Source of the DNA: an uncultured Gammaproteobacteria bacterium
GTDB taxonomy: Bacteria; Pseudomonadota; Gammaproteobacteria; SZUA-229
Direction: 5' to 3'
Assembly (NCBI GenBank): GCA_965602855.1
Contig: CBFCZV010000011.1
Span: forward strand, 453 to 64,452
DNA length: 64,000 nt
A program made the position numbers and the translations under genes. Of this stretch, positions 1 through 64,000 are shown one piece after another. The notes under the pieces were generated by a model. The model was given only the letters and a program-made list of their open reading frames with translations. It ran no database searches and had not been told where the DNA came from. Every line of letters begins with the position of its first letter. Position 1 is the first letter of the stretch.

Positions 1-1100
1 AATTCCTGAATGATCATGCCAAATACTTCGATATATTTTCTTTCATCAATGATGGGGCGTGAAACGACACCTTTCTCCGGATTACGCATTGCTTTGGCAC
101 TGGTAGTTTTAACTTCACCATCTCTCAGATAAACAACTTCAACCTGATCACCAATAGGCACAAGCTTCATCACATCATAATTATTTTTGTGCCTGAAGTG
201 GTCGTCCTTGCCAATGACGATGCCATGCCGGTCAAATTCAACGCCGTTAATTGAAAGAATAACATCACGAGCCTGAATGCCTGCAGCCTCGAGAAACCCA
301 TTGGTCTCTACCCTGGCAACTATCAGACCTTTTGCCTGTGACTGCTTTAATAAGGAATTAAAATTATCTGCATTTTTTTGTAGCTTGCCACCAATACCTG
401 CAAAGTGTGGTTCATTCTTTTGCAGCAGGTTTTCAATAATTATTTTTACAAAGCTTGACGGCGTAATAAACCCGATATTCTCTGCATCAACCATAACCGC
501 CGTATTCAGACCAACCACCTGACCATTAACACTAACGCTAGGGCCACCCGAGTTACCCGGGTTAATGGCGGCATTGGTAACGAACCGCTCGGTAGTATAT
601 TCTGACCCCGATACAAAATTTGTGATCTCACCACCTGAAATATTGGGTTCCACCATGCCCATGGGATAACCAATGGCTTTGACCTGTTCACCACGTGCCG
701 GACTTGAGCCTTGCCAAAGTTCCAGATACTCAATCTCTCTGCTCGCCAGCTCTTTAAAACGTTTCAGCTCTTCATCTTTTAATTTAATTAAAGCAACATC
801 CGGCTCCAGTTTTTTTACCAGCCCAACCAATTCCGCCTCGAATCTTTCCTCACTGGTGAGCATTGAGCTGACTTCAATTTTGTTCGCATTACGCACGACA
901 TGAGCATTGGTAACGATATAACCTTCAAGATTCTTATGTTTGACAAAAAACCCCGAACCCAGCCAGACACCCGGGATCTTGATTGCAGGATTCATCACTG
1001 ACTGATTATCTTCTTCTATGATGCCCTCTACCTGAATTTGCACTACGCCATTCATCATTTTGAGCGCAGTATCGGTGAGGTTGTTTTTCTTTTTTGACAT
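1..1100 (-). CDS. HtrA/DegP-family (S1C) serine protease with PDZ-like region; partial, C-terminal part lies beyond the window start
   Basis: Missing from the ORF track because it runs off the window. My minus-strand translation from the ATG at 1100-1098 gives MSKKKNNLTDTALKMMNGVV..., with IVTNAHVV (His region, ~895-918) and AINPGNSGGP (Ser motif, ~541-570). Confidence 0.8.
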   Translation of the reverse strand, partial: MSKKKNNLTDTALKMMNGVVQIQVEGIIEEDNQSVMNPAIKIPGVWLGSGFFVKHKNLEGYIVTNAHVVRNANKIEVSSMLTSEERFEAELVGLVKKLEPDVALIKLKDEELKRFKELASREIEYLELWQGSSPARGEQVKAIGYPMGMVEPNISGGEITNFVSGSEYTTERFVTNAAINPGNSGGPSVSVNGQVVGLNTAVMVDAENIGFITPSSFVKIIIENLLQKNEPHFAGIGGKLQKNADNFNSLLKQSQAKGLIVARVETNGFLEAAGIQARDVILSINGVEFDRHGIVIGKDDHFRHKNNYDVMKLVPIGDQVEVVYLRDGEVKTTSAKAMRNPEKGVVSRPIIDERKYIEVFGMIIQE

Positions 1101-1188
1101 GGCTTTATTATAGAGGCGATTTGACGACAGCGTGAACAATCTTACATTTTCAATTAATCAGAAGTACTTATTTATTATTAACTTAAAG

Positions 1189-2520
1189 TCACTGTTTAGT
1201 TACTGACAAACTGGCTTGTACGCGAAGCCCACCTAACTCAGGTGAACAATCTAAGATTAATACACCGTCATACAGCTCAACAATTTCTTTTACGATAGAC
1301 AGACCCAGTCCATGGCCAGGCTGTGATTCATCGATGCGGCTACCGCGCTGGGTTAGTTTTTCCAGTTGTTCTTCACTGACACCGGGGCCGTCATCTTCGA
1401 CGGTGACGGTTACAAAATCATCGGCTTCTATTCGGCAGATTATTTTATGCTTAGCCCACTTGCTGGCATTGTCTAACAGGTTGCCCAGTAGCTCCATCAT
1501 GTCATTTCTATCAAGGTGCTGGATTGCCGCTTGTGGATAGCTGGTTTCAATCTCAATCGATTTATCATTGTAAATTCGTTTCAGCAAATCAATCAGTGGT
1601 GGCAGTTCGTTAGCAGCTTCGAAACGTTGTGCTGCACCACCTGAGCCTGCAAGTCTTGCTCTTTTTAATTCATGATCGATCAGCTGACCTAACTGTCCGC
1701 TATATTTTTTTAGCTCCTGTTTTAATTCTGGCAAGGCTTGTACATCTTCACTGTCTGCAAGCTGGGTTAATAAATTCAACGGTGCTTTGAGCGCGTGAGC
1801 AAGATTGCCGAGTGCTGTTCTTGAGCGTTGCAGGCGTTGCCCCATTAAAGACAATAGTCGATTTACTTCACCAACCAGTGGACGCACTTCATCCGGCACC
1901 TGTTCAGTGAGCTGTTCAATCTCACCTGATTCCAGTTGCGCTATTTCATTGCTCAGTTTATGTAGCGGTAAAAATGATCTGCGCACAATGTAGCGCTGAA
2001 TCATCAACAGCATAATTAGAAAAACAAAAGTAAGTCCAATTAGACCTGAGCTATAACGCGTGAGTGTCTGCTGCAATGGAGAGATATCCTCAGCAACAAT
2101 AATCGTAATTACATGTTGCTGTTTAATATAACCTGCCGACCAAATTAATAGATGCTGATCATCTGGCCCCGTAGTCAGCCAGCTACTCACTTCTCCTGGC
2201 TCTACAACGTCAGCCTGCAGCGTGGTGTCCCATAGTGAACGTGAAACCTGCGGCGCATGGTCATTCACGAGTATCTGATAATAGTGACCCGATAAGGGAC
2301 GATTATAAATAATTGATAGCCGGTCACTGGCGATTTTTATCTGGCCTTGCTCATCAATAGTAACAGCACCAAGCAGACTCTCTCCATCATGTTGTAATCG
2401 CGTGAGGACAAATTGCTCAGTAAGTTGCCCGGCTATGGTAAACAGTATGACACTCATAATCGCCATTAATAATATAAGACTACTAGTAAGCGAAATATAA
2501 AGTTGCCGTTGCAAGGACAC
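1189..2520 (-). CDS. two-component sensor histidine kinase (2 TM, periplasmic loop, HisKA, HATPase_c)
   Basis: 443 aa. H-box LGNLAHALKAPLN, N-box LLGNLLDNASKWA, G-boxes EDDGPGV and GHGLGLSIV. GTG start overlaps the stop of the upstream regulator by 1 nt. Confidence 0.9.
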   Translation of the reverse strand: MSLQRQLYISLTSSLILLMAIMSVILFTIAGQLTEQFVLTRLQHDGESLLGAVTIDEQGQIKIASDRLSIIYNRPLSGHYYQILVNDHAPQVSRSLWDTTLQADVVEPGEVSSWLTTGPDDQHLLIWSAGYIKQQHVITIIVAEDISPLQQTLTRYSSGLIGLTFVFLIMLLMIQRYIVRRSFLPLHKLSNEIAQLESGEIEQLTEQVPDEVRPLVGEVNRLLSLMGQRLQRSRTALGNLAHALKAPLNLLTQLADSEDVQALPELKQELKKYSGQLGQLIDHELKRARLAGSGGAAQRFEAANELPPLIDLLKRIYNDKSIEIETSYPQAAIQHLDRNDMMELLGNLLDNASKWAKHKIICRIEADDFVTVTVEDDGPGVSEEQLEKLTQRGSRIDESQPGHGLGLSIVKEIVELYDGVLILDCSPELGGLRVQASLSVTKQ

Positions 2521-3206
2521 TATTTGGGATTCCCATTTTTGGCAGCATCAATAAATATATAACCCTGACCCCGCCGAGTTTCGATCAGTGATTTACCAAT
2601 TTTCTGCCGCAGTCGTTTGATATATGCCTCAATCACATTACTATCACGATCAGCATCACCTTCATAAACATGCTCAGTAAGACGGGATTTGGATAACAAC
2701 TTGCCGGGGTTAACCATCATATAACGCAGTAGACGAAATTCGGTACCCGTGAGTTCAATAATTTCACCATCAGCCAGCATTACACATTGACGTTCTTCAT
2801 CGAGTCTTAATCCAGCAACGGTCAGTTGCGGCTCGCTACGTTCCTGCGCTCGACGCAATAAGGCATCGAGGCGGGCAAGCAGCTCTTCCTGATGGAAAGG
2901 TTTGCCCAGATAATCATCAGCACCAGCTTTGAGACCATCAACACGCTCGTGCCAGGCATCACGTGCGGTGAGTACAATCACTGGAAGTTGACTACCTGCA
3001 CTGCGCCAGTTCTGCAATACTTCGAGACCCGGACGACCCGGCAGACCAAGATCGAGAATCACCGCATCATAGGGTTCTTCCTCACCCTGAAACTGTCCAT
3101 CAATACCATTATCAACTAGATCAACTGCATAACCGGCACGACGTAAATCCTGGCGCAGACGAGGGCCAAGAACAGGGTCATCCTCTACCAGCAGCAGTCG
3201 CATCAA
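2520..3206 (-). CDS. OmpR/PhoB-family response regulator
   Basis: 228 aa. Receiver domain LLLVEDDP...[10 protein letters not shown]...KPF, C-terminal winged helix ending RRGQGYIF. Overlaps the PepSY gene stop by 4 nt. Confidence 0.9.
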
Positions 3207-3508
3207 TCGTCCTCTTCACCGAGTGATTCACCAGTCTTTGCATCAAACAGCAACTCTCGCACCACACCCTGCTCATTCACCAGCTCAAGCTCGTATACCA
3301 GGCGGCCTTTTTCACGTTCCAGCTCAACCGCCAGCAGGCGAAGTTGACCCGGTTCTTCATCGGCAATCTTATCTAGCAGTTGTTCGAGCGGCATAATTTC
3401 ACCACTTTTAACCAGCTCTCGAGCCTGCTCATAATCCTCATCAGCCCAGCTACTGGCACTGATGAAGAGACTGAACAATAAGCCCGTTTGTAGTAAAAGT
3501 TTTTTCAT
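3203..3508 (-). CDS. PepSY domain periplasmic protein
   Basis: 101 aa with signal peptide (LFISASSWA). The [11 protein letters not shown]...[25 protein letters not shown] pattern is typical of PepSY. Confidence 0.65.
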
Positions 3509-3513
3509 ACTTA

Positions 3514-4092
3514 TCAGTCTTCCCAGCGACCTACGCCAGGAATTGTAACCTCATGCTCACTGTACGAACCATCTTCGGCGTGCGTATGGCAGGCACCACA
3601 GTTGCTGTAACTACCCACTGCCTCATTATCAATCAGATAACGCATGGGTATTTCGTCGTGCTTACGTTTGAAGTATACGGTATCGCTGATACGTAGTGGT
3701 ACTTCACCCGGTCTGAGCCCGCCCATAATGCGCCTTGAGCGTTTGTAATTGCTCTTGTCAGCTGAGTTAGCTACCAGATAACCGAGCAAGCTCTTTTGCG
3801 TTTCCGCATCTAGTTCTGCATTATCACCAAAGTGATCCTCCAGCCCGTCCATCATCTTGCGCCATGATTTTTCAGGTAACAAACCCGGCTGATAAGCAAA
3901 ATGACAACCGCCACATTCTTCCTGGTATTTCATGTTTCTAACCGGTGCAACTCCCCCTTGTGAACCTGAAAACCAGCCAATGCCACCTTCACGATCATCG
4001 TCATCATCACCATAAACAGCGGTTGAAAATAGCAGGCCTGAGGTAGCGGCAATGGCAAATAGTACCAGTGTTTTTTTGTAAACATTCATCAT
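3514..4092 (-). CDS. diheme cytochrome c (DHC family), copy A
   Basis: 192 aa with signal peptide. Two CxxCH motifs (CGGCH, CGACH). Roughly 80 percent identical by eye to 5288-5845 over the C-terminal ~140 aa. Confidence 0.75.
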   Translation of the reverse strand: MMNVYKKTLVLFAIAATSGLLFSTAVYGDDDDDREGGIGWFSGSQGGVAPVRNMKYQEECGGCHFAYQPGLLPEKSWRKMMDGLEDHFGDNAELDAETQKSLLGYLVANSADKSNYKRSRRIMGGLRPGEVPLRISDTVYFKRKHDEIPMRYLIDNEAVGSYSNCGACHTHAEDGSYSEHEVTIPGVGRWED

Positions 4093-4118
4093 CTGTACTC
4101 CTGATTATAGTTACGAAT

Positions 4119-4523
4119 TTAGTTTTGGATATATAGAAGAAAGTCACCTTTCTCCTGTGCGCTACATTCACGACCAATCGTCCATTTGCAATTACGCTTG
4201 AACCACTTCTCGATCTTTTTTACATCAGTCAGCCGTTTGGCATTAATACTCGGCGCCATCGGCTTAATCATTTTTTTGGTTTTGATGTGTTTACCATGAT
4301 CTTTCAAATCATTGGTGTGACAGGTATTACAGCTTCGTGCCGCCAGAGCCTTGCCATTGTTATGCTTTTCACTCCACATGCGTTGACCAGCTTCAGCAGT
4401 GAAAGGCCCTGCACCAGCAGCACGGTATTCACCTAGCAGCGTATCAACAGCGGGACTTGCACTGACCGACTGAGCAAAGATAAGCACAGCTGCGGTTATT
4501 ATCGTCATAAATGTTTTCATCAT
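4119..4523 (-). CDS. monoheme c-type cytochrome, SHP-like / DUF1924-type, copy A
   Basis: 134 aa with signal peptide and a single CNTCH. Sits between a cytochrome b561 gene and a DHC gene, as in the Rhodobacter SHP-DHC-cytochrome b operon. Confidence 0.6.
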   Translation of the reverse strand: MMKTFMTIITAAVLIFAQSVSASPAVDTLLGEYRAAGAGPFTAEAGQRMWSEKHNNGKALAARSCNTCHTNDLKDHGKHIKTKKMIKPMAPSINAKRLTDVKKIEKWFKRNCKWTIGRECSAQEKGDFLLYIQN

Positions 4524-4556
4524 TAATTCCTCTATTATCTTCTAATAAATAAAATG

Positions 4557-5135
4557 CTATTCAGCTTTCTTCAAACCGTTGAACATTGATCGAACCAGAT
4601 TCTCACCATGCTGCAATCCTGCCAACACCACGCCGATCACATGAAACACAACCAGAAACAGTGTGAAATTAGCAAAGAACTCATGTATCTCTTCAAATGC
4701 TTCGCCAACAAACTCGGGGCTATTGGCAAAGAATCCAGCCAGCGGCCCGGCCGACTCCTCGGCACCATAAACTGACATGCCGGTAAGCACTGTCAGCGAC
4801 AAACTCACTAATAACGCCACCACCATGGCACCGCCAGCAGGGTTATGGCCGATGTAGCGTTTGGGGTGGAAACTGACCATGTCTTTTAAATAGGCAAACA
4901 CCTCACGGGGCGGACACACAAAGTCACTGAAGCGAGCGTGACGAGTACCAACAAAACCCCAGAACAGACGAAAAGCAATCAATGCTCCTATCGTATAACC
5001 TGCATAAGCATGAACATTCATCCAGTCATCCTCAGTCAGGTAAGCAATAAAAAATGCACTCGCCAGCGACCAGTGAAAAACCCGTACCAGTGGATCCCAT
5101 ACTTTGATTTCGTTTAAATTGTTCATAGCTTTCAC
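4557..5135 (-). CDS. cytochrome b561-family membrane protein (Ni/Fe-hydrogenase b-type cytochrome subunit-like), copy A
   Basis: 192 aa, 4 predicted TM helices. Conserved His residues in VRVFHWSLA, HAYAGY, IGHNPAGG and FHVIGVVLAGLQHGE. Confidence 0.8.
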   Translation of the reverse strand: MKAMNNLNEIKVWDPLVRVFHWSLASAFFIAYLTEDDWMNVHAYAGYTIGALIAFRLFWGFVGTRHARFSDFVCPPREVFAYLKDMVSFHPKRYIGHNPAGGAMVVALLVSLSLTVLTGMSVYGAEESAGPLAGFFANSPEFVGEAFEEIHEFFANFTLFLVVFHVIGVVLAGLQHGENLVRSMFNGLKKAE

Positions 5136-5171
5136 CTCATACGTCTCTTTAGCTTTGAGTTAAGAGTACAA

Positions 5172-5198
5172 AACGAGCATGAAATGAAACTGAAAATT
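5172..5198 (-). promoter_or_regulatory. conserved upstream element of the cytochrome b561 module (copy A)
   Basis: aacgagcatgaaatgaaactgaaaatt, 37-63 nt upstream of the start at 5135. Nearly identical element at 6900-6926. Minus-strand reading contains direct TTTCA repeats (AATTTTCAGTTTCATTTCATGCTCGTT). Confidence 0.3.
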
Positions 5199-5242
5199 GG
5201 AGAGGGGAATGTAAATATTTGGCTATAAATGGTATCGGAGTC

Positions 5243-5269
5243 GGTGCAATGCCCGCAAGGCATTGCACC
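5243..5269 (-). terminator. GC-rich hairpin between the two module copies (possible terminator or attenuator)
   Basis: ggtgcaatgcc-cgcaa-ggcattgcacc is a perfect 11-bp stem. It is followed by the tandem caccccaccg repeat. There is no clear U-tract, so function is uncertain. Confidence 0.3.
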
Positions 5270-5287
5270 CCACCGCACCCCACCGCA

Positions 5288-5845
5288 CTAATCCTCCCAG
5301 CGACCTACACCGGGAATATTAATCTCATCCTCATTGTATGAGCCTGTATCGGCCTCAGCATGACAGGCGTTACAGTTACTGTAACTGCCCACATCCTTAT
5401 TACCCGTAACATGGCGCATGGCTATTTCATCATGCTTGCGCTTAAAATAAACGGTATCACTAATACGTAGCGGTACCTCACCCTGCCTGAGTGAACCCAT
5501 AATACGTTTTGAACGTTTGTAGTTACTCTTATCTGCCGAGTTGACCACCAGATAATCCAACAGGCTGTTTTGTGTTTCCACATCGAGTTCGGCGTTATCA
5601 CCAAAGTGATCCTCCAGCCCGACCATCATCTTGCGCCATGATTTTTCAGGCAACAAACCCGGCTGATAGGCAAAGTGGCAACCTCCACATTCATCTTGAT
5701 AAAGCTGATTGTTTACCGGTGCGACATCCAGCTTCGACTGCTCAAACCAGCCCAGGCCACCCATGCCATAAACGGTGGATGAAAACAGCACACTGGAAGC
5801 CGCGGTAACGGCAGCGAGTGCCAGTAATTTTTGATAACTTTTCAT
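5288..5845 (-). CDS. diheme cytochrome c (DHC family), copy B
   Basis: 185 aa with signal peptide; CGGCH and CNACH. Paralog of 3514-4092. Confidence 0.75.
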   Translation of the reverse strand: MKSYQKLLALAAVTAASSVLFSSTVYGMGGLGWFEQSKLDVAPVNNQLYQDECGGCHFAYQPGLLPEKSWRKMMVGLEDHFGDNAELDVETQNSLLDYLVVNSADKSNYKRSKRIMGSLRQGEVPLRISDTVYFKRKHDEIAMRHVTGNKDVGSYSNCNACHAEADTGSYNEDEINIPGVGRWED

Positions 5846-5856
5846 AATAGTTACTC

Positions 5857-6261
5857 CTATTTCTGAATATAAAGAAGAAAGTCACCTTTCTCCTGGGCTG
5901 TACACTCACGTCCGAGTGTCCATTTACAATTACGCATAAACCATTTCTCAATCTTCTTTGTCGTAGTCAGTCGCTTGATATTGGCGCTGGGTGCCATCGG
6001 TTTAATTACCTTGTTAGTTTTGATGTGCTTACCACTGTCGCTCAGATTATTCGTGTGGCAACTACTACAACTTCGCTCAAATGGTGCTTTGTTATGGCTG
6101 TAAGTTTTGATCCAGAGTTGCTCACCGGCTTCAGCACTAAAAGGCCCCGCACCAGCATCGCTGTAGACCTTCAGCATGGCATCAGCAGCAAAACTGGCAC
6201 TGGCCGTCTGTGCAAACAGAAGTACCGTAGCGGCGGTAATGGTTATAAATATTTTCATCAT
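5857..6261 (-). CDS. monoheme c-type cytochrome, SHP-like / DUF1924-type, copy B
   Basis: 134 aa with signal peptide and a single CSSCH. Paralog of 4119-4523 with the same length. Confidence 0.6.
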   Translation of the reverse strand: MMKIFITITAATVLLFAQTASASFAADAMLKVYSDAGAGPFSAEAGEQLWIKTYSHNKAPFERSCSSCHTNNLSDSGKHIKTNKVIKPMAPSANIKRLTTTKKIEKWFMRNCKWTLGRECTAQEKGDFLLYIQK

Positions 6262-6294
6262 TAATACCTCTATCCTCTTCCAAAAAATGAAATT

Positions 6295-6870
6295 CTATTC
6301 AGCATTTTTCTTGCCGTTGAACATTGACCGAACCAGATTCTCACCGTGCTGCAACCCAGCCAGCACCACACCGATTACATGAAAACCAACCAGAAACAGC
6401 GTGAAATTAGCAAAGAACTCATGCAGATCTTCAAACGTATTGCCAACAACATAAGGTGAATTAGCAAACAACCCAGACAGCGGCCCCGCCATCTCCTCAG
6501 ACCCATAAAGTGACAGCCCGGTAAGCACCGTCATCAGCAAACTCACTAACAACGCCACCACCATGGCACCGCCAGCCGGGTTATGGCCGATGTAACGTTT
6601 GGGGTGACTAGCGGCCATATCTTTTAAATAAGCAAACACTTCGCGAGGCGGACGCACAAAATCATTAAAACGAGCATGATGAGAACCGACAAAACCCCAT
6701 AGCAGCCGAAAAGTAATCAGAGCCAAAATTGTGTAACCGGCAAAAACATGAATATCCAGCCAGTCATCTTCAGTGAAGTAAGCAATAAAAAATGCACTCG
6801 CCAGCGACCAGTGAAAAACCCGAACCAGCGGATCCCATACTTTGATTTTATTTGTGTCGCTCATAACCAC
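6295..6870 (-). CDS. cytochrome b561-family membrane protein, copy B
   Basis: 191 aa. Paralog of 4557-5135; shares KVWDPLVRVFHWSLASAFFIAY and HEFFANFTLFLV. Confidence 0.8.
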   Translation of the reverse strand: MVMSDTNKIKVWDPLVRVFHWSLASAFFIAYFTEDDWLDIHVFAGYTILALITFRLLWGFVGSHHARFNDFVRPPREVFAYLKDMAASHPKRYIGHNPAGGAMVVALLVSLLMTVLTGLSLYGSEEMAGPLSGLFANSPYVVGNTFEDLHEFFANFTLFLVGFHVIGVVLAGLQHGENLVRSMFNGKKNAE

Positions 6871-6899
6871 CTCCCGCTAACTTTGAGGTAACTGTAGCG

Positions 6900-6926
6900 A
6901 ACGAGGATGAAATGAAGCTGAAAATT
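6900..6926 (-). promoter_or_regulatory. conserved upstream element of the cytochrome b561 module (copy B)
   Basis: aacgaggatgaaatgaagctgaaaatt, 30-56 nt upstream of the start at 6870. Matches 5172-5198 at 24/27 positions by eye. Confidence 0.3.
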
Positions 6927-7148
6927 TCCTGATGGAGTTTTTTAAATTTTGCTATTCAATAGCAGATAATATTGGAATACGAGACGCCTGCACTGGCATT
7001 AACTGGAAACCCATTTCCATCTTATAGAATTGCATCCCTTTTTCTAATATTGATTTAAGTTCACCGCGCTATGGGTCTATATATCTGAATAATTGAAAAG
7101 AGGAAATCAACATAGCGCAGATAACAATCGAAGCACTTTCCGGATTAA

Positions 7149-7685
7149 TTATGAATTTTGTAATTCCATCCAGTTAACTTCACATTCACCCAGCTCAGTT
7201 GCTACGTAAGCTGAATCACCAGTAATAGTGACTGAGATATCCATGGTTCGCTGAACCAGTGAAGCTAGCATCTGGATGTTCTGCCAGTCAAATCGATATA
7301 CAGACGCTTTCAGCTGTTTAATTTTTTCCTGCGCCTGATCCCACCAGACATCTGATTTTGAATTAAAACTGTAAATTTTCACAGCTTGCGCAAGTCGGCT
7401 GGCTTTTTTAATTCTATCAGCCGCAGGTTCGCCAACATCGATCCATAATGTTAATTGATCATCTAGTGTTTTAGCCCATATATCAGGCTCCTCAATATCA
7501 TTCATGCCTTTGGCAAACGTCAGATACTCCTGCGCATTAATGCAATAAGCTAAAACTCTAACCATCATGCGCTCAACTGTTTCTGAAGGATGTTGCGCAA
7601 CAGTCAAGTTGAGCGTGTCGTAATAATTTCGATTGAGATCTGATAATGAAATCTTCAGTTTATAAATAGTTGGTTTTATCGCCAC
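7149..7685 (-). CDS. yaeQ: YaeQ family protein
   Basis: VAIKPTIYKLKISLSDLNRNYYDTLNLTVAQHPSET matches the usual YaeQ N-terminus. I place the start at the GTG at 7685 rather than the track ATG at 7742. Confidence 0.7.
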   Translation of the reverse strand: MAIKPTIYKLKISLSDLNRNYYDTLNLTVAQHPSETVERMMVRVLAYCINAQEYLTFAKGMNDIEEPDIWAKTLDDQLTLWIDVGEPAADRIKKASRLAQAVKIYSFNSKSDVWWDQAQEKIKQLKASVYRFDWQNIQMLASLVQRTMDISVTITGDSAYVATELGECEVNWMELQNS

Positions 7686-7894
7686 GCTACACGCCTTATA
7701 TCTGTTTTTTGTACGACGTATGATAGGCGTTCTCTGGTGCACTTACTACATGACAGGACTCAACCATATCCACATAACTAAAAAACACACACAAACCTCA
7801 TTTTTATTGATCAATGAGATAAACTCAATTGATATCGCGCATTAATGAAATACCTGCGCCAGTGAACTTTGCAATTCCATAGGAAATATTTGCG

Positions 7895-8941
7895 ATGAAA
7901 ACGATGAAAGCCCTGGTCAAGAAAGAAGCTAAACAAGGTTTATGGCTGACAGATGTCCCTGTTCCGGAGATTGGCAATAACGATGTGCTGGTGAAGATTC
8001 AGAAGACTGCCATTTGTGGCACCGATGTGCACATCTACAACTGGGACGAGTGGGCGCAAAAAACCATACCTGTACCGATGACGATTGGTCATGAGTTCGC
8101 CGGAGTCATTGTCGAAATGGGCGCGAATGTCACTGAGTTAAATATTGGCGATGTGGTTTCTGGTGAAGGCCATATTGTCTGCGAGCGCTGCCGTAACTGT
8201 CTGGCAGGTCGTCGCCACCTCTGCCCCAATACGATTGGCATCGGTGTTAACCGTACCGGCTGTTTTGCCAAATATCTCTCCATCCCTGCAAAAAATGTCT
8301 TTCGACCCAATATTGAAATCCCCACCGATGTACTTGCCTGCTTCGATCCTTATGGCAACGCTGTGCACACCGCGCTGTCTTTCAACATGGTCGGTGAAGA
8401 TGTCTTGATTACTGGAGCCGGCCCGATTGGGATTATGGCGGCGATGGTCGCAGCACATTGCGGCGCACGTAATATCGTCATCACCGATGTCAACAGCTAC
8501 CGCCTCGATCTTGTTAAAAATATCGTGCCCAGAGCGATCCCACTCAATGTTCAGGATGATCCGATTAGCGAAGAGTTCATGCGTGGCCTGGGCATTCTTG
8601 AAGGCTTTGATGTCTGTCTGGAAATGTCAGGCTCACCCGCCGCATTTGAAGAAGTACTGGGTAAGATGATCAACGGTGGCAATATCGCCATGCTCGGCAT
8701 AATGCCAGACGGTACCGCCATCGACTGGACCAAAGTAGTCTTTAAGGGGCTCACTATTAAAGGCATCTACGGCCGTGAAATTTTCGAAACCTGGTACAAA
8801 GGTGTAATGATGGTTCAGACAGGTCTGCCGCTGGAAAAAATCATCACCCACCATTTCCACTACACCGATTTTCAGAAAGGCTTCGACGTGATGTGCTCGG
8901 GTCAGTCTGGCAAAGTCATTCTAAACTGGGATGAATCATAA
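7895..8941 (+). CDS. tdh: L-threonine 3-dehydrogenase
   Basis: 348 aa. [32 protein letters not shown] is near-identical to the E. coli Tdh zinc-binding region. Followed by kbl with a 1-nt overlap. Confidence 0.92.
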
Positions 8942-10164
8942 TGAGCTTCAAAAGCGCCAAAGAGAGCCTGCTTAAAGACCTGCAGGAAATTAAAGATGCA
9001 GGCCTGTGGAAGACCGAACGAGTTATCGCCTCCGAGCAGAAGAATGACATAACCCTCGCCGATGGTCGTGAAGTTATCAATATGTGCGCCAATAACTACC
9101 TTGGTCTCGCTAATAACCCCGAGGTCATTCAGGCCGCAAAGGACAGTTATGATCAGTGGGGCTTCGGTCTTTCTTCGGTGCGTTTTATCTGCGGCACGCA
9201 ATCAATTCACAAAGAGCTTGAGCTGAAGGTAAGTGAATTTCTCGGCATGGAAGAAACTATTCTCTACGCCGCCTGCTTTGATGCCAATACCGGACTGTTC
9301 GAAACCATCCTCACTAATGAAGACGCGGTGATCTCCGATGAACTAAATCACGCTTCAATTATTGACGGCGTACGTTTGTGTAAGGCTGCACGCTTCCGCT
9401 ACAAAAATAACGACATGGCCGATCTTGAAGCCAAGCTCAAAGAAGCCAAAGCAGGTGGTGCCCGCCGCATACTGATCACCACCGATGGCGTTTTCTCTAT
9501 GGACGGCACTATCGCCCAACTGGACAAAATCTGCGATCTGGCCGATGAATACGATGCCATGGTGCACCACGATGACTGTCACGCGGTTGGCTTCATGGGC
9601 AAAACTGGACGCGGTATTCACGAGCATTGTGGAGTGATGGATAGAGTCGATATTATTACCGGAACTTTCGGCAAAGCACTCGGTGGTGCCAGTGGTGGTT
9701 ATACCTCTGGCCGCAAGGAAATCATCGACATGCTGCGTCAACGCTCTCGCCCCTATCTTTTTTCCAACACCGTCGCCCCGGCAATCTGCGCGGCTTCATT
9801 AAAGGTACTGGAAATGCTTTCAGCCTCGACTGAGCTTCGAGACCATCTTGCCGAGAACACACGCTACTTCCGTGAAGGCATGAAAAAGTCTGGCTTTGCT
9901 ATCGCCGACGGTGAACACCCCATTATTCCGGTGATGCTGGGTGATGCCGAACTAGCTCAGGAAATGTCCAGAAAATTATTAGAACGCGGCATTTACGCTA
10001 TTGGTTTTTTCTTTCCGGTCGTTGCCAAAGGCAAAGCAAGAATTCGAACCCAGATTTCTGCTGCGCATACCAAAGCAGATCTGGACACAGCAATTCAGGC
10101 TTTTGCAGAGACCTACGCAGAACTTACTGATAAAAATCAAAAAACCACTGCGCTAAAAATTTAA
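8941..10164 (+). CDS. kbl: glycine C-acetyltransferase (2-amino-3-ketobutyrate CoA ligase)
   Basis: 407 aa. [29 protein letters not shown] and [15 protein letters not shown] (PLP lysine region) match Kbl. Confidence 0.92.
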
Positions 10165-10241
10165 TTTTTAATCTATAATTCGTATATCATTACATCGACA
10201 ACGGTATTTGAAATCATCTTCAGACCCACAACGAGGCAACT

Positions 10242-11372
10242 ATGTTTTCATCAAACACCAACATGCAATCAATAGTGAGCAACTTTCACATTGATCATAT
10301 GATGCGCTACAGCCTTTTTGTTCCACGTCTATACAATCTTTGTAGGTCACTGGGTTTTGAAGCGGGCAAAATCACCCCTTCACGTGCTTTCTGTTCAGAT
10401 GAGAATCAGGGCTTCCCAATTATTCTTATCGCCAAGCATTTTGGTGCTTTTCCTTTCAATCATGGTCGAGTTGGTGGCATTGTCGCAACAGATCGTCATG
10501 GCCCACATGCGCATCATGGTAAAGACATGGTGATTATTCAGGCCAGCCACGTTGGCTACGACCCTGAAACTGAAACATTTGGTAGTTATTGTCGCCTACA
10601 AACTACAGAACATGATAATACTGTTACCTGCGGGAAAATCGGCGGCGTCATGCAGTGGTACCAGAAAGAATACCGCTTTGCACAAAAAAATATTTATCTT
10701 GGCTGCAATGATGGCATTTACACCATCACTATTGATAATCATCTGCTCAACGACAAGCGAACTGAGGGGCTCTTTCTTGAACTGGACAAGCTGATAGAAA
10801 AACAGGACGGGGGATTTCAATTAATTAAAAGCCTCAGCACTTCTCGTGTTTATGCCGCTTCAAAGGAGCTTTGCCAACACATTCCTGAAAGCTTCTGGAA
10901 TGGCACAGCTATTGGCGATAAGCTTGGTCCGGAAATGTTTATTTTTCATCATAGAATCAATGATGATATAGAGGGTTATGATCATCTCGAAAATAATCTG
11001 ATCAATGCGATGCCCTGGATTATTACTTCGGATTCGCCGCTACTGGTAGCAGCACAAGTCAATACACAAGCTGAATTTGATCGCGCTTATCGCACTATCG
11101 TTAAAGAACCAGAGTACGAAGGTAAGCGACTGCTATTTATTTCATGCCTGAACATCGATATTTCTCCACGCGAAGGCCAAATATTCCCACTTACTAAATG
11201 CATACCCTGGGCTGCTTATATACAGGATGCTGATGGTAAATCACGCACCATTGAGCAAGATGAAATTGTTGAAATGCTGATGCAGCAAAGTGATGAAAAT
11301 TCTGATCAGATCGATCTTGAAGCAGCAATTCAGCAGATGATTGACGCAGAAGAAATTAAAATAAAAATTTAA
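10242..11372 (+). CDS. hypothetical protein; possible LCIB-like (beta-carbonic-anhydrase-related) fold
   Basis: 376 aa, no signal peptide. The motifs FCSDENQ, ASHVGYDPE and TVTCGKIGG resemble, from memory, the Cys/His/Cys metal-site motifs of the LCIB family. Not verifiable here. Confidence 0.55.
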   Translation: MFSSNTNMQSIVSNFHIDHMMRYSLFVPRLYNLCRSLGFEAGKITPSRAFCSDENQGFPIILIAKHFGAFPFNHGRVGGIVATDRHGPHAHHGKDMVIIQASHVGYDPETETFGSYCRLQTTEHDNTVTCGKIGGVMQWYQKEYRFAQKNIYLGCNDGIYTITIDNHLLNDKRTEGLFLELDKLIEKQDGGFQLIKSLSTSRVYAASKELCQHIPESFWNGTAIGDKLGPEMFIFHHRINDDIEGYDHLENNLINAMPWIITSDSPLLVAAQVNTQAEFDRAYRTIVKEPEYEGKRLLFISCLNIDISPREGQIFPLTKCIPWAAYIQDADGKSRTIEQDEIVEMLMQQSDENSDQIDLEAAIQQMIDAEEIKIKI

Positions 11373-11406
11373 TTATGAGAATGAATAACGATAAGGTAAC
11401 TTTAGA

Positions 11407-11904
11407 ATGAACCATTTGATTAAATTAACAATTATTTTTTCGATGACTATAGCAAGCTTTTCTCTGGGCCATGCAGAAACAAAATCAAATGACTCTGCTA
11501 TTGAAACGCTTTCCCCAGACATACGCGATCTACTCACAAAAGAAATGAAAGCACTACAGGAAGGAATGATGTCGATCATTCCCGCTTATGTTTCTGGTGA
11601 CTGGAAAAAAATAGAACATACTGCTCATAAAATGAAAAACAGCTATATCATGAAGCAGAGCCTTACTGAAGAACAGAAGAAAGAACTACGTGCCACGCTG
11701 CCTGAAGCGTTTATAAAACAAGATCAACAGTTTCATTATCTGGCTGGAATGCTTGAGCATGTAGCTAAAGAAGAAAAGATAGAACTTATTGGTTTTTATT
11801 TTTCAGAAATGAATGAGGCCTGTGTTGCCTGCCATGCACAATATGCCGGACACAAGTTCCCTTCATTCTCACATATAGTAAAAAACACCGAACATAATCA
11901 CTAA
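11407..11904 (+). CDS. class II c-type cytochrome (cytochrome c-prime / c556-like)
   Basis: 165 aa with signal peptide (SFSLGHA), helix-rich, and a single CVACH close to the C-terminus. That placement is typical of four-helix-bundle class II cytochromes. Confidence 0.5.
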   Translation: MNHLIKLTIIFSMTIASFSLGHAETKSNDSAIETLSPDIRDLLTKEMKALQEGMMSIIPAYVSGDWKKIEHTAHKMKNSYIMKQSLTEEQKKELRATLPEAFIKQDQQFHYLAGMLEHVAKEEKIELIGFYFSEMNEACVACHAQYAGHKFPSFSHIVKNTEHNH

Positions 11905-11910
11905 AAATTA

Positions 11911-12666
11911 TTAACGATTCCAACGTGAAGGATCACTGATTTCCTTCATCTTTCCTTCAATCCAGGCTTCAGCTTCAGCATTCACTTCACCCACAGTTTT
12001 TCCTTCAGGATTTATCACAGGGCCAATGCTGACACTGATACACCCCGGCCATTTAATAAAACTGTGACGCGCCCAGAACTCACCCGCATTGTGTGCAACA
12101 GGCACAACCGGATAACCTGTTTCCACAGCCAGCCTTGCACCACCCGCTTTATATCGCTTCGCTTCTCCCGGTCTGGCACGTGTACCTTCTGGAAAGACCA
12201 CAACCCAGTAACCATCCTTGAGCATTTCCCTGCCCTGTTCGATCATTTGAGTTATTGCCTTTCTGCCCGATGAGCGATCAATGGCGATGGGTTTCATTAA
12301 TGCCAGCCCCCAGCCGAAAAATGGAATTCTCAGTAATTCTTTTTTGAGTACCCAACGTATCTGCGGCAAATCAATTTGCAGCATTAATGTTTCCCAGGTT
12401 GACTGATGCTTGCACAAAACAACCGCACCACCTTCTGGAATATTTTCCTGTCCTTCTATCGTATAACTTAACTTACAGACCCGTTCTATCCACCACAATC
12501 CGAAGCGCGCGAAATTCTTTGCGAATTGAAATCGCTTATCAACGTGTAAAGGAGAAATTAAAACGGTAATGCTACCAAACACTATTGAAGCGATTAACAT
12601 ACTCAACCAATAGATGGCAGAGCGAATGTAAAGAACAGGTTTTGAGGGGATTTTTTGCTCGGACAT
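11911..12666 (-). CDS. plsC: 1-acyl-sn-glycerol-3-phosphate acyltransferase
   Basis: 251 aa with N-terminal TM. Acyltransferase motifs CKHQSTWET and VFPEGTR. Confidence 0.8.
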   Translation of the reverse strand: MSEQKIPSKPVLYIRSAIYWLSMLIASIVFGSITVLISPLHVDKRFQFAKNFARFGLWWIERVCKLSYTIEGQENIPEGGAVVLCKHQSTWETLMLQIDLPQIRWVLKKELLRIPFFGWGLALMKPIAIDRSSGRKAITQMIEQGREMLKDGYWVVVFPEGTRARPGEAKRYKAGGARLAVETGYPVVPVAHNAGEFWARHSFIKWPGCISVSIGPVINPEGKTVGEVNAEAEAWIEGKMKEISDPSRWNR

Positions 12667-12673
12667 TTGAGTC

Positions 12674-13225
12674 CTAAGCCGTGCTCAAAATAGTATCAAC
12701 AGCCGAGGCTAAATCATGATGAACAGGAATATCACCAAAGCCGTGTTCGTCTAGCTGCTTTTCTGTTTTTTTACCTTTGCCTGTTCTAACCAGAACAGGA
12801 TTCACGCCTGCAGCCGAAGCCGCTTTCATGTCACTGATAGTGTCACCAATGAAAATTATTTTTTCCAGGCTTTGCTGAAAACGCTCGGCAATGTCGTGCA
12901 ACATACCCGGTTTCGGTTTGCGACAGTCGCAGCCATCTTTAGGGCCATGCGGACAATAAAACACAGCATCAATCTGACCACCAAGATCTGACAGCAGGGT
13001 TTCCATTTTTCGATGCATGGCCGACAATGTTTTTAAATCGAAATAGCCACGAGCCAGACCAGACTGATTAGTCGCCACCGCTACGGTATAGCCTTCATGG
13101 TTTAATTTGGCAATGGCTTCAAGGCTGCCGGGAATAGGAATCCATTCATCCGGACACTTTATATATTCATCCGAATCCTGATTGATCACACCATCTCTAT
13201 CGAGAATAATTAGTTTCATAGTCAT
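12674..13225 (-). CDS. gmhB: D-glycero-beta-D-manno-heptose-1,7-bisphosphate 7-phosphatase
   Basis: 183 aa. HAD motif ILDRDGVIN, Zn-binding CPHGPKDGCDCRKPKPGM, and GDTISDM. Confidence 0.85.
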   Translation of the reverse strand: MTMKLIILDRDGVINQDSDEYIKCPDEWIPIPGSLEAIAKLNHEGYTVAVATNQSGLARGYFDLKTLSAMHRKMETLLSDLGGQIDAVFYCPHGPKDGCDCRKPKPGMLHDIAERFQQSLEKIIFIGDTISDMKAASAAGVNPVLVRTGKGKKTEKQLDEHGFGDIPVHHDLASAVDTILSTA

Positions 13226-15300
13226 TAACCCTTCTGGTGCAAGCGTGACAAATCAGCGGCACGCATAAACAGCGCACTCATTTGAGCCAGCAAGGCTATA
13301 CGATTATTTTTAATACCTTCATTATCAGCCATCACCATGACCGAATCAAAGAAAGCATCAACAGGTTCGCGCAATGATGACAGCTTACGTAAGGCCTGTT
13401 CGTAATCACCTTCATCGAACAATGACTCTACTTCTGATCTTAATGAAGCCAGTTGATTGAACAGTGCTTTTTCAGCTTCTTCTTCGAACAGAGATTTGAC
13501 GACTTTACCGGTCGCTTCTGCCTCTGATTTTTTCAGGATATTACCGACGCGTTTATTTGCTGCGGCCAGGCTTTTTGCTTCCGGCAAAGCACGGAAAGCA
13601 CTCACTGCTTTAATACGCTTGTCAAAATCTAATGGTCGTGATGGGCGCAAGGCTGAGACCGCATCAAATACATCAACGTGTATATCACGATCCAGATAGT
13701 AAGCGCGTAAGCGTTCCATTATAAAATCAAAAACTTCGGCTTTGGCTTTTTCCGCATCGACTTTATCGGATAATAGTTTCGCAGCCTCCTCGATCAACAC
13801 TTCAAGATCAAGATCCAGCTTACATTCGATCAATATACGTAATACACCAATAGCAGCACGACGCAAGGCATAGGGATCTTTAACGCCCGTTGGTTTCTGA
13901 CCGATAGCAAAAATACCGACCAGTGTGTCGATCCTGTCAGCAATGGCGACGACCTGCCCTACTGCTATTACGGGCAGCTTATCGCTAGCGTGACGTGGTA
14001 AATATTGTTCTTCAATAGCAATGGCGACGACGGCCTCTTCTCCAGAAGCAATTGCATAATAATGCCCCATGACACCTTGCAGTGATGGGAACTCACCGAC
14101 CATGTCGCTCATTAAATCGCATTTACTTAATAATGCAGCACGGCCCGCCTGTTTAACATTCGTACCCATCTGTTTAGCAATTATTTCTGATAACTTTTCA
14201 ATACGCTGACACTTGTCACCAAGGCTGCCCAGTTTTTTCTGGAACACCACCTGATCCAGGCGCAGAAGAAAAGCATCCAGAGGTTGTTTCTTATCCTGAT
14301 TCCAGAAGAAAGCAGCATCAGCAAAACGTGGGCGAATAACACGCTCATTGCCGGCTTTAACTTTTTCGGGTGTTTTACTGTCGATGTTACTGATAGTAAT
14401 AAAATGCGGTTTTATATTTCCATCTTTATCCAGCACTGCAAAATATTTTTGATTATCCTGCATAGTTTTAATTAGAGCTTCTGAAGGCACGTCCAGAAAT
14501 TCTTCATCAAAATCACCCATCACTGCAACGGGCCATTCAACCAGACCGGCCACTTCCTGCAACAGCTCTTCATCAATCACAACCTGACCACCGACATTGG
14601 CGGCGGCTTTTTCAACCTGATCACGAATTATATTTTTACGTTCCTCCATATCAGCAATGACAAAAGCATTACTGCGTAATTGCTCTGCGTAACTATCGGC
14701 CTCATCTAACGAGAGCGAACCGCTGGCGTGGAAACGATGACCAAAAGTTTCGCGTGAACTTTTCACGCCTAAAATTTCTGCATCAATTATTTCTGAACCG
14801 TGCAATAAAACCAGCCAGTGAACCGGGCGCACAAATTCCACATCGCTGTTACCCCAACGCATACGTTTAGGTATCGGTAATTTCTTCAATGATTGCTCAA
14901 CTATTGCCTGCAGCAACTCAGCAAGTGATTTGCCTTTTTCGTTGGCCTTGAAAACTAACCACGTACCTTTTGGTGTTTCTTCCTGCGCCAGCTCATCAAC
15001 ACTCACGCCGCAAGAACGTGCAAAACCTTCAACCGCTTTGGTTGGATTACCATCGGCATCGTAGGCCGCTTTAAGACTCGGACCTTTGCGCTCAACATCA
15101 CGGTCGGGTTGTGAATCGGGTACATTTTTAATCAGCACCGCTAAACGGCGGGGCGCTGCATAAGACTGTACATCACCAATTTCAAAACTGGCTTCACTCA
15201 ATCCATCTACGATGCCCTGCGTGAAAGCATCAGATAATTTTTTCAGCGCCTTGGGTGGTAGCTCTTCGGTGCCCAGTTCGATCAACAGGTCTTTACTCAT
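13225..15300 (-). CDS. glyS: glycine--tRNA ligase beta subunit
   Basis: 691 aa starting [19 protein letters not shown]. Immediately downstream of glyQ with a 4-nt overlap. Confidence 0.95.
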
Positions 15301-16211
15301 GATTTGCCTCCTGTTGATGTTTTGCCAATGGGGAAGCCCAGCGCCTCGCGTGAATCATAATAGGCCTGCGCGACAGCACGTGACAATGTGCGAACACGCA
15401 AAATAAAACGCTGACGCTCGGTCACCGAAATGGCGTGGCGTGCATCCAGCAAATTAAAGGTGTGCGAGGCTTTCAAAACCATTTCGTAAGCGGGCAGCGG
15501 CAAACCCAGTTCAATCAGGCGCGCACTTTCAGCTTCGCAGGTATCAAAATAATTGAACATGGAATCGGTATCAGCCTGCTCAAAGTTATAGGTCGACATT
15601 TCTACTTCGTTCTGATGGAAGACATCACCGTAGGTCACATCACCCTGCGGGCCACGCGTCCAGATCAGGTCGAACACGCTTTCAGCTTCCTGCAAATACA
15701 TCGCCAGACGTTCCAGACCATAAGTGATCTCACCCGTTACCGGGCGACACTCCAGTCCGCCGACCTGCTGGAAATAAGTAAACTGAGTGACTTCCATACC
15801 ATTGAGCCAGACTTCCCAGCCCAGACCCCAGGCACCCAGCGTGGGTGATTCCCAGTTATCTTCGACAAAACGAATATCGTGCTCTAGCGGATCAAAACCC
15901 AGTGCTTTCAGCGAACCCAGGTATAAATCCTGGATGTCATCGGGTGAAGGTTTTAATACCACCTGGAACTGGTAATAATGCTGCAGGCGATTGGGATTTT
16001 CGCCATAGCGGCCATCGGTAGGACGGCGGCAAGGCTGCACGTAAGCAGCGCGCCATGGCTCGGGGCCAATCGCACGTAAAAAAGTCGCTGGGTGAAAAGT
16101 ACCCGCACCGACTTCAAGATCGAGAGGCTGCAATACCGCGCAACCCTGTTTTTGCCAGTAATCCTGAACTGCAAAGATCAGGCCCTGAAATGTTGAAACG
16201 TCGTAACTCAT
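15297..16211 (-). CDS. glyQ: glycine--tRNA ligase alpha subunit
   Basis: 304 aa. [41 protein letters not shown] is the highly conserved GlyQ sequence. Confidence 0.95.
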
Positions 16212-16338
16212 TAATAAATCTACTTAATTGGTGACGCGCAAGTATACCCCAAGAACCGCATTGGGACGAGGCTGACGCGTACTTTGTCTACCGTTTTTGT
16301 TAGAATAGCCCTCCTTTTTCATCTGATTGAATACACGA

Positions 16339-17382
16339 ATGAACACACCCCGCAAAGCCGTCGCCCTGATTTCCGGCGGACTCGACTCCCTATTGGCCGC
16401 CAGACTCATGATTGAGCAAGGCATTCACGTTGAAGGCATCAACTTCTACACCGGCTTCTGCGTCGAAGGCCATACCCACGCCATTCGCAAAAAAGACAAG
16501 AAAAAACCCAAGCGTAACAATGCCTTATGGAGCGCTGAGCAGCTCGGTATCAAGCTGCATATTCTCGATATCATCGACGAATACAAGGACGTGGTGATCA
16601 ACCCCAAGCACGGCTATGGCGCAAACATGAACCCCTGCCTGGATTGCAAAATCTTCATGGTCAGCAAAGCCAAACAGTGGATGGAAGAAAACGGCTTTGA
16701 TTTCATTATCACCGGCGAAGTCGTCGGCCAGCGCCCGATGTCACAACGCAAAGACCTCTTGCCCGTGGTCGTGCGCGAATCGGGGGCCGATGATTTACTG
16801 CTGCGACCATTGTGCGCACAAAATCTAGCACCGACTCTTCCAGAGCGCGAAGGCTGGGTGGACAGGGAAAAACTGCTCGACTTCTCCGGTCGTAACCGCA
16901 AGCCACAAATGGCACTGGCCAAAGAATTTGGCTTTGAAGATTATGCCTCACCCGCGGGTGGCTGCTGCTTCCTCACCGACGAACATTATTCACGAAAACT
17001 GGTCGACCTGTGGCAGGCACGCAATAAAAAAGAATACGAGCTGGACGACATCATGCTACTCAAGGTCGGTCGCCATATTCGCCCCGAGCCGCATTACAAA
17101 CTCATTGTCAGTCGTGAAGATGGCGAGAATAACTTTCTCAACGGCTATCGCAAACAGTTTTCTACCCTTGAAATAAAAAGTCACAACGGCCCATTAACTT
17201 TGGTCGATGGCGAACTCAGTGACGACGACGCCAAACAGGCCGCACGTATTGCCGCAAGATTCAGTCAGGGCCGTGAAGCCGAAACAGTCAGCGTGAAGTT
17301 CACCCGCCTTAACGGCGAAGAGACCATGCTCGACATCGTGCCGATGCCCGCATCAGAAATTAAAAAGGAATGGTATGTCTGA
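16339..17382 (+). CDS. PP-loop ATPase superfamily protein, ThiI/MnmA-like thiolation enzyme lacking THUMP and rhodanese domains
   Basis: PP-loop ALISGGLDSLLAA; Cys motifs CLDCKIFM and GGCCFLTD. I prefer the ATG at 16339 over the TTG at 16327. Its 3' end overlaps the TusA-like gene by 8 nt. Confidence 0.6.
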   Translation: MNTPRKAVALISGGLDSLLAARLMIEQGIHVEGINFYTGFCVEGHTHAIRKKDKKKPKRNNALWSAEQLGIKLHILDIIDEYKDVVINPKHGYGANMNPCLDCKIFMVSKAKQWMEENGFDFIITGEVVGQRPMSQRKDLLPVVVRESGADDLLLRPLCAQNLAPTLPEREGWVDREKLLDFSGRNRKPQMALAKEFGFEDYASPAGGCCFLTDEHYSRKLVDLWQARNKKEYELDDIMLLKVGRHIRPEPHYKLIVSREDGENNFLNGYRKQFSTLEIKSHNGPLTLVDGELSDDDAKQAARIAARFSQGREAETVSVKFTRLNGEETMLDIVPMPASEIKKEWYV

Positions 17383-17602
17383 CTATCAACTAGATGCACG
17401 CAATAGCCTGTGCCCGATGCCAGTCATCAAAACTCAGAACAAGGTTAACGAACTAAAAGCCGGCGATACATTGGAAGTGACTTGTACTGATCCGGGGGCA
17501 CTGAATGATATTCCAGCGTGGTGTCGGATTAATGGGCATGAAATTATCGATACTGCTGAAAATAATGGTGTTGTGGTGATTGTTGTTCGGGTTGGTGGTT
17601 GA
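17375..17602 (+). CDS. TusA-family sulfurtransferase
   Basis: 75 aa. Active-site CPMP motif (ARNSLCPMPVIKT). Confidence 0.8.
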   Translation: MSDYQLDARNSLCPMPVIKTQNKVNELKAGDTLEVTCTDPGALNDIPAWCRINGHEIIDTAENNGVVVIVVRVGG

Positions 17603-18003
17603 GCTGAAACCCAACACCTCTAATTATTGCTGCCTGCCTTGCCCTCGAACTCCTGACAATCCGACTTTCTGCCTACCCCCTTTAGGCGAGCAGACAAAAC
17701 ACCAGTCAAAATCAACTCAAACACACCTATAAAAAGCCTGAATAAACAATTCAACACGCTTTACATAGCATCTGCGGTCACACCCAGATATATCATATAT
17801 CTTTGTTCTCGCCTCGTATTAAACATACACCAAAGGCAGCACTATCCATAATTTGTAATACCTTGCCTAAAGTAATGATTTCCTGTAAAACAGGAACTTA
17901 ATATAAACAAGGCAGTAAATCGTCAAGGGATAGACAGAAATCTACCTATCCCCGAAAAACCAGTCTTCTGTCTAATACACTGTTAGATTAAAACATAACC
18001 ATT

Positions 18004-18690
18004 ATGCCAATCTCTAAAAGAACAGCAAATATTTTTATTGTCATTATGCTTTCAATAGCTAGTGCTAGTTGCGACTATTTTGACGACACGTTAAACGAAT
18101 CCTATAAACCTGTAATAAATAATAGCCCACAACATTTACTTAAAATTCATGGAAAAATAGACCCATCAATTAATTTAGTTATCACAACTAAATACCTAAC
18201 AACAAACAAAAAATGTAGCAAAACTGTCAACTGGCTAGAAGGCGTGAAGTCAAAAGGAACTCACAGAATCGACCATCCAGTGAATTCAAAAGAAGGGTTA
18301 TACGAAGTTCTCGTTGAATATGAAACGCTCTTACCAGGTGATTGTCAGTGGAAAATATTCTCAATAGAGTATTCCTTGTCTAAAAATAATATAGAAAGAA
18401 AAGATCATCTATTTCCAACCACATTAATAAGATTTACTGCGGAACCAAGCCATATTCCTGATTTTAGTATTGAGTGTGATTTTTCAATGACAATGCCATC
18501 AGGTTCTATCGTACCCTGCCGTAAACCACTAGGCCGATACTATCTAGATGTTAAACAAAAAACACTTAATGTCGATTTTATAGAACGTAAATGGCTTAGA
18601 ACAAAAAGACCAAAACTAAATAATCTAACATGGCGCTCAAGTTCGCCACAAAAAACGTGGCAGGACTCGATACTTCCCCCGATTAAATAG
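18004..18690 (+). CDS. integron cassette ORF, secreted or lipoprotein-like hypothetical protein; 3' end altered by the IS insertion
   Basis: 228 aa with signal peptide (IMLSIASASC). Preceded by the core site GTTAGAT (17982-17988). The reading frame runs through the attC left half, and its last codons plus stop (PPIK*) lie inside the IS left inverted repeat. Confidence 0.5.
   Translation: MPISKRTANIFIVIMLSIASASCDYFDDTLNESYKPVINNSPQHLLKIHGKIDPSINLVITTKYLTTNKKCSKTVNWLEGVKSKGTHRIDHPVNSKEGLYEVLVEYETLLPGDCQWKIFSIEYSLSKNNIERKDHLFPTTLIRFTAEPSHIPDFSIECDFSMTMPSGSIVPCRKPLGRYYLDVKQKTLNVDFIERKWLRTKRPKLNNLTWRSSSPQKTWQDSILPPIK
18623..18672 (+). repeat. attC site of cassette 1, left half (R''-L'' side), severed by the IS
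   Basis: ATCTAAC-ATGGC-GCTCAAG-TTCGCCACAAAAAACGTGGCAGGACTCGATA aligns with the left halves of the other attC sites. R'' ATCTAAC is the exact complement of the GTTAGAT that opens this cassette. Confidence 0.75.
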
Positions 18691-18719
18691 ACACTAAAAC
18701 CTAACGGAGAAAGTGTCAC

Positions 18720-19055
18720 ATGAAAAAGACTACACAGAAGCATTTAACGTATACAAAAAGTTTTAAAATGGCGGCGGTCTGCCTTGCCAATCACCCCAGC
18801 TTCCTGACTCAGGACGTTGCATTAGCACTCGATATTCATCCCTTTATGCTGTCTCGCTGGAAGAAAGAACACCGTGATGGCGTATTAAAAGGAGCCGTTG
18901 AAGAAAACATGAAAGCAATGGAGGAGAAAGTGACTGAGCAAGCACAATTACGTCAGTTTGAAAAAAGAATTAAACGCCTTGAGCTGGAAAATGACCTGCT
19001 AAAAAAAAGCATCGACTTTGCTTCAAAACGAAACAAGACATCTTCGCCTTCATAA
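18720..19055 (+). CDS. IS3-family transposase OrfA (HTH and leucine-zipper part)
   Basis: 111 aa. Shows the FKMAAV...LDIHPFMLSRWKKEH HTH pattern and a coiled-coil ending at the slippery run. Confidence 0.85.
   Translation: MKKTTQKHLTYTKSFKMAAVCLANHPSFLTQDVALALDIHPFMLSRWKKEHRDGVLKGAVEENMKAMEEKVTEQAQLRQFEKRIKRLELENDLLKKSIDFASKRNKTSSPS
19001..19009 (+). other. probable -1 programmed ribosomal frameshift site (A8G run) joining OrfA to OrfB
   Basis: aaaaaaaag lies near the end of orfA. orfB (frame of 19070) is -1 relative to orfA (frame of 18720), as in IS3-family OrfAB fusions. Confidence 0.55.
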
Positions 19056-19069
19056 AAGAGAATAAGAAG

Positions 19070-19894
19070 ATGGGAATTGAGATGATGTGTGCTATTTATG
19101 GTGTGACGCGTGGCGGCTATTATGCCTGGCGAGATCGAAAGCCAAGTCGGCGTGCTCTGGCTAATCAAACACTATCTCAACATATCAGGCGTATTCATAA
19201 GCAAAGCTATGGTATTTATGGCAGCCCCAGAATAACGAAGAAACTACAACAGCAAGGGGTGCAAGTTAGCGAGAAGCGTGTTGCCCGTATCATGCAGTCT
19301 GAAGGCATTGTCGGATGCATTCATACAAAGAAGGGACGTGCGCCGTGCATTGTAGAGGTGATGAAGAAGTCGACAAACAAACGCCTGACATTGCCCGCAC
19401 CTACAAAAACAAATCAAATCTGGGTCGGCGATGTAACTTATCTGTGGCACAACAAACGCTGGTGGTATCTGGCGGTGGTCATGGATTTGTTCTCACGAAA
19501 AATCATTGGCTGGAAGCTTGAGAACTACCGCAAGCACAAACTAACCATGAGTGCACTTAAACAGGCATTACAAAATAGAACACTGCGTAGTGACATGATT
19601 TTTCATTCAGATAGAGGTTCGGAATATGCCGCACAAGGCTATAGAAACTTATTAAGTAATCACGGTATCGCGCCCAGTATGAATCGGCCCGGCCACTGCA
19701 CAGATAACGCACATATGGAGTCATTTTTTCATTCACTTAAAGGTGAATGGATAAAAGGCAATAAATACGATACAGTAGACGAACTACGAAAAGCACTAAG
19801 GGATTATATCGTGAATTTTTATAACCGAACTCGGTTACACTCAAGCTTGAATTACTGCTCACCCAATGAATTTGAAAGACTTCAAATTCAGTGA
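19070..19894 (+). CDS. IS3-family transposase OrfB (DDE / rve integrase core)
   Basis: 274 aa. WVGDVTYL (first D), FHSDRGSEYA (second D), DNAHMESFF (E), and the C-terminal YNRTRLHSSLNYCSPNEFE signature. Confidence 0.9.
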   Translation: MGIEMMCAIYGVTRGGYYAWRDRKPSRRALANQTLSQHIRRIHKQSYGIYGSPRITKKLQQQGVQVSEKRVARIMQSEGIVGCIHTKKGRAPCIVEVMKKSTNKRLTLPAPTKTNQIWVGDVTYLWHNKRWWYLAVVMDLFSRKIIGWKLENYRKHKLTMSALKQALQNRTLRSDMIFHSDRGSEYAAQGYRNLLSNHGIAPSMNRPGHCTDNAHMESFFHSLKGEWIKGNKYDTVDELRKALRDYIVNFYNRTRLHSSLNYCSPNEFERLQIQ

Positions 19895-19921
19895 GAACCC
19901 TGTCTGTTTTTTCGGGGGAAG

Positions 19922-19966
19922 ATCACTCGGCATAAAGCGCCGAGCCTCTTAGCTAGAACGTTAGGG
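19922..19966 (+). repeat. attC site of cassette 1, right half (L'-R' side)
   Basis: ...CTCGGCATAAAGCGCCGAG-CCT-CTTAGC-TAGAAC-GTTAGGG. L' CTTAGC pairs with L'' GCT(C)AAG at 18635-18641. The site ends in the core GTTAGGG (19960-19966). Confidence 0.75.
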
Positions 19967-19972
19967 GTAAAA

Positions 19973-20401
19973 ATGCAAAACGATAGGGATGTGATTTACA
20001 AACTACTAAATGAGCATGGTGATTTATATCTTGCTTATACAAAGTTGATTTTGTCTTTATCTACTGGCGCAATTGGTTTGTTAACCACATTTAGAAATAA
20101 CTGGGTAAGTGATGGGGATTCATACATAGTAATAGCTCAATTGGCATTAACACTATTTTTAATATCATTTTTTTCGGGTCTTGTGCTACAACATCAACAT
20201 ATGGTTAGACCCAACCAATTAGCCAATAAGGTATTGGATCAAGTAGCAGAGGCAGTTAAGTCAGGCAAAACAAGTGCAATTGATCTACCGCATACGCCAA
20301 GTCGTATTGAGCAAATATCTTACAAATGCCAAATATATACTTTTTACCCAGCTGTTTTAATGGTGGTGCTTTATGTTGTCACAAACATCAACAACCCCTA
20401 A
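19973..20401 (+). CDS. integron cassette ORF, hypothetical membrane protein
   Basis: 142 aa, about 3 hydrophobic helices. Bounded by the core site at 19960 and the attC at 20396. Confidence 0.6.
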   Translation: MQNDRDVIYKLLNEHGDLYLAYTKLILSLSTGAIGLLTTFRNNWVSDGDSYIVIAQLALTLFLISFFSGLVLQHQHMVRPNQLANKVLDQVAEAVKSGKTSAIDLPHTPSRIEQISYKCQIYTFYPAVLMVVLYVVTNINNP

Positions 20402-20485
20402 CAAATCAATCAAGTTCGCCCACACAAAACGTGGGCTGGGACTAGGCGATACAGCCCGCCTAGCCCCTTATTTCAAACGTTATGC
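20396..20485 (+). repeat. attC site (90 bp)
   Basis: CCCTAAC-AAATC-AATCAAG...CTTATT-TCAAAC-GTTATGC. R'' is the complement of the GTTAGGG that opens this cassette. Internal palindromes GCCCAC/GTGGGC and CTAGGC/GCCTAG. Confidence 0.85.
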
Positions 20486-20865
20486 GTCAAAGAATGGATA
20501 CTACTAAGAACATTACGAGGTGGATTGCTCTAATAGGCCTGATAGGTCTCGGTTTATTGTATTTAAATAGTACGGCGTTTAGTTTATGGGCAGCAGGTGG
20601 CCCACCAACTGAAGTACCAAAAGCATGGTTGCAAAGGGCGCTTGTTCAATTCGGCTTTAGTATCGCGTCATTTGCAACAGCAATTTTTGTATTTAAGGTT
20701 TTAAAGCCAAGATTTTCGTTTAAAGGCAAGAAAATCCTTTATGTCTGGTTAATAATTGTGGCAGTGTCTATTAGCTACCCGCCGATAAAGGAGTTCATTT
20801 TAATAGACACCTGTCTTGATTCAGGTGGAAAATGGAGCGAGAAGCACTTTGAATGTAAAAGGTAA
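20482..20865 (+). CDS. integron cassette ORF, hypothetical membrane protein
   Basis: 127 aa, 3 hydrophobic helices, C-terminal CLDSGGKWSEKHFEC. The ATG lies within the core site. Confidence 0.6.
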   Translation: MRQRMDTTKNITRWIALIGLIGLGLLYLNSTAFSLWAAGGPPTEVPKAWLQRALVQFGFSIASFATAIFVFKVLKPRFSFKGKKILYVWLIIVAVSISYPPIKEFILIDTCLDSGGKWSEKHFECKR

Positions 20866-20868
20866 ATC

Positions 20869-20954
20869 GCATAACAAATCGGTCAAGCAGACGGGTAACC
20901 ATATATGTGTTTCCTGAAATATCATCATGCCGCTGCTTACCTCAAACGTTAGGC
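20869..20954 (+). repeat. attC site (86 bp, divergent central region)
   Basis: GCATAAC-AAATC-GGTCAAG...CTTACC-TCAAAC-GTTAGGC. R'' is the complement of the GTTATGC that opens this cassette. L''/L' covary (GGT(C)AAG with CTTACC). Confidence 0.85.
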
Positions 20955-20967
20955 AACATAAAAAAAT

Positions 20968-21363
20968 ATGGATATAGAATCATACAAATTCTGGGATATT
21001 GTTGAGCTTTGGGGTCGTGAGAGGCTAGAGCATGATGTCGTCATAGCTAAAGAATTAGCTATAGGCATTATAAAAGACGGACTTAAGTTTCAGAGTGCAG
21101 ACCCTAATTGGTTAAAGCCCACCGAGGAATTATTGTCATATCCATACGTTGGTTACTCCGCAGTACCCGGCGAGAAAGCAATTATAATAAAAGCAGAGGT
21201 GCTGGAGCATTTACTTGCTGTCTCACTAAATAAACAAGACGCATCTAAATTAATATTACAAGATGAAGCGGTTACTAAAACTGACTTTACGGCATGGCTT
21301 GTTAGAACTGGTCAATCATTCCCCAACTTTTGGTTTTCTAGTGAGAAGCAAGCAAATGCCTAA
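20968..21363 (+). CDS. integron cassette ORF, hypothetical cytoplasmic protein
   Basis: 131 aa. I recognise no motif. Confidence 0.55.
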   Translation: MDIESYKFWDIVELWGRERLEHDVVIAKELAIGIIKDGLKFQSADPNWLKPTEELLSYPYVGYSAVPGEKAIIIKAEVLEHLLAVSLNKQDASKLILQDEAVTKTDFTAWLVRTGQSFPNFWFSSEKQANA

Positions 21364-21413
21364 CAAATCAATCAAGTTCGCCCACAAAATGCGTGGGCTG
21401 GGACTAGGCGATA
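21358..21413 (+). repeat. truncated attC (left half only)
   Basis: GCCTAACAAATCAATCAAGTTCGCCCACAAAATGCGTGGGCTGGGACTAGGCGATA, after which similarity stops. There is no L'/R' half before the next ATG at 21420. Confidence 0.75.
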
Positions 21414-21419
21414 AAAAAT

Positions 21420-21830
21420 ATGAAGCCAGTAATACAACAAGAGTTAACAGGCTGCGGCATTGCAAGTTCAGCTGCAATAGCTGGCATTTCATATAAAAAA
21501 GCTAAAGAAGTTGCAAGCGGTATCGGTATTTACGCTAACGATGCTTCACTCTGGTCAGATTCAAAGCATGTTTGCACATTAGTTAAAAAACTCGGCTTCA
21601 ATACAAATGGTGTAAAAATACCATTTAAAAATTGGCAGTCCTTACCTGCATGTGCATTACTAGCAACTAAATGGCATAAGGAGCAAGGCAAGCCATATTG
21701 GCATTGGGCTGTTTTCATACGTGAAAATAATAATGAATATGTACTTGATTCAAAGAAAGCATTAAAAACAAATAAAAGAACAGACTTTGGTCGTATTAAA
21801 CCTAAATGGTACATAAAGGTAAATGCCTAA
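21420..21830 (+). CDS. integron cassette ORF, stand-alone C39-like (papain-fold) cysteine peptidase domain protein
   Basis: 136 aa. N-terminal QQELTGCGIASSA (Gln plus Cys as in bacteriocin-processing C39 peptidases), later HWAVF and VLDS as candidate His/Asp. Confidence 0.5.
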   Translation: MKPVIQQELTGCGIASSAAIAGISYKKAKEVASGIGIYANDASLWSDSKHVCTLVKKLGFNTNGVKIPFKNWQSLPACALLATKWHKEQGKPYWHWAVFIRENNNEYVLDSKKALKTNKRTDFGRIKPKWYIKVNA

Positions 21831-21914
21831 CAAATCAATCAAGTTCGCCCACAAAAAACGTGGGCTGGGACTAGGCGATACAGCCCGCCTAGCCCCTTAT
21901 TTCGAACGTTAGTA
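21825..21914 (+). repeat. attC site (90 bp), last of the array
   Basis: GCCTAAC-AAATC-AATCAAG...CTTATT-TCGAAC-GTTAGTA. Near-identical to 20396-20485. Confidence 0.85.
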
Positions 21915-22090
21915 GTCAATAACAATGAAAACTAAAACGCTCAAGGACATAGAGCAAGAAGCATATGAGTTCAATACTCAGTTTTGTTCGCAGGAGTAAA
22001 ATATTGGGAAAGGCTTCCCAATCTACATATGATGTTTACGTTAATTCTTTTTTAGGTTCAAAAAATAACCATTAGCTCGAACACTCAAAT

Positions 22091-22705
22091 TTAATTCTGA
22101 TAACTCTGGTTCATCGGCACTCTGATAAAATTTCTCACTACGCCATTGGTATCACGTGTTTGCATACGGGTATTGTCGAGTTGATACTGATAATTCACCA
22201 CCAGTCCGTTATCTTTGGCCTTAAGCGAAATGGCATTTCCCTGAGTTTTAATTAAACCGGTTAAATAATTAGAACGTCCATCACTCCATAAAAATTGTTG
22301 GTTTTTTATGGCTAACATTTCCCCGTGCTGGGTTAGCCATACACCGTTTAGTTTGGCCGGGTTATTATTACCGCAAGATTCATTTACACACGGCGGCTGC
22401 GACCCATGCTGCCTATTCATCGTATTAGGGTTAAACCCTTGCCGCCTGTCAGGTGAATTAAAACCTGGATAATCCGTATATGGATTTGCCATATACGGAT
22501 TATTATAATTAGCTATAAAGTTCGGTGGTATTTTATCGATCATGCCCATGGTTACCATCATATTAAGCATCATTTCGATAAATGGCATATCACCGTTATA
22601 CTGATAAAACTTGGTGCTTGCCTGTAAAGACTGATTAAGCATAAAACTTGTCAGCAACACACCAAGTAAAATTTTCACAGTACTAAAATATTTTTTTGTT
22701 GCCAT
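22091..22705 (-). CDS. hypothetical secreted protein (Asn/Pro/Tyr-rich N-terminal half)
   Basis: 204 aa with signal peptide (FMLNQSLQA). No recognisable domain. Confidence 0.5.
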   Translation of the reverse strand: MATKKYFSTVKILLGVLLTSFMLNQSLQASTKFYQYNGDMPFIEMMLNMMVTMGMIDKIPPNFIANYNNPYMANPYTDYPGFNSPDRRQGFNPNTMNRQHGSQPPCVNESCGNNNPAKLNGVWLTQHGEMLAIKNQQFLWSDGRSNYLTGLIKTQGNAISLKAKDNGLVVNYQYQLDNTRMQTRDTNGVVRNFIRVPMNQSYQN

Positions 22706-22984
22706 TAGTTATTGAGTTTCCAGATATCTTGATTGTATTCCTGCATGGCCATGTCGGTTGAAAAATGACTGCTGCAGCACGGTAGGCACGATTAGCGAGT
22801 AACCCAGATGAAGCATAGCGGAATCCGGGATTACTCTCCATAACTATTAATACTATCCATGCTGCCATCTCCGTCCCACTACAATTCAATTACTCTTGAT
22901 TTAACGTAACAATGAAACGAGGAGTATGGGCACTATCTGCTGGCGTGATATTATGTGAATCTTGCTAACAATCTATAAAACAAC

Positions 22985-23497
22985 ATGACATCTAGAAAGC
23001 TTACTTTTGATGACCATAAAGCCAGCTATTTTAAATTTCCGATTTCTATTCTCACCGACAACATCACCTTAAGCAAAAACATCGGTGCACTATTTCGGCT
23101 TTGTGACGCACTGGGTGTTGAACATTTATATTTAACTGGCGATTCGGCAATCACTTCTGATGCTAAATTTACTAAGGTTTCTCGCTCTACAGAACGTAGT
23201 GTTGCTTTCAGTGCTGAGCAGGATGCTTTTTCCGTCATAGAAACACTAAAGGAGAATGGCTATACGATTATTAGCCTGGAATTAACTACACAAAGTATAA
23301 ATATCCGGGATTTTGATTTTTCTATAGCTGAAAAAATCTGTTTGATTCTTGGAAATGAAGCCAGGGGCGTTGACGACCAATTACTGGCGATGTCTGATCA
23401 CTGTGTTCATATTCCCATGCTAGGCATGAACTCTTCAATGAATGTGATTTGTGCTGCCTCTATCGCATTATTTGAAATCACTCAAAGCATGTCTTAA
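22985..23497 (+). CDS. SpoU/TrmH-family RNA 2'-O-methyltransferase
   Basis: 170 aa. SPOUT motifs LILGNEARGV and IPMLGMNSSMNVICAASIALFE. Confidence 0.75.
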   Translation: MTSRKLTFDDHKASYFKFPISILTDNITLSKNIGALFRLCDALGVEHLYLTGDSAITSDAKFTKVSRSTERSVAFSAEQDAFSVIETLKENGYTIISLELTTQSINIRDFDFSIAEKICLILGNEARGVDDQLLAMSDHCVHIPMLGMNSSMNVICAASIALFEITQSMS

Positions 23498-23593
23498 ATG
23501 ACGTTTTCAATAACAGAACAACAATTATAAATGCCTTATATGCGCGCCTTGCTCTTTTATTCGGCCTCTCCGAGCAATAAAATTACTTTATCG

Positions 23594-23782
23594 CTAAACG
23601 CCGCTCCACCATACTTTTCCATCATCCATCATATTAGTGATATCAGACTGCCTTCGAGGCGCGTTGTTTCGGCTGTCTCCCTCCATATTGTAATGACGAG
23701 TCCTGATTCGCCGCTCAGCACCCGCCCTGCGGTCAAGATTGCCTGCTCTTCGTTCGTTTCTTGTATTTGTTGAGTGCGACAT
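23594..23782 (-). CDS. small arginine-rich hypothetical protein
   Basis: 62 aa. Strong SD (GAGGTGG) 5 nt upstream of the ATG. The overlapping plus-strand ORF (23531-23773) has no SD and an implausible composition. Confidence 0.4.
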   Translation of the reverse strand: MSHSTNTRNERRAGNLDRRAGAERRIRTRHYNMEGDSRNNAPRRQSDITNMMDDGKVWWSGV

Positions 23783-23929
23783 AGCACCACCTCATTACTT
23801 AATTGATTCACACTAATAGTGGGCGCTCAGTCATCATTTAAGTCAAGCGTGTGCTTATTGAATTTTTTTATCCCTTAAGGTCTAATTTTCATACTAAAAT
23901 CACTTTATTCAAAATTAGGAATTAATAAT

Positions 23930-24442
23930 ATGGGTCGATATCGACCACCGCAGAAACCGGGTTCAAAATACATCACACCCGAGGGAAATCAGCGTTTGAC
24001 TGAAGAGCTGGATTTTCTCTGGTTCAAGCGTCGCCCTGATGTGACTCGAGCATTATCAGCTGCTGCGGCTGAAGGCGACCGCTCGGAAAATGCAGAATAT
24101 ATTTATCGTAAAAAAGAGCTACGTGAAATTGATGCGCGGGTTCGTCATTTACGAAAAAGACTGGATGGCATTAAAGTTGTTGATCGCATCCCCGATGATC
24201 AGGATAAGATTTTTTTTGGTGCCTGGGTTCATCTTGTCGATGACAATGATATTGAAAATATTTATCGCATCGTCGGCCCCGATGAGCTTGATCCAAAACT
24301 TAACTACATCAGTATGGATTCACCCATGGGCAAAGTTCTGCTGGGCAAGTCACTGGATGATGAATTCAAGATAAAGCTACCCGAAGGTGAAGCTTTTTAC
24401 ACTATTCTAAATGTCAGTTATTCAGCTATTGAAGAACCTTAG
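23930..24442 (+). CDS. greB: transcription elongation factor GreB
   Basis: 170 aa. ITPEGNQRLTEELDFLW...GDRSENAEYIYRKKELREID...FFGAWV...ISMDSPMGKVLLGK parallels E. coli GreB. Confidence 0.88.
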   Translation: MGRYRPPQKPGSKYITPEGNQRLTEELDFLWFKRRPDVTRALSAAAAEGDRSENAEYIYRKKELREIDARVRHLRKRLDGIKVVDRIPDDQDKIFFGAWVHLVDDNDIENIYRIVGPDELDPKLNYISMDSPMGKVLLGKSLDDEFKIKLPEGEAFYTILNVSYSAIEEP

Positions 24443-24807
24443 GCATTGATATTTTCATCCACAAACTGGCGGATAAATGACAGGGGTTTAGCACCGCTGA
24501 AGCGCGCCTTTTCTTCGCCATTGATAAATAATATTATGGTGGGAAATCCTCTAACACGGTAGTGTCCAGCGAGCTTCATGTTCTCACCATCACCCTCATC
24601 CACTTCCACTTTTGCCAGCAGGAGTTCATCTTCGTACTCAGCAATAAACTGCTGCAAAATCGGCGCGATCACTTTGCAGGGTGAGCACCACTCTGCCCAC
24701 AGATCTACCAGCACCGGTTTCTGGTGTGAAGCTTTGATTACCTTATCTTCAAAATTGTGAACATTGGCGGTAAAAATATGTTCACCTGTTCCGGGCGGAT
24801 GCAGCAT
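24439..24807 (-). CDS. thioredoxin
   Basis: WCSPCK active site. I start at the ATG at 24807 (SD AGAGGT, 5 nt spacing), which removes the overlap with the cupin gene that the track start at 24930 creates. Confidence 0.8.
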   Translation of the reverse strand: MLHPPGTGEHIFTANVHNFEDKVIKASHQKPVLVDLWAEWCSPCKVIAPILQQFIAEYEDELLLAKVEVDEGDGENMKLAGHYRVRGFPTIILFINGEEKARFSGAKPLSFIRQFVDENINA

Positions 24808-24903
24808 GCCTGACCTCTGTATAAAAACGCTATATGAAAATCTCTTAACTACGTATAATCTGTTACCAATAAACCAATGCTGTAGCGAGAGTCGAGCAAG
24901 AAT

Positions 24904-25179
24904 ATGAACGATATTATCATTGAGCACCATCTAACACCCATCAAACTTGAAGTATTGTACGTAGATGAATGGCCAGTCTGGACCAAAGAAGTCTCAAAAT
25001 TTGACTGGGAATACGATAAAACAGAAACCTGCTACATTGCCGAAGGCAAAGCCATCATCACACCTGAAGGTAAAGAGCCACTAACTATCGCACGTGGCGA
25101 TATGGTGACTTTCCCAAAAGGCATGAAATGCGTCTGGGATATTATCGAAGACATCGAAAAACATTATAAATTTGATTAA
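24904..25179 (+). CDS. small cupin-domain protein (DUF861/cupin_3-like)
   Basis: 91 aa. WPVWTKE...ETCYIAEGKAIITPEG...GDMVTFPKGMKCVWDI pattern. Confidence 0.6.
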   Translation: MNDIIIEHHLTPIKLEVLYVDEWPVWTKEVSKFDWEYDKTETCYIAEGKAIITPEGKEPLTIARGDMVTFPKGMKCVWDIIEDIEKHYKFD

Positions 25180-25190
25180 GGATTTTTGTT

Positions 25191-25373
25191 ATGGAACTTT
25201 GGGAACAAATATTACTGGGCGCGATGGGCTTACTCATTGTGTTTTTCTTTTTCCCCGGCATTAAAGCCACCATGGAACGCAGCAAAAATGCGGAAGAAAA
25301 ACACTGGGGTACGCTGCTGTTACTGGCTGCCGTACTCGTTGCCTTTATCGCCTTTCTTGCTTCTACGGTTTAA
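25191..25373 (+). CDS. small two-TM membrane protein
   Basis: 60 aa with two hydrophobic helices. Preferred over the overlapping 25186-25476 ORF, which runs antisense into the next gene. Confidence 0.4.
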   Translation: MELWEQILLGAMGLLIVFFFFPGIKATMERSKNAEEKHWGTLLLLAAVLVAFIAFLASTV

Positions 25374-25415
25374 TAGAAATCAGCCTTGCTCCTCCCAGTT
25401 AACAAGGCTCAAAAA

Positions 25416-26810
25416 CTACATTTTTTCCAGCTCGACCAGCTCTTCTTTAACATCCAGCTTGCCCAGCGCATCATAAAGCGCGGCTTGCAGCGCTTCTTCG
25501 ATCACCGGATGGTAGAAAGGCATTTTTAGCAAATCCTGCACGCTCAAACCCTGCTGTATCGACCAGGCCAGTAGATGCCCCAGATTCTCTCCTTTCACAC
25601 AGGCCATAGCTGCACCCAGCAGGCGACCATCAGCTTTATTAGCATAGACGCGTAACACACCACGATTTTTAGCCATGATCAAGGCGCGACCCACTGGCCC
25701 AAACTGGATTTCACCAATGGCAATATCGGCTTCGTTCAACTCATCGAGCTGGATGCCTACGGTTGCAATATTGGGTTCACAAAAAGTAATACCCAGTGGA
25801 GTTTTGCGCTTGAAAGCCGTAATTTCATCATGCACGGCGTTATAACCCGCCACTCGACCTTCATGCCCCGCTTCGTGCAACAGGGCACGGTCTGCATTGA
25901 CATCACCGGCGATGAAAATAGAAGTATCACCCACCTGCATGGTGTGCGGGTCGTAAACAGGAATGCCGCGAGCATCGAGTTCTATCGATGTATTATCCAG
26001 CCCCAGTTGCTCAAGATTCGGTTTTCTGCCCAGACTGGCCAGTACTTTTTCAACCACCACTGACTTATCAACACAGGTCACTTTGACACCGTCATTGTGC
26101 GGCTCCAGCTCGGCAACAAATCCCAGCCATAACGGGAATTCCTTACCAATAGCATCGACCGCCAGATCACCAACAACCGAATCGGCCAGTTTGGCCACCG
26201 TCTCCATCTGGTCCATACCGGTGACATCAACACCCAGACGACTGAGCGCCTGACCAATTTCCAGTCCAATCGAACCCAGACCAATCACTGCCATGGAGGC
26301 AGGCAGATCTTCCAGCTCAAAAATCTCATCGGTGGTAATGATGTTTTCAGCGAAATTCTGCCATGCAGCGGGAACCACCGGCGTTGTACCCGTGGCTATG
26401 ATGATTTTTTTGGCGCGGATTTCTTCACCATCAACCTCGAGTGTATCGTCCGATATGAATTTGGCATAGCTCTCTAACAAATGAGCTTCATCCAGATTGT
26501 CAGTAGCGCCCAGTGTCCGGTCAAGAAAGGTGTCGCGTAAATCCTGAACGTGTTCCATGGCCTCAGGCACATCAATCTTGAGTGATTCAGCACCTTCGAT
26601 ACCTTCACGCTCAAATATTTTTCTACGATGAAAATCTTCAGCCACCTGTATCAATGCCTTGGAAGGCATACAGCCAACTCGTGCGCAGGTCGTACCCAGC
26701 TCACCGCCATCGATTAAAACGTAGTTATCAGTCTGCTTACGCACCTGTGAAAGCGCGAACAGGCCCGCACTACCGGCACCAATAATGGCAACATCAACTT
26801 CTCTGGGCAT
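25416..26810 (-). CDS. class I pyridine nucleotide-disulfide oxidoreductase (dihydrolipoyl dehydrogenase family)
   Basis: 464 aa. FAD fold VAIIGAGSAG, redox disulfide GTTCARVGCMPSK, NAD fold MAVIGLGSIGLE, C-terminal HP motif (FYHPVIEE). Confidence 0.8.
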   Translation of the reverse strand: MPREVDVAIIGAGSAGLFALSQVRKQTDNYVLIDGGELGTTCARVGCMPSKALIQVAEDFHRRKIFEREGIEGAESLKIDVPEAMEHVQDLRDTFLDRTLGATDNLDEAHLLESYAKFISDDTLEVDGEEIRAKKIIIATGTTPVVPAAWQNFAENIITTDEIFELEDLPASMAVIGLGSIGLEIGQALSRLGVDVTGMDQMETVAKLADSVVGDLAVDAIGKEFPLWLGFVAELEPHNDGVKVTCVDKSVVVEKVLASLGRKPNLEQLGLDNTSIELDARGIPVYDPHTMQVGDTSIFIAGDVNADRALLHEAGHEGRVAGYNAVHDEITAFKRKTPLGITFCEPNIATVGIQLDELNEADIAIGEIQFGPVGRALIMAKNRGVLRVYANKADGRLLGAAMACVKGENLGHLLAWSIQQGLSVQDLLKMPFYHPVIEEALQAALYDALGKLDVKEELVELEKM

Positions 26811-26914
26811 GACTCATTCCTCAATCTTTTTTCAAGGCTGGCACTATAACGGATTTACATATCCAATGACCAGAGTCAGCCATTCAGAATCACATATAAT
26901 TAATAATCAGGCAC

Positions 26915-26940
26915 AAAAAAGCCTGTAAAAACAGGCTTTT
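26915..26940 (-). terminator. rho-independent terminator after the Fur-family gene
   Basis: Minus strand reads AAAAGCCTGT-TTTT-ACAGGCTTTTTT, 25 nt after the stop at 26965. Confidence 0.7.
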
Positions 26941-26964
26941 AGCACCCATGAACAGTTATGGATT

Positions 26965-27396
26965 TTATCTTTGTGCTACCTTGATAACCACATCGGTATC
27001 AACAATACGAAGATCGTGCGGCAAATCGGGGATATTTGCTATCTGAATATCTTCGCTGCCTTCAACATCGCTCAATTCGCCGGTGTCCATATTATAAACA
27101 TGATGATGAGGGCTGCTGTTGGAGTCATAAAAGACTCGTTCACGATCAATCAACACTTCACGAACCAGACCTTTACGAGCAAACAGTCCCATAGTATTGT
27201 ACACCGTGGCTCTTGAAACCTGAGAACCTATAGAGTTCACCTCATCCAGAATACGCTCGGCAGACAGGTGCTGTTGCTTCTGAAAAAGGTAATAAGCAAT
27301 TTCAAGCCGCTGGCGAGTAGGCGTAATGCCATGCTCTCTCAGCAGAACCGAAACATCGTTTTTTTCCAGAGGAAAATGGTTGTTTTTGTCAGTCAT
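26965..27396 (-). CDS. Fur-family transcriptional regulator
   Basis: HGITPTRQRLEIAYYL...SRATVYNTMGLFARKGLV (winged HTH) and an HHH metal-site region. Start placed at MTDKNN. Confidence 0.75.
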   Translation of the reverse strand: MTDKNNHFPLEKNDVSVLLREHGITPTRQRLEIAYYLFQKQQHLSAERILDEVNSIGSQVSRATVYNTMGLFARKGLVREVLIDRERVFYDSNSSPHHHVYNMDTGELSDVEGSEDIQIANIPDLPHDLRIVDTDVVIKVAQR

Positions 27397-27616
27397 TAGG
27401 CGATTATAACTCATTTTTATGGATACTTTAGCCCCCAACAGGCTATGTTATTAAGACTTGATCTAGATCATATTATAATTACTGCTATAATTACCAAAAA
27501 AATAACTAAAACCTTCGGCAATCATGACTATAATCTGTAGCCCATAGGCTCTACCACGGGATATCACTTCATCCTGTACGGAAATAATAACAACTATTTG
27601 GATCTGGTTATAAGGC

Positions 27617-29152
27617 ATGTCATTCCTAACTCAATTCTGGTTACAACGCATGGCGACACTCGCCAATGCATCAAAGGTATTTTATTACGCTTTTTTATGG
27701 TTATTAGTGTTTATCGGCGTTATTTTTCTACTTATTTTCCCCATTACCGCGCTCCTGTCACTAGGCTGGCTGGGGTCGCTGATCTATCTTGAAAACCCCA
27801 TGAGCTGGCAGAACAACGACTGGATACTCGCCGCCAGCCTGTTAGCCAGCACCGGCTATTGTGGCTGGGTAAGTTTCGGTATATACAAAATCAAACCCGA
27901 GCTACCCGCTGGCAAACCACTGGACACAAAACTCTTTCCTGTACTGGCTGACCGCATCAACGAACTGCACACCACCTATCAGTCACCTGAATTTCACCAC
28001 ATCAAACTCACTACCCGCTTTCGTATAGAGCTGGTCAGAACACCCGTACACGGCTATCCCACTAATTTTACAAACACTCTGTTGATTGGACTACCTGTGA
28101 TGACCTGCATGTCACCACTGCAATTCAAGCTGCTACTGGCACGACAAATTGGCCACCTTTCCAAAAAACATAGAAGCTTTTCCCGGCAACTGGTTCATCT
28201 AAGAAATGTGTGGAATAGCTATGCACAGCACTATTCACTATCATGGCGACCTGAAACCTTCCTGTTACGGCTATTTTTTTCCTGGTACGCACCCTTTTTC
28301 TATACCAGCACCGTTGCTGCCATTCGCCTCGAAGCATTTGCTAAAGATCAACTATTAAGGGAAATCACCCCATCCTCTAATGCTGCCGAAGCAATGGCTG
28401 TTTTTGAAATAAAGAAACGCTACCTTAATACCAATTTCTGGCCCAAGCTCAATGATGCCGCCTACGCCTCGGCCAAACCACCTTATTTACCCTACACAGC
28501 TATGGCGACCATCATGAACAAGGTGCTGGATCACGATGCAAATTATGCACAAAACTGTTATGAGGCCGCCATAAATCGTGAAGTCATTAATAGCTCAGAA
28601 GTGCCCAACTTATTAAAACGATTAATAGCTATCGGCTATGAAGATTTCATCATGCCCGAACCCAATGACGACAAAGCAGCACATCATTTTCTTGGTGACC
28701 ACCAGAAAGACCTGCTAAAACAAATGGACAACATCTGGTATTTGAAAAACAAAACCGTCTGGAGCAAGCGCTATAAACAGGGCGTTGAAGAGAGACGTCG
28801 TTTAAAAGTCTTACGCGAACAGGCAGCACAGGCATTACTTTCCAATGCCGAAGCCCGCGAATATCTACTACTCATCGATAAATACATTGATGCGAAAAAA
28901 GCACTGCCTCTATTCAAGGAAATTGTAAAAACCAATTCTATGGACGCCGATGTATGCTACGAGCTCGGGCGCTTACTTTTGGAAGCCGATGATGAAGGTG
29001 GCGTTAATGCACTGAAAATCGCCATGGAAACCGATCCCAGTAAAACAGCCGACAGTTGCCAGCATATCGTCGCTTATATGGCTAAACACGGCCATGTGCA
29101 AGAAGCCCAGCAATATCGACGCCTTATTCTGGAACATCAGGCAACACATTGA
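27617..29152 (+). CDS. membrane protein with M48-peptidase-like core (degenerate active site) and C-terminal TPR-like region
   Basis: 511 aa, several N-terminal TM helices. LARQIGHLSKKH sits where M48 enzymes carry HExxH (here RQxxH). The C-terminus is helical-repeat-like. Confidence 0.5.
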   Translation: MSFLTQFWLQRMATLANASKVFYYAFLWLLVFIGVIFLLIFPITALLSLGWLGSLIYLENPMSWQNNDWILAASLLASTGYCGWVSFGIYKIKPELPAGKPLDTKLFPVLADRINELHTTYQSPEFHHIKLTTRFRIELVRTPVHGYPTNFTNTLLIGLPVMTCMSPLQFKLLLARQIGHLSKKHRSFSRQLVHLRNVWNSYAQHYSLSWRPETFLLRLFFSWYAPFFYTSTVAAIRLEAFAKDQLLREITPSSNAAEAMAVFEIKKRYLNTNFWPKLNDAAYASAKPPYLPYTAMATIMNKVLDHDANYAQNCYEAAINREVINSSEVPNLLKRLIAIGYEDFIMPEPNDDKAAHHFLGDHQKDLLKQMDNIWYLKNKTVWSKRYKQGVEERRRLKVLREQAAQALLSNAEAREYLLLIDKYIDAKKALPLFKEIVKTNSMDADVCYELGRLLLEADDEGGVNALKIAMETDPSKTADSCQHIVAYMAKHGHVQEAQQYRRLILEHQATH

Positions 29153-29769
29153 ACGATCAATTTGGGGCAAACCATCTTCCCGTTTTCCCGCTCAATACTG
29201 TTATTTTCATCAACGGAACTCTGCAGCTACAGATCTTTGAACAGCGTTATCTGAATATGGTTAAAACCTGCATGCAGAACCAGCATGGTTTTGTGTCTGT
29301 ACTCATTCGTGATGGCAGGGAAGTTGAAGACACACCCGATATTTACCCCGTCGGAACTTACGTTGAGATCATCGACTGGAATACGCTGGATAATAATTTA
29401 CTCGGTATTACCATTCAGGGGCGTCAGCGTGTTCAGATAAATAAAACTCATGTGCATGATGATAATTTAATTTCTGCTGAGATTGATTATCTTGATAATC
29501 TTAAAGCAGGCGATAATGACATCGTCGATGATGATTTACTAAGCCTGTTACAGACGCTACAAAAACATCCTTTTGTTGCTGCCAAGTACCCTGATATTAA
29601 CGACAATTACATTATTGATGTCGCTTACAAACTAGGCGAGCTACTGCCCGCATCCAACAGTGAAAAACAAAAGTTACTCGAAGCCGATCAAACAGACAGC
29701 CTGGTCGATCAGCTAAAAACCATCGTTAATCATCTCGAAAACTTATCCGCAAACAATGATCTTTTATGA
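29149..29769 (+). CDS. LON substrate-binding (Lon N-terminal) domain protein
   Basis: 206 aa. LPVFPLNTVIFINGTLQLQIFEQRYLNMV is typical of Lon N-domain proteins. TTG start overlaps the upstream stop. Confidence 0.7.
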   Translation: MNDQFGANHLPVFPLNTVIFINGTLQLQIFEQRYLNMVKTCMQNQHGFVSVLIRDGREVEDTPDIYPVGTYVEIIDWNTLDNNLLGITIQGRQRVQINKTHVHDDNLISAEIDYLDNLKAGDNDIVDDDLLSLLQTLQKHPFVAAKYPDINDNYIIDVAYKLGELLPASNSEKQKLLEADQTDSLVDQLKTIVNHLENLSANNDLL

Positions 29770-29858
29770 TCACGTTGATAATTAGGTATAATTACTGCTT
29801 TATTCTCGAATGGTAAAACGATGTCTTTAGACAAATTAAATAATAGAGGCGGTAACTA

Positions 29859-30626
29859 ATGGCCTGGTGGGGAAAATTACTCGGTGGCACATTGGGCTAT
29901 ATGCTCGGCGGTCCGTTGGGTGCAATGCTGGGCGTTGCACTGGGTGGCAATTTTGATAAAGGTCTGGGGCTTTCAGATCAATTCGCCTCGGGAGATCAGG
30001 AACGCGTACAGGCAGCCTTCTTCTCAGCCACTTTTTCTGTCATGGGACACATCGCCAAGGCCGATGGAAAAGTTACACCCGATGAAGTTGCTTCTGCACG
30101 CAACATCATGAATCAGATGCAGCTCACCAGCGAACAACTGGAGGCTGCAAAAAAATTATTTAACGAAGGCAAAAAAACGGACTTTCCACTCGACGCTATT
30201 CTTTTTCAGTTTAAAAAAGAATGTCACCGTCGTAGCAATTTGATACAGATGTTTCTTGAAATCCAGATCGCCATGGCCATGGCCGATGGACAGTTACACA
30301 CCAATGAAAAAACACTGATCTATCATATTGGTCAGCAGCTGGGTTTTGCACAGGCTCAAATTGATCAACTGTTCCGCTTTGCTTCAGGTTCGGCACATAC
30401 ACAACAGGATAAAACTCATTCACTGAATGATGCTTATGCTATTCTAGGCGTCAAGTCATCAGACTCTGATGCTGACATTAAAAAGTCATACCGACGCTTA
30501 ATGAGCCAGCATCACCCTGATAAATTAGTGGCCAAGGGACTGCCCGAAGAAATGGTGAAAGTTGCCACAGAAAAAACACAGGAAATTCATAAAGCCTACG
30601 ACCTTATAAAAGCCAGTAGAAAATAA
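29859..30626 (+). CDS. djlA: co-chaperone DjlA
   Basis: 255 aa. N-terminal Gly-rich TM, TerB-like middle, C-terminal J domain (AYAILGV...YRRLMSQHHPDKL). Confidence 0.85.
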   Translation: MAWWGKLLGGTLGYMLGGPLGAMLGVALGGNFDKGLGLSDQFASGDQERVQAAFFSATFSVMGHIAKADGKVTPDEVASARNIMNQMQLTSEQLEAAKKLFNEGKKTDFPLDAILFQFKKECHRRSNLIQMFLEIQIAMAMADGQLHTNEKTLIYHIGQQLGFAQAQIDQLFRFASGSAHTQQDKTHSLNDAYAILGVKSSDSDADIKKSYRRLMSQHHPDKLVAKGLPEEMVKVATEKTQEIHKAYDLIKASRK

Positions 30627-30639
30627 GCAGGAAATAATT

Positions 30640-30963
30640 ATGTTAATTGAAGGCCCACTCAATATAAGCGTTGTTGATACCGACACGGGTGAACGTGAAC
30701 TTCATCTGAAATTCTCAGCTGAATTTAAAGCACTTAAACTTAATCAACAGTGCGACTCTTTTCATGAATTCATTCACTATCTAAAAACTGAAATTGATAT
30801 TCTGGAAGAATCTGATCCAAATCGTCACGGCATGTTAACTATTCAACAAATAGCTGAGCAAATGCTGCCTCATATCGAATCCAACGAAATCCCTCTAGAA
30901 GATGCCATCATCGTCAACATTCAGGCCGACAGCCCTTTTGGCAGCATAGAAATTAAAAAATAA
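30640..30963 (+). CDS. hypothetical protein
   Basis: 107 aa, acidic, 13 nt downstream of djlA. Confidence 0.5.
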   Translation: MLIEGPLNISVVDTDTGERELHLKFSAEFKALKLNQQCDSFHEFIHYLKTEIDILEESDPNRHGMLTIQQIAEQMLPHIESNEIPLEDAIIVNIQADSPFGSIEIKK

Positions 30964-31014
30964 AAATATCAGCAAGTAATGCCGATGCAAAGGACATGCG
31001 TCGGTGAAAAATAT

Positions 31015-31419
31015 TTAACCGCGTGTCGAACCACTTATTTCCCAGGCGTACGCGCAGTCGAGTTCCGAAAGCACCGCAATAACACCCGTATCACCATCTT
31101 CCAGCATTGTTCGAACAGGTGTACGTTTTTGGAAACGTCGATGTGGCATATTCATCCAGCGCGCACCCATTTTTAAATTTCTTGGATAAGAAGTACGCAA
31201 TGCATCAACAATACCCAACAAAGAAGCAATGCGAATATTGATTTGATCTGTTTCCGGAAATGGCGTGTTATCACGAAACTTTTGCAAATGACGAGTACGC
31301 TGCCCCTCGGGTAAACTCAGCACGGCGATAATCTGCTCTCCGGTCAAACCCCAGTCATCAACGGCTTCCATAATTTTAAGCGTTGCAGTTAAACGTTGAG
31401 ACTCTGTTAATTCTTTCAT
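31015..31419 (-). CDS. DUF2384 / Xre-MbcA-ParS-like antitoxin-type domain protein (orphan)
   Basis: C-terminal WMNMPHRRFQKRTPVRTMLEDGDTGVIAVLSEL pattern. Start set at the ATG at 31419, which has an AGGAG SD 5 nt upstream. Confidence 0.55.
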   Translation of the reverse strand: MKELTESQRLTATLKIMEAVDDWGLTGEQIIAVLSLPEGQRTRHLQKFRDNTPFPETDQINIRIASLLGIVDALRTSYPRNLKMGARWMNMPHRRFQKRTPVRTMLEDGDTGVIAVLSELDCAYAWEISGSTRG

Positions 31420-31479
31420 GTGTACTCCTAAAAGTATTGTATCATCAGATTTTACCACGATTCTAAATTAGGTAGCGAC

Positions 31480-31977
31480 ATGCCCGTACAAACCATATTA
31501 CGCATGGGGAATCCCCTGTTACTGCAACGAGCAAAAGAAGTCACTGAATTTAATACCCCAGAGTTAAACCGGTTAATTCTTGATATGCAGGACACCATGC
31601 ACGCAGAAGAAGGCGCAGGCCTTGCCGCTCCACAAATTGGAGTTAGTTTACGTGTGGTTATTTTTGGCGTCGATCACAACACGCGATACCCGGATGCGGA
31701 ATCTGTTCCACAAACTATTTTAATTAATCCCGTGATTACAACTGTTGATGAAGTAATGGAAGATGGCTGGGAAGGTTGCTTGAGCTTGCCTGGGCTACGT
31801 GGCCTTGTTCCACGATATCGCCATATAAAATATTCTGGTTTTAATACACAAGGAGAGAGATTTGAAAAGGATGCTTCGGACTTTCACGCCCGTGTTGTCC
31901 AACATGAATGTGATCACCTTGATGGATTTCTTTATCCACAACGCATGAAAGACCTTAAGCAATTTTCCTACATTTAA
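31480..31977 (+). CDS. def: peptide deformylase
   Basis: 165 aa. Motifs [26 protein letters not shown]. Confidence 0.92.
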
Positions 31978-32097
31978 GAACTTCAGAAGTCTAATTAATA
32001 TACTAATTACGCGTCAGACAACAAGAAAATAACTACTCGCTTCAATTAATCTATTTTTTATAGCCCCTCTAAATTAATTACATTAATGATATTCAAA

Positions 32098-34494
32098 CTA
32101 TCCATCAACATCCCTCACCATCTCATCATGATAGTACTTGTACTTCGGCCGCGCCTCGATGCCATGGCATTTAACACAGAACGTATCTTTGGCGCCCCGG
32201 CGGCGTAAAAAACTATTAAGTACATTGCCTTCCTGATTCTCAAACTCTGTCCGTTCAATTACTTCTTCTTTCTTGTTCGAACCATGTTCAGGCTGCCAAC
32301 GATGAGGATTATGACAGGTCACACATGCAATACTGCCAAACTCTTCTATTTCATTTTTCGCATTCACCAGCGGCATGACTTTAGCATCAGATCGCAGTAC
32401 AAGATCTTCAAAAGGATGGCTAAAGAGTTCAACTGTCCTCTTTTCAGCTACGCCTTTATCCTGGTGACAGTTCATGCAGATACGGTCTCGCTCAAGCGGT
32501 TTTTCCTTACCTTTTTCCTTATATTTTCTGCGCTCACCTGCATATAAAAAATCAGTTTGTTCATCACCTTTATGCAGGCTGTGGCAGGATCCGCAAACAC
32601 CAGCCTGTTCAGGCTTCTGATCAAAATGATTTTCATGATTTTTGGCGGTGACACGTAGATCATGATCGGTATTAGCTACCTGCTCATATTCTTCATGACA
32701 GAAACTGCATAGTTTGCCATCACGGTTATCAAACTTAAGCAGGGCAGTGCCTTCTTTACCATTGTGTAGATCATGACAGGTCAGGCAGGTAATTTTTTTA
32801 ATTTCTTCTTCACCAACCTTGACGGATTTTTCCAGCTCAATATTGACTGGATGTATACCTTTTTTGCGTGCATCTTTTTCATCTTTGGCGTGCTGGCGTT
32901 CGTGGCAGGCTGTGCACAGTTGTGCATCATCAATTTCTAGTGGTGTCAGTGCTTCATTGGCTGCACCGTGAATCTGGTGGCAGCTCTGGCAAATCATCTG
33001 TTTATCACCACCCAGACTTAGGCCTTGTTCTAACAGTTTCTTTGGCATGCCTTTATGCAAATGTTCATCTACGGCGTAACCTTCTGTCTCACCTGCGGGC
33101 GGCTGTTTGAGATAAACCCCCACTGGATGATTAATACCTTTTAAGGGGAATTTTTTGTTTAGCGTACTGGCCAGTTTTGATTCATGACACTGCTGGCACA
33201 GGTCACCATCCTTGTTCAATACTCGCAGCCATGGATTGGCGTGCTCGCTGTATAAAGTATCGGCTTCATCGATGTCTGCCGAATGTGGGGTATGGCAACT
33301 GCCGCAACTGAGCTGTTTTTCTTTATTGTGGTTATCGCTCAATAAAGGAAATGCTTCGGGTATTTCATCCTCTCGTTTTTTGTCTTTCTGTGTTTTATCT
33401 TTTTCACGCTGATGATGAATGTCGGGGTGCTGCTCACCATGGCCAATAGAACGACGTGAATCTAGAACCGCACCGTGGTGACAGCTATAACACATGCGCT
33501 CGCTGGCCACAGGTGGCACATCTTCATGGGAAATCTTTCCTGCTTTATATTCATCCGACCATTCCAGATGGCAGCTAATGCAGTTTTTTTGTGATGTCTC
33601 TAATGTTGCTTGCTGCGGTATTGTTGCCTGTATTTCTGAAAGCTGGAATACCTCAACCCGGTTTTCCAGTGCATCGACAACATAAAGCTTGTCCTGCTCG
33701 ATGCTTAGTGCAACTGGTGCTGAAAACTTGATGGGATTCTTTTTTTCATCCATTAAAAACCCATCAAACTCACCATCATAAAAAACTGAAATCGTACCGC
33801 GATAAGCATCACTCACCAGCATGTGCCGTTCTCTTAAGGCCAGTCCATTGGGGCGATACAGTTCGCCATCTGCCAGACCGAAGCGACCTGCCTGACCAAA
33901 TCGTCGACCTTGCTGATTAAATCCCTGTACCCTCGCATTGATGACATCGACTACCTGCAGATAGCCATCACGGTCATGCTTTATCTGAAATGGAAATAAA
34001 AATTCAGAAGCCAGCTCACCACGCTTGCCCCAGCACAGCAGTTCTTTGCCCGTACTGGCATCGATACGACAGACACGGTGGTTGCGTCGATCACTCCAGC
34101 TAATAATACCCTCGCTAATTGTCAGTGCCACCGGCTCTGCTGGCTTCTCACCAGACAGGGGCAAATGCTTGATCAGTCGCCCAGCCAAATCAAACATGCT
34201 GATGCGGTGATTGCCCGTATCAGCCAGATAAACTTTATCCTCACTGATAGCTATACCCATGGGTAAGTTCAATCCCGCAGACTGGCCAAAACTGAAAGAC
34301 CATGTTGCATTTTCATCAAACACGACGACCCGATTATTAACACCATCTAAAACATAGGCATGGCCGTCTTTACTAATGGCCACGTCACTGGGCTGATCCA
34401 GGCCGCCTTCCAGCGTTGTAATATGATCTGCCTGCAGTGCTGCGTTTGCATTAACCGCAAACAAGGCGCATATCAGGAAAAAAACTGTTCTCAC
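32098..34494 (-). CDS. NHL-repeat beta-propeller fused to a dodecaheme c-type cytochrome (periplasmic or secreted)
   Basis: 798 aa with signal peptide (AVNANA). Six NHL-like repeats (e.g. YVLDGVNNRVVVFD, YLADTGNHRISMFD, YVVDALENRVEVFQ), then 12 CxxCH. GTG start overlaps the upstream stop by 4 nt. Confidence 0.85.
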   Translation of the reverse strand: MRTVFFLICALFAVNANAALQADHITTLEGGLDQPSDVAISKDGHAYVLDGVNNRVVVFDENATWSFSFGQSAGLNLPMGIAISEDKVYLADTGNHRISMFDLAGRLIKHLPLSGEKPAEPVALTISEGIISWSDRRNHRVCRIDASTGKELLCWGKRGELASEFLFPFQIKHDRDGYLQVVDVINARVQGFNQQGRRFGQAGRFGLADGELYRPNGLALRERHMLVSDAYRGTISVFYDGEFDGFLMDEKKNPIKFSAPVALSIEQDKLYVVDALENRVEVFQLSEIQATIPQQATLETSQKNCISCHLEWSDEYKAGKISHEDVPPVASERMCYSCHHGAVLDSRRSIGHGEQHPDIHHQREKDKTQKDKKREDEIPEAFPLLSDNHNKEKQLSCGSCHTPHSADIDEADTLYSEHANPWLRVLNKDGDLCQQCHESKLASTLNKKFPLKGINHPVGVYLKQPPAGETEGYAVDEHLHKGMPKKLLEQGLSLGGDKQMICQSCHQIHGAANEALTPLEIDDAQLCTACHERQHAKDEKDARKKGIHPVNIELEKSVKVGEEEIKKITCLTCHDLHNGKEGTALLKFDNRDGKLCSFCHEEYEQVANTDHDLRVTAKNHENHFDQKPEQAGVCGSCHSLHKGDEQTDFLYAGERRKYKEKGKEKPLERDRICMNCHQDKGVAEKRTVELFSHPFEDLVLRSDAKVMPLVNAKNEIEEFGSIACVTCHNPHRWQPEHGSNKKEEVIERTEFENQEGNVLNSFLRRRGAKDTFCVKCHGIEARPKYKYYHDEMVRDVDG

Positions 34495-35294
34495 TTGAGC
34501 AAATCCTTGATGCGAATTTGTTGATCATCTTTTTTGAAGCGTGTGAAGAAACGTGCAATCGTGTTTCTCTGAATTTTTTTCGCCTGCTCGGGAGATGCGC
34601 CCAGTGCTGCCAGATCCAGCATGGGGTTATCATCACCATGGCAACGCTGACATTTCGGGCCTTTTTCTTCTAGCGGTGCGTGCAGGCGTGCTTTAAGTTT
34701 GGCCTTGTCATTTTCATTGGCATCCTGCCAGTCCTGTTTTATTCTTTTAGAAAAATCATCATCGCTAAATATTAAAGCCAGCTCTTCAATATAAAACGGA
34801 GTGATTTTTGCACCTATCTGTGGCACCAGCATCAACTGTTGTTCTGGCTTATCTTTTTTGTTTTCATCCTGCTTCGGAACACGGGCAGCAATTTTGTTGC
34901 CTGCATTAGCACCATCAAAAGCCAGCCACGCATATTCCATGTCAATATCATCAGGCCGCATATGACAGGTTTCACAGGCAATATAACGACTGTGCCTGTT
35001 CATAAAGGTGCGACTACGTTCGTTCTTTCTGTGTGGCAGGCTCTGATGGCAGTTCGTGCAAATCGCCTGCTTTGTAGTTTTCTGTTGCTCAGCACGGTGA
35101 TGAAACACCGGTACGGAAATATTTTCCTGCAACTTGATTTCCTTATGATCTTTTATTTTCTTAAGGGCCTCATCAACTTGCTTTTCACTGGGTGCGGCCT
35201 GGGTTACCTGCTGCTGGTAGAACGGTACGGCCAGCAGTTGCTGGGGCAACAATAATGAACATATAAATAAAAATACTAACCAGTGCTTATTCAT
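34491..35294 (-). CDS. triheme c-type cytochrome
   Basis: Start set at MNKHWLVFLF (signal peptide); ATGAATAA overlaps the upstream stop by 8 nt. Motifs CTNCH, CETCH, CQRCH. Confidence 0.8.
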   Translation of the reverse strand: MNKHWLVFLFICSLLLPQQLLAVPFYQQQVTQAAPSEKQVDEALKKIKDHKEIKLQENISVPVFHHRAEQQKTTKQAICTNCHQSLPHRKNERSRTFMNRHSRYIACETCHMRPDDIDMEYAWLAFDGANAGNKIAARVPKQDENKKDKPEQQLMLVPQIGAKITPFYIEELALIFSDDDFSKRIKQDWQDANENDKAKLKARLHAPLEEKGPKCQRCHGDDNPMLDLAALGASPEQAKKIQRNTIARFFTRFKKDDQQIRIKDLLK

Positions 35295-37554
35295 TGCCTT
35301 TCTCCTGATTAGCTGATTTTTTTCCGGAGGCATTTTTACTGTTCCTTTTCTTTACTTTTCCTTTGGCTTTGCGTTCCAGCATTTTTTCCTGAAAAGCATC
35401 ACCACCCAGTATGGAGAAGGTCACACCCTTTTTACGCTTGCCCAATACACTGCGCCACAAAGCACCAACAGCAAAAACCAGTATCACTGGAAGAAAAATA
35501 AACAATGCTTTTATCCAGTTTGAATCTGTTCTTTCAACGACGGGTAACGTGCTGTCATCACTAACGGCAATCATATCCAGATCGTGTAGATCTGTTTCGA
35601 CAAAGCCTTTATTTAGCGGGTGTTTAGCAAAGCCATGACATTCACTCTGTGCACAAGTTTCTGCCAGCTTTTCCGGATGCGTTGCAGCCTGTTTCTTTTC
35701 ATCGCGCAAAATGCCATGCCGATAACCTGTTGGTGCGTGGCAATCAATACATGATGCACCCTGCATAACATTCGCTTCTAGCAGACGTCCGTGCAGGGTC
35801 ATTGCATAACTATCGCTGGCGACGACAAATCGTGGCCCGGCTTTTTCTTTTTCCTGGGTTTCTTCATCTTCTATTTCAACTTCAGCCATGCGCTCGTGAT
35901 CTGCATGGCACTGGTTGCAGCTTCTGTTATGATCATTTTTATCCCAACGTGAACCTATAAAACGACGCAACAAATGCCCGCTAAATTGCCCTAACCAAAC
36001 TTCTCCTTGATGACATTTTCCACATTCAGTTTCGACATGATCAAAATCGGCTTTAAATTTCGGCAGCATTTTCTCACTGATATAGGCTTCGTTGCTGTGA
36101 CATTGACGGCAGGATGGGTTTTGTTTCTCGCTGCTTTCTTCCAGTCGGTTGCCGCCGGTGAATCCCTTGCTCCAGCCGTCGCCATGCGTGGAATCGGCAA
36201 ACTCTTCGACCACTTTTTTATGAGTATAGGGTTTGCCTTTGGATGGCTCTTCTACATGACAGGTCTCAGCGCAATCGACTTCACCATTCTCAACCTTGTG
36301 TGGAAAATCCTGTATTTTTCGATGACAGTCCTTGCACGGCACGCTGCCATGGAGTGAACTGTTGTAATGTTTTTTTTTGATTGATGCGCTACGTAGCACG
36401 CCTAGCTTATCAATATAATCCAGTCCCTCTAAAGCATGACAGGAAAAACAGCCATCGGGGTCGGGGTGACGCTCGGCGGCAAAAACATCCTGACTAAAAC
36501 CAACAAAGAGCAATGTCATAACAAAGATCAAGGCCACACTCATATGCCGTGGAGAACGCCAATGCTTAAATCCCTTTCCTTTATTTAGTCGCAGGTACGA
36601 CCAGCGACTGTCTTTTTTCTCCTTTTTTGATGGCTCGAAATGAACGGCCGTCCAGTTTGGCTGGGGATGGAAATCCACGCCTTTTTTCTTACGCTTAGGA
36701 TCTTCATCCAGTGGCGCACTACGCCAGTCGATTGCACCCCAGTCACAGACATCAACGCATTCATGACAGGACATGCAGGATAGTTGATCGACCACGGCAA
36801 TGCCGTCTTTCATCTGAATGGCACCGGTCATGCATTGGCGGGCACAGATATTACAGCCGGTACAGCGGCTACGTTCAACGCGTACCCGTCGGGTAAATCT
36901 GAACATTGCACCGAGTCGATTAACCAGTCCATCGACGGCACCGATGGGGCAAAGGAACGTACAGTAAGCACGGCCTTTGCTGGAAAAGAATCCCAGCAAA
37001 AACAGCAGAGCGATATTGACCAGACCAATGCCAGACAAAATATAAGCAAACCCCTTGAGGCCACCACTGATTGCTTCAAACAAACGCGGCACGGTAATAA
37101 AATTACATAGCGTGCAGGCGCTGATACCCAGCAGCGGCATCAATACCAGATAAACAGAAAAGTAACCGTAACGAATTGGCACCTGAGGCAGGGCGCGGTA
37201 TTCAATCTTCCAGCGGTCGTCTATTGTGCGGCTGACCATTTCGGGAAAACCGCCGACCGGACAAACGTAGGAACACCACATACGGCCGTAAAAAAACGTG
37301 GTCATCATAATGGTGGTGAACACATATACCCCGATGGAGGCTACCTGAATATTATTAGCAACATCCTGTGGGTCCATACCGGGGAAGATTAGATAAAAGC
37401 GGCGCATACAAAGCTTGCCGCACAGATCCGGATTATCAACCAGGCTCGGTAAAAACAGAAAGGGCGCAAAAAATAATGTGCATGACAATATAATTATTGC
37501 GTAGCGAAACTTCTGCGGGTTGGGTATCGCCTTGATGTTATCGATAATTCTCAT
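35287..37554 (-). CDS. NapH/CcoG-type membrane polyferredoxin fused to a membrane-anchored multiheme cytochrome c domain
   Basis: 755 aa. N-terminal 4 TM helices with CSYVCPVGG and CTFLCPIGA, then two 4Fe-4S motifs (CTGCNICARQC, CMSCHECVDVC). A TM follows, then 6 CxxCH plus CAETCH and CAQSECH, a final TM, and a Lys-rich tail. Confidence 0.85.
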   Translation of the reverse strand: MRIIDNIKAIPNPQKFRYAIIILSCTLFFAPFLFLPSLVDNPDLCGKLCMRRFYLIFPGMDPQDVANNIQVASIGVYVFTTIMMTTFFYGRMWCSYVCPVGGFPEMVSRTIDDRWKIEYRALPQVPIRYGYFSVYLVLMPLLGISACTLCNFITVPRLFEAISGGLKGFAYILSGIGLVNIALLFLLGFFSSKGRAYCTFLCPIGAVDGLVNRLGAMFRFTRRVRVERSRCTGCNICARQCMTGAIQMKDGIAVVDQLSCMSCHECVDVCDWGAIDWRSAPLDEDPKRKKKGVDFHPQPNWTAVHFEPSKKEKKDSRWSYLRLNKGKGFKHWRSPRHMSVALIFVMTLLFVGFSQDVFAAERHPDPDGCFSCHALEGLDYIDKLGVLRSASIKKKHYNSSLHGSVPCKDCHRKIQDFPHKVENGEVDCAETCHVEEPSKGKPYTHKKVVEEFADSTHGDGWSKGFTGGNRLEESSEKQNPSCRQCHSNEAYISEKMLPKFKADFDHVETECGKCHQGEVWLGQFSGHLLRRFIGSRWDKNDHNRSCNQCHADHERMAEVEIEDEETQEKEKAGPRFVVASDSYAMTLHGRLLEANVMQGASCIDCHAPTGYRHGILRDEKKQAATHPEKLAETCAQSECHGFAKHPLNKGFVETDLHDLDMIAVSDDSTLPVVERTDSNWIKALFIFLPVILVFAVGALWRSVLGKRKKGVTFSILGGDAFQEKMLERKAKGKVKKRNSKNASGKKSANQEKGNE

Positions 37555-37557
37555 TCT

Positions 37558-38460
37558 TTATCTCTCAAATTCATGGCAGGCTAAACACAGCGTGCCGTCT
37601 TTGGCTGACAGGCGTAGCAATACCTCATCCTGCAGGCGTTGATATTTCAGTTCGTGCGTACCGCCGTCCTGCTTTGCCAGTTTTTTTAATCGTTTTTCTT
37701 TATCAGCCCTGAATACTTTGTTCCAGACATGATCTTTGTAGCTCACACCTTTTTCAACTTCTACATCTGCAATCTGTCTGCCAGCGGGTTTATCTTTTGC
37801 AATCACGCCTATTTCATGGGGCGAGTGACAGGTGGCACACATGACTTTGTTTTTACTGTCCAGTGGCAAAATGATCTTATGTTCCTGTTCCGATTTTTCT
37901 ATACGCTCTCGCATTTCCTTATCCGGCTCTGCCCGATGATTCAGCGCATTAAAGTGCGGCGCATCTAAATGACAGCCCCAGCATAATTTTTCAGGTGGCA
38001 GGCGAAATTCCAGCTCATCTCGTTTAATTTCTTTTTCTGGGTCGGGTGCTTCCTTATGGCAATACTCACAGTCTTTCTCATCGTACTCACCGTTATCATC
38101 GAGCAGGTCATGAATATTAGGACGCTGATAATCTTCCTTCTCATGACAGAGATAACAGAAATCACTTAGCTTTTTGTAAGGGCCGCCACGGTGAAAGTCA
38201 TCGGCTTTTTTATCTACCTTGTCAATTTCTGTTTTTTCAATATCCTTGATGCCATGACAGGTTTTACAGACGATCTTGCCTTCATCACTCAACGGTAAAT
38301 CATCAGACACTTTCATTGCTTCTGGCGGTTTGATGTCAACCAGATGGTGCATAGCTGGCAGCTCAATTTTTTTATCTCCCGCCGTCGTGTCTTCTGCTAT
38401 TACCTGTAAGGGCAACAGACCAATAAGAAATAGAGATAAATATGAACGAGTGAACATCAC
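37558..38460 (-). CDS. hexaheme c-type cytochrome (periplasmic)
   Basis: 300 aa with signal peptide (LPLQVIA). Six CxxCH (CKTCH, CYLCH, CEYCH, CWGCH, CATCH, CLACH). Confidence 0.85.
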   Translation of the reverse strand: MMFTRSYLSLFLIGLLPLQVIAEDTTAGDKKIELPAMHHLVDIKPPEAMKVSDDLPLSDEGKIVCKTCHGIKDIEKTEIDKVDKKADDFHRGGPYKKLSDFCYLCHEKEDYQRPNIHDLLDDNGEYDEKDCEYCHKEAPDPEKEIKRDELEFRLPPEKLCWGCHLDAPHFNALNHRAEPDKEMRERIEKSEQEHKIILPLDSKNKVMCATCHSPHEIGVIAKDKPAGRQIADVEVEKGVSYKDHVWNKVFRADKEKRLKKLAKQDGGTHELKYQRLQDEVLLRLSAKDGTLCLACHEFER

Positions 38461-39449
38461 ATGCCTGCCTGTGCAGCTTCACCGTGTGTATGGCAATCTC
38501 GGCAGTCACCACCAACATCGTGCACACCGCTCAGGCCATTACCAGTATCCTGTGCACCTTCATCTACTATGGTCTCCATCTGATGACACAACACGCACAG
38601 CTGAGAATAATCACCATCAACTACTGTTACCGAATAGGGCTCATCACGTAATACACTATCAAGCTGTGAAGCCCCTTTGTTTGAGCTATCAATAATTAAT
38701 TTTTCATTATTAGTGGCGTGCATGCTGTGACAGTCCGTACAATCGACAACACTCTGATAGCTATACGCCTCGCGCAGGCCACTATAAGTTGCTACACCAC
38801 TGCCATCGACTAACCCGTGTTTATCAATAAAATTAAAATCATCTTCTGATGCAACTAGAGGGTCGTCGTAGCTGTTGCCAGTAATTTCAAAGCCGGTTTG
38901 CTGGTGATCACGATTGTGGCAACGCAGGCAGAATTCAGCTTCTGAACTGTAGTCCACAATGTTCTGCAGGGCGTTGGGGTACTTTGTCAGGTCAGTATTG
39001 ATTTCAAACTGTCCGTCCATATCTGATGCATCGTGGCAATAGACACATTGTTCATCACTAACGTCTGCCACCAAAGTCGCACTAAAACCATGGCCATGCT
39101 GGCCTTGCCAAATTTGATTATCAGGCATATCACTGTTGTTGTGACAAATGACACACTGGCGTGAGCCACTTTCATTCGTGCCGTTGTTACCATGGCAGCC
39201 AGTACAACTGGCAAAGCCTTTTTCAACAACAATGCCACGAATTAGATCTGCAATGTCATGAATTCCTGCTATCGAATGACATGCACCACAATCTGGCAAT
39301 CCCCAGGCTGCGCCACCTTCGCCATGACTGGCATCCAGAATTAAATTAGCTTCTGTAATATGTTTTGTTTCACCCTCACTATCACCGCCACAGGCTGTAA
39401 GCAGTAGTGACAGCATCAATCCTAAAATTAAAATCATTTTATTCATCAT
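38457..39449 (-). CDS. octaheme c-type cytochrome lipoprotein
   Basis: 330 aa. Lipobox LLLTAC followed by GGD; eight CxxCH. Overlaps the upstream stop by 4 nt (ATGA). Confidence 0.85.
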   Translation of the reverse strand: MMNKMILILGLMLSLLLTACGGDSEGETKHITEANLILDASHGEGGAAWGLPDCGACHSIAGIHDIADLIRGIVVEKGFASCTGCHGNNGTNESGSRQCVICHNNSDMPDNQIWQGQHGHGFSATLVADVSDEQCVYCHDASDMDGQFEINTDLTKYPNALQNIVDYSSEAEFCLRCHNRDHQQTGFEITGNSYDDPLVASEDDFNFIDKHGLVDGSGVATYSGLREAYSYQSVVDCTDCHSMHATNNEKLIIDSSNKGASQLDSVLRDEPYSVTVVDGDYSQLCVLCHQMETIVDEGAQDTGNGLSGVHDVGGDCRDCHTHGEAAQAGM

Positions 39450-40078
39450 CGACTCTTCCTGTGACAGTCACTACAGTAACCAATGTTGTGGCAACGACTG
39501 CATGAAGCAGCATTCATACGCGCCTCGATACCATGGCTGGCACGATAACCCAGACCATGAACTCGCCGATGTGTTTTATCGCGACGGAAATGACAATCGC
39601 TACAAAAAGACTGATCGATATGACAGCTACTACATTGCTCATCATCTGGTTTGGCCGAATCCAGACGTGCATCCTCACCGTGATGATTTGCGTAATCCAG
39701 ATTGTGATCTTTCGGCCATATTTTTTTCGGATCGTCATGACACAGTTCACAACGCGAGGGGGCACTCTGCCTGCTTACATGGCATTCATGACAAATCGCT
39801 TCTAGCGGCTCATTGGAAATTACATTGAGCTTTTTAAGCTGTTTTAGATCAGTGACGCTGTTTTTATTAAAGGGATGACACAGTAAACAACTATCTCCTT
39901 CCTTTTCCATCGCATCAAAATGTGCTTTATGCGGATAAAAAATATCGGCGCGCTGATCACGCATTTGCCACCAGCTTTTTTCTTTCTCTGGTTTGTTCGT
40001 CACTTCTTTTTCCAATGTTGCCTGTTCAGCCATCACTGGCAACGCAAACAGGGTCAGAAACAACAATAAAATTCTCAT
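39446..40078 (-). CDS. heptaheme c-type cytochrome (periplasmic, c3/c7-like heme density)
   Basis: 210 aa with signal peptide (ALPVMA). Seven CxxCH in about 150 mature residues. Start overlaps the barrel gene stop by 1 nt (TAATG). Confidence 0.85.
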   Translation of the reverse strand: MRILLLFLTLFALPVMAEQATLEKEVTNKPEKEKSWWQMRDQRADIFYPHKAHFDAMEKEGDSCLLCHPFNKNSVTDLKQLKKLNVISNEPLEAICHECHVSRQSAPSRCELCHDDPKKIWPKDHNLDYANHHGEDARLDSAKPDDEQCSSCHIDQSFCSDCHFRRDKTHRRVHGLGYRASHGIEARMNAASCSRCHNIGYCSDCHRKSR

Positions 40079-41349
40079 TACATTGCTCCCTGCCTGTCAT
40101 CGCCAAAGCTATAACTAAGACTAAGAAGAAAGCGATATTCATCTTCGAGACGACTATTCCAGATATGGCTAGCGGTAACATCAAACTCTAGGCCAGATAG
40201 CATGTCTTTAACGCCTAGCATATGCTCCATACGTAGCTCTATGCCAATACTGCGATTATCGCCCTCCAGTTGTTTTTCCTGTTGCTGCAATACGCTACTG
40301 ACGCCACCCCTCACAGAAGAGCTGAGAGTTTTCTCTACATCAATGAACAAACTACTTACACGCTCAGTCTGCAATTCTAGTTGTTCAGCTTTAGCCGCAA
40401 GTAACAAGCCTTGATTGCTACGCCGCTCAATTTCAAACATGGACGCATAACCGTTACCACCGACTTCACGATTCACCTGCCGCGTTGCCACTGACCATGT
40501 TTGTTGATAATCATATTTAAATTGATAGGCTGCTTTGAATTGCGTTTGTTGACCAGTAGCATAAAGTGAATAAAATCGGTCTCTAAAACTCAGCGCATCA
40601 TCAGCAGGCTCGTAGGTTTCATAGTCGAGTCGAAGCGTGCTATCTTCTTTCAAATCCCAGCGTGTATTCATCAGCACTGATTCCCACTGCGATCTTTCTA
40701 CTACGTAACTTGCAGACATCGATAATGCTGCAGGCAGCAGATTTTCATTATCACTACTAGCAGCCAATCCGAAATGATAGCGTTGTTCATGACCATCCTG
40801 ATCTAAACGCTGCCAGCCGAAGCGAGTATCAACTTGATAATTATGAATAAGACGTGGCATAGTTAGCAGATCAACCCCATAGATCGCCTCACCATCAATT
40901 GAATTAAATGCTTCAACGCGACCGGGGACGCCTGTATAAAAGTTTAGAATTAGAGCGTCAGCTTTATGACGATATTGAAGACCATCAAGACTGTAATAAC
41001 CGAGGGTATCGGCTCGAAAAAAACGACCCACACTAATTCGATCTAGTGATTTATTAAAATCCTGTTGCAGATAAAATTGATACAGCTCAGCTTCACTATC
41101 ATCTGTCTGTTGTGACAATGCTAAGCTCAAGCCACTTATCAAGCCTTTATTATGATCGTTATAAACTAGATCAAGCCGTTCTTGCAAACTACTCTCAGAA
41201 TAAAACTGGCTGTTATTCATTTCAATAGCAGTTTCCAGCTCCCCCGACAATCCTGCCTGTGCATCTGATGTTGCTAATGCCATTATGCCTAACAGGCTTA
41301 GTACATAATTAAAACCGCGCACTGCTATCGTCGTAAAAACCATTGCCAT
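40078..41349 (-). CDS. putative outer-membrane beta-barrel (porin-like partner of the adjacent cytochromes)
   Basis: 423 aa with signal peptide (ALATSDAQA). No Cys and no heme motif. Tyr/Gly/Ser/Asp-rich with alternating hydrophobic pattern; LLSLSYSF lies near the C-terminus. Confidence 0.6.
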   Translation of the reverse strand: MAMVFTTIAVRGFNYVLSLLGIMALATSDAQAGLSGELETAIEMNNSQFYSESSLQERLDLVYNDHNKGLISGLSLALSQQTDDSEAELYQFYLQQDFNKSLDRISVGRFFRADTLGYYSLDGLQYRHKADALILNFYTGVPGRVEAFNSIDGEAIYGVDLLTMPRLIHNYQVDTRFGWQRLDQDGHEQRYHFGLAASSDNENLLPAALSMSASYVVERSQWESVLMNTRWDLKEDSTLRLDYETYEPADDALSFRDRFYSLYATGQQTQFKAAYQFKYDYQQTWSVATRQVNREVGGNGYASMFEIERRSNQGLLLAAKAEQLELQTERVSSLFIDVEKTLSSSVRGGVSSVLQQQEKQLEGDNRSIGIELRMEHMLGVKDMLSGLEFDVTASHIWNSRLEDEYRFLLSLSYSFGDDRQGAM

Positions 41350-41539
41350 GTTTCTTTTTATGCACGGCCCAGGTAACGATAGCTGCTAGCGCAACCACAC
41401 AGCCACCACAGGTAGAACAACGACCTTCTTTTGGAACAGTGCAGTTGGAAGAAGTGATAATATGACTAACGGCAAAACCAGCACCCGCTAACCAGGGCAC
41501 CAATTTTTCACTTCGCTTTAGCAAGCTTTTTTGTTTCAT
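41309..41539 (-). CDS. small Cys-rich two-TM membrane protein
   Basis: 76 aa. Two hydrophobic segments flank NCTVPKEGRCSTCGGC. Its 3' end overlaps the barrel gene start by 41 nt, so either gene's limits may differ. Confidence 0.4.
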   Translation of the reverse strand: MKQKSLLKRSEKLVPWLAGAGFAVSHIITSSNCTVPKEGRCSTCGGCVVALAAIVTWAVHKKKHGNGFYDDSSARF

Positions 41540-41563
41540 TATTATTTGCCTAAAAGAATCCGC

Positions 41564-41598
41564 GGGAAGTTATTTCCAAAAAGGAGGCATAACTTCCC
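41564..41598 (-). promoter_or_regulatory. intercistronic stem-loop between the large surface cytochrome gene and the downstream genes
   Basis: GGGAAGTTAT-15 nt-ATAACTTCCC is a perfect 10-bp stem. Only a weak U-stretch follows, so it may be an attenuator or an mRNA-stability element. Confidence 0.45.
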
Positions 41599-41625
41599 AC
41601 GGTAATGTCACTCGAAGGAGGCGAG

Positions 41626-44508
41626 TTAAACTCTGATACGACGTCTGCCACAACCCACCAGGGTCATAACAAACATCCCAATTAACAGCACATAGTCAGC
41701 CGATCCACCACCTGATGACGTAGAAGTAACAGCACTAGAATCACTATCTGCAGATGCAATGCTACTATCAACAATTGCATAATCACTGAAGTGATCAGTC
41801 CAGAATACAATCATACCTTCACTCTCTTCACCCTCGACTTCAGAGTGAGGCTGTATTAGGGCAATGTCATCTACACTAATTTCTGACCAGCTAACACCGC
41901 TATCAGTAGAGAAGATAACTTTGACCTCATCAAGACGGGTATTGCTACCCTTATAAGGCATTTTCACCAGCATTCGATTGTTCGAAAAGTTAGTTACTTC
42001 GTTACTGTTACTGTCTGTTACTTGCAATGAGTAGACGTCTGAAGTTAGTCCACCTAGATCTGCATCATCAACACTGGCAAGCACATCAAGGTTAGACAAA
42101 CTGACCTGCACTCTGTAATCAGGGAACGTTAGTTCAGTTTGTCCATTATCTTCCACCATCACTAACACTCCACGAATAACACTGCTACCATAACGTGCCT
42201 GATACGCAAACACGTCATCACCAGGGAACAAAGTAGCAGCTAATGCCGTATTTGCTACTCCTGCCTTCACAATTGCATCATGGGCAGACGCTCGTTTAAA
42301 TACGCCTGAATCTGCATCAGTTATTTCAGCATTCAAAATTGACATAGATGGATTGAGTCTTGATGCATAAAGAATATCTGAAACATTCTCAGTAACCACA
42401 CCGAACTCATCGGCCTTCATGTATGGATAATCAAAAATCACCAAACCTTCATCGACAAGACGAGGGTCTACTAACTCAGTAATTTCTTTAGTATTACCTT
42501 CACCAAACAGGCCTGTGGGTGACAACAATGTACTAAATGACCCATCCTGTTTAACATTATGGCACTGCTCACACTGTACCGAAGCAACTGCTGGGCGAGT
42601 ATTATGTGACATCAAATACTGGTTTGATTCTGTCCAAACCATAATTGCATCTGGATTTTCTACACCTTTAGCAATCAATACTTTGTCAAAAGCATTTTTA
42701 ACCGCAACAAATGTTTCATAATCCTCGGGTTCACCAAAACGCCAGCTGCCGTGAGAGAAACTGACCGTCACTGTGCCCAACTCTTCACCAGATACCGGGT
42801 CAACAATAACACCATAATTTTCTCCCGCATCATCTGTAAGCATTTCAAAAACACTATCACGCTCGGTCTTATTTATAGTGCGACCAGTATTTTTATCTTT
42901 CCAGTAGTAACGCAGCCTTGGGTTGTAAGGAACAATTGTAAGATCACCATTTTCAGCTGCACGATACCTGTACATCGGTAGTATCGGAACACCGCGACTT
43001 TCCTTATCTGTAATATGACAGGCCTGACAACTAACAACGTCCAGATGCGTCTGCGTAATACGTTCCAGCGTCTCCTGTGGATATCCAGTCATATCGCCAC
43101 TTGCTTTCCATTTCGCAAGATGAGCCTCCTGCATACTGTCATGACCTGAAGGAATAGCAGGATTCGGTGCATCATCATGGCAATATTCACAGGATTTTGC
43201 ATTCGGTGAATAATCCAGATCATTACGTACATCCATATCTGAATTACCTTTAAGGAAATTATGATCAGCATCCAGATCAACATTGGCATACGCTGGATTA
43301 AAATAATTCCGTGTATGACAGGCATTACAGTTTTCTATTGCACGCTCTTCGCCATTAGGCTCAATCCACGTCTTACCTTTATGCACATCATCCTGATAGT
43401 CCTCAACTACAACACCGTCCTCATCAATAACTGCTTCTGCACTTTCACCAAAACCATAAAAACCACGGCGTGAGTTGCTGGTAAGGTGGCACATCATGCA
43501 GTTATCATTAGCTGGGAATCGAATCATCGGAATAGCTACTTTCTTGTCCTCATCAAAAGCAGCGGTATTCCAGTTGAGTAGTGGTTGCTCATTCTCATCC
43601 TCAAGCAACATATAAGCCGGCTCAGACGCATGCATATCAATTTCTACGCCTTCTGGTATTTCTGTGGTGCGATCAAAAGTAACCACTGAGGTATCCACCT
43701 GCACACCATCTTCATGCTTAAGATTCAAAAACTCTAAAATGGAAGTATTCACACTGCGGAATTGCCCTTCATCAGCCAAATAGGTACGGCGCAATGCTTT
43801 AAAATGATCAAACGCAGAGTCTCCGCCTTCAACCTCTAACTGTGGATCAAAAACTTGTAAAGCGTCAAATTGCACATGACATATCAAGCAGTCATTCTCT
43901 ACGACACCACTTTTTTTCCAGTCCCATGCAGAAATTCCACTTGGATCCTCTGTACCCGCATTGGTATTACGACTGTAGTAATCACCATCGAACTTGGGAA
44001 CAGAAGCAATATCAACTTCATCATAGCGGTTTCCATTTCTGTCTTTCTCCATCCAGCCACCACCAGCATGACAACTTACACATCGCATAATATGATCGGC
44101 TGACCCCAGATCACCAAAATCATCAGCACTCGCATTACTCTTCTTAGCAAGCTGATCTGGATTGCTGCTTCCCATGCAGTTATAACCACCATAATAACCA
44201 GGGCCAACTAGAGTAGTCAGCCCGCGCAATTCACCAAAGTCATCGCGAGTCTCATCGCGACCTTGTTCAATATGAAAAGCATGAGTAATGGCCTCATAGT
44301 CATGACAGCCACCAGTACCACAGGTAACTTTTGAACTATAAGGATTAGCACTATCGAGAACATGGTTACCATCTTCATCTAGTAACGGAATGGCCGGGTG
44401 TAGAATCGGTTTATCCATATCATTAATTGCCGCTTCTACCTGCCCAACTGACACAAATAAAAACAAAAACCCTGACAAAACCACCATTTTCTTATTTAAA
44501 AAATTCAT
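41626..44508 (-). CDS. large (960 aa) multiheme c-type cytochrome with a C-terminal GlyGly-CTERM-type sorting signal
   Basis: Start set at MNFLNKKMVVLSGFLFLFVSVGQVEA (SD GAGAG, 9 nt spacing). Seven CxxCH plus CGTGGCH (CX4CH). The last ~300 aa are heme-free. C-terminus is SSGGGSADYVLLIGMFVMTLVGCGRRRIRV. Confidence 0.85.
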   Translation of the reverse strand: MNFLNKKMVVLSGFLFLFVSVGQVEAAINDMDKPILHPAIPLLDEDGNHVLDSANPYSSKVTCGTGGCHDYEAITHAFHIEQGRDETRDDFGELRGLTTLVGPGYYGGYNCMGSSNPDQLAKKSNASADDFGDLGSADHIMRCVSCHAGGGWMEKDRNGNRYDEVDIASVPKFDGDYYSRNTNAGTEDPSGISAWDWKKSGVVENDCLICHVQFDALQVFDPQLEVEGGDSAFDHFKALRRTYLADEGQFRSVNTSILEFLNLKHEDGVQVDTSVVTFDRTTEIPEGVEIDMHASEPAYMLLEDENEQPLLNWNTAAFDEDKKVAIPMIRFPANDNCMMCHLTSNSRRGFYGFGESAEAVIDEDGVVVEDYQDDVHKGKTWIEPNGEERAIENCNACHTRNYFNPAYANVDLDADHNFLKGNSDMDVRNDLDYSPNAKSCEYCHDDAPNPAIPSGHDSMQEAHLAKWKASGDMTGYPQETLERITQTHLDVVSCQACHITDKESRGVPILPMYRYRAAENGDLTIVPYNPRLRYYWKDKNTGRTINKTERDSVFEMLTDDAGENYGVIVDPVSGEELGTVTVSFSHGSWRFGEPEDYETFVAVKNAFDKVLIAKGVENPDAIMVWTESNQYLMSHNTRPAVASVQCEQCHNVKQDGSFSTLLSPTGLFGEGNTKEITELVDPRLVDEGLVIFDYPYMKADEFGVVTENVSDILYASRLNPSMSILNAEITDADSGVFKRASAHDAIVKAGVANTALAATLFPGDDVFAYQARYGSSVIRGVLVMVEDNGQTELTFPDYRVQVSLSNLDVLASVDDADLGGLTSDVYSLQVTDSNSNEVTNFSNNRMLVKMPYKGSNTRLDEVKVIFSTDSGVSWSEISVDDIALIQPHSEVEGEESEGMIVFWTDHFSDYAIVDSSIASADSDSSAVTSTSSGGGSADYVLLIGMFVMTLVGCGRRRIRV

Positions 44509-44528
44509 TACAATCATCTCTCTTATTT

Positions 44529-44795
<267 letters not shown>

Positions 44796-44834
44796 TTACT
44801 TCTCTTCATATACGGGCACAGTAAATCCAGTGCG

Positions 44835-44846
44835 TGATCATAATCA
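44835..44846 (-). promoter_or_regulatory. candidate FNR/CRP-family box with a class-II-like spacing to a -10 element
   Basis: TGAT-CATA-ATCA (consensus TTGAT-N4-ATCAA). Its centre lies 28.5 nt upstream of TATATG (minus strand, 44812-44807), which is the geometry expected for a box centred near -41.5. Confidence 0.3.
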
Positions 44847-44865
44847 TGCATAAAAACTTGTGGAA

Positions 44866-44895
44866 GTGACATGATGTCGCGTGACAATTTGTCAC
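44866..44895. promoter_or_regulatory. two abutting 15-bp palindromic operators-like sites upstream of the cytochrome operon
   Basis: GTGACA-TGA-TGTCGC immediately followed by GTGACA-ATT-TGTCAC, about 85-110 nt upstream of the yfhL start. Confidence 0.3.
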
Positions 44896-44966
44896 ATTTC
44901 AATTGGGATATAGCCAGCGCAATTACAAGCTAATTCAGGAGGATGCTACTGTAGAATCAGGAACGC

Positions 44967-45944
44967 TCAAAGATTAACAAAATTAACCTCCAACCTAAAC
45001 AACACCTCCCAAGCCCCCAAGCGCTCATCCGTAACCAGTGGCTTATTCCAGTTAACTGCTGGCGCTATCTCATAGAACAACCATTTTCTATGAAAATTCT
45101 GTCGAAAACGTATACCCACACGTGTGTTATTTGTATACCTATCCGGCTTTGTCACACCACTTACACTACTCTCATAAGAAAGCGCGCTTTTATCTGTTAG
45201 ATGCTGGTACAGTACCAAACCGCTTGTCAATTCTTTACCTTCAAAACTTTCTGATTTAGAGGCATAATTAGTTTGTCTTAGTAAAAAATCATCACTCAGT
45301 TTTTTTTCAAAATCTATTCTAGATGTGGTTCCATCCGCATTATCTCGCCTGAACAATTCCTGTGTAAATCGAGTGATAAATGTTTCAGTAATTGGCCACT
45401 TATAACGATAGCGAAAGGCAATGCTCGGAGAAAGTTTTACCCTGACACCAAAATTTGCTCTTTCTGATTTTGTTACCTCGTACAACAAACCAAGGTTGCC
45501 ACCTGACTCCGTATCAGAACCGGGGACAATATCCCGTAAAGTTTCATCTTCATCATCTTCAAATATAAGATTGATACTCTTCTTTGTTTTGGGTAGTTTA
45601 AAACTGGCATGCAAATTACTGGCATATGACCATCTACCTCCCTCAGTTAATATAAAATCGTTTTGCCAGCGAACACGCGTACCTGCTCGCACCTCTTCGT
45701 CTACTCGAGCACTAGAAAAAAACGAATCAAACCATACTGAAGGCTCACAGAACTGTATGCTCAAATAAGTATGCGCCTCATCAAACCAGCTATCACTTTC
45801 TCCCTTCAATTGCTCACAGACAGACGACTCATCCTCCTGTTTAATTTCTTCAGACACTTCTGCATAGGCATGCTTTACCTGTACCGAACTCAGCAATACA
45901 AGCAGAAATATATAACTTATTTTTTTATAAGCTAATGGGAGCAT
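44967..45944 (-). CDS. hypothetical outer-membrane protein (possible small beta-barrel)
   Basis: 325 aa with signal peptide (VKHAYA). Alternating-pattern segments; C-terminal FRLEVNFVNL. Confidence 0.5.
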   Translation of the reverse strand: MLPLAYKKISYIFLLVLLSSVQVKHAYAEVSEEIKQEDESSVCEQLKGESDSWFDEAHTYLSIQFCEPSVWFDSFFSSARVDEEVRAGTRVRWQNDFILTEGGRWSYASNLHASFKLPKTKKSINLIFEDDEDETLRDIVPGSDTESGGNLGLLYEVTKSERANFGVRVKLSPSIAFRYRYKWPITETFITRFTQELFRRDNADGTTSRIDFEKKLSDDFLLRQTNYASKSESFEGKELTSGLVLYQHLTDKSALSYESSVSGVTKPDRYTNNTRVGIRFRQNFHRKWLFYEIAPAVNWNKPLVTDERLGAWEVLFRLEVNFVNL

Positions 45945-46025
45945 TTAATTTTTTTTAACCACCTTAATCAAAAGCCTGCAATAAGCAGGCCTTTGATTCA
46001 TATAAAAAGTCTGTTTTCACACATT

Positions 46026-47609
46026 CTAATGTATTTTTATTACTCCTGGTTTTTCTTTCTTAAAGTCAGGCATAGCCATGCCCACAGAAGCATTTATGTA
46101 GGTAGGGTCAGCAACTACATAGCGCTGACCATTGTGCATTACCGAATCACCCACTACGCGGCCTTTAAATCGAACCGCCGTTGCCACATGTCCAGGATAA
46201 TCCAGCCCAACCACATCCATACCTAACAGGCTGTGTACCAACCATGCAAAAAGGATGGAGCGATCTTCGCAATCTGAATAAGGGTAGTAGATCGTTTCTT
46301 CAGGAAACAAATAGTTTTCTTTACCAAACTGCCCTTCATCTGTTTTGTAACGTAGTGATGTCTGTACAAATCTCAGCAAAAAGTTAACGGCTTTTTGTTC
46401 ATCCATTCCTTTCATGTGATCACTGAGTTGTCTTTGTAATGAGTTCGAGGCCGCCGCACTCACCTTGCCTTTAAAATACCACTCAAGATCAAGCTGTGGA
46501 TAGGTTTCCATGAAGCGAATACGCTCATTATTGTAAGCTGCATGAATCTCATAATGCTTGCCTTCAAAATCAAAGGACAAATTTCTACGTGCTGCTTTAC
46601 TATCAAGCAGCGCTTCATTATTCATTTGCATATTCAAAGCTTTATTTGCATCAGGATAGTTACCATCATAGGTATACACCTGACCTAATTTTTGACCCTT
46701 GCCATCAAAACGAACGGCATAATAACGGACTTTTTCGAAGGTAAAGTACGGCACTGCATACATTGGCTGCTGAGATGGCACTAGTAAAAACACTTTTCTA
46801 TCATTATAGGCGATACGTGATTGAAAGCCCGACTTGGCAAGTACAAACCAGGTAAATAATGACTGACTACTCTCTGAAGAATAAATCTTCCCTGCAATTT
46901 CATGCACCAATAATGCATGAGCCCAGTCATTGAGCTGCAAGGCTTTTGATTTTTTATTCACCTGATCAATCAGGTCATCATAATCAGCCAGACTAAGCGC
47001 AGACCAGAAATCACTAATGCCTTTTCCATTAACTCGTGATTTCATTGACGTCTTCAATTTTGGATCATAATAAAAAGTATGGCGACTACCCAGATAAGTG
47101 AGCACCAGCTTTCTACCCTTATGTACGATCTTGGGTTCTGGCGCTATGACAGGTCTTATAACAGGTTCAGGGACAACAGGCTTTAAAATCACTGGCTCCG
47201 GTTTACTTTCAGGAACAGGTGGTATTTCTACAACTGGTTTTGGTGTATCAGGAATTTTAACAATCGGCTCAGGCTTTGGTGCTGGCTTTACCTGAGGCTT
47301 CGGTTCATCTTTCACAACAGGTGTTGGCACGGGCCGTGGTGGTTTAACTGGCTGCGGTTTCGCTACTGGCATAACCACTGGCTTGGGCGCTTTATCACGT
47401 ACCACACCCTTTAATAAATCCATTTCTTTCCACTGCAATTTCAAAAACGTTGTGAACTCCTTATCTCTCTTATCTTTATATTCCTGAAATGATGCCTGAT
47501 ACTGCTTCTTCCATGCTGCATAATCATCGTTAGCATATGAAGACTGACTCACTGCCACTACAAATACAAAGCTAGTAAAAACACCAAAACTTTTACTCAA
47601 TCTGTACAT
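46026..47609 (-). CDS. secreted protein with Pro-rich linker and C-terminal transglutaminase-like (Cys-His-Asp) domain
   Basis: Start set at MYRLSKSFGV (signal peptide). PKP/PVP-rich tract of about 100 aa. YPYSDCEDRS...YPGHVATAV...VVADPT gives a candidate catalytic triad. Confidence 0.6.
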   Translation of the reverse strand: MYRLSKSFGVFTSFVFVVAVSQSSYANDDYAAWKKQYQASFQEYKDKRDKEFTTFLKLQWKEMDLLKGVVRDKAPKPVVMPVAKPQPVKPPRPVPTPVVKDEPKPQVKPAPKPEPIVKIPDTPKPVVEIPPVPESKPEPVILKPVVPEPVIRPVIAPEPKIVHKGRKLVLTYLGSRHTFYYDPKLKTSMKSRVNGKGISDFWSALSLADYDDLIDQVNKKSKALQLNDWAHALLVHEIAGKIYSSESSQSLFTWFVLAKSGFQSRIAYNDRKVFLLVPSQQPMYAVPYFTFEKVRYYAVRFDGKGQKLGQVYTYDGNYPDANKALNMQMNNEALLDSKAARRNLSFDFEGKHYEIHAAYNNERIRFMETYPQLDLEWYFKGKVSAAASNSLQRQLSDHMKGMDEQKAVNFLLRFVQTSLRYKTDEGQFGKENYLFPEETIYYPYSDCEDRSILFAWLVHSLLGMDVVGLDYPGHVATAVRFKGRVVGDSVMHNGQRYVVADPTYINASVGMAMPDFKKEKPGVIKIH

Positions 47610-47637
47610 TTTCTTAACCTTTCTGCCCTTTATAAAC

Positions 47638-47674
47638 AAAAAAACCGGCACCCAAATCTAATCAGGTACCGGTC
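47638..47674 (-). terminator. rho-independent terminator after the LPP20-like gene
   Basis: Minus strand reads ACCGGTACC-12 nt-GGTGCCGGT followed by TTTTTTT. It lies upstream of the revised start at 47609. Confidence 0.6.
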
Positions 47675-47708
47675 TTTATTAACAATCATACTCAAATTTA
47701 TTCGAGAG

Positions 47709-48296
47709 TTATTGCCTACCTGCAGCAATTGCAGCGGCCAGTTCATCCTGACCTTTTTGAGCTTTAAACTGCTGCCATAAAGCCTTGTCATTATTCATAC
47801 TAGTACGTAGTGCTTCCTGTGTTGCTGTAGCTGCTGATGAGCTATCCATTCCAAGTAAAACATATAAGGTACCGTTTGGACTTGTTCGAGATTTATAAAT
47901 CTTGGTTCCAATCAGTGACTGATCGGTAATCTGCTTGGTAACAGACGTATTAACTTTATCTACTGTTTCTGAACTAGCCGCGCCTGTTGTTTCAGCATAC
48001 TGCTTAACCATATTACTAACATGGACTTTCATGCCTTGAGCCAGCTGAACTCGAGCATCAGTCGCTGCCATATTTTTCATAAAACTATGGCCTGCTGCTG
48101 ACTTCTCAGCAGATCCAACTGCAGAAACTTCAACACCTTCTACCGGCTCATCACACACCCAACTAGGAGCCGCCGTATTTGGCGCATCAGGGAATGCACA
48201 ATCTAACGCCACTTTAACCTCTTCAGGACTACAGGCCGCTAGCAATACAGACAAAGCCACACCACTTACGGCAAATAAACTATTTTTAACTTTCAT
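47709..48296 (-). CDS. LPP20-family lipoprotein
   Basis: Lipobox LLAAC. The VGSAEKSAAGHSFMKNMAATDARVQLAQ pattern is LPP20-like. Start set at MKVKNS (GGAG SD, 9 nt spacing). Confidence 0.6.
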   Translation of the reverse strand: MKVKNSLFAVSGVALSVLLAACSPEEVKVALDCAFPDAPNTAAPSWVCDEPVEGVEVSAVGSAEKSAAGHSFMKNMAATDARVQLAQGMKVHVSNMVKQYAETTGAASSETVDKVNTSVTKQITDQSLIGTKIYKSRTSPNGTLYVLLGMDSSSAATATQEALRTSMNNDKALWQQFKAQKGQDELAAAIAAGRQ

Positions 48297-48519
48297 TGTT
48301 TCCATCTCCACTCATTTAATCGGTAGTATTTTTTTCGTTGGATAAACTTAACTGAGATAACACTCATATGCAATTGATATCATCAAATTTATGACTTAAG
48401 TATATATGATATCGAAATACCCACTCTGTTAAGCAGCTCACAAAAAAACAATCAGATTCTCAGCATTCATTGCTATAATTCTGCCACTTTTAAACTAATT
48501 TTCATGACTGAGAAAGCAT

Positions 48520-48891
48520 ATGTACAAAATACTGCCCGTAATTTTACTCTTCCTGATCTCGGCCTGTGCTCCGGAAAATGTAAAGCCCGCCTGGATCAAT
48601 GACCCCGAACAGGGCGCTGTAGGCTCTTCAACCACTCATGTTAAAGGTCGTCATTATCAGGAAGATCTGGCAATTTCACGAGCCAGAGAAAAGCTGGCTG
48701 CGCGTTACGGTGTGGAAATCGGCAGTGATCAGATCATTACAGAACGGGTCGTTAACGACAAATTCTATGTTACATCCGACAAGGAAATTCGTCAGTCCAT
48801 TAAAAACAAGGTGGTCAAAGCCCATGTTCGAGCCACCTGGCACGACACATCACAGGATGAACTCTGGGTATGGGTCTTCCCCGTTAACTAA
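48520..48891 (+). CDS. small lipoprotein (LPP20-like)
   Basis: 123 aa. Lipobox LISAC; AVGSS...LAISRAREKLAARYG pattern. Confidence 0.55.
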   Translation: MYKILPVILLFLISACAPENVKPAWINDPEQGAVGSSTTHVKGRHYQEDLAISRAREKLAARYGVEIGSDQIITERVVNDKFYVTSDKEIRQSIKNKVVKAHVRATWHDTSQDELWVWVFPVN

Positions 48892-48913
48892 ATAATCCTA
48901 TCTGTCGTAGCCG

Positions 48914-49549
48914 CTATTTTTTTCCGGCTGTGGCAGAGGCTTCCTTTTTAGCCAGATGATCTACTATTCTAAGCATGTTCTCATAACTTCCAGCACTAGT
49001 ACCTGACACCAGATACTTGCCATTAACACCCATCGCTGGTACACCACTAATTGCAAAACCTTTCAACTTTTTAATGGCTTTGCGTACTAAGTTATCTATT
49101 GAGAAAGAACCATAAACCCCTCTGAATTCTTTTTCATTCACGCCTTTGGAAACCAGAAAAGCAATCATCGCATCTTCACTATGCAAATGAATCTTCTCTT
49201 TGTGCATAGCATCAAAAATTACTGAGTGATATTTTTCAACCAGCCCCAAAGCCTGCAATGAATAGTAGGTACGTGCATGCACCTTCCAATCAGGTCTAAA
49301 TACAGCTGGGACACGCACAAATTCAACATTGGCGGGTTTGGTTTTTAACCAGTTTTGTATAATCGGCTCAAACTGGTAACAGTGAGGGCAGCCGTACCAG
49401 AAGAATTCCAGCACCTCAATTTTATCGCCCGTTTCGGTAGGCTGTTCGGCAACACGCGTATATTCTACCCCCTCTGTATACTCTGCAGCCCGTGCAAAAC
49501 CACTGACTAAAAACAGGAAAAAAGTAATATAAGCTAATTTTCTCAACAT
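48914..49549 (-). CDS. dsbA: thiol:disulfide interchange protein DsbA
   Basis: 211 aa with signal peptide. FFWYGCPHCYQFEP active site. Confidence 0.88.
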   Translation of the reverse strand: MLRKLAYITFFLFLVSGFARAAEYTEGVEYTRVAEQPTETGDKIEVLEFFWYGCPHCYQFEPIIQNWLKTKPANVEFVRVPAVFRPDWKVHARTYYSLQALGLVEKYHSVIFDAMHKEKIHLHSEDAMIAFLVSKGVNEKEFRGVYGSFSIDNLVRKAIKKLKGFAISGVPAMGVNGKYLVSGTSAGSYENMLRIVDHLAKKEASATAGKK

Positions 49550-49591
49550 GTGCTCGTCACTCCGTACTTGAAGATTCTGATTTTATAATTC

Positions 49592-50857
49592 TTAAGGAAC
49601 CTGGCTATCAATGCTGACTGTCAGGTTAGTCGCTGCTGCAACATCATTGACCGTCACCTGGCCGATAAAGTCGCCACTTTGTGCAATCGCCGCACCCGTC
49701 TTAGTAACACGAGCCGATACCACTATCTGTTTGAAAGCACTCATGTTCATACCTTCCATCATAGCCATACTGTCATCCAGCACTACGGTAGTCGGTAACT
49801 CAGCCAGCGTTAATCGTTGTGCTGCCAGTGGCATCTTCGGGCCTGTTAAAGCTTTGGCATAAATAAACACAATATCATTGCCTGCAAATTTCTGTCTGAC
49901 CTCGGCACTCACATCAACACTGACCTGTAAGCTGGCAGTTTTTGCCACGGGTGCTGCAGATGGCATCAACTCATCCATTGAAGCCACTTCTTCACCCGCT
50001 TCAATCAGCTTTTTACGAACCTCAGTAATATAGAAGCGCAGTGATTGAGCAAAATTCGCGTCCTGTGCGGCGACAGCAGATAGGCGCGTAAAGTAATCAA
50101 GACTCTGGCGGAATTTACCAAACTGAAATTCAGCCATACCGGCAAACCACACTGCATTGACATTATCGGGAGCCAGCTCCAGTGCCTTCCGAGATAGCTC
50201 GTATGATTCGTCATTAAATTGCTGGCCATTTGTCATTATCAGCACTTCGGCGTGCTCCAGCATCACCTGTACATTAGCTTCAAAGCCACCCGCTTTCTTA
50301 TAAGCATTGGCAGCCTCAGCATAACGCTTCAGATGTTTGTAACTACGGGCCAGCATTAACCAGTCTTTGAACTCACCTTCATTTTCTTTCAGATAGGATT
50401 CCAGCCTCGCCACCATTTGATCCATAGAGGGCGCTGCATTATCCGACACCATGGCCTGTTGCTGTTGCTGCTGTGCCTCTGAATCTGCATGCATACCGAG
50501 TTGCGCATAGATCAAAAAACTCAGCGCGGGCAAAAATATCGCAATAACCAACGCCAGTGCAGGCTGTTTTTTAGCCTCGGTGGTGTAATGCAGGGAAGCG
50601 GTTTCTTTACTCTCTAGCGGTATATCTTCGAGCAGCCCCCTATCCATTTCCTGCCGGGCTATTTTGTAATCGTCCGGCTCAATTCGGCCCTCTTCTAAAT
50701 CAACTTCCAGTTCTTTTAGTTTTTCTTCGTGCAGCTTGATATTACTGGCTTTATAAGCCAAAGATTTGCTCTGTCGCACCCTGAGCAATGGGAAAACTAA
50801 AATTACTATAGCGACCAGCAGCATCAACAGCATTGCGCCCCAGAAAGAAATATTCAT
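49592..50857 (-). CDS. ccmI: cytochrome c-type biogenesis protein CcmI (TPR)
   Basis: 421 aa. N-terminal TM, second TM, TPR-like repeats. Positioned after ccmH with a 1-nt overlap. Confidence 0.8.
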   Translation of the reverse strand: MNISFWGAMLLMLLVAIVILVFPLLRVRQSKSLAYKASNIKLHEEKLKELEVDLEEGRIEPDDYKIARQEMDRGLLEDIPLESKETASLHYTTEAKKQPALALVIAIFLPALSFLIYAQLGMHADSEAQQQQQQAMVSDNAAPSMDQMVARLESYLKENEGEFKDWLMLARSYKHLKRYAEAANAYKKAGGFEANVQVMLEHAEVLIMTNGQQFNDESYELSRKALELAPDNVNAVWFAGMAEFQFGKFRQSLDYFTRLSAVAAQDANFAQSLRFYITEVRKKLIEAGEEVASMDELMPSAAPVAKTASLQVSVDVSAEVRQKFAGNDIVFIYAKALTGPKMPLAAQRLTLAELPTTVVLDDSMAMMEGMNMSAFKQIVVSARVTKTGAAIAQSGDFIGQVTVNDVAAATNLTVSIDSQVP

Positions 50858-51345
50858 TACCGGTCGTCCTCATTCTTATCTTCAGAAAGATTTAATTCTG
50901 ATTGCAGATTTTTTAATCGTTCCATGTCTTCAGCAGACAACTCAGCCGCATCCCCGGATGAGCGCTGTTGTGCAATGAAGCTCTTCGCATAAAACAGTCC
51001 GACCAGAAAAATTATTGCCGGCCCAAACCACAGCAGCCAGGTCATCGGCTCGAACGGTGGCTCGTACAAAACATAATCACCGTATCGATCAACCATGAAC
51101 TCTTTAATTTGGTCTTCTGTTTTGCCATCCTGCAACATGCCGTAGATTTCTTTACGTAAATCTGTCGCCAGCTCGGCATTAGAATCAGCAATCGACTGAT
51201 TCTGACAAACCAGGCAACGCAAGTTTTCACTCAATCGTTGGAAGGTTGCCTCCTGTTCGCTGGACTCAAACTTAAACGTCTCCATGGGCGCGGCCCACGC
51301 AGCAACATGAAAAGCCATTAACATTATGGCGAATAAAATTTTCAT
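50857..51345 (-). CDS. ccmH: cytochrome c-type biogenesis protein CcmH
   Basis: 162 aa. LRCLVCQNQSIADSNA motif. Confidence 0.88.
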   Translation of the reverse strand: MKILFAIMLMAFHVAAWAAPMETFKFESSEQEATFQRLSENLRCLVCQNQSIADSNAELATDLRKEIYGMLQDGKTEDQIKEFMVDRYGDYVLYEPPFEPMTWLLWFGPAIIFLVGLFYAKSFIAQQRSSGDAAELSAEDMERLKNLQSELNLSEDKNEDDR

Positions 51346-51896
51346 AATTTATTATCCGAAATCTGTTTTATCGCGGCCATCAGTTCATCATAGTTTTCCT
51401 GACCTGATACAGGGCCAATAACCTTGTGTCTGATAATACCCTGCTGATCAATCAAAAATGATTCCGGTGCGCCATACACGCCCCAGTCAATCGCAACTCG
51501 ACCACTTTCATCAGCAACCACCAGTTGATAGGGATTACCCAGCTGCGCCAGCCAGCTCAGCGCATCCTGCTTTTTATCCTTGTAATTAAAACCAATGATG
51601 CGCAAACCGGAACTGGCCAGATGTTTAACCGTCTCGTGCTCCTGCCTACAGGCATAACACCAGCTAGCCCAGACATTAACCAGCGTAATCTGGCCCTTTA
51701 ATTCTTCACTACTAAAAGTACCTTCCTGGTTAAGCAAGGGCAGTTCAAAAACGGGCACAGGCTTACCTATCAACGGTGAAGGAACCAAACGTGGATCCAA
51801 AGTTAAGCCCACAGCCAGCATCACAACCAGTAGACCAAAAAGGATCAACGGCATGAAGCGCTGCATCATCGACTTATTTTGTTTTGTTTCTGTCAT
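51342..51896 (-). CDS. ccmG: thiol:disulfide oxidoreductase DsbE/CcmG
   Basis: 184 aa. N-terminal anchor; WASWCYACRQEH; GVYGAPESFLID. Confidence 0.9.
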   Translation of the reverse strand: MTETKQNKSMMQRFMPLILFGLLVVMLAVGLTLDPRLVPSPLIGKPVPVFELPLLNQEGTFSSEELKGQITLVNVWASWCYACRQEHETVKHLASSGLRIIGFNYKDKKQDALSWLAQLGNPYQLVVADESGRVAIDWGVYGAPESFLIDQQGIIRHKVIGPVSGQENYDELMAAIKQISDNKL

Positions 51897-51899
51897 CTT

Positions 51900-53819
51900 T
51901 TACAACCGCTTCTGTCGGTAGCGTTTATCACTTATGGCCACAATGCCGCCAATGGCCATTAGCAGACAGCCCAGCCAGATAAAACTAATCATCGATTTGT
52001 AATACACACGCAAACTCCAGGCATTCTCACCCAGCGGCTCACCCATGGCTGCATATAAATCGCGGAACAGACCCGCATCAACTGAAGCTTCTGTCATAGG
52101 CATAGGGCTAGATTGGCTTTTGTATTCACGCTTCTGCGGACGTAAGTCAGCAATTTTTTTACCATCCTGACTCACTTCCAGGTGACCTTCTTCAGCATCA
52201 TAGTTTTCGCCCGTTACTTTTTTAACACCCAAAAACTTAAAGTCATAACCGGATAAATGATAAGAAGATCCTATCTCCAGCCTGACATCTTTTTCCTGAC
52301 TATAAGTCATCACCATGGTGACACCGGCTACAAAAAACGCCATACCCAAATGCGCCAGAATCATGCCTGAAAATGCCAGCGGCAAACGCTTGCTGATCTT
52401 TATTCTCTTATACAGGCTCTGCAAGGTAGTTATCGCAATCCACAGTGCACCCGCGAGTCCCAGACCGGTAGGAATATTCATCACACCATCAATCATGAAT
52501 GGAATAACCAGACCCAGCGACAGTGAAATGGCAAAAATAACTGAAAGCTCTTTCTTTAATCGCTGAACATTATCTTTCTTCCAGCGCATGCTCGGACCGA
52601 AACCCAGCAACAAAATCAACGGTATGGAAACCAGCGCAAACATGGTGTCGAAATAAGGCCGTCCTACAGAAATTTTACCAATGCCCAATGCGTCCACCAG
52701 CAGGGGATACATGGTGCCAACAAATACTGCGGTCGTCGCCGTCAGCAAAATAACATTGTTCAGCAATAGAGCCGTCTCTCTGGAGAACCAGCTAAAGCGA
52801 CCTGTGGAGACCACAGTACCTGAACGCCATGCGTACAAACCTAAAGATCCACCCACAGCCACGACAAGGAAAATAAGAATAAAGACACCACGCGAAGGAT
52901 CAGTAGCAAAAGCGTGCACCGAGACCAGCACACCCGAGCGCACGATAAAGGTACCCAGCAAGCTCATCGAGAAAGCCAGAATCGCCAGTAACACTGTCCA
53001 GCTCTTAAACACGCCGCGTTTTTCGGTACTGGCCAGAGAGTGCATCAGCGCTGTGCCCACTAACCACGGCATGAATGAAGCATTTTCAACTGGATCCCAG
53101 AACCACCATCCGCCCCAGCCCAGTTCGTTGTACGCCCACCAGCTACCCAGTGCGATACCAAAGGTTAAAAAACTCCAGGCTACGGTTGTCCAGGTACGCG
53201 ACCAACGCGCCCAGGTCGCGTCCAGCTTACCTCCCAACAATGCCGCCACAGCGAAGGCAAAAGCTACGGAGAAGCCTACATAACCCATGTACAACATCGG
53301 TGGATGCAAGGCCAGACCGGGGTCCTGCAATAAAGGATTTAGAGAATGACCGTCAGCAGGTGTTGGAAAAAGTCTTTCAAAAGGGTTGGATGTCCACAGC
53401 ATGAAAGCATAAAAACCGATACTGGTCAGACCCATGACTGCCAACACACGCGCCATCAAAACATTTGGCAGGTTTTTGCTGTAAACCGCTACCGCTGCAG
53501 TCCACCCGGCCAGAATCAATGCCCACAATAACATCGAACCTTCGTGTGAACCCCAGACGCCAGAGATGCGGTACAACAATGGCTGCACAAGGTTAGAATG
53601 ATTGGTCACGTACTGCACAGAAAAATCGTGCACGATAAAAGCATAGGTCAGCGCTGCATAAGAAATGCCAACAAACAAAAACTGCGCAAAAACCGCAGGT
53701 CTAGCCATCGAAATTAAAGTAGCGTCATTACGTGCTGCGCCAACCAGTGGCACTACGCTTTGTATAATCGCAATGCCAAAGGCCATAATCAGGGCGAAAT
53801 GCCCGAGTTCAGGAATCAT
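51900..53819 (-). CDS. ccmF: heme lyase CcmF
   Basis: 639 aa, polytopic. WGGWWFWDPVENASFMPW tryptophan-rich motif. Confidence 0.93.
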   Translation of the reverse strand: MIPELGHFALIMAFGIAIIQSVVPLVGAARNDATLISMARPAVFAQFLFVGISYAALTYAFIVHDFSVQYVTNHSNLVQPLLYRISGVWGSHEGSMLLWALILAGWTAAVAVYSKNLPNVLMARVLAVMGLTSIGFYAFMLWTSNPFERLFPTPADGHSLNPLLQDPGLALHPPMLYMGYVGFSVAFAFAVAALLGGKLDATWARWSRTWTTVAWSFLTFGIALGSWWAYNELGWGGWWFWDPVENASFMPWLVGTALMHSLASTEKRGVFKSWTVLLAILAFSMSLLGTFIVRSGVLVSVHAFATDPSRGVFILIFLVVAVGGSLGLYAWRSGTVVSTGRFSWFSRETALLLNNVILLTATTAVFVGTMYPLLVDALGIGKISVGRPYFDTMFALVSIPLILLLGFGPSMRWKKDNVQRLKKELSVIFAISLSLGLVIPFMIDGVMNIPTGLGLAGALWIAITTLQSLYKRIKISKRLPLAFSGMILAHLGMAFFVAGVTMVMTYSQEKDVRLEIGSSYHLSGYDFKFLGVKKVTGENYDAEEGHLEVSQDGKKIADLRPQKREYKSQSSPMPMTEASVDAGLFRDLYAAMGEPLGENAWSLRVYYKSMISFIWLGCLLMAIGGIVAISDKRYRQKRL

Positions 53820-54262
53820 TGTTTTTTCGCCGCCTCTTCTGCCGCCTCTAGTGCATCAGCCACTTCGGGGGGCATATAGTTTTCATCGTGCTTGGCCAGT
53901 ACTTCATCAGCAACAAACACTTTATTTTCATTTAATTTACCCATGGCCACGATGCCCTGCCCTTCACGGAACAGATCGGGCAGGATACCGCTGTATTCAA
54001 TGGCTATCTCTTGAGCGCCATCGGTCAAATCAAACTTCACCAGCAAACTCTCACTGGCGCGATTAACCGTACCCTCTACCACCAGACCACCGACACGAAT
54101 CGCTCGACCGCTGGGTGCGGTGCCATCATTAACTTCAGTCGGGCTATAAAAATACATCAAGTTTTCTTCGAATGCGGTCAGAGCTAGCACAGTTGCCAGC
54201 GAGATGCCCAGCAGCACCATCACAACCAGCAGTTTTCTTTTACTTCGTTTATTCATCGCCAT
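53816..54262 (-). CDS. ccmE: heme chaperone CcmE
   Basis: 148 aa. N-terminal anchor; LAKHDENYMPPEV heme-binding His motif. Confidence 0.92.
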   Translation of the reverse strand: MAMNKRSKRKLLVVMVLLGISLATVLALTAFEENLMYFYSPTEVNDGTAPSGRAIRVGGLVVEGTVNRASESLLVKFDLTDGAQEIAIEYSGILPDLFREGQGIVAMGKLNENKVFVADEVLAKHDENYMPPEVADALEAAEEAAKKQ

Positions 54263-54267
54263 TATTT

Positions 54268-54462
54268 CTAACCCGCCTTGCTAGCATTTGCATCGCGCCT
54301 AATTGCACGTTTAACCTGTGAAATAACGCGCTTTCGTTCAATGATGGGGGAAACAATATTGGCCACCACCATCACCAGAGCTAAACCATAAGATGTCCAG
54401 ACGAACACCGCGTAGCCGCCCATGTGAAAAAACTCTGACCAGCTAAATTCGGAACCATTCAT
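54268..54462 (-). CDS. ccmD: heme exporter protein CcmD
   Basis: 64 aa, single TM. Sits between ccmC and ccmE. Confidence 0.8.
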   Translation of the reverse strand: MNGSEFSWSEFFHMGGYAVFVWTSYGLALVMVVANIVSPIIERKRVISQVKRAIRRDANASKAG

Positions 54463-55208
54463 AATTTTTCTACCAGTTCTCTAACCCATTGACGATTACG
54501 TTCACGATACAACACCTGATTTCTTGCTCTTATCAGGACAATCGCCGCGTAAAAAAGTTTTGCGGCAATCGCCATTACTAACAAAGGAATCAACATATCG
54601 ATGTGCATGGAAGGTTTATCCATCTTCGATACGGTCGCGCCTTGATGCAGGGTATTCCACCATTGCACCGAGTAATGAATAATCGGAATATTGACCACAC
54701 CGACGATAGCCAGCAGGCCACTGGCCTTATCGGCTGTGCGTTGATCTTCAATTGAAGACTGCAGCGCCATATAACCAAAATACAGGAATAATAAAATCAG
54801 CTCGGAGGTTAGACGTGCATCCCATACCCAGTAAGCACCCCACATCGGTTTGCCCCAGAGTGAACCGGTCACCAGCGCGATAAAGGTAAACCAGGCACCA
54901 ATCGGCGCACTCGCAGCGGCGATCATATCAGCCAGTTTAATTTGCCAGATAAGACCAATAGCTGCGGAAACCGCCATCACCACATAAATAAACATCGACA
55001 TCCACGCGGCGGGCACGTGAATGAAAATAATACGATAACTTTCGCCCTGCTGGTAATCCGTCGGCGCCACAAATAAACCCATGTACACACCATAAACACC
55101 CAAAAATATGGCGCTTATCGCAAACCATGGCACCATTTTTCCGGAAACTCTATAAAAATGCTTGGGCGACGAAAATCGCTGTATCCAACCCCATATTTTT
55201 TTGAACAT
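54459..55208 (-). CDS. ccmC: heme exporter protein CcmC
   Basis: 249 aa. WGKPMWGAYWVWDARLTSE WWD motif. Confidence 0.92.
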   Translation of the reverse strand: MFKKIWGWIQRFSSPKHFYRVSGKMVPWFAISAIFLGVYGVYMGLFVAPTDYQQGESYRIIFIHVPAAWMSMFIYVVMAVSAAIGLIWQIKLADMIAAASAPIGAWFTFIALVTGSLWGKPMWGAYWVWDARLTSELILLFLYFGYMALQSSIEDQRTADKASGLLAIVGVVNIPIIHYSVQWWNTLHQGATVSKMDKPSMHIDMLIPLLVMAIAAKLFYAAIVLIRARNQVLYRERNRQWVRELVEKL

Positions 55209-55247
55209 AAGACATAAAACCTATTATTATATTTTTATCTTGCCAGC

Positions 55248-55919
55248 CTATCTGGAGGCTGTAATACGCAGAGCCACCGCCGTCGCTAGCGGCGCTAGCG
55301 ATATCGCCAGGGCCAGTACCGCGCCTAAAAACAACAACTGCCCCCGTACACTCATACCATCACTGGCAACATCGACCGCATTTGCCCCAAAAATTAGTAT
55401 GGGAATATACAACGGTAGAATGATTAATGACAGCAAAACACCGCCACGGTTCACTGCGACTGTCAATGAAACACCAATTGCACCCACTAGACTCAACACC
55501 GGCGTGCCCAGTAACAGGCTATATACCAGTGTCGGTATCGCCTCATCCGGCACGTACATGAACATGCCCAATAATGGTGCAATCAACACTAGCGGCAATC
55601 CGGTCAACAACCAGTGCGCGAACACTTTCGCCAGCACCAGAATCACCAATGGATTCGGACTCAGCATCAACTGATCCAGCGAGCCGTCTTCGTAATCCTG
55701 CTTGAATAGACGATCTAGCGACAATAATACTGAAAGCAATGCCGATACCCAGATTACACCCGGCGCCATCACCGTTAACAGGTCAGCACTTGGTGTCACT
55801 GCTAACGGGAATAAACTCACCACCAGCACAAAAAAGATCAGCGGATTAGCCAGCTCATGGCGTGTACGGAACGCCAGTCGTAAATCTCTAGCCAGCAAAT
55901 GATAAAACGCTTTTAACAT
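55248..55919 (-). CDS. ccmB: heme exporter permease CcmB
   Basis: 223 aa, 6 TM. Sits between ccmA and ccmC. Confidence 0.9.
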   Translation of the reverse strand: MLKAFYHLLARDLRLAFRTRHELANPLIFFVLVVSLFPLAVTPSADLLTVMAPGVIWVSALLSVLLSLDRLFKQDYEDGSLDQLMLSPNPLVILVLAKVFAHWLLTGLPLVLIAPLLGMFMYVPDEAIPTLVYSLLLGTPVLSLVGAIGVSLTVAVNRGGVLLSLIILPLYIPILIFGANAVDVASDGMSVRGQLLFLGAVLALAISLAPLATAVALRITASR

Positions 55920-56572
55920 TTGACCCCCAGAGTAACTGAACTCATCTCACAGGGCAGCTGCATACCGTGGTGCGTGGTAAAGATTGCGCTGCCACCGACT
56001 TCACGGTGCTCCATCAACATGGACTCGACCAGCGCCACGCCTTGTACATCCAGCGCGGTTAAGGGCTCATCCATAATCCATAGCTTTGCCTTGGTCAGCA
56101 GTAAAAAAGCCAGCAAGATGCGGCGACGCTGCCCCGATGAAAGCGCCTTGCTGGGCACATCATCAAAACCTGCCAGACCCACTTTTGCCAGAGCTTCATC
56201 AATTTCTTCGAGCGGTGCCGATTGTGAACGGGTATCGAGCAAAGAATGAATGTTTTCCAGTGTGGTTAAATCGCCTTTAATGCAGGGCAGATGCCCGATA
56301 TACACCATGCTGTTATAAAAATCTTCACGCACATCGCTGACTTTCTCGCCCTGCCAGTAAACATCGCCTTCTTCAGCAAGGCGCAAACCACAGAGAATGC
56401 GCAGCAAACTGGTTTTGCCGCTGCCGTTAGCACCCTCAATCTGCAGTATTTCACCGGCGGCCAGCTTGATAGACAGATCAGTAAACAACAGACGATCATC
56501 ACGCACACACTCCAGCTGGCGCGTTTCTAACATCAATGCAGTTTTTTCTGACTCAGTATCAACCATCATCAA
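55913..56572 (-). CDS. ccmA: heme exporter ATP-binding protein CcmA
   Basis: 219 aa. Walker A GANGSGKTSLLR, signature LSSGQRRR, Walker B LWIMDEP. Confidence 0.92.
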   Translation of the reverse strand: MMMVDTESEKTALMLETRQLECVRDDRLLFTDLSIKLAAGEILQIEGANGSGKTSLLRILCGLRLAEEGDVYWQGEKVSDVREDFYNSMVYIGHLPCIKGDLTTLENIHSLLDTRSQSAPLEEIDEALAKVGLAGFDDVPSKALSSGQRRRILLAFLLLTKAKLWIMDEPLTALDVQGVALVESMLMEHREVGGSAIFTTHHGMQLPCEMSSVTLGVKC

Positions 56573-56622
56573 ACTTATTATTTTAATAAACCCTTATTTA
56601 TAGACGTATATATATTTAAAGC

Positions 56623-56652
56623 AAAAAAAAGGATGGTTTAACCATCCTTTTT
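56623..56652 (-). terminator. rho-independent terminator after cytochrome c4
   Basis: Minus strand reads AAAAAGGATGG-TTAAA-CCATCCTTTTTTTT, 27 nt after the stop. It separates c4 from the ccm operon. Confidence 0.75.
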
Positions 56653-56678
56653 CAGTAATCGACCTAATTGCTAGCCAA

Positions 56679-57290
56679 TTATTTAAGACTTGCGATGTAT
56701 TGTGCAACCGCCTCAATTTCAGCATCGGTCATACTAGCCAGTGCATTGCGCATTACTTTTCCATCATCATTGCTCCTTGATCCATCTTTAAAAGCACGCA
56801 GCTGCTTCATTGTGTACATAGCAAACTGACCAGTCAACTGCGGATATCCCGAACCCGGATTACCTGCGCCAGTAGGACCATGACAACCCTGACAGGCTGG
56901 TACGCCTGTTTGCAGGTTACCACCTTTATAAATCTCACGCCCCATAGCCAGCTTGCTTTCATCCGCTGTCGCTGTGCTAACTAACTTTTGAGATGCAAAA
57001 AAAGCAGCAATATCCTGAGCATCTGTATCACTCAAAGCCGCTACCTGAGCGTCCATCATTGGATCCTGACGTGTTGTCTTCGCCTTAAAATTAGCAATTT
57101 GCTTAACGATGTATTTTTCGCTCTGACCCGCCAGATTAGGAAATGTCGGCACCATGCTACTACCTTCTGCACCGTGACACCCACCACAAACCGCCGCTTT
57201 GTCCTTACCTGCTGCTGCATCACCCGCTGCGTGAACCACGCCAGCCAGCGATAATAATAAAACCACACTTGATACAATTATTTTCTTCAT
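56679..57290 (-). CDS. diheme cytochrome c4
   Basis: Start set at MKKIIVSSVVLLL (signal peptide). CGGCH and CQGCH, each followed by a distal Met region. Divergent from engB, as in many gammaproteobacteria. Confidence 0.88.
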   Translation of the reverse strand: MKKIIVSSVVLLLSLAGVVHAAGDAAAGKDKAAVCGGCHGAEGSSMVPTFPNLAGQSEKYIVKQIANFKAKTTRQDPMMDAQVAALSDTDAQDIAAFFASQKLVSTATADESKLAMGREIYKGGNLQTGVPACQGCHGPTGAGNPGSGYPQLTGQFAMYTMKQLRAFKDGSRSNDDGKVMRNALASMTDAEIEAVAQYIASLK

Positions 57291-57422
57291 TACTTCAAAA
57301 CTCCAGACATACCAGCCCACCAATGGGCAAAAAGTGGCGAGATTCTACACTAAGCAGCATATTTCATAAAGCTAGACAGTTAAATGTTGTCATTATCTTT
57401 ATTACACGGATAATGCACCATC

Positions 57423-58052
57423 ATGAGCAATCAACCCATAAATCACTACTACCGTCAGGCCAAATTCCTGATCAGCGCGGCCGCAACCAAACAATTCCCC
57501 AAAGGCGAGAGCATAGAAGTCGCCTTTGTCGGCCGCTCCAATGCTGGAAAATCCAGCTCAATCAACACCTTATGCGACAACAAGGGACTGGCCAAAATCT
57601 CCAAAACACCCGGCCGCACCCGTCTGGTCAACTATTTTGAAATGGATGAAAAACGCCGCCTGGTCGATTTACCCGGCTATGGCTTCGCCAAAGTACCCAA
57701 ACCCATCAAAGAAGAGTGGCAGAAGCTGATGGGGCAATACCTGGAACAGGAAGACGTTTTACGCGGCCTGGTCGTCATCATGGACATCCGTCACCCACTG
57801 AAAGACTTCGACCTACAGATGCTGGACTGGTGCCAGCACTTCAACATACCCGCCCATGTTTTACTCACCAAGGCCGATAAACTAAAGCGTGGCCCTGCTC
57901 AGGCCACACTGCTCAAATGCCGAAAATTTCTCAAAGAAGAAGGTTTTGACGCCACTATTCAGACTTTTTCCTCACTGAAGAAAACCGGCCTCGATGAACT
58001 GGTTGGCAAACTGAATGGCTGGATGGAACTGGAATCAGAAGGGTCAGAATAA
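57423..58052 (+). CDS. engB: ribosome biogenesis GTP-binding protein EngB/YihA
   Basis: 209 aa. G1 GRSNAGKSSSIN, DLPGYG, LTKADK. Confidence 0.92.
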   Translation: MSNQPINHYYRQAKFLISAAATKQFPKGESIEVAFVGRSNAGKSSSINTLCDNKGLAKISKTPGRTRLVNYFEMDEKRRLVDLPGYGFAKVPKPIKEEWQKLMGQYLEQEDVLRGLVVIMDIRHPLKDFDLQMLDWCQHFNIPAHVLLTKADKLKRGPAQATLLKCRKFLKEEGFDATIQTFSSLKKTGLDELVGKLNGWMELESEGSE

Positions 58053-58059
58053 AAAAATA

Positions 58060-58077
58060 CCCGGCCATAGGGCCGGG
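58060..58077. terminator. GC hairpin after engB (weak terminator candidate)
   Basis: CCCGGCC-ATAG-GGCCGGG. An A-run precedes it but no T-run follows on the plus strand. Confidence 0.35.
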
Positions 58078-58492
58078 CAATGAATAAGAACCGGCTTGGG
58101 GAAACCGATCCCACAATCAAGCTACCCAAGGGAAAGGATAGACTTGAAGCTTCCATAAAAATGGCTCACCCCTAATTAAAAACAAATCTGAAATGAAGTC
58201 AAAAGACTATCGATGGATGGTTGGAAAATGCCGCCTGAAGTGCAGATAGCAGCTCAAAACTCCTTTACCGACATTTTTAATGTTTCTTCTCTAAAACTTA
58301 AACCCTTATCCATAAAAATCAGAATAAGACTGACTATAGAAATAACTGATATAAATCAACTTTTTTTATATGTATATAGGCTTAAATTCTCTGGCTTTAT
58401 AATACCCGACCAATCTAGTAAGGATATATTTTTTCAGGATGATGCTACCAATAATAAAAATACGTCACTTGCAACAGCGCCATTAAAAGCCC

Positions 58493-59479
58493 ATGCAATA
58501 CGAACACCTGCCTAATCAGAAAACTCTATTCCATGATCAACCACTGCAGAGTGCCTTTGAACAGCAATCGGCACAAACTTGGTTGCCATTAGAGATTACT
58601 CAAATATCCGCTGGTGACTATAAGGGCAAGCTGCGGGTGATTAAACAAAATAACGTAAGCATTTTCTTTGAGCGTCAAAATTGTACGATACATAAACGCG
58701 GCATTATAGAAGACCAATCCTGCACAATCTCTTTCTCTCGCACGGCTGATACGCGACTGAGGTTTTCAGAATATAACCCTGGCAATGACTCACTATTTTT
58801 TCTCCCTGGAGGAACTGAATTTGATGCTCAGGTAGGCAGTGATACCGAGACGGTCTACCTTCGCTTCGAACAGTCACGCCTCCTGGAACGAGTAAGGGCA
58901 TTGAATCCCATACTCTGGGAGAAAGATCCGGACAACCTGCTGATGTTCGATACGCTTGATCGAAAACCTCTGGAAACATTTATAAATCATCTTTGCGCCA
59001 ATCCAAAATTTCAGGAAGATAGCGTGGTGGAACATGATTGCAATGTGCTGGGATCGTCGATTATGGATCAGGTGGTTATGACCTTGAACTCATCGTCCCT
59101 TAGTGAGGAGGCTTGTCCAGATTTAATTGCACGCCGCCGTGCGAGAAGCCTGGTGACGCAGGTTATAGAGCATATCGATGCAACGATGGCGAACCAGTGC
59201 TGCCCAAGCATAGTGGATATATGTGCGGATCTAAATGTAAGCCAACGCAACCTGCAATATAGTTTTAAAAAGATACTAGGACTCGCTCCCAATACCTATA
59301 TTCATCGCCTTAGACTCAATCGAGTTAATGCCCAACTGAGCAATCCAGCTAGTGACGATATTACGGTAACGCATATCGCCTCACGCTGGCATTTCTGGCA
59401 TTTAGGTCGATTTGCTAATGACTATCTGCAACTTTTTCATGAATTACCTTCCACAACTCTCCGCCGAGCTCTCGCATAA
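58493..59479 (+). CDS. AraC-family transcriptional regulator
   Basis: 328 aa. C-terminal double HTH (ICADLNVSQRNLQYSFKKILGLAPNTYIHRLRLNRV...IASRWHFWHLGRFANDY). Confidence 0.8.
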   Translation: MQYEHLPNQKTLFHDQPLQSAFEQQSAQTWLPLEITQISAGDYKGKLRVIKQNNVSIFFERQNCTIHKRGIIEDQSCTISFSRTADTRLRFSEYNPGNDSLFFLPGGTEFDAQVGSDTETVYLRFEQSRLLERVRALNPILWEKDPDNLLMFDTLDRKPLETFINHLCANPKFQEDSVVEHDCNVLGSSIMDQVVMTLNSSSLSEEACPDLIARRRARSLVTQVIEHIDATMANQCCPSIVDICADLNVSQRNLQYSFKKILGLAPNTYIHRLRLNRVNAQLSNPASDDITVTHIASRWHFWHLGRFANDYLQLFHELPSTTLRRALA

Positions 59480-59716
59480 TTTATCGTCTTTGCGAAAATC
59501 GGATAGCGCAAATTTATTCAACCATCTAACCTTCGGCCACGCAAATTCACTTAGCATGCCTCACTTTAGCTGATGCATTCTCAAGTACGCTTGGGCGCAT
59601 TTATGAAATAAATAGATAAATTAGTACTGAGATTTTTATATGCAGGAGCAACATCGGTTACATATCCACCTCAAGTCTGATGCAGACATAGCTGACTTTT
59701 AGGTCTGCGATGCATC

Positions 59717-60739
59717 ATGACTAAACCGTTACATTGGCTAGTACCAAGTTTATCTGTCTTATGCACCATAGCGTTTTTTTTCTGGTATTCACCACAGCAG
59801 CACAACGAAACTGAAAGCAATATTCTGCCTGCATTAGAAAATAATTTTGCAGAAGAACCAATTACCCCTATTCCACTTAATCTACAATTTGATACACGTA
59901 AGGTTGCACTGGGAAAACGTTTATTTCACGATAAGAAACTTTCCCGCGACAACACCACTTCCTGTGAGACTTGCCACGACCTTGCAGAAGGTGGCGTGGA
60001 TGGCCTACCTCGCTCGAAAGGTATTGATGAAAAAGAAGGCGACATAAACGCACCCACTGTATTCAACAGTGGCTTTAATTTCAGGCAGTTTTGGGATGGA
60101 CGCTCAGCCACGCTTGAAGACCAGATGATCTTGCCGATAGAAAATCCTAAAGAACTGGGATCAACAATGACTGAGATTATCATCAAGCTAAAAAAAGATG
60201 AAAGCTATCGTCGTGACTTTGCAGACATCTATCAACAAGATATACGGCCAGAGCATATACAGAATGCCATCACTACTTTTGAGCGTTCTTTGATCACCCC
60301 TAATTCAAAATTTGATCAGTTTTTACGTGGCAATAATAAGGCTTTGGACAAAGATGAACTAGCTGGTTATCAGCTATTCAAAAAACTCGGCTGCATCAGT
60401 TGTCATCAGGGCATGAATGTGGGCGGCAACATGTATCAGCGTCTCGGCATAGCGGGTGATTATTTTGAGGCCCGCGGCAATATCCAGGAGGTTGATTATG
60501 GTCGCTATAATGTTACAAAAAACGAAAAAGATCGTTTTGTATTTCGTGTTCCGTCATTACGTAACGTAGCTCTGACCGCACCCTATTTTCACGATGCTTC
60601 TGCTCACACCTTAAAACAAGCTGTTGCCACCATGGCTAAATTTCAGTTAGGTATAACTTTGCCAGCAGATGATATCGTTAAGGTAGTTAAATTTCTCAAT
60701 ACCCTGACTGGGGTTTATAAAGACGAGACGGACAAATGA
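59717..60739 (+). CDS. di-heme cytochrome c peroxidase (CCP/MauG family)
   Basis: 340 aa with N-terminal anchor or signal. CETCH and CISCH; FWDGRSATLEDQ, VPSLRNVALTAPYFHD. Confidence 0.88.
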   Translation: MTKPLHWLVPSLSVLCTIAFFFWYSPQQHNETESNILPALENNFAEEPITPIPLNLQFDTRKVALGKRLFHDKKLSRDNTTSCETCHDLAEGGVDGLPRSKGIDEKEGDINAPTVFNSGFNFRQFWDGRSATLEDQMILPIENPKELGSTMTEIIIKLKKDESYRRDFADIYQQDIRPEHIQNAITTFERSLITPNSKFDQFLRGNNKALDKDELAGYQLFKKLGCISCHQGMNVGGNMYQRLGIAGDYFEARGNIQEVDYGRYNVTKNEKDRFVFRVPSLRNVALTAPYFHDASAHTLKQAVATMAKFQLGITLPADDIVKVVKFLNTLTGVYKDETDK

Positions 60740-63264
60740 TCTCGGATTTTAAAAAGCATTTATTACAGTTGATTTTTTTCGCTCTGGCGATAGTTTTTTT
60801 ACTATTTCTTTTCGTCAAGCAACAACCGATCAACTCCAATGGTACACATCATTTACTTACCAGTGAACTTCGTGAATTACAATCACTCGATATAGAATTG
60901 AGTGAGTCAGTATTACAACATAATTATAAACTATTTCATAATTATGATGGCGTTGTTGGCACTATGCAGCGTATGCATGCACTCAGCTCTACCTTGCTGC
61001 GAAATCTTCAACGCGGCTTATTTCCCAACACCCCTGAAATTAAGCAGGCATTAAGCGAAATACAACAAAGCATTCAATTAAAGGCTTCCGCACTGGAAAG
61101 TTTCAAATCTAGTAATGCTGCATCAAAGACCTCATTAATTTATTTGCCTACCACTGTCGAAGACATACAGAAACAACTACACAGCTCTGATACATTGCAA
61201 CATGATCAACTTGACCATCTACTTATGGACACCATGCTGCTGATCACCAATCGAGGTCATTTTGAAAGCGAAACTATAAATAATAATATTTTTGCATTTG
61301 AGCAATCCATTCCTGATTTTCCTGAACATATTAAAGCATCAGCAATACTATCTATACGCTATGCAAAAAACATTTTAAACAATGAAAAAAACATAAAAGA
61401 ATTACTCTTACAACTTAGCTCTCAGAAAAAAACTCGTCTCGGAATAAAGCTCGAACAACTATATCTAACTTATTACCAACAACAACAGGACTCAGCTTCC
61501 CGCTACCGATTATTCCTGCTATTGACCGCTATGCTAGTGCTCGCTTATGCCTTTTATGCCTACTATAAAATGATAGGGAAAGCAGATCAGCTGCGTATCG
61601 CTGCCACCGCCTTTGAAGCACAGGAAAGCTTTATCATCACCGATGTTGATGGTGTAATTCAACGGGTCAACCAGGCCTTTACCGAGATCACTGGTTATAG
61701 CGCCGAAGAAGTTGTAGGACATACACCTCGCATGATTAAGTCAGGCCGACATAACCTGGATTTCTACAAAAAAATGTGGGGCTGCATTGAACGAACCGGT
61801 GCCTGGCAGGGAGAAATATGGGATCGACGTAAGAACGGTGAGATCTATCCAGCATGGCTTAGCATTACTGCTGTAAAAGGAACAGATGGCGCGGTCACTC
61901 ATTATGTTGGATCACACCTTGATACCACGGAACGCAAAGCATCCGAGGACAGAATAAAAAATCTGGCATTTTATGATTCACTGACGGGTCTACCCAATCG
62001 GCGCTTACTCGTAGATCGTATCGAACAGGAATTAGCATGCAGTGCTCGAAGCGGTCAGCAAGGCGCGTTGTTATTTATTGATCTGGACAATTTTAAAACA
62101 CTCAACGACATACATGGCCATAGCATTGGCGATTTGCTAATACAGCAGGTTGCGCAATGCTTAACCTTCTGTATCCGTAAGGGCGACACCATAGCTCACA
62201 TTGGCGCTGACGAATTCGTGGTGGTATTAAAAGATTTGGGCGTAGAACCCATTGAAGCGGCAGAAAAGGTAGAAACAATTGGCGAAAATATTCTCAACAC
62301 GATCGACCGATCTTACCAACTTGCCGATCACGAATACCAATGCACCGCCAGCATCGGCGCTAATTTATTCCTTGGTCATCAAATATCACATGAAGAGCTA
62401 ATAAAACAGGCAGACATTGCTATGTATCAGGCTAAAAAAGCTGGCAGCAATACCCTGCGCTTCTTCGACACGAATATGCAAACCGCGATCAACGCTCACG
62501 CATCCATGCTAAGCGAGTTACGCAACGCCCTCAGCGGTAAGCAATTTAATCTGTATTACCAGATTCAGGTGGACAGTTCGGGGCAAGCACTGGGTGCCGA
62601 GTCATTAATCCGATGGATACATCCTGAACGGGGCATGATATCTCCCGCAGACTTTATTCCACTTGCAGAGGAAACCGGATTAATTTTGCCCATCGGTTCT
62701 TGGGTGTTACAAACTGCCTGCGCACAACTCAATCAATGGGAGAATAACGAGTTAACACGGGATTTAACACTGGCGGTTAACGTCAGTGCCAAACAATTCC
62801 AGCAGGCAGATTTCGTTGTTGGAGTGCAAAACGCACTACTGGCAAGTGGCGCGAATCCTTCGAACCTCAAACTGGAACTGACCGAAAGTACCGTTCTGGA
62901 CAATGTCGAAGATGTCATCATCAAAATGAACGAAATAAAAGAATTAGGTGTCACTTTCTCAATGGACGATTTTGGTACCGGTTACTCCTCTCTACAATAC
63001 CTCAAGCATCTACCGCTTGATCAAATCAAAATCGATCAATCATTTGTACGCGATATTACTGCCAACGAAAACGATGTCAGCATCGTGCAGACCATCATCG
63101 CAATGACCTACGTATTAGGCTTCGATGTTATTGCCGAAGGCGTTGAAACAAAAATACAAAAGGAATTTCTTGACCAGCACGGCTGCCATAACTTCCAGGG
63201 ATATTTGTTCGGCAAGCCTATGCCCATAGATGAGTTTGAGGCATTGCTTAAACAGAGCGGTTAA
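60736..63264 (+). CDS. membrane sensor protein: periplasmic helical domain, PAS, GGDEF (GADEF variant), EAL (ESL variant)
   Basis: 842 aa. TM, then ~230-aa helical loop, then TM. PAS region (ITDVDGVIQRVNQAFTEITGY). LTGLPNRR...HIGADEFVVV. ESLIRW...ELTES...DDFGTGYSSL...KIDQSF. ATGA overlap with the peroxidase gene. Confidence 0.88.
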   Translation: MISDFKKHLLQLIFFALAIVFLLFLFVKQQPINSNGTHHLLTSELRELQSLDIELSESVLQHNYKLFHNYDGVVGTMQRMHALSSTLLRNLQRGLFPNTPEIKQALSEIQQSIQLKASALESFKSSNAASKTSLIYLPTTVEDIQKQLHSSDTLQHDQLDHLLMDTMLLITNRGHFESETINNNIFAFEQSIPDFPEHIKASAILSIRYAKNILNNEKNIKELLLQLSSQKKTRLGIKLEQLYLTYYQQQQDSASRYRLFLLLTAMLVLAYAFYAYYKMIGKADQLRIAATAFEAQESFIITDVDGVIQRVNQAFTEITGYSAEEVVGHTPRMIKSGRHNLDFYKKMWGCIERTGAWQGEIWDRRKNGEIYPAWLSITAVKGTDGAVTHYVGSHLDTTERKASEDRIKNLAFYDSLTGLPNRRLLVDRIEQELACSARSGQQGALLFIDLDNFKTLNDIHGHSIGDLLIQQVAQCLTFCIRKGDTIAHIGADEFVVVLKDLGVEPIEAAEKVETIGENILNTIDRSYQLADHEYQCTASIGANLFLGHQISHEELIKQADIAMYQAKKAGSNTLRFFDTNMQTAINAHASMLSELRNALSGKQFNLYYQIQVDSSGQALGAESLIRWIHPERGMISPADFIPLAEETGLILPIGSWVLQTACAQLNQWENNELTRDLTLAVNVSAKQFQQADFVVGVQNALLASGANPSNLKLELTESTVLDNVEDVIIKMNEIKELGVTFSMDDFGTGYSSLQYLKHLPLDQIKIDQSFVRDITANENDVSIVQTIIAMTYVLGFDVIAEGVETKIQKEFLDQHGCHNFQGYLFGKPMPIDEFEALLKQSG

Positions 63265-63355
63265 TCGGATCGATACCTAATTCTCAAGATCTTGCCCGCG
63301 GTCTTTGTGGTGAGTGCTTTTTTGAATGTCCGCAAGTTAAATCCGAATAACTTTA

Positions 63356-64000
63356 TTATTTGCTGCCAATCAGCTCACTTACTCGTTTTAATAAAGTTTG
63401 AGGTGAATAAGGCTTGAGAAGCAAGTTACCTTTTAGGTTATTGCTAACCATATCAACACTGTGACCATCACTATAACCACTGGTAAGTTGAATCTTAACA
63501 GCAGGGTATTTTTCCTGTATGAAGGATGCAAGTTGATAACCATTTAATTCTGGCATAATGACATCTGAAAGAACTAAATCAATAGATTCATTTTTCAAAA
63601 TTTCCTGTGCCTCCTTACCGTTTTCTGCACAAATAATATAATAATTATGCTGACTTAGTATTTCATAAGTCATATCTCTCAGTGCCAGCTCATCATCTAC
63701 TATTAATATAGTTTCTCCATTGCCAATATTAGCCTCATTATCATCTTGTTTAATTTCACCATTGCTGCCATCACTTCCTTGATATCGTGGAAAATAAAGG
63801 GTAAATTCTGAGCCATGGCCTGGTTCAGAGTGGACTTTAATCCAACCATTGCTGCGATTAACAAAACCATATACCTGGCTCAAACCCATTCCGGTACCGC
63901 CATCTCCTTTTGTGGAATAAAAAGGATCGAATATCTTTTTCATGACGTCTTCATTCATACCACAACCGGTATCCTTGATGCTGAGTGTTACATAAGATCC
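63356..64000 (-). CDS. hybrid sensor histidine kinase, C-terminal part (HATPase_c plus receiver); partial, N-terminus beyond window end
   Basis: FDPFYSTKGDGGTGMGLSQVYGFV (G2 box), then receiver ILIVDDE...DLVLSDVIMPELNG...LLLKPY. The frame stays open to the window edge. Confidence 0.8.
   Translation of the reverse strand, partial: GSYVTLSIKDTGCGMNEDVMKKIFDPFYSTKGDGGTGMGLSQVYGFVNRSNGWIKVHSEPGHGSEFTLYFPRYQGSDGSNGEIKQDDNEANIGNGETILIVDDELALRDMTYEILSQHNYYIICAENGKEAQEILKNESIDLVLSDVIMPELNGYQLASFIQEKYPAVKIQLTSGYSDGHSVDMVSNNLKGNLLLKPYSPQTLLKRVSELIGSK

What the first reader, a model, noticed from the sequence alone, without database searches (positions are those of the whole stretch)
35287..37554. NapH/CcoG-like polyferredoxin fused in one polypeptide to a membrane-anchored multiheme cytochrome domain
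The N-terminal ~290 aa has four TM helices carrying the CxxxCP motifs (CSYVCPVGG, CTFLCPIGA), followed by two cytoplasmic Cx2Cx2Cx3C clusters. That is the NapH/MauN/CcoG architecture.

A fifth TM then exports a ~400-aa domain with 6 CxxCH plus CAETCH and CAQSECH. A sixth TM returns the chain to a Lys-rich cytoplasmic tail.

In known EET systems the inner-membrane entry point is a NapC/NirT-type protein (CymA), ImcH, or the b-heme/c-heme fusion CbcL. An Fe-S/quinol-type module covalently joined to a multiheme domain would be a different solution. It could move electrons between the quinone pool or cytoplasmic ferredoxin and the periplasm.
Basis: partly seen in the sequence, partly recalled or inferred. 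Interest (0 to 1): 0.78.

Follow-up and report, generated by a model that had tools for sequence, protein, structure and literature searches.

The report
Iron-sulfur membrane protein fused to octaheme cytochrome
This gene really does join a NapH-type iron-sulfur membrane protein to an eight-heme cytochrome, and it is the conserved but unstudied inner-membrane part of a cell-envelope-spanning electron conduit found in sulfur-oxidising bacteria, animal symbionts and methane oxidisers.

Summary
The 755-aa ORF at 35287-37554 (-) has 4 TM helices with two CxxxCP motifs and two Cx2Cx2Cx3C motifs. A fifth TM is followed by eight c-heme motifs (6 CxxCH, CAETCH, CAQSECH), a sixth TM and a Lys-rich tail.

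It is not a frameshift artefact. About 108 of the 120 best homologs (43-88% identity) are full-length fusions, and every Cys/His ligand checked is conserved. The gene always sits at the same place in a conserved 8-gene cluster with about 52 hemes. The Methylococcus capsulatus counterpart is, by position in the operon, the copper-repressed MCA0424-0434 operon.

Natural variants show how the parts belong together:
- The two halves are separate adjacent genes in about 32 loci.
- The downstream triheme protein is also fused in 6 proteins.
- In 5 loci the cytochrome half continues into a cytoplasmic CysJ-type NADPH diflavin reductase.
- Distant relatives of the octaheme module pair with an FdnI-type cytochrome b, as CbcL does.

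New details: a family-specific quartet of invariant Cys, predicted at the periplasmic face and absent from E. coli NapH, and a conserved signal-peptidase motif after TM5, so the mature protein may be two chains.

Most likely it is the inner-membrane entry module of an extracellular electron-transfer conduit. Whether quinol or a cytoplasmic reductant is the donor is unresolved. It is a new variant of known kinds and has not been characterised.

The parts
35287..37554 (-). Target gene: 755-aa NapH-type polyferredoxin fused to an octaheme cytochrome c
   Evidence: ORF; motifs; family matches; about 108 of the 120 best homologs are full-length fusions.
36565..37554 (-). Residues 1-330. NapH-type module: 4 TM helices, two CxxxCP motifs (C94/C98, C198/C202) predicted at the cytoplasmic face, two cytoplasmic Cx2Cx2Cx3C motifs (231-241, 260-270), a family-specific Cys quartet C45/C49/C147/C150 predicted at the periplasmic face, and a K/R-rich linker.
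   Evidence: TIGR02163 E 3.6e-20; alignment with E. coli NapH; invariant Cys; quartet pattern in 110 of 111 N-terminal halves and absent from generic NapH-like proteins.
36487..36540 (-). Residues 339-356. TM5, in effect an internal signal peptide. It is followed by a conserved signal-peptidase I type motif (VFA|AER, residues 357-362).
   Evidence: -1 is A/G/S in 114 of 115 homologs, -3 is V/A/L/S/T/I/G in 114 of 115, basic n-region, uncharged run of median 17 aa.
35512..36486 (-). Residues 357-681. Periplasmic octaheme c module with motif order CxxCH, CxxCH, CxxxCH, CxxCH x4, CxxxxCH, plus 9 invariant non-motif histidines that are candidate distal ligands.
   Evidence: AlphaFold2 model pLDDT 80.7, pTM 0.80; no PDB relative by fold or sequence; the same motif order in distant relatives.
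35287..35511 (-). Residues 682-755 plus stop. TM6 and a cytoplasmic tail with the conserved GGxxF motif (G717 and F721 invariant) followed by a Lys-rich stretch. This is the position where CysJ or the triheme protein is attached in other genomes.
   Evidence: CysJ fusions; triple fusions.
34491..35294 (-). Downstream triheme cytochrome, listed as 280 aa from 35333. The likely true start is the ATG at 35294 (MNKHW...), which overlaps the target's stop by 8 nt. It is fused to the target's homolog in 6 proteins.
   Evidence: P0067 residues 728-958 align with it at E 3e-34; L084 has no separate gene.
32098..34494 (-). NHL-repeat plus 12-heme cytochrome, the last gene of the conserved cluster
   Evidence: Pfam NHL and Paired_CXXCH_1; synteny.
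37558..38460 (-). 6-heme cytochrome with a signal peptide, directly upstream. Its stop lies 3 nt before the target's ATG.
   Evidence: synteny.
38457..39449 (-). 8-heme cytochrome with a lipobox-like N-terminus (LLLTAC)
   Evidence: synteny.
39446..40078 (-). 7-heme cytochrome with a signal peptide
   Evidence: synteny.
40078..41349 (-). 423-aa protein with a signal peptide, no Cys and no Pfam family. Presumed outer-membrane beta-barrel.
   Evidence: It matches the M. capsulatus locus at the corresponding position (E 1.6e-23); the beta-barrel gene of that operon is called MCA0427 in PMC4831470.
41626..44553 (-). 975-aa 8-heme cytochrome, presumed extracellular. The C-terminus is a Gly run, a hydrophobic stretch, then RRRIRV.
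   Evidence: synteny. The C-terminal sorting signal was not recognised by any NCBIfam model.
44529..44783 (-). YfhL-family 2x[4Fe-4S] ferredoxin, co-oriented directly upstream. It is adjacent to the cluster only in the window's close relatives, so it is a possible clade-specific cytoplasmic donor, not a core part.
   Evidence: NF033683, 124 bits against a cut-off of 86; adjacent only in L001-L003, L035 and L037.

Best explanation
The gene encodes the inner-membrane electron-transfer module of a conserved eight-gene conduit of multiheme cytochromes that spans the cell envelope.

Proposed path (inferred): the cytoplasmic pair of [4Fe-4S] clusters takes up electrons. They pass through the cysteine sites of the 4-TM bundle, first the two CxxxCP motifs predicted at the cytoplasmic face, then the family-specific C45/C49/C147/C150 quartet predicted at the periplasmic face. 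They then enter the bis-His octaheme domain, which TM5 and TM6 hold against the membrane. From there they move to the triheme protein encoded downstream, the 6-, 7-, 8- and 12-heme periplasmic cytochromes, and the presumed beta-barrel and 8-heme surface cytochrome. The final acceptor is extracellular, such as Fe(III), Mn(IV) or Cu(II) minerals.

I favour a cytoplasmic reductant rather than quinol as the immediate donor: NADPH through a CysJ-type reductase where one is fused, and a ferredoxin or separate reductase in this organism. On that view the module is a transmembrane Fe-S-to-heme wire that bypasses the quinone pool.

Shown here: the architecture, the conservation of ligands, the synteny and the natural fusions and splits. 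Inferred: cofactor occupancy, direction of flow, donor and acceptor.

My confidence that this is the inner-membrane module of the conduit is about 0.85. My confidence in the cytoplasmic-donor path is about 0.45.
For: Architecture and topology.

Ligand conservation: all predicted ligands are invariant or nearly so.

Synteny: the gene order is fixed in every locus with enough flank, and the target is translationally coupled to both neighbours.

Physical association of the parts:
- The two halves are separate adjacent genes in about 32 loci.
- The triheme protein is fused on in 6 proteins.

Cytoplasmic donor:
- In 5 loci, including M. capsulatus Texas, a complete CysJ-type flavodoxin/FAD/NADPH module follows TM6. 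P0122 matches TIGR01931 at E 1e-209, above the cut-off, and the M. capsulatus ORF matches three Pfam domains above their cut-offs.
- The NapH-like subunit there is 60% identical to the target's N-terminal half.
- The ferredoxin domain's best solved relative is RnfB.
- A YfhL ferredoxin is co-oriented directly upstream in this clade.

Bridge to the hemes: the Cys quartet is found in 110 of 111 N-terminal halves and is absent from E. coli NapH and from generic NapH-like proteins.

Extracellular role:
- The presumed beta-barrel and surface cytochrome belong to the cluster.
- Proteins of the M. capsulatus operon were detected at the cell surface, and the operon is induced by copper limitation (PMC4831470).
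- Relatives of the octaheme module pair with FdnI-type cytochrome b and sit in clusters with NHL-repeat and multiheme cytochrome genes.
Against: - No experiment bears on this protein.
- NapH, the nearest characterised relative, is regarded as a quinol dehydrogenase and keeps the same cytoplasmic clusters, so those clusters do not prove a cytoplasmic donor.
- Only 5 of about 69 loci carry CysJ, and the window has no CysJ homolog.
- The ferredoxin adjacency is limited to one clade.
- In sister architectures the octaheme module pairs with a quinone-reactive cytochrome b, which favours coupling to the quinone pool.
- The full-length AlphaFold2 model failed (pLDDT 51.8), so the geometry of the cysteine sites is untested. 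The quartet could be two disulfides rather than a cluster.
- Direction of flow cannot be read from sequence.
Confidence: 0.5

Rival explanations
1. Quinol:cytochrome c oxidoreductase. The NapH-type module oxidises ubiquinol or menaquinol as NapGH does, and the fused octaheme domain replaces NapG (and NapC) as the periplasmic acceptor. Electrons from the quinone pool then leave through the cytochrome chain, and the cytoplasmic clusters have an accessory role.
For: NapH/MauN is the best family match, and the target aligns with E. coli NapH over TM2 to the C-terminus with all 12 shared Cys. NapGH is taken to be a quinol dehydrogenase (established knowledge; also stated in PMC9012536). Distant relatives of the octaheme module are fused to, or translationally coupled with, a quinone-reactive FdnI/HydC-type cytochrome b, so NapH-like and cytochrome b appear interchangeable. 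A quinone-linked route would conserve energy.
Against: It does not explain why a complete NADPH diflavin reductase is attached at the cytoplasmic side in 5 loci. The score is far below the NapH cut-offs (72.5 against 213; 65.6 against 234). No napG or napA lies nearby. No quinol site is defined in any NapH, so none could be tested.
Confidence: 0.33
2. Electron uptake. The conduit runs inward in these chemolithotrophs. Electrons from extracellular Fe(II), metal sulfides or a partner cell reach the octaheme domain, and the NapH-type module delivers them to the quinone pool or to cytoplasmic Fe-S acceptors.
For: Many hosts are sulfur-oxidising autotrophs and symbionts. Porin-cytochrome systems and CbcL/MtoC-type proteins are reported in both metal reducers and metal oxidisers (PMC6295460).
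Against: A fused NADPH-oxidising CysJ module fits export better, because reducing NADP+ from Fe(II)-level donors is uphill. The M. capsulatus operon responds to copper limitation in a methanotroph, which is rich in reductant. Nothing in the cluster suggests an energy input for uphill transfer.
Confidence: 0.12
3. The fusion exists only in the precursor. Signal peptidase I cuts after TM5 (VFA|AER), giving a 5-TM Fe-S subunit and a separate octaheme subunit anchored by TM6. The mature complex would then be the same as in genomes where the two genes are split. This concerns 'one polypeptide' only and is compatible with any of the mechanisms above.
For: The -3/-1 motif is conserved in 114 of 115 homologs, with a basic n-region and an uncharged run of median 17 residues. 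The same segment is the N-terminal signal peptide of the stand-alone cytochrome in split genomes. Split and fused forms interchange among close relatives at 66-69% identity. Precedent from my own knowledge, not checked here: the Bradyrhizobium FbcH cytochrome b-c1 polyprotein.
Against: Internal signal sequences after large cytoplasmic domains often stay uncleaved. The motif may simply be inherited from a split ancestor. There are no proteomic data.
Confidence: 0.45
4. Assembly or sequencing artefact: two adjacent genes merged by a frameshift error in the A-rich linker.
For: The linker contains three A6 runs, and genuinely split versions exist.
Against: Three homologs of exactly 755 aa at 82-88% identity come from other assemblies. 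About 108 of 120 homologs and about 37 species-representative loci are fused.
Confidence: 0.01

Closest known systems
NapH (with NapG), the membrane quinol-dehydrogenase subunit of periplasmic nitrate reductase; NapH/MauN family TIGR02163
   Same: Four TM helices, two CxxxCP motifs and two C-terminal Cx2Cx2Cx3C motifs in the same order. 23% identity to E. coli NapH, E 3e-9. Like NapH, it hands electrons to a periplasmic multi-centre redox partner.
   Different: Far below the family cut-offs, and no nap genes nearby. It has an extra invariant Cys quartet predicted at the periplasmic face. The periplasmic partner is a covalently encoded octaheme cytochrome c instead of the separate Fe-S protein NapG.
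NosR and PceC, NapH-like membrane proteins with an extracytosolic flavinylated FMN-binding domain (survey 10.1101/2021.01.07.425746)
   Same: The same design principle: a NapH-like Fe-S membrane core fused to an extracytosolic redox domain that feeds periplasmic enzymes.
   Different: The extracytosolic domain here is C-terminal, heme-based (8 hemes) and bracketed by two extra TM helices, not an N-terminal FMN domain. NosR scores 40.6 bits against a cut-off of 1000. No ApbE or FMN-binding domain was seen in the cluster.
CbcL / MtrH / MtoC, inner-membrane multiheme-c plus diheme-b fusions of Geobacter and relatives
   Same: An inner-membrane redox module fused to a periplasmic bis-His multiheme domain at the start of an extracellular electron-transfer chain. 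Proteins with the CbcL-type layout (P0125, P0126, P0134, P0139, P0140) carry an octaheme module related to the target's (29-36% identity over roughly 250-290 residues) with the same order of motif types.
   Different: The membrane module here is Fe-S (NapH-type), not an FdnI/HydC cytochrome b, and it lies N-terminal to the heme domain rather than C-terminal. CbcL itself is described with nine CXXCH motifs in residues 30-279 (PMC9129911). Direct homology to GSU0274 was not tested.
Methylococcus capsulatus (Bath) operon MCA0424-MCA0434 (copper-responding cluster 1; PMC4831470)
   Same: The same gene cluster by order and homology, shown in strain Texas (L043): all eight window proteins match in order. 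The paper describes 11 genes, 8 multiheme cytochromes, 58 CxxCH motifs, the beta-barrel MCA0427, induction under copper limitation and products at the cell surface.
   Different: There the NapH-like and cytochrome halves are separate genes, and the cytochrome gene carries a C-terminal CysJ-type reductase. MCA0430, by its number the NapH-like gene, appears in no paper of the searchable library.
Transmembrane redox complexes of sulfate reducers (Hmc, Tmc, DsrMKJOP); comparison from established knowledge
   Same: They link periplasmic multiheme cytochromes c to cytoplasmic Fe-S proteins across the membrane.
   Different: They are multi-subunit, use b-heme membrane subunits and CCG-type cytoplasmic Fe-S proteins, and are not homologous. 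No sequence relationship was seen beyond weak matches of neighbouring cluster cytochromes to HmcA and QrcA.

Membership tests
NapH/MauN family (TIGR02163) and NapH equivalog (NF007013) | Score at or above the curated family cut-off | tested here: not met
   72.5 bits against 213.05, and 65.6 bits against 234.
NapH/MauN family | Four TM helices with two CxxxCP motifs, followed by two cytoplasmic 4-Cys ferredoxin motifs | tested here: met
   All 12 Cys align with E. coli NapH.
NapH/MauN family | Encoded with napG and napA (or mau genes) | tested here: not met
   No such genes in the window cluster or in about 69 related loci. The neighbours are multiheme cytochromes.
NapH/MauN family | Quinol dehydrogenase activity | not testable with these tools
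   Needs biochemistry.
CcoG/RdxA/FixG (TIGR02745) | Score at or above the cut-off; C-terminal extracytoplasmic domain after a fifth TM; cupric reductase role in cbb3 oxidase assembly | tested here: not met
   31.3 bits against 316.7. The C-terminal domain here is an octaheme cytochrome.
NosR (NF046105) | N-terminal periplasmic FMN-binding domain plus a NapH-like core; score at or above the cut-off | tested here: not met
   40.6 bits against 1000, matching only the core, residues 78-268. No FMN-binding domain found by Pfam.
CbcL/MtrH/MtoC-type inner-membrane cytochromes | C-terminal six-TM HydC/FdnI-type diheme cytochrome b domain | tested here: not met
   No Ni_hydr_CYTB or FdnI match in the target. 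It is present in the distant relatives P0125, P0126, P0134, P0139 and P0140.
CbcL/MtrH/MtoC-type inner-membrane cytochromes | Periplasmic bis-His multiheme c domain homologous to that of family members | tested here: inconclusive
   The module is related to proteins with the CbcL-type layout (E 3.6e-32 to 1e-22). CbcL (GSU0274) itself could not be obtained for comparison and has nine CXXCH motifs.
NapC/NirT (CymA) family | N-terminal single TM plus a tetraheme NapC/NirT domain (PF03264) | tested here: not met
   No PF03264 match in the target. Only weak matches in the neighbouring 280-aa and 330-aa cytochromes.
c-type multiheme cytochrome (general) | Conserved heme-attachment motifs in an exported domain, with a maturation system available | tested here: met
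   8 motifs conserved; exported according to the topology; ccmA-I operon at 48914-56572. Heme occupancy itself was not tested.

The most novel reading that the evidence does not exclude
The NapH-type module is a transmembrane wire made only of Fe-S centres. These are two cytoplasmic [4Fe-4S] clusters, a centre held by the two CxxxCP motifs, and a further centre held by the periplasmic-face Cys quartet. It would carry electrons from cytoplasmic NAD(P)H or ferredoxin straight to periplasmic hemes and on to the cell surface, bypassing the quinone pool.

Together with the CysJ-fused form, this would be a bacterial counterpart of the eukaryotic NOX/FRE ferric and cupric reductases, built from unrelated parts. 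In sulfur oxidisers, symbionts and aerobic methanotrophs it would serve extracellular metal reduction, either for copper or iron acquisition or for disposal of electrons under hypoxia. It would also explain what the long-puzzling cytoplasmic clusters of NapH-family proteins are for.
Probability: 0.35. Interest if true: 0.88.

Novelty: new variant of a known kind. Interest (0 to 1): 0.72.

Why it matters
**A further entry point.** The review read here lists three protein families as inner-membrane entry points for extracellular electron transfer: CymA, CbcL/MtoC and ImcH (PMC6295460). This would be a further one, based on Fe-S centres.

**Ecologically important hosts.** It is not from classical metal reducers. 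It occurs in free-living and symbiotic sulfur oxidisers (Thiodiazotropha, tubeworm symbionts, Beggiatoaceae, Sedimenticola) and in aerobic methanotrophs.

**Testable in cultured strains.** Anoxic or hypoxic activity and electrode or mineral reduction by aerobic methanotrophs are under active study. This gives a concrete gene set to test. Cultured carriers exist: M. capsulatus and Oleiphilaceae J1-3.

**Sharp predictions.** The natural fusions (CysJ, triheme protein, cytochrome b swap) predict the subunit contacts and the electron donor. They also offer a way into the unresolved function of the cytoplasmic clusters in the NapH/NosR/CcoG superfamily.

**If the quinol model is right.** The finding is then more ordinary: a NapGH-like quinol dehydrogenase with a heme partner in place of an Fe-S partner.

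Tried and rejected
- **Full-length AlphaFold2 with 27 sequences.** pLDDT 51.8, pTM 0.30. Unusable, so no fold search was run on it and the Cys geometry could not be examined. The tool returns no coordinates in any case.
- **Foldseek of the good octaheme model against the PDB.** Nothing better than E 2.6. Sequence and profile searches of the PDB hit only the ferredoxin domain.
- **Rfam on the whole window.** No matches.
- **Literature.** Two of the first hits for 'NapH' were false word-start matches to naphthalene or strain NaphS2. The Methylobacter bioanode paper describes a different, MtrAB-type cluster. PCC3 and PCC4 of iron oxidisers have a different 5-TM inner-membrane protein. The Uet cluster of Tenderia shares NHL-repeat proteins, but no NapH-type protein is mentioned in the passages read. 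Tanaka 2018 does not mention this operon.
- **Unannotated 541-aa and 325-aa ORFs upstream of the cluster.** They have no counterpart in any related locus, so they are not counted as parts.
- **The YfhL ferredoxin as a core component.** Rejected, because it is adjacent only in close relatives.
- **GlyGly-CTERM-type sorting signal on the 975-aa cytochrome.** No NCBIfam model matched. The resemblance rests on my reading of the sequence only.
- **My first automatic ORF picks for L076, L077 and L080.** They were in the wrong frame and were ignored.
- **Cluster look-up of the distant relatives.** It returned almost no names or organisms.

Full report
**1. Observation**

The ORF 35287..37554 (-) exists, starts with ATG and encodes 755 aa.
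- CSYVCP at residue 94 and CTFLCP at 198.
- Cx2Cx2Cx3C at 231 and 260.
- Six CxxCH after residue 357 (369, 407, 482, 511, 546, 602), plus CAETCH at 428 and CAQSECH at 634.

There are six hydrophobic segments (about 17-38, 69-89, 129-150, 166-190, 339-356, 682-701) and a tail with 16 K+R in 54 residues. K+R density is 0.15-0.30 per residue in the segments assigned to the cytoplasm and 0.07-0.12 in those assigned to the periplasm.

Pfam finds Fer4_5 twice, a dicluster ferredoxin domain, and an MtrC/MtrF-type heme domain on residues 407-554. NCBIfam's best match is NapH/MauN, E 3.6e-20, covering almost the whole profile. The score is 72.5 bits against a cut-off of 213. NosR (40.6 against 1000) and CcoG (31.3 against 316.7) score lower still.

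The gene is tightly packed. Its ATG lies 3 nt after the stop of the upstream cytochrome gene. The likely true start of the downstream gene (ATG at 35294, MNKHW..., preceded by AGGAGA) overlaps the target's stop by 8 nt.

**2. Not an artefact, and not chance**

The protein search returned 231 relatives. Of the best 120 (43-88% identity), about 108 are full-length fusions from many independent assemblies.

In 27 sequences at 48-82% identity, the following are invariant:
- all 16 Fe-S/CxxxCP cysteines;
- all eight heme motifs;
- nine further histidines (H396, H402, H419, H445, H457, H527, H588, H613, H657).

That is enough for bis-His ligation of all eight hemes. A 120-sequence alignment gives the same picture. 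The ten proteins my pattern first missed all keep eight heme motifs in the module, except P0079, where only seven fit the patterns scanned. In three of them the eighth motif is CxxCH rather than CxxxxCH.

**3. Context: one conserved eight-gene cluster**

A scan of species-representative genomes gave 497 confirmed stretches, and 79 loci were kept. Hosts are:
- Chromatiales MAGs.
- Parabeggiatoa, Thiomargarita, Thioploca and Venteria.
- Escarpia and Lamellibrachia symbionts.
- Thiodiazotropha and Sedimenticola.
- The isolate Oleiphilaceae J1-3.
- A Magnetococcales MAG and a Nitrosomonas MAG.
- Many Methylococcales, including Methylococcus capsulatus Texas and a Bathymodiolus methanotrophic symbiont.

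tblastn with the window's proteins shows one fixed order in every locus with enough flank: 975-aa cytochrome, 423-aa protein, 210-aa, 330-aa and 300-aa cytochromes, target, 280-aa cytochrome, NHL-cytochrome.

In the window these carry 8+7+8+6+8+3+12 = 52 heme motifs. The 423-aa protein has a signal peptide, no Cys and no Pfam family. The 330-aa protein has a lipobox-like N-terminus. The 975-aa protein ends in a Gly run, a hydrophobic stretch and RRRIRV.

By position and content, the M. capsulatus Bath counterpart is the operon MCA0424-MCA0434. It has 11 genes, 8 multiheme cytochromes, 58 CxxCH motifs and the beta-barrel MCA0427. It is induced under copper limitation, and MCA0424 and MCA0426 were detected at the cell surface (PMC4831470). 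MCA0430, by its number the NapH-like gene, occurs in no paper of the searchable library.

**4. Natural fusions and splits**

(a) *Split.* In about 32 loci the two halves are adjacent genes in different frames. These include most Methylococcales and also close relatives of the window at 66-68% identity (L001, L035-L037). About 37 loci are fused, including the closest species representative at 69%. The break falls in the K/R-rich linker before TM5.

(b) *Triple fusion.* Six proteins (P0059, P0067, P0073, P0079, P0083, P0089) continue past the tail through another hydrophobic segment into a domain with three extra CxxCH motifs. For P0067 I checked that this domain is the homolog of the downstream 280-aa triheme protein (residues 728-958 against 21-269, E 3e-34) and that its locus has no separate 280-aa gene.

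(c) *CysJ fusion.* In L043 (M. capsulatus Texas), L050, L052, L061 and L062 the cytochrome gene continues after TM6 into a full diflavin reductase. P0122 matches TIGR01931 at E 1e-209, above the cut-off. The M. capsulatus ORF matches Flavodoxin_1, FAD_binding_1 and NAD_binding_1, all above their cut-offs.

(d) *Partner swap.* An exhaustive search with the octaheme module alone found 367 relatives. Beyond the orthologues there are stand-alone proteins of about 330-400 aa, and proteins fused to a C-terminal FdnI/HydC-type cytochrome b, which is the CbcL-type layout. The nine distant relatives examined share 29-36% identity with the module. Eight of them keep the motif order CxxCH, CxxCH, CxxxCH, CxxCH x4, CxxxxCH, and the ninth (P0132) differs only in having CxxCH as its eighth motif. 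One stand-alone relative is translationally coupled to a Ni_hydr_CYTB gene and followed by NHL-repeat and large multiheme cytochrome genes.

Together these variants show three things. The NapH-like part, the octaheme part and the triheme protein work as one unit. The segment after TM6 is cytoplasmic. The octaheme module is a general periplasmic adaptor for inner-membrane redox modules in cytochrome-rich clusters.

**5. New anatomical details**

*Cys quartet.* C45/C49 lie just after TM1 and C147/C150 at the end of TM3, both at the predicted periplasmic face. All four are invariant, and the pattern is found in 110 of 111 N-terminal halves. The quartet is absent from E. coli NapH and from generic NapH-like proteins of Clostridiales, Microvirga and Methanoregula. 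It is present in one distant stand-alone relative from a Nitrospirae MAG, whose neighbours look like TonB-receptor and ExbBD-type genes.

*Internal signal peptide.* TM5 has a basic n-region and an uncharged run of median 17 residues. Position -1 is A/G/S and position -3 is V/A/L/S/T/I/G, each in 114 of 115 homologs, just before the invariant R362. The fused precursor may therefore be cut into two chains.

*Conserved tail motif.* G717 and F721 (GGxxF) after TM6 are invariant.

**6. Structure**

The full-length model was poor (pLDDT 51.8). The octaheme module modelled with 120 sequences was good (pLDDT 80.7, pTM 0.80). It has no relative in the PDB by fold (best E 2.6) or by sequence or profile. 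Only the ferredoxin domain has solved relatives, the best being RnfB at 1e-9.

**7. Mechanism**

The core reading, at about 0.85, is that this is the inner-membrane module of an electron conduit spanning the cell envelope. It rests on architecture, conservation, synteny and the fusions.

For the donor I weigh two models:
- *Cytoplasmic reductant passed across the membrane by Fe-S centres, about 0.45.* This explains the CysJ fusion on a subunit whose partner is 60% identical to the target's N-terminal half, the invariant cytoplasmic clusters, the quartet as a bridge to heme 1, and the YfhL ferredoxin (124 bits against 86) placed directly upstream in this clade.
- *Quinol oxidation as in NapGH, about 0.33.* This is supported by the NapH homology and by the interchange with quinone-reactive cytochrome b.

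Inward flow is possible (about 0.12) but fits the CysJ fusion poorly. Cofactor occupancy, direction, donor and acceptor are all inferred. Nothing here is experimental.

**8. Comparison with what is known**

- It resembles NapH but fails the family cut-offs and lacks the nap gene context.
- It follows the NosR/PceC design of a NapH-like core plus an extracytosolic redox domain, but with hemes instead of FMN and in the opposite domain order.
- It is the functional analogue of CbcL, with an Fe-S module in place of cytochrome b.
- An ANME-2c NapH homolog next to an 8-heme cytochrome was proposed as a possible quinol:cytochrome c oxidoreductase (PMC9012536).
- I found no paper describing the fusion, the quartet, the CysJ link or the family's distribution.

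**9. Verdict**

The feature is real, widespread and uncharacterised. It is a new variant of known kinds, namely the NapH-like electron-transfer modules and the inner-membrane multiheme fusions. Interest is 0.72. If the Fe-S wire from cytoplasmic reductant is confirmed (probability about 0.35), it would deserve about 0.88.

Noticed in passing
window 48914-56572 (-): A System I cytochrome c maturation operon lies about 4 kb upstream of the cluster on the same strand. It contains a ccmA-like ABC ATPase, ccmB, ccmC, ccmF, a CcmG-like redoxin, ccmH and ccmI/CycH, and is followed by a DsbA-like gene. This fits the roughly 52 hemes encoded next door.
   Followed up: partly
L043 17924-18322 and 15 other related loci (for example L023, L051, L066, L069): A CcmG/AhpC-TSA-type redoxin recurs within the fetched flank of the cluster in 16 loci, directly after the NHL-cytochrome gene in L043. 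It may be a dedicated thiol reductant for heme attachment.
   Followed up: partly
L075 6601-12372: The only distant stand-alone NapH-like protein found with the periplasmic-face Cys quartet (Nitrospirae MAG, 35% identity) has no cytochrome genes nearby. From their sizes and N-termini, its neighbours look like a 702-aa TonB-dependent receptor and ExbB/ExbD/TonB genes. They were not scanned against family libraries. This hints at reductive metal uptake.
   Followed up: partly
window 59717-60739 (+) and 60736-63264 (+): A MauG/MbnH-like di-heme enzyme (TIGR04039, E 3e-52, below the cut-off) overlaps by 4 nt the start of an 842-aa PAS-GGDEF-EAL protein. MauG-family genes also lie in the copper-responding cluster of M. 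capsulatus.
   Followed up: no
window 41626-41760 (-), C-terminus of the 975-aa cytochrome: The C-terminus (SSGGGSADYVLLIGMFVMTLVGCGRRRIRV) looks like a GlyGly-CTERM or PEP-CTERM-type sorting signal, but no NCBIfam model matched it.
   Followed up: partly
window 44967-45944 (-) and 46026-47651 (-): Two ORFs of 325 and 541 aa directly upstream of the cluster have no Pfam or NCBIfam family and no homolog in any of the related loci.
   Followed up: partly
L001 5015-5245, L002 3669-3899 and L084 5667-5903: A small called gene (76-78 aa, no Pfam hit) sits between the large cytochrome and the presumed beta-barrel gene in these loci. The window has a gap at the matching position (41350-41625) that I did not inspect.
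   Followed up: no
P0064, P0066, P0071, P0075 (872-931 aa): Some fused homologs have cytoplasmic tails of 229-266 residues after the last heme motif, with no further heme motifs. P0070, seen in the alignment, has a long Lys/Ala/Glu-rich tail of this sort. Their function is unknown.
   Followed up: no
window 56679-57323 (-): A diheme c-type cytochrome weakly resembling the periplasmic shuttle PdsA (E 1.9e-19, far below the cut-off) and CcoP lies just upstream of the ccm operon.
   Followed up: no

Follow-up and report, generated by a model that had tools for sequence, protein, structure and literature searches.

Introduction

In Geobacter sulfurreducens, the electron conduits of the Pcc type (OmbB-OmaB-OmcB) as well as ExtABCD and ExtEFG share a three-part logic with a small barrel of 18-22 strands, the range given for Pcc porins (Shi et al. 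2014). The ombB-omaB-omcB genes are ordered as barrel, periplasmic cytochrome and lipoprotein, with more cytochromes alongside. MtrCAB, MtoAB and PioAB use the same principle, in which a multiheme cytochrome inserted into a barrel is connected with a surface cytochrome, and MtrB has 26 strands in the cited structure and 28 by prediction.

Here, a 64,000-nucleotide stretch of DNA from an uncultured gammaproteobacterium (the window) was analysed, in which a sequence-only reading had proposed a Pcc-like module of a barrel, a periplasmic heptaheme and an octaheme lipoprotein. The architecture and gene order do match those of the Geobacter module, including the additional cytochromes alongside, but the trio is the centre of a nine-to-ten-gene operon and not a stand-alone three-gene module. 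We consider it fairly probable (about 0.6) that the cluster is a new, non-homologous porin-cytochrome conduit crossing the whole envelope, with the barrel B, the heptaheme C and the octaheme D as its outer-membrane-spanning core. By all three criteria of Jimenez Otero et al. 2018, the trio is a 'putative electron conduit'. The operon appears designed for moving electrons from the inner membrane out to the cell surface, and its hosts are uncultured marine Gammaproteobacteria and some methane-oxidising bacteria.

Organization and conservation of the operon

The operon spans positions 32098-44783 on the minus strand (12.7 kb), carries about 52 heme-binding sites, and has the gene order ferredoxin, A, s76, B, C, D, E, F, G and H. 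As a strictly conserved whole, it is apparently previously undescribed. The three consecutive overlapping genes expected for the trio were found as B (40078-41349), C (39446-40078) and D (38457-39449), with a 1-nt overlap between B and C (TAATG) and a 4-nt overlap between C and D (ATGA); D and the next gene, E (37558-38460), also overlap (GTGA). Judged from these junctions, C is translationally coupled to both B and D. Genes for System I cytochrome c maturation and dsbA are located 4-9 kb upstream, and unlike in the Geobacter conduits, a TetR-type regulator is absent from the cluster.

The order from s76 to H is kept in 35 species-level MAGs (GTDB species), whose carriers include Chromatiales, Sedimenticola, Methyloprofundus and Methylomonas, and also in Thiolapillus and further metagenome contigs. 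It holds even when barrel identity is as low as 24-45%, and the operon order is conserved in all places where the barrel occurs. Gene A precedes this block wherever it is present and is missing in a few genomes (e.g. L026 and L036), which matches the reported variability of the extracellular parts in Geobacter conduits. A gene for s76 is present in each related locus with the region covered, always between A and the barrel gene, and the s76 of the window shares 72% identity with that of L001, also a 76-aa gene. Many loci have F as two separate genes. Heme counts are kept across orthologs, with seven in C, eight in D (every complete ortholog examined), six in E and three in G, and the H orthologs have 12 or 14 hemes. 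All seven heme motifs of C are invariant in 58 homologs and all eight of D in 22 orthologs, and because of this invariance, the heme counts of C and D are not a matter of chance.

The predicted barrel and the small membrane protein

As first described, B is a Cys-free protein of 423 aa with a signal peptide. The N-terminal signal peptide ends in AQA followed by G, and the mature protein has 391 residues. Its barrel-like composition was borne out by structure prediction. In the AlphaFold2 model (20-sequence alignment, pLDDT 78.4, pTM 0.68), B is predicted to fold into a barrel of about 22 beta strands, and helices are seen only in the signal peptide, one loop and a short C-terminal segment. When the model was compared with the PDB using Foldseek, the best 50 matches were all outer-membrane barrels (MOMP, FimD/PapC ushers and OprD/Occ), with E-values down to 5e-9 and TM scores of 0.4-0.5. 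The strands also alternate between polar and apolar faces (2.06 vs 1.17 +/- 0.19 for shuffled sequences, with a maximum of 1.82 in 500 shuffles). The strand number is within the range of the Pcc porins and well below the 26-28 strands of MtrB, in agreement with the earlier suggestion that the small barrel fits the Pcc type. On the polar face, 18 columns are conserved at 80% or more compared with 6 on the apolar face. This face presumably lines the lumen and has many conserved Gly, which would suit the packing of a sheath around a partner. B is proposed as the sheath of the conduit.

The barrel family is small and unannotated; a search of 5.8 billion proteins gave 23 matches, and one of 1.84 billion gave 81 clusters (50% identity). 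B has no match to Pfam (MtrB_PioB included) or, by sequence, to the PDB, and MtrB_PioB matches none of 29 barrel family members. The small s76 protein (41309-41539, an ORF call) has 76 aa with two hydrophobic segments, basic residues at both ends and four strongly conserved Cys (C-x7-C-x2-C-x2-C), and showed no match to Pfam or NCBIfam.

The other searches against known conduits gave a similar picture. Within the trio, no protein exceeded the cut-off of any NCBIfam model or matched a solved structure by sequence, and when A, B, C, D and H were searched (B, C and D also as profiles), no significant PDB match to a solved conduit complex was obtained. None of the cluster proteins reaches the cut-off of the DmsE/MtrA decaheme model, and for C and D the family matches are sub-threshold and at the motif level only. 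As far as these searches reach, no sequence homology to validated conduits was found, and the likeness to Pcc is one of architecture and gene order only.

The heptaheme C and the octaheme D

C was correctly read as a soluble heptaheme of 210 aa, with seven CxxCH motifs and the signal peptide as its only hydrophobic segment. Its 193 mature residues give about 28 residues per heme, and it is thus more heme-dense than MtrA, with a ratio of about 33 (PMC5566968). Six invariant extra His and one near-invariant Met could serve as distal ligands. We propose that C is the periplasmic, barrel-inserted heme wire, with a possibly elongated shape; the AlphaFold2 model of C alone was unreliable (pLDDT 59) and gave no fold match. 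D has 330 aa, eight CxxCH motifs and the lipobox L-T-A-C (LLLTAC) with Cys20 and Gly at +2. The claim of an octaheme lipoprotein is thus valid for this organism, but the lipobox is clade-specific; the orthologs of Methylococcaceae have an ordinary signal peptide. In roughly half of the family, D lacks lipoprotein character, and therefore these clusters are not defined by an outer cytochrome with a lipid anchor. D is proposed as the outer-membrane-anchored cytochrome that would receive electrons from C.

The roles of the two cytochromes could also be exchanged, with D spanning the barrel, C acting as a periplasmic shuttle or adaptor, and the lipid anchor of D located at the periplasm-facing leaflet of the outer membrane. 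A four-heme core is homologous between C and D (hhalign probability 96.7%, E 3.6e-10), so that either could fit. D has the eight hemes and some MtrA-like motif spacing, its residues 95-187 can be aligned with the DmsE/MtrA decaheme profile in the N-terminal part of the latter (E 2.5e-10, below the cut-off), and the plain secreted D of Methylococcaceae would fit a barrel-inserted MtrA-like protein. However, the divergence of B tracks C better than D. In a mirror-tree comparison resting on 22 related sequences and without a valid p-value, the pairwise distances of B show their highest correlation with C (raw r 0.93), and after background removal the partial r is 0.54 for C compared with 0.26-0.30 for D, E and s76. 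C is also the smaller and more heme-dense protein, adjacency and the 1-nt overlap tie B to C, and gains and losses of the anchor of D coincide with those of the anchor of the peripheral A. We regard the exchange as doubtful, and infer that C rather than D lies inside the barrel of an assembled complex.

The large cytochrome A

A (41626-44553) is an octaheme cytochrome of 975 aa with seven CxxCH and one CX4CH. It has a signal peptide, with the likely true start at Met16 (44508), and its C-terminus consists of a Gly/Ser-rich stretch, a hydrophobic helix (950-968) and an RRRIRV tail. The ortholog in L007 has a JDVT-CTERM sorting domain (50 bits), which resembles MYXO-CTERM, and MYXO-CTERM proteins are sorted to the cell surface. 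The lipobox of D and the C-terminal anchor of A are gained and lost together across clades, and the methanotroph clade lacks both. A is proposed as the surface-exposed terminal cytochrome.

If unprocessed, the C-terminal helix could just as well anchor A in the inner membrane, and this bears on a different explanation of the whole cluster, namely a periplasmic respiratory system. B would then admit a soluble substrate, A would be an octaheme reductase (tetrathionate, sulfite or nitrite) in the periplasm, anchored in the inner membrane, and C, D, E, G and H would form an electron-supply chain fed by F. Such a system would be consistent with the eight heme sites of A, one of them atypical, with the sub-threshold matches of A (E 4.8e-10) and G (E 2.2e-8) to the octaheme tetrathionate-reductase (OTR) family, and with the tail of A in the window, which matches no sorting-signal model and, if unprocessed, is a plain transmembrane anchor. 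In addition, the Geobacter conduit-type barrel ExtI has been implicated in the reduction of selenite and tellurite (PMC5877670). On the other hand, A reaches only 39 bits against the OTR cut-off of 375 but passes that of the Pfam MtrC/MtrF domain II/IV (35 bits, cut-off 30), and it is missing in some genomes where the rest is kept, which is unexpected for a catalytic terminal enzyme. As a periplasmic supply chain, six other proteins with about 44 hemes would be excessive. Translation of the barrel gene is coupled to that of a cytochrome gene, and the loops of the modelled barrel are minimal (mostly 2-11 residues, one of 20), with no plug domain and none long enough for a constriction loop. Taken together, a periplasmic respiratory system is improbable, and we retain the conduit with A as its outer terminus.

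Predicted inner-membrane and periplasmic components and the direction of electron flow

F (35287-37554) is a predicted inner-membrane protein of 755 aa with five hydrophobic segments. In its N-terminal part, it resembles NapH/NosR and has two CX3CP and two [4Fe-4S] motifs (Pfam Fer4_5, 1.9e-13; NCBIfam NapH/MauN subfamily, 3.6e-20, below the cut-off). The C-terminal part is a putative periplasmic domain with eight heme sites (six CxxCH, one CX3CH and one CX4CH), and a transmembrane anchor comes after it. Another 'CxxCH', at residue 260 of F, sits within the ferredoxin motif CMSCHECVDVC. E, a secreted hexaheme of 300 aa, is proposed as a periplasmic relay. G (34491-35333) is a triheme cytochrome with a hydrophobic N-terminal segment and a likely start at Met14 (35294). 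H (32098-34494), encoded by the final gene, is a secreted dodecaheme of 798 aa with Pfam NHL and Paired_CXXCH domains, and residues ~30-240 of its N-terminal beta-propeller match NHL propellers in the PDB; the NHL domain has already been associated with outer-surface cytochrome complexes. The ferredoxin (44529-44783; 84 aa, 2x[4Fe-4S], Pfam Fer4/Fer4_9/Fer4_7) heads the operon in the marine clade and is considered cytoplasmic because it has no signal peptide. A homolog lies directly upstream of A in L001, L004-L007, L009-L011 and L039, and none adjoining the cluster was found in the Methylococcaceae loci.

Using these components at their predicted locations, electrons from the quinol pool, or possibly from the cytoplasmic ferredoxin, would enter F with its eight-heme periplasmic redox domain and would cross the periplasm by way of G (three hemes), E (six hemes) and the NHL-propeller protein H (12 hemes). 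They would then enter C as an insulated heme wire inside the barrel and exit onto D, tethered here by its lipid anchor. Finally, they would reach A, which its C-terminal anchor would keep at the cell surface and which may contact an insoluble or extracellular acceptor, for which Fe(III)/Mn(IV) oxide or an electrode are candidates.

The same hardware could run inward, as MtoAB/PioAB do, with Fe(II), reduced minerals or a cathode as the electron source and the quinone pool as the destination. The labels of many carriers point to marine sulfur or chemolithotroph lineages (Thiolapillus, Sedimenticola, Chromatiales and hydrothermal-vent metagenomes), Mto/Pio-type conduits run inward, and PCC3 and Uet have been proposed for electron uptake in similar organisms. 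Against this, NapH-family proteins are seen as putative quinone-binding or quinol-dehydrogenase subunits through which electrons pass outward to reductases in the periplasm, the first gene of the operon encodes a cytoplasmic ferredoxin, and the cluster is also found in Methylococcaceae methanotrophs, which need electron sinks and not donors. None of these points is decisive. The direction is not constrained by sequence, and outward flow is favoured only slightly; we hold inward flow as a tentative possibility.

Comparison with known conduits

Compared with the Geobacter Pcc, the core cytochromes have seven and eight hemes instead of 8 and 12, and the trio is set in a fixed operon with an inner-membrane module, a Cys-rich membrane protein and an NHL-cytochrome. 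The barrel family is unannotated and the lipoprotein status is variable, and the comparison with the Geobacter conduits is by description only. Gammaproteobacteria are not included in the Pcc survey list, whereas the hosts here belong to this class. As in mtrCAB, the gene for the large outer cytochrome comes first, and A matches the model of MtrC/MtrF domain II/IV, but MtrB is a larger barrel than the ~22 strands in the 391 mature residues of B.

PCC3, PCC4 (He et al. 2017) and Uet of Tenderiales are likewise non-homologous new types, proposed bioinformatically from genome context for chemolithotrophic Proteobacteria, and Uet also has NHL-repeat proteins and triheme cytochromes. In PCC3, by difference, the cytochromes of the periplasm carry 21-27 hemes, and HX13H motifs are found in a 5-TM protein of the inner membrane. 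PCC4 lacks an extracellular cytochrome, and Uet combines a 28-strand barrel with an undecaheme, a cupredoxin and a prolyl isomerase. The NapH-like-cytochrome fusion, the 76-aa Cys-rich protein and the 7/8/6/3-heme series set the operon apart from all three systems.

Gene organization of the trio and its operon

The sequence-only reading had proposed that three consecutive overlapping genes at 38457-41349 encode a Cys-free protein with a signal peptide, a soluble heptaheme and an octaheme with a lipobox. The ORF listing places all three genes exactly there, on the minus strand, and motif counts agreed with each of these descriptions. The first gene, B (40078-41349, minus strand), encodes 423 aa with 0 Cys and a classical signal peptide. 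The second, C (39446-40078, minus strand), encodes 210 aa with 7 CxxCH motifs, a signal peptide and no anchor, and the third, D (38457-39449, minus strand), encodes 330 aa with 8 CxxCH motifs and a lipobox (LTAC), its N-terminus being MMNKMILILGLMLSLLLTAC-GGD with Gly at position +2. At the B/C junction (...ATG TAA TGA GAA), the start codon ATG of C and the stop codon TAA of B share 1 base, and at the C/D junction (...CGA TGA TGA AT) the genes overlap by 4 nt (ATGA); D overlaps the next gene, E, in the same manner as C overlaps D. The 7 CxxCH motifs of C are invariant in 58 homologs and the heme motifs of D in 22 orthologs, and because of this invariance they can be regarded as functional sites and not as chance strings.

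We rejected the trio by itself as the conserved unit: the full gene array was found in every locus with enough flanking DNA. In the window, this array forms an operon at 32098-44783 on the minus strand, in which the genes run without sizeable gaps and encode ~52 heme sites in total. Upstream of the trio no regulator was found; the genes there encode an 84-aa ferredoxin with 2x[4Fe-4S] (44529-44783), a 975-aa cytochrome, A, with 7 CxxCH and one CX4CH (41626-44553), and a 76-aa protein with four Cys, s76 (41309-41539). Downstream are the hexaheme E (37558-38460), the 755-aa protein F with a NapH/NosR-like membrane domain and an eight-heme domain (35287-37554), the triheme G (34491-35333) and the 798-aa protein H, which combines an NHL beta-propeller with 12 hemes (32098-34494); all of these genes are on the minus strand. 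When the operon was scanned for promoters and terminators, the promoter count was at chance level and there was no convincing terminator. When A, B, C, D and H were compared with PDB chains by sequence and by profile, the NHL propeller of H was matched, and the only other matches, to c7/NapB, were at chance level.

The small protein s76 sits between A and B, and its gene overlaps the start of the barrel gene by 41 nt. The protein contains two hydrophobic segments, its ends are basic, and its Cys residues are spaced C-x7-C-x2-C-x2-C, with all four kept in all orthologs but one. The protein is 42-91% identical across every related locus and has no Pfam or NCBIfam match. s76 could be an assembly factor, a metal/redox site or a membrane tether.

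Several other genes in the window were also noted. A few kb upstream of the operon and on its strand, System I cytochrome c maturation genes (ccmF, a ccmG/dsbE-like redoxin gene, ccmH and ccmI/cycH) are found together with dsbA (48914-53819, minus strand). Three secreted proteins are encoded upstream of the operon at 44967-48311 (minus strand), namely a 325-aa protein of no family, a 541-aa protein of no family with a Pro-rich spacer and an LPP20-family lipoprotein; none of them adjoins the cluster in the other loci examined. At 1189-6870 (minus strand), a gene pair for dihaem cytochrome c (Pfam DHC) and cytochrome b561 occurs twice in tandem and adjoins a histidine kinase and response regulator pair. 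At 59717-63264 (plus strand), the gene of a di-haem cytochrome c peroxidase (CCP/MauG) precedes that of a DAHL-PAS-GGDEF-EAL signalling protein. The GC content falls to 0.39-0.40 at 18000-24000, compared with ~0.45 elsewhere, and this stretch, which carries an IS3-family transposase gene (rve, HTH_21; 19070-19894, plus strand), may be an inserted mobile segment. An Rfam scan of the window gave no RNA family.

Predicted structure of the barrel protein

The 423-aa protein B had been called barrel-like from its composition, and structure prediction points in the same direction. The AlphaFold2 model, built on an alignment of 20 homologs, has a mean pLDDT of 78.4, a pTM of 0.68 and ~22 beta strands, each 9-15 residues long; most loops between them have 2-11 residues, and one of 20 residues contains a short helix. 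When this model was compared with the PDB by Foldseek, the top 50 matches were outer-membrane barrels only, including Campylobacter MOMP, FimD/PapC ushers and OprD/Occ channels (E down to 5e-9); since the TM-scores are 0.4-0.5, these matches indicate a fold class and no specific family. In addition, the two faces of the predicted strands alternate in alignment-averaged hydrophobicity, with a mean difference of 2.06 as compared with 1.17 +/- 0.19 in 500 column shuffles (maximum 1.82). B itself matches no sequence or family in Pfam, NCBIfam or the PDB, a profile of the barrel family found no sequence match in the PDB, and a Pfam scan of 29 diverse family members gave no family, MtrB_PioB included. 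The earlier suggestion of a small barrel of Pcc type rather than MtrB type is consistent with a predicted strand number in the 18-22 range.

Columns conserved in at least 80% of the sequences number 18 on the polar face and 6 on the apolar face, and the polar face has many conserved Gly, Ser, Glu and Arg residues. The best-conserved segment (...LSFRDRFYSLY...) lies within the one long loop, which follows an odd-numbered strand and would be extracellular, given the usual topology with a periplasmic N-terminus. By the standard barrel geometry formula, a 22-strand barrel has a calculated C-alpha radius of ~20 A. TonB-dependent receptors, which are likewise 22-stranded, hold a plug of ~150 residues in the lumen. 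Because of this radius and this precedent, the lumen of B could plausibly take a thin heme-bearing chain.

As to which cytochrome would sit in the barrel, several features point to C. It is the smaller of the two candidates, with ~28 residues per heme compared with ~39 in D; for MtrA, ~33 residues per heme have been quoted (PMC5566968). C is translationally coupled to B through the 1-nt overlap, and the pairwise distances of B follow those of C best (r 0.93). When the mean of A, F, G and H was regressed out, the partial r between B and C was 0.54, as against 0.26-0.30 for D, E and s76. Since the pairs lack independence, this serves only as a soft indicator. D is still a candidate occupant, since it has a homologous four-heme core in common with C (hhalign probability 96.7%, E 3.6e-10). 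AlphaFold2 prediction of C alone with 58 homologs gave a low-confidence model (pLDDT 58.8) and no Foldseek fold match. The compact pair of B and the seven-heme C may be the smallest insulated heme wire across a membrane that has been proposed so far.

Inner-membrane module F

F is predicted to consist of a NapH/NosR-like membrane domain, after which come a TM segment, a periplasmic part that carries eight heme sites and, at the C-terminus, an anchor. Pfam Fer4_5 is matched with 50.6 bits (cut-off 22), and Fer4_7 is also present. Two CX3CP motifs (WCSYVCP and YCTFLCP) and two [4Fe-4S] motifs (CTGCNICARQC and CMSCHECVDVC) can be read from the sequence, so that F has the features expected of the NapH/NosR type, namely a polytopic Fer4_5 protein with two CX3CP motifs and two predicted cytoplasmic [4Fe-4S] motifs. 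The 'CxxCH' at residue 260 should not be counted as a heme site because it lies inside the ferredoxin motif CMSCHECVDVC, and F should be regarded as a relative of NapH and not as NapH itself, since its score is under the NapH equivalog cut-off. NapH-like proteins are usually found with a flavinylated periplasmic domain, either their own or that of a partner. F is therefore an unusual candidate entry module, with a predicted multiheme domain where the flavinylated domain would usually sit. It is one polypeptide in the window and two adjacent genes (NapH-like and cytochrome) in many of the related loci (L004-L006, L008-L010, L019, L021, L023, L025-L028, L031, L032 and L036), and therefore gene fusion or fission has occurred inside one family.

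Distribution and divergence of the cluster

Homologs of the barrel number 23 in a collection of 5.8 billion proteins, and the family comprises 81 clusters at 50% identity among 1.84 billion representatives. These clusters are ~380-500 aa long, except for fragments and two very weak multi-domain matches, and every match is unnamed or called 'hypothetical'. A profile search of the 5.8-billion collection, limited to the candidates let through by a capped word pre-filter, added no further members. Among 185,579 species, each represented by one genome, 35 barrel loci were found, all in metagenome-assembled genomes, with the labels Gammaproteobacteria, Chromatiales, Sedimenticola and Methylococcaceae/Methyloprofundus/Methylomonas and a few labelled just 'bacterium'. 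Two of the 35 are complete Methyloprofundus chromosomes, and none is from Desulfuromonadota; one 1.1-kb contig is binned as Planctomycetota. Further contigs with the cluster came from one Thiolapillus genome and one MAG labelled Deltaproteobacteria. The closest relative of the whole cluster is in the MAG N3S-Bin_7, labelled Gammaproteobacteria, whose proteins are 67-89% identical to those of the window.

When the window proteins were searched against all loci by tblastn, the order A-s76-B-C-D-E-F-G-H was found wherever the contig was long enough, the exceptions being two Methylococcaceae loci without A (L026 and L036). The heme counts are constant across the loci (A 7+1, C 7, D 8, E 6 and G 3, with H at 12 or 14). 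The barrel is the fastest-evolving member, with a mean Poisson distance of 1.09 compared with 0.55-0.86 for the others, and outside the closest relatives it is 24-45% identical to that of the window, compared with 34-69% for the cytochromes. In L036 (Methyloprofundus chromosome NZ_OZ252594, 9761-12737), a reverse-strand ORF of 453 aa, which may be an insertion sequence, splits the barrel gene. Given this split gene and the lack of A upstream in L036 as well as in L026, some methanotrophs may be losing or remodelling the cluster.

Predicted anchors of A and D

The anchors of A and D differ between the two clades. In the marine clade (the window, L001-L018 and L039), D with a lipobox and A with a tripartite tail (a motif containing Gly/Ser or Cys, then a hydrophobic helix, then a cluster of Arg) occur together. 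In the Methylococcaceae clade (L019-L036), D lacks the lipobox and has a standard signal peptidase I site, and the tail of A is missing. The anchor type of A varies among the marine orthologs, being Gly-rich, JDVT-CTERM or weakly MYXO-CTERM-like, and one ortholog exceeds the cut-off of the JDVT-CTERM model. JDVT-CTERM and MYXO-CTERM belong to one group of Cys-containing tripartite C-terminal sorting signals, and proteins with MYXO-CTERM reach the cell surface through sorting by myxosortase (PMC11980579). By eye, the C-terminus of A in the window resembles a GlyGly-CTERM tag; no NCBIfam sorting-signal model matched, and the tail is therefore described only as tripartite and anchor-like. In one marine ortholog of D (L004, 11901-12893), Asp occupies position +2 after the lipobox Cys (YSC-DNS), unlike the Gly in the window, and by the E. 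coli sorting rule that ortholog would be kept in the inner membrane.

Because the anchors are gained or lost jointly, A is dispensable and the extracellular parts are the most variable ones in Geobacter conduits (Jimenez Otero et al. 2018), A and D may be the peripheral, environment-facing parts. A respiratory system confined to the periplasm, in which B would be a substrate channel and A an octaheme enzyme, is considered less likely, since A can be lost and its sole above-threshold match is to MtrC/MtrF domains.

Proposed electron path and its meaning

We propose, with a probability of roughly 0.6, that B-C-D is the outer-membrane segment of an envelope-spanning conduit which is fed by F, relayed by G, E and H, and completed by A as the distal cytochrome. 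With outward flow, electrons would pass from F through the relay of G, E and H to B-C-D in the outer membrane, and from there to A. For the direction of flow, outward transfer is favoured only slightly, because of the NapH-type quinol-oxidising module, the cytoplasmic ferredoxin and the methanotroph hosts, which need electron sinks; inward flow, as electron uptake by chemolithotrophs, is a live alternative.

More tentatively, and at somewhat less than even odds, the cluster may be an undescribed, self-sufficient type of trans-envelope conduit, with its own barrel family, NapH-like-cytochrome entry module and Cys-rich membrane protein, which moved as one block between marine sulfur-oxidising/chemolithotrophic Gammaproteobacteria and Methylococcaceae (Methyloprofundus, Methylomonas) and gave methanotrophs extracellular respiration. 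If this is true, nominally aerobic methane oxidisers could respire metal oxides or other extracellular acceptors directly once oxygen is exhausted. To the best of our knowledge, the porin-cytochrome conduit families are few, comprising Mtr/Mto/Pio and Geobacter Pcc/Ext, with PCC3/4 and Uet proposed. FeGenie-type tools detect catalogued systems only. The present cluster is conserved in each of its genes across at least 35 species-level genomes, yet it is absent from every library searched, and sources that name its proteins call them 'hypothetical'. Its presence in complete Methyloprofundus chromosomes and Methylomonas/Methylococcaceae MAGs bears on the activity of 'aerobic' methanotrophs in anoxic sediments and waters, and on whether methanotrophs alone could couple methane oxidation to Fe/Mn reduction. 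A 2026 study could name only an MtrAB-type cluster in Methylobacter. As one operon of 12.7 kb, the cluster described here is a clonable candidate.

Comparison with known conduits

In Pcc clusters, a porin-like protein with 18-22 predicted strands is always accompanied by a periplasmic cytochrome, which has 5-14 hemes, and in most cases also by an outer-membrane cytochrome, and mutual identity goes down to 8-13% (Shi et al. 2014). Three conduit criteria were set out by Jimenez Otero et al. (2018), who emphasize that the Geobacter conduits are not homologous to one another. Judged by these architectural criteria, the trio of the window qualifies as a putative conduit: B is predicted to have ~22 transmembrane strands, and the periplasmic cytochrome is represented by C, with its 7 invariant CxxCH motifs, signal peptide, lack of an anchor and overlap with B. 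D is a candidate for the outer-membrane lipoprotein cytochrome by virtue of its lipobox, a feature that its Methylococcaceae orthologs lack. The Pcc likeness proposed at the outset stands for the predicted barrel, the periplasmic cytochrome and the gene order, which equals ombB-omaB-omcB of Geobacter, but not for the heme complement (7/8 vs 8/12). In Geobacter, OmaB has 8 hemes and OmcB 12, with an upstream OrfR/OrfS TetR-type regulator, whereas the window has 7 + 8 hemes and no regulator. B, C and D share no Pfam or NCBIfam family above cut-off.

Other known systems were compared in the same way. The MtrAB/MtoAB/PioAB type was rejected for the trio. MtrB_PioB barrels have 26-28 strands, compared with ~22 in the model of B, and none of the 29 barrel-family members has an MtrB_PioB match; the TIGR03508 (DmsE/MtrA decaheme) scores are 40 bits for D, 23 for E and 57 for H, far under the cut-off of 192, and none of these proteins has the 10 hemes of the MtrA decaheme. 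The cluster is likewise not the MtrAB-type cluster recently reported in Methylobacter. Uet of Tenderiales is set apart by its described composition: its barrel, UetC, has 28 strands, and it further includes the undecaheme UetJ, the triheme c7 proteins UetDEG, a cupredoxin and a prolyl isomerase, with the NHL proteins separate. The shared themes are just an NHL domain and a triheme protein. PCC3 and PCC4 were ruled out by described composition as well. The periplasmic cytochrome of PCC3 has ~21 or more hemes (He et al. 2017), compared with a maximum of 12 in the window, and the conserved inner-membrane protein of PCC3/PCC4 has 5 TM segments and carries the motif WX3HX13H twice, whereas the inner-membrane protein of the window is of the NapH-like Fe-S type and not of the 5-TM di-heme-b type.

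In the Pfam, NCBIfam and PDB searches, B-C-D matched no catalogued conduit family. No account of the cluster was found in the literature searched, including papers on Uet, PCC3/4, Pcc/Ext and Methylobacter conduits, and this coverage is not exhaustive. In the libraries and papers searched, the barrel family, the fixed nine-to-ten-gene architecture, s76 and the NapH-like-cytochrome fusion were not found and appear to be new, while the porin-cytochrome conduit as a kind is known.

Follow-up and report, generated by a model that had tools for sequence, protein, structure and literature searches.

The locus raises the question of how a multiheme cytochrome can be held on the cell surface when its N-terminus has, on reading the sequence, no lipobox cysteine. 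The cytochrome gene lies on a 64-kb metagenome contig (the window, i.e. the whole stretch of DNA analysed). It rather probably encodes a secreted octaheme cytochrome that combines a probable self-cleaving GAIN-like domain with a probable rhombosortase lipid anchor and belongs to a conserved electron-export operon (Table 1). The pairing of a GAIN-like domain with a rhombosortase-type anchor is probably an undescribed means of keeping a redox protein at the cell surface.

Read from its first ATG, the open reading frame (41626..44553, minus strand) would encode 975 aa, with the upstream ATG at 44553 as an alternative start. The start at 44508, and with it the 960-aa product called originally, is backed by a 960-aa database entry (P0001) that is 100% identical to the window cytochrome, by the N-termini of close homologues, which align with this start, and by an AAGAGAG ribosome-binding site upstream of it. 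The N-terminus reads as a Sec-type signal peptide, with cleavage inferred from the AXA rule to fall between VEA and A. Searches returned 426 homologues at E <= 1e-5, and cytochrome loci were identified in 103 cases among 185,579 GTDB species-representative genomes, with hosts including Sedimenticola, Thiodiazotropha, tubeworm endosymbionts, Beggiatoaceae, Methylococcaceae and others.

Table 1 Features of the octaheme cytochrome gene and its neighbours (positions counted from the first nucleotide of the window).
Feature	Position	Strand	Basis
Octaheme cytochrome gene, 960 aa	41626..44508	minus	stop codon 41626-41628
Predicted Sec signal peptide, residues 1-26, MNFLNKKMVVLSGFLFLFVSVGQVEA followed by A	44431..44508	minus	hydropathy; predicted helix 2-21
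Heme-binding region, residues 63-650, one CX4CH (CGTGGCH) and seven CxxCH	42559..44322	minus	motif positions, conservation
MtrC/MtrF domain II/IV-like multiheme module, residues 335-503	43000..43506	minus	PF22113, 34.9 bits
GAIN/MAIN-like beta-sandwich domain, residues ~798-915	41764..42117	minus	profile, hhalign and fold matches
H906-F907-S908, putative autoproteolytic site (between F and S)	41785..41793	minus	conservation, strand positions
Ser/Thr/Asp-rich unstructured linker, residues 915-930	41719..41766	minus	sequence; pLDDT <50 at 924-937
GlyGly-CTERM-like tripartite tail, residues 931-960: SSGGGS, helix ADYVLLIGMFVMTLVGCG, RRRIRV	41629..41718	minus	TIGR03501, 11.3-11.6 bits
YfhL-type 2x[4Fe-4S] ferredoxin, next gene upstream of the cytochrome	44529..44783	minus	NF033683, 124 bits (cut-off 86)
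76-aa small membrane protein, motif N-C-x8-C-x2-C-x2-C, between cytochrome and porin genes	41309..41539	minus	same-position homologues in 64 loci
Putative outer-membrane beta-barrel, 423 aa, MCA0427 homologue	40078..41349	minus	synteny in 63 loci; phmmer E = 1e-27 to M. capsulatus ORF
Three multiheme cytochromes, 210, 330 and 300 aa, with 7, 8 and 6 CxxCH	37558..40078	minus	motifs, synteny
NapH/MauN-like membrane polyferredoxin-multiheme cytochrome fusion, 755 aa, candidate quinol dehydrogenase	35287..37554	minus	PF12801 and Fer4 families
280-aa cytochrome (3 CxxCH) and 798-aa NHL-repeat beta-propeller/12-heme cytochrome fusion, last genes of the operon	32098..35333	minus	

Past residue 650 a motif scan of the cytochrome sequence found no heme motif. 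In the AlphaFold2 model (mean pLDDT 85.5) residues 502-914 are mainly beta-strand, followed by disorder at 924-937 and a helix at 938-959. The heme-free, beta-rich C-terminal region of the original prediction was recovered, but a probable GAIN/MAIN-type domain with an HFS triplet had been overlooked within the wider heme-free region (residues 651-915), and its presence would change the predicted mode of attachment. The domain profile matches HFS domains of Gram-positive surface proteins (whole-library E 1e-7 to 1e-3), in which GYVxFxTxHFSxYAV lies just ahead of sortase signals or SLH domains. Alignment of the cytochrome domain with these HFS domains by hhalign gave 99.2% probability (E = 1e-19, 101 columns), the Gram-positive proteins having been chosen with the profile built in this analysis and the comparison with MAIN domains following the description in a preprint. 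Top PDB fold matches of the domain are ZU5, GAIN and UNC5b (probability 0.96-1.0, with TM-scores of only ~0.3), and none of the Pfam and PDB sequence models matches it.

In the model, the HFS triplet occupies the turn that links the last two strands (898-904 and 909-914). Of 94 homologues compared, 83 retain H906, 90 have F or L at position 907 and 83 have S or T at position 908. A 21-sequence alignment of the domain shows no variation at H or S, and H-[FL]-[ST] ranks among its best conserved positions. MAIN proteins are described as having a signal peptide, cargo, MAIN domain and surface anchor in that order, and the MAIN domains tested are cleaved between F and S, with an H-x-(S/T) motif in the last beta-turn (bioRxiv 10.64898/2026.05.12.724683). 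The cytochrome has the same order (signal peptide 1-26, hemes 63-650, domain ~798-915, linker, anchor signal), and H906-F907-S908 corresponds to the motif, with a hydrophobic middle residue and a position in the turn between the last two strands. Residues 798-915 are probably homologous to the Gram-positive HFS-motif domains and fit autoproteolytic MAIN domains.

It is also conceivable, if doubtful, that HFS is merely structural in the last beta-hairpin, with no self-cleavage and a covalent link to the anchor that persists. In the orthologue of Ca. Venteria ishoeyi (HFG) and in other Beggiatoaceae (KFA, KFT) the tail is kept without the catalytic triplet, the domain is unrecognised by curated models and its likeness to GAIN/ZU5 folds is weak by TM-score, all of which would suit a structural role. 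However, the conservation of H-[FL]-[ST], its location in the beta-turn that also bears the motif of GAIN and MAIN domains, the identical HFS of the homologous Gram-positive domains and the cleavage reported for tested MAIN domains (bioRxiv 10.64898/2026.05.12.724683) argue for a catalytic one, as does the restriction of the triplet to members with a membrane-anchor tail: among scorable members, 104 of 115 with a GG tail have an HFS-type motif and none of the 25 without a tail does, while all 3 JDVT-tailed members have it. Since Venteria (HFG, beside a rhombosortase) and other Beggiatoaceae (KFA) lack HFS, anchoring and self-cleavage appear to be separable. Related lineages seem to swap the anchor module (GlyGly-CTERM, JDVT-CTERM or none, the methanotroph orthologues being tail-less), with HFS apparently travelling with the anchor.

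The cytochrome ends in SSGGGSADYVLLIGMFVMTLVGCGRRRIRV, in which SSGGGS, a hydrophobic helix (hydropathy >2 over 15-residue windows, with the predicted helix noted above) and an Arg cluster (RRRIR) follow one another at the extreme C-terminus, behind a low-complexity spacer. This is the layout and tripartite order of GlyGly-CTERM signals, and each part of the pattern originally described (Gly/Ser motif, hydrophobic helix, Arg cluster) is present. Scoring against TIGR03501 went against the original prediction, the tail reaching 11.3-11.6 bits (E = 0.38-0.48) and not the curated cut-off of 15.5; GlyGly_CTERM is the sole sorting-signal model that matches it. A regular-expression scan of six-frame ORFs of >=60 aa found the tripartite ending in the window only in the cytochrome and in one spurious 86-aa stop-to-stop frame. 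Because the ending is nearly unique in the window and recurs at the same position in most homologues, the tail is, as far as sequence can tell, above chance expectation. The same kind of tail was seen in ~125 of 172 non-redundant family members and is kept across those from sulfur-oxidising Gammaproteobacteria. At E <= 0.03, which by extrapolation from the window-tail scores approximates the 15.5-bit cut-off, 36 of 120 family tails match TIGR03501, and one family tail scanned singly scored 18.3 bits. The Ca. Venteria ishoeyi tail gave no match to TIGR03501 at E <= 10; as it belongs to a cytochrome encoded beside a true rhombosortase, the model is a weak test for this family.

In Ca. Venteria ishoeyi the rhombosortase gene (TIGR03902, 127.3 bits; cut-off 84) is directly upstream of the cytochrome orthologue, and a rhombosortase next to its client is typical of single-client genomes (Haft and Varghese 2011, PMC3237569). 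MAG JAKITT01 carries a tailed orthologue and a rhombosortase on separate contigs, and the same lineages (Thiotrichaceae, Polarisedimenticolaceae, Colwellia) have proteins named as rhombosortases. Rhombosortase adjacency was found in 1/80 genome loci of the cytochrome family, and a member of this family was near the rhombosortase in 0/80 metagenome rhombosortase loci. Neither rhombosortase nor type II secretion system (T2SS) genes were found in the 64-kb window, to which both searches were confined, and the literature searched yielded no paper linking rhombosortase to multiheme cytochromes. For VesB, the mechanism comprises cleavage by rhombosortase, addition of a glycerophosphoethanolamine-containing lipid and T2SS-dependent retention at the surface (PMC6219818, PMC13393428). 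Rhombosortase sorting as first proposed for this cytochrome is supported in part: it gains from the tail architecture, its conservation in the family, the Venteria adjacency and the JAKITT01 co-occurrence, and loses from the TIGR03501 score below cut-off and the lack of rhombosortase and T2SS genes in the window.

A plain C-terminal transmembrane anchor, leaving an unprocessed and unsecreted periplasmic cytochrome on the outer face of the inner membrane, would accommodate the low TIGR03501 score, the absence of rhombosortase and T2SS genes from the window and the single adjacent locus in 80. It is nevertheless unlikely: the conserved Gly-rich motif, low-complexity linker and terminal Arg cluster would be needless, the Venteria orthologue has a rhombosortase gene directly before it, some orthologues have JDVT-CTERM in place of the tail (46 bits; cut-off 27), surface extracts of M. 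capsulatus contain its orthologues, which lack a tail (PMC4831470), and MAIN-type domains are reported ahead of cell-surface anchors (bioRxiv 10.64898/2026.05.12.724683).

What the anchored protein does is suggested by its hemes and by its neighbours. CGTGGCH is found at residue 63 and CxxCH at residues 143, 207, 337, 394, 440, 494 and 646, exactly the seven CxxCH plus CGTGGCH, confined to the first ~660 residues, counted in the original prediction. All Cys and His of the heme motifs are invariant in 94 homologues; as these include C63, C68 and H69 of the CX4CH motif, the cytochrome likely binds eight hemes. Seven His outside the motifs (H37, H376, H416, H463, H488, H635 and one more) are also invariant, which fits mostly bis-His electron-transfer hemes. 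PF22113 passes its gathering score of 30. Membership of the OmcA/MtrC decaheme family was rejected, with a partial, weak match to TIGR03507 (23.4 bits; cut-off 209.3), eight heme motifs, no lipobox and the PF22113 sub-domain alone passing. The best NCBIfam match, TIGR04315 (octaheme tetrathionate reductase; E = 4.5e-10), was likewise rejected as a family assignment, at 39.1 bits against a cut-off of 375 over part of the model. The best PDB fold match is octaheme Otr (1sp3; E = 1.6e-3), with TM-scores of 0.15 (query-normalised) and 0.29 (target-normalised).

The cytochrome gene is the first of its operon, and where a related locus is of sufficient length to judge, gene order is nearly always preserved. 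The 423-aa barrel has no match in Pfam or NCBIfam, the 755-aa fusion scores 72.5 bits against TIGR02163, under the cut-off, and the YfhL-type ferredoxin is found at the same position in seven related loci. M. capsulatus carries two tandem orthologues of the cytochrome (phmmer 840 and 767 bits, ~45% identity); downstream of them, as far as the retrieved locus extends, come homologues of the barrel, the three cytochromes and the NapH-like fusion. The EET knockout study in M. capsulatus reportedly targeted MCA0421, a c553O-family protein of a different family. With locus tags inferred for the M. capsulatus ORFs from gene order and sizes in PMC4831470, MCA0424 and MCA0426 belong to the cytochrome family and its operon by full-length homology and the downstream genes. 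Both were detected in the surface-extracted fraction of M. capsulatus, and MCA0427 is described as a beta-barrel (PMC4831470). The operon looks like a porin-cytochrome route from the quinone pool to the cell exterior. A role as terminal EET cytochrome is plausible, because the porin-cytochrome operon is conserved and MCA0424 and MCA0426 occur in surface extracts (PMC4831470).

Alternatively, the protein could work mainly as an octaheme catalyst, similar to the tetrathionate, nitrite or hydroxylamine reductases, that converts a soluble S or N substrate and is not a terminal wire. TIGR04315 and Otr as best matches would agree with this, as would hosts that are sulfur oxidisers and methanotrophs with other octaheme enzymes. 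The partial TIGR04315 match and low 1sp3 TM-scores, the seven invariant non-motif His and a gene that is always accompanied by those for the beta-barrel, periplasmic multiheme cytochromes and NapH-like quinol dehydrogenase make it improbable, however. Being about function alone, this alternative could hold under any anchoring model.

Processing of the tail by another intramembrane protease (CPBP/Rce1-type myxosortase-like, or GlpG) in place of rhombosortase is very unlikely: the tails of the closest relatives do score slightly better against MYXO-CTERM (18.5 and 17.1 bits, cut-off 20 not reached), family tails at E <= 0.03 include 27/120 matching MYXO-CTERM, 15 the related model GC_trans_RRR and 3 JDVT-CTERM, orthologues P0041, L012 and L066 have genuine JDVT-CTERM tails at the equivalent position, and two V. 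cholerae rhomboid proteases, as outlined in PMC11389362, cut VesB at different sites, but SSGGGS lacks the Cys that is invariant in the signature motifs of MYXO-, JDVT-, Synerg- and CGP-CTERM (bioRxiv 10.1101/2023.06.07.544157), the window tail is matched by the GlyGly_CTERM model only, and the flanks of the JDVT-type loci yielded no CPBP protease. Assignment of the window tail itself to JDVT-CTERM or MYXO-CTERM was rejected: SSGGGS has no Cys, the only Cys in the tail being at the far end of the helix, there is no DP motif, and neither model matches.

Under the favoured combination of GAIN-like domain and rhombosortase-type anchor, the cytochrome would be exported by Sec and receive its hemes from the Ccm system that is presumably encoded just upstream, while the C-terminal helix and Arg cluster may serve as a temporary hold in the inner membrane. 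To judge from homology, motif and position, the domain at ~798-915 would cleave itself between F907 and S908, leaving the two pieces joined through a shared beta-sheet. By analogy with VesB, and from comparative genomics, rhombosortase would cut within SSGGGS and add a glycerophosphoethanolamine-containing lipid; the T2SS, again by analogy, may then move the complex to the cell surface. The product would be a cytochrome of ~880 residues held non-covalently on a lipidated stub of ~25 residues, from where it would pass electrons to or from the porin-cytochrome conduit and might also be released. More tentatively, and as a possibility rather than an expectation, marine sulfur-oxidising Gammaproteobacteria may carry the outermost cytochrome of the conduit on a 'breakaway' tether, formed by self-cleavage between HF and S and the rhombosortase-lipidated stub. 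Such a tether, if real, could give way under mechanical load, so that the cytochrome is shed or the cell comes free of a mineral, electrode or partner cell. It would also make this the first redox cargo of either MAIN domains or rhombosortase, and provide an example of a MAIN-type domain at work in a Gram-negative envelope.

Compared with known systems, the JDVT-CTERM/MrtJ pair is represented in the family by the genuine signals of P0041, L012 and L066, whereas the window tail is without the invariant Cys and DP motif. Likeness to MtrC/OmcA and the MtrCAB/Pcc conduits extends to a putatively extracellular multiheme cytochrome encoded beside a beta-barrel and periplasmic multiheme cytochromes, to the PF22113 module and to expected delivery by T2SS. 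However, the window cytochrome has eight hemes as against ten, and no N-terminal lipoprotein signal, C-terminal anchoring being predicted instead; the barrel is ~420 aa as against ~700 aa for MtrB, and at the inner membrane a NapH-like polyferredoxin takes the place of CymA. MCA0424 and MCA0426 of the M. capsulatus MCA0424-0434 operon are orthologues with seven CxxCH and the same downstream operon, including MCA0427, but stop right after the last beta-strand, with no linker, tail or HFS, all three of which are present in the window cytochrome.

The GlyGly-CTERM/rhombosortase system (V. cholerae VesB and RssP; TIGR03501, TIGR03902) shares the position of the signal, the linker, the Gly/Ser motif, the helix and the Arg cluster, and orthologues of the cytochrome co-occur with rhombosortase, adjacent in one genome in the single-client pattern. 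Differences are the HMM score of the window tail, under the cut-off, the cargo, a multiheme cytochrome instead of a hydrolase, and the putative self-cleaving domain between cargo and signal. MAIN domains (B. subtilis YfkN; Brogan and Rudner 2026 preprint) have the same architecture, with HFS in the last beta-turn, and the resemblance includes profile-level homology to Gram-positive HFS domains and GAIN/ZU5 as top folds. MAIN proteins are described mainly from Bacillota, and MAIN is suggested to be a Gram-positive counterpart of autotransporters (bioRxiv 10.64898/2026.05.12.724683). In contrast, the window comes from a Gram-negative host, a gammaproteobacterium, and a redox protein is the cargo; cleavage is a prediction made here, and a GlyGly-CTERM-like anchor stands in place of a sortase signal or SLH domain.

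The start of the cytochrome gene at 44508 is preceded by a ribosome-binding site, agrees with the N-termini of close homologues and gives a 960-aa product identical to a database protein (P0001); on look-up of both forms, the 960-aa form is recorded and the 975-aa form has no database record. At its N-terminus the protein carries a Sec-type signal peptide that ends VEA/A and lacks a lipobox cysteine. Sequence inspection places CGTGGCH at residue 63 and CxxCH at 143, 207, 337, 394, 440, 494 and 646, with no heme motif beyond residue 650. All heme-motif Cys and His residues, including those of the CX4CH site, are invariant in an alignment of 94 sequences, so the protein likely binds eight hemes. 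The C-terminal sequence is SSGGGSADYVLLIGMFVMTLVGCGRRRIRV. Modelled by AlphaFold2 from the alignment (mean pLDDT 85.5, pTM 0.82), the protein is mostly beta-strand over residues 502–914, disordered at 924–937 and helical at 938–959. Motif positions, tail sequence and model bear out what the original prediction had described, namely the heme motifs, a heme-free C-terminal region and the layout of the tail.

Sequence searches of Pfam and PDB with the C-terminal domain gave no match. The full model and one built separately for residues 655–930 (pLDDT 75.6) had the same leading matches in fold searches: ankyrin ZU5, the GAIN domain of BAI3 and UNC5b (probability 0.96–1.0, with TM-scores of only ~0.3). 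These folds undergo self-cleavage at H-x-S/T in the turn preceding the last strand, and H906-F907-S908 occupies this turn in the model of the window protein; across 94 homologues, H is found in 83, F or L in 90 and S or T in 83. Searched with a domain profile, 1.84 billion representative proteins yielded ~50 large proteins from outside the family (E 1e-7 to 1e-3). In the ~30 inspected, GYVxFxTxHFSxYAV directly precedes a sortase-type signal or SLH domain; Pfam scans of eight showed beta-helix, LRR, Ig-like, fn3 or CBM modules. Aligned profile to profile with the domain, these matches scored 99.2% probability (E = 1e-19, 101 columns), the second alignment having been made from the first profile's own matches. 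Microbial GAIN autoproteolytic (MAIN) domains, as described by Brogan and Rudner (2026; bioRxiv 10.64898/2026.05.12.724683), are mainly Gram-positive and are cleaved between F and S within HFS (Edman sequencing), the fragments remaining associated, in an architecture of signal peptide, cargo, MAIN domain and surface anchor; the preprint makes no mention of cytochromes, GlyGly-CTERM or rhombosortase. The C-terminal domain of the window protein resembles MAIN domains and, judged from this likeness and from the motif and its position, self-cleavage is probable.

H-[FL]-[ST] is limited to family members with a membrane-anchor tail (GlyGly-like or JDVT) and is missing from tail-less methanotroph and Sedimenticola members; by tail type, 104 of 115 scorable GG-tailed members, all three JDVT-tailed members and none of the 25 scorable tail-less ones have the HFS-type motif, an association confounded by phylogeny. 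Members from Beggiatoaceae have the tail with KFA or HFG replacing HFS, so anchoring and cleavage appear separable. An HFS motif that is conserved and not cleaved, a reading set against the added self-cleavage claim only, is unlikely while keeping some weight; the position of the motif and the likeness to MAIN domains point to self-cleavage.

Homologues of the window protein number 426 at E <= 1e-5, mostly of 920–1050 aa and either unnamed or called 'cytochrome C'. A GTDB scan (185,579 species-representative genomes) yielded 103 loci with the cytochrome, 80 of which were kept. The family occurs widely among uncultured sulfur oxidisers (chemosynthetic symbionts, Beggiatoaceae, Sedimenticola) and methanotrophs: hosts include Sedimenticola, Ca. 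Thiodiazotropha, tubeworm endosymbionts, Beggiatoaceae (Venteria, Halobeggiatoa, Thioploca), Chromatiales MAGs, Methylococcaceae and Methylococcus capsulatus, and the nearest genome is MAG N3S-Bin_7 (JAPHSZ01; 88% identity). The downstream gene order (Table) is kept in nearly all related loci long enough to show it. The M. capsulatus operon is headed by two tandem orthologues, corresponding in gene order and size to MCA0424 and MCA0426. In the work of Larsen and Karlsen (PMC4831470) both were recovered by surface extraction, next to the beta-barrel MCA0427, and outward electron transport by this system was put forward as a proposal. Assignment to the cytochrome c553O family (MCA0421/0423) was rejected: those are two ~1140–1160-aa cytochromes upstream in locus L072, and the two genes that come next there, fitting MCA0424 and MCA0426, are the ones orthologous to the window protein. 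The electrode result for delta-MCA0421 (PMC6281684) is not directly applicable to the window family because MCA0421 belongs to c553O. The Uet cluster of Ca. Tenderia was also rejected as the same system, its composition being different.

Table. Features of the cytochrome locus and of other parts of the window; numbers in the second column give the conserved operon order.
Feature	Operon order	Position	Strand	Description
Predicted octaheme cytochrome ORF	1	41626-44553	minus	975 aa counted from first ATG; 960 aa from start at 44508
H906-F907-S908		41785-41793	minus	putative self-cleavage motif
76-aa two-helix protein	2	41309-41539	minus	C-x8-C-x2-C-x2-C; in the window two hydrophobic segments, N-C-x8-C-x2-C-x2-C, between cytochrome and barrel genes
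~420-aa putative beta-barrel protein	3			no family match
Three multiheme cytochromes	4
NapH-like polyferredoxin-cytochrome fusion, 755 aa	5	35287-37554	minus	NapH/MauN-type membrane polyferredoxin (Fer4_5 + 4Fe-4S dicluster) and multiheme cytochrome domain
Further cytochrome	6
NHL propeller fused to 12-heme cytochrome	7
YfhL-family 2x[4Fe-4S] ferredoxin		44529-44783	minus	124 bits vs cut-off 86; directly upstream of cytochrome
Exported protein, 325 aa		44967-45944	minus	no family match
Exported protein, 541 aa		46026-47651	minus	no family match
Response regulator/sensor kinase pair		1189-3206
Small exported protein		3203-3508
Duplicated three-gene cytochrome cassette		3514-6870	minus
Low-GC stretch		~18000-24000
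IS3-like two-ORF transposase		18720-19055, 19070-19894

The 76-aa gene falls below the 80- and 100-aa thresholds of ORF lists; 64 related loci, methanotrophs among them, have a homologue at this place, none with a Pfam annotation, and the protein may coordinate a metal or Fe-S cluster or help to assemble the conduit. The cytochrome domain of the 755-aa fusion, present as two separate genes in several genomes (M. capsulatus among them), has seven CxxCH and two longer motifs, and the fusion is a candidate for the quinol dehydrogenase that supplies the conduit. Beside such an operon, an Otr-like catalytic role for the octaheme cytochrome, in place of one as a wire, seems improbable, though that reading would fit any anchoring model. 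Just upstream of the cytochrome in the window are Ccm heme-attachment genes and a DsbA gene. The ferredoxin is a cytoplasmic-type protein adjoining an exported cytochrome operon, an arrangement seen in seven related loci. The 325- and 541-aa exported proteins, the former with a terminal alternating hydrophobic pattern resembling an outer-membrane barrel, sit between the operon and the LPP20, DsbA and ccm genes and are not conserved beside the cytochrome in other loci. Elsewhere in the window, a cassette encoding a ~190-aa diheme cytochrome, a 134-aa monoheme cytochrome and a ~190-aa cytochrome b561-like membrane protein is duplicated in tandem, adjoining the response regulator/sensor kinase pair and the small exported protein. 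The low-GC stretch (0.39–0.40 vs about 0.45 elsewhere in the window), with its IS3-like transposase and several small ORFs of no obvious function, is probably a mobile insertion.

The tail had been read as a GlyGly-CTERM signal processed by rhombosortase. Scoring with the GlyGly-CTERM model TIGR03501 went against this, the window tail reaching 11.3–11.6 bits (cut-off 15.5), and it matched no other sorting-signal model; the tail of the Ca. Venteria ishoeyi orthologue gives no TIGR03501 match at all, so for this family failing the model is weak evidence against membership. A Gly-rich motif, hydrophobic helix and basic residues end ~125 of 172 non-redundant members, and 36 of 120 family tails reach TIGR03501 at E <= 0.03, roughly equal to the cut-off by extrapolation; one tail scanned singly scored 18.3 bits, and many tails also match MYXO-CTERM. 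In three members (L012, L066, P0041; 46 bits vs cut-off 27) a clear JDVT-CTERM signal replaces the GlyGly-like tail, with no CPBP or MrtJ protease within 10 kb. Methanotroph members are tail-less, a Sedimenticola subgroup has CTLPENCGN as its last residues, and deltaproteobacterial members (~1050 aa) have another, longer hydrophobic C-terminus. Sorting modules are swapped within this one cytochrome family. An ORF scan of the window found no second GlyGly-like tail. One GlyGly-CTERM protein (GI 153875496), with no rhombosortase in the draft genome, was reported from Beggiatoa sp. PS by Haft and Varghese (2011; PMC3237569); it may belong to the family, because Beggiatoaceae carry the cytochrome with a GG tail.

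The window, which matches a metagenome assembly, contains no rhombosortase: there is no ~190-aa six-helix protein, and a local HMM from 120 rhombosortases matched nothing. The Ca. Venteria ishoeyi locus is the most informative for the tail: there, the gene immediately upstream of the orthologue (191 aa) scores 127.3 bits on the rhombosortase model (cut-off 84). Among single-client genomes, 16 of 21 are reported to have the protease beside its client, and the others to have the two far apart (PMC3237569). In the Polarisedimenticolaceae MAG JAKITT01, separate contigs carry a tailed orthologue and a rhombosortase. Rhombosortase adjoins the cytochrome in one of the 80 GTDB loci, and this cytochrome lies near rhombosortase in none of 80 metagenome loci centred on the latter. 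Matching named rhombosortases to cytochrome-bearing MAGs succeeded in one of five look-ups (JAKITT01); P0134, P0133, P0127, P0150 and P0212 are from other assemblies. The searchable literature makes no mention of rhombosortase together with multiheme cytochromes. In two gammaproteobacterial MAGs (L170, JBPCXK01; L171, JBLYYN01) the rhombosortase gene lies inside a T2SS cluster, between the T2SSG pseudopilin and T2SSF genes, which fits a functional rhombosortase-T2SS link. The family tails, the Venteria adjacency and JAKITT01 favour rhombosortase sorting, while the sub-threshold score and the window lacking the protease count against it; the interpretation originally offered is partly supported, within a richer picture. 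A plain inner-membrane anchor would accommodate those two results but, set against the Venteria locus, has a low probability. Processing by some other intramembrane protease is very unlikely.

Under rhombosortase sorting, the cytochrome would be exported by Sec, with heme attachment by Ccm, and its C-terminal helix would anchor it temporarily in the inner membrane. Homology, motif and position suggest self-cleavage at F907/S908, the beta-sheet holding both pieces. Rhombosortase would then cut in SSGGGS, with lipidation, by analogy with VesB (PMC6219818), the support for this step being comparative genomics. By the same analogy T2SS would deliver the protein to the surface, with side support from the two T2SS clusters containing rhombosortase genes. 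Gene content suggests electron exchange there with a barrel-cytochrome conduit linked to the quinone pool via the NapH-like fusion. VesC, freed by autoproteolysis in a linker, is a precedent for release after anchoring (PMC13393428).

Every module is known singly; a multiheme cytochrome cargo combined with a GAIN/MAIN-type domain and a GlyGly-CTERM-like signal, in a Gram-negative host and heading a conserved electron-export operon, is not described in the searchable literature. If the mechanism is correct, the client range of rhombosortase and microbial GAIN domains would extend to respiratory proteins and Gram-negative envelopes, cells would have a means to release or exchange surface cytochromes, and the nine-gene operon would be a clear genetic marker of a little-studied route of extracellular electron transfer in organisms important to the marine cycling of sulfur and methane. 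Surface retention of Gram-negative electron-transfer cytochromes is known mainly from MtrC and OmcA, which are N-terminal lipoproteins, whereas the window family suggests another, modular arrangement that joins a C-terminal sorting signal, probably for rhombosortase, to a GAIN-like domain that probably cleaves itself.
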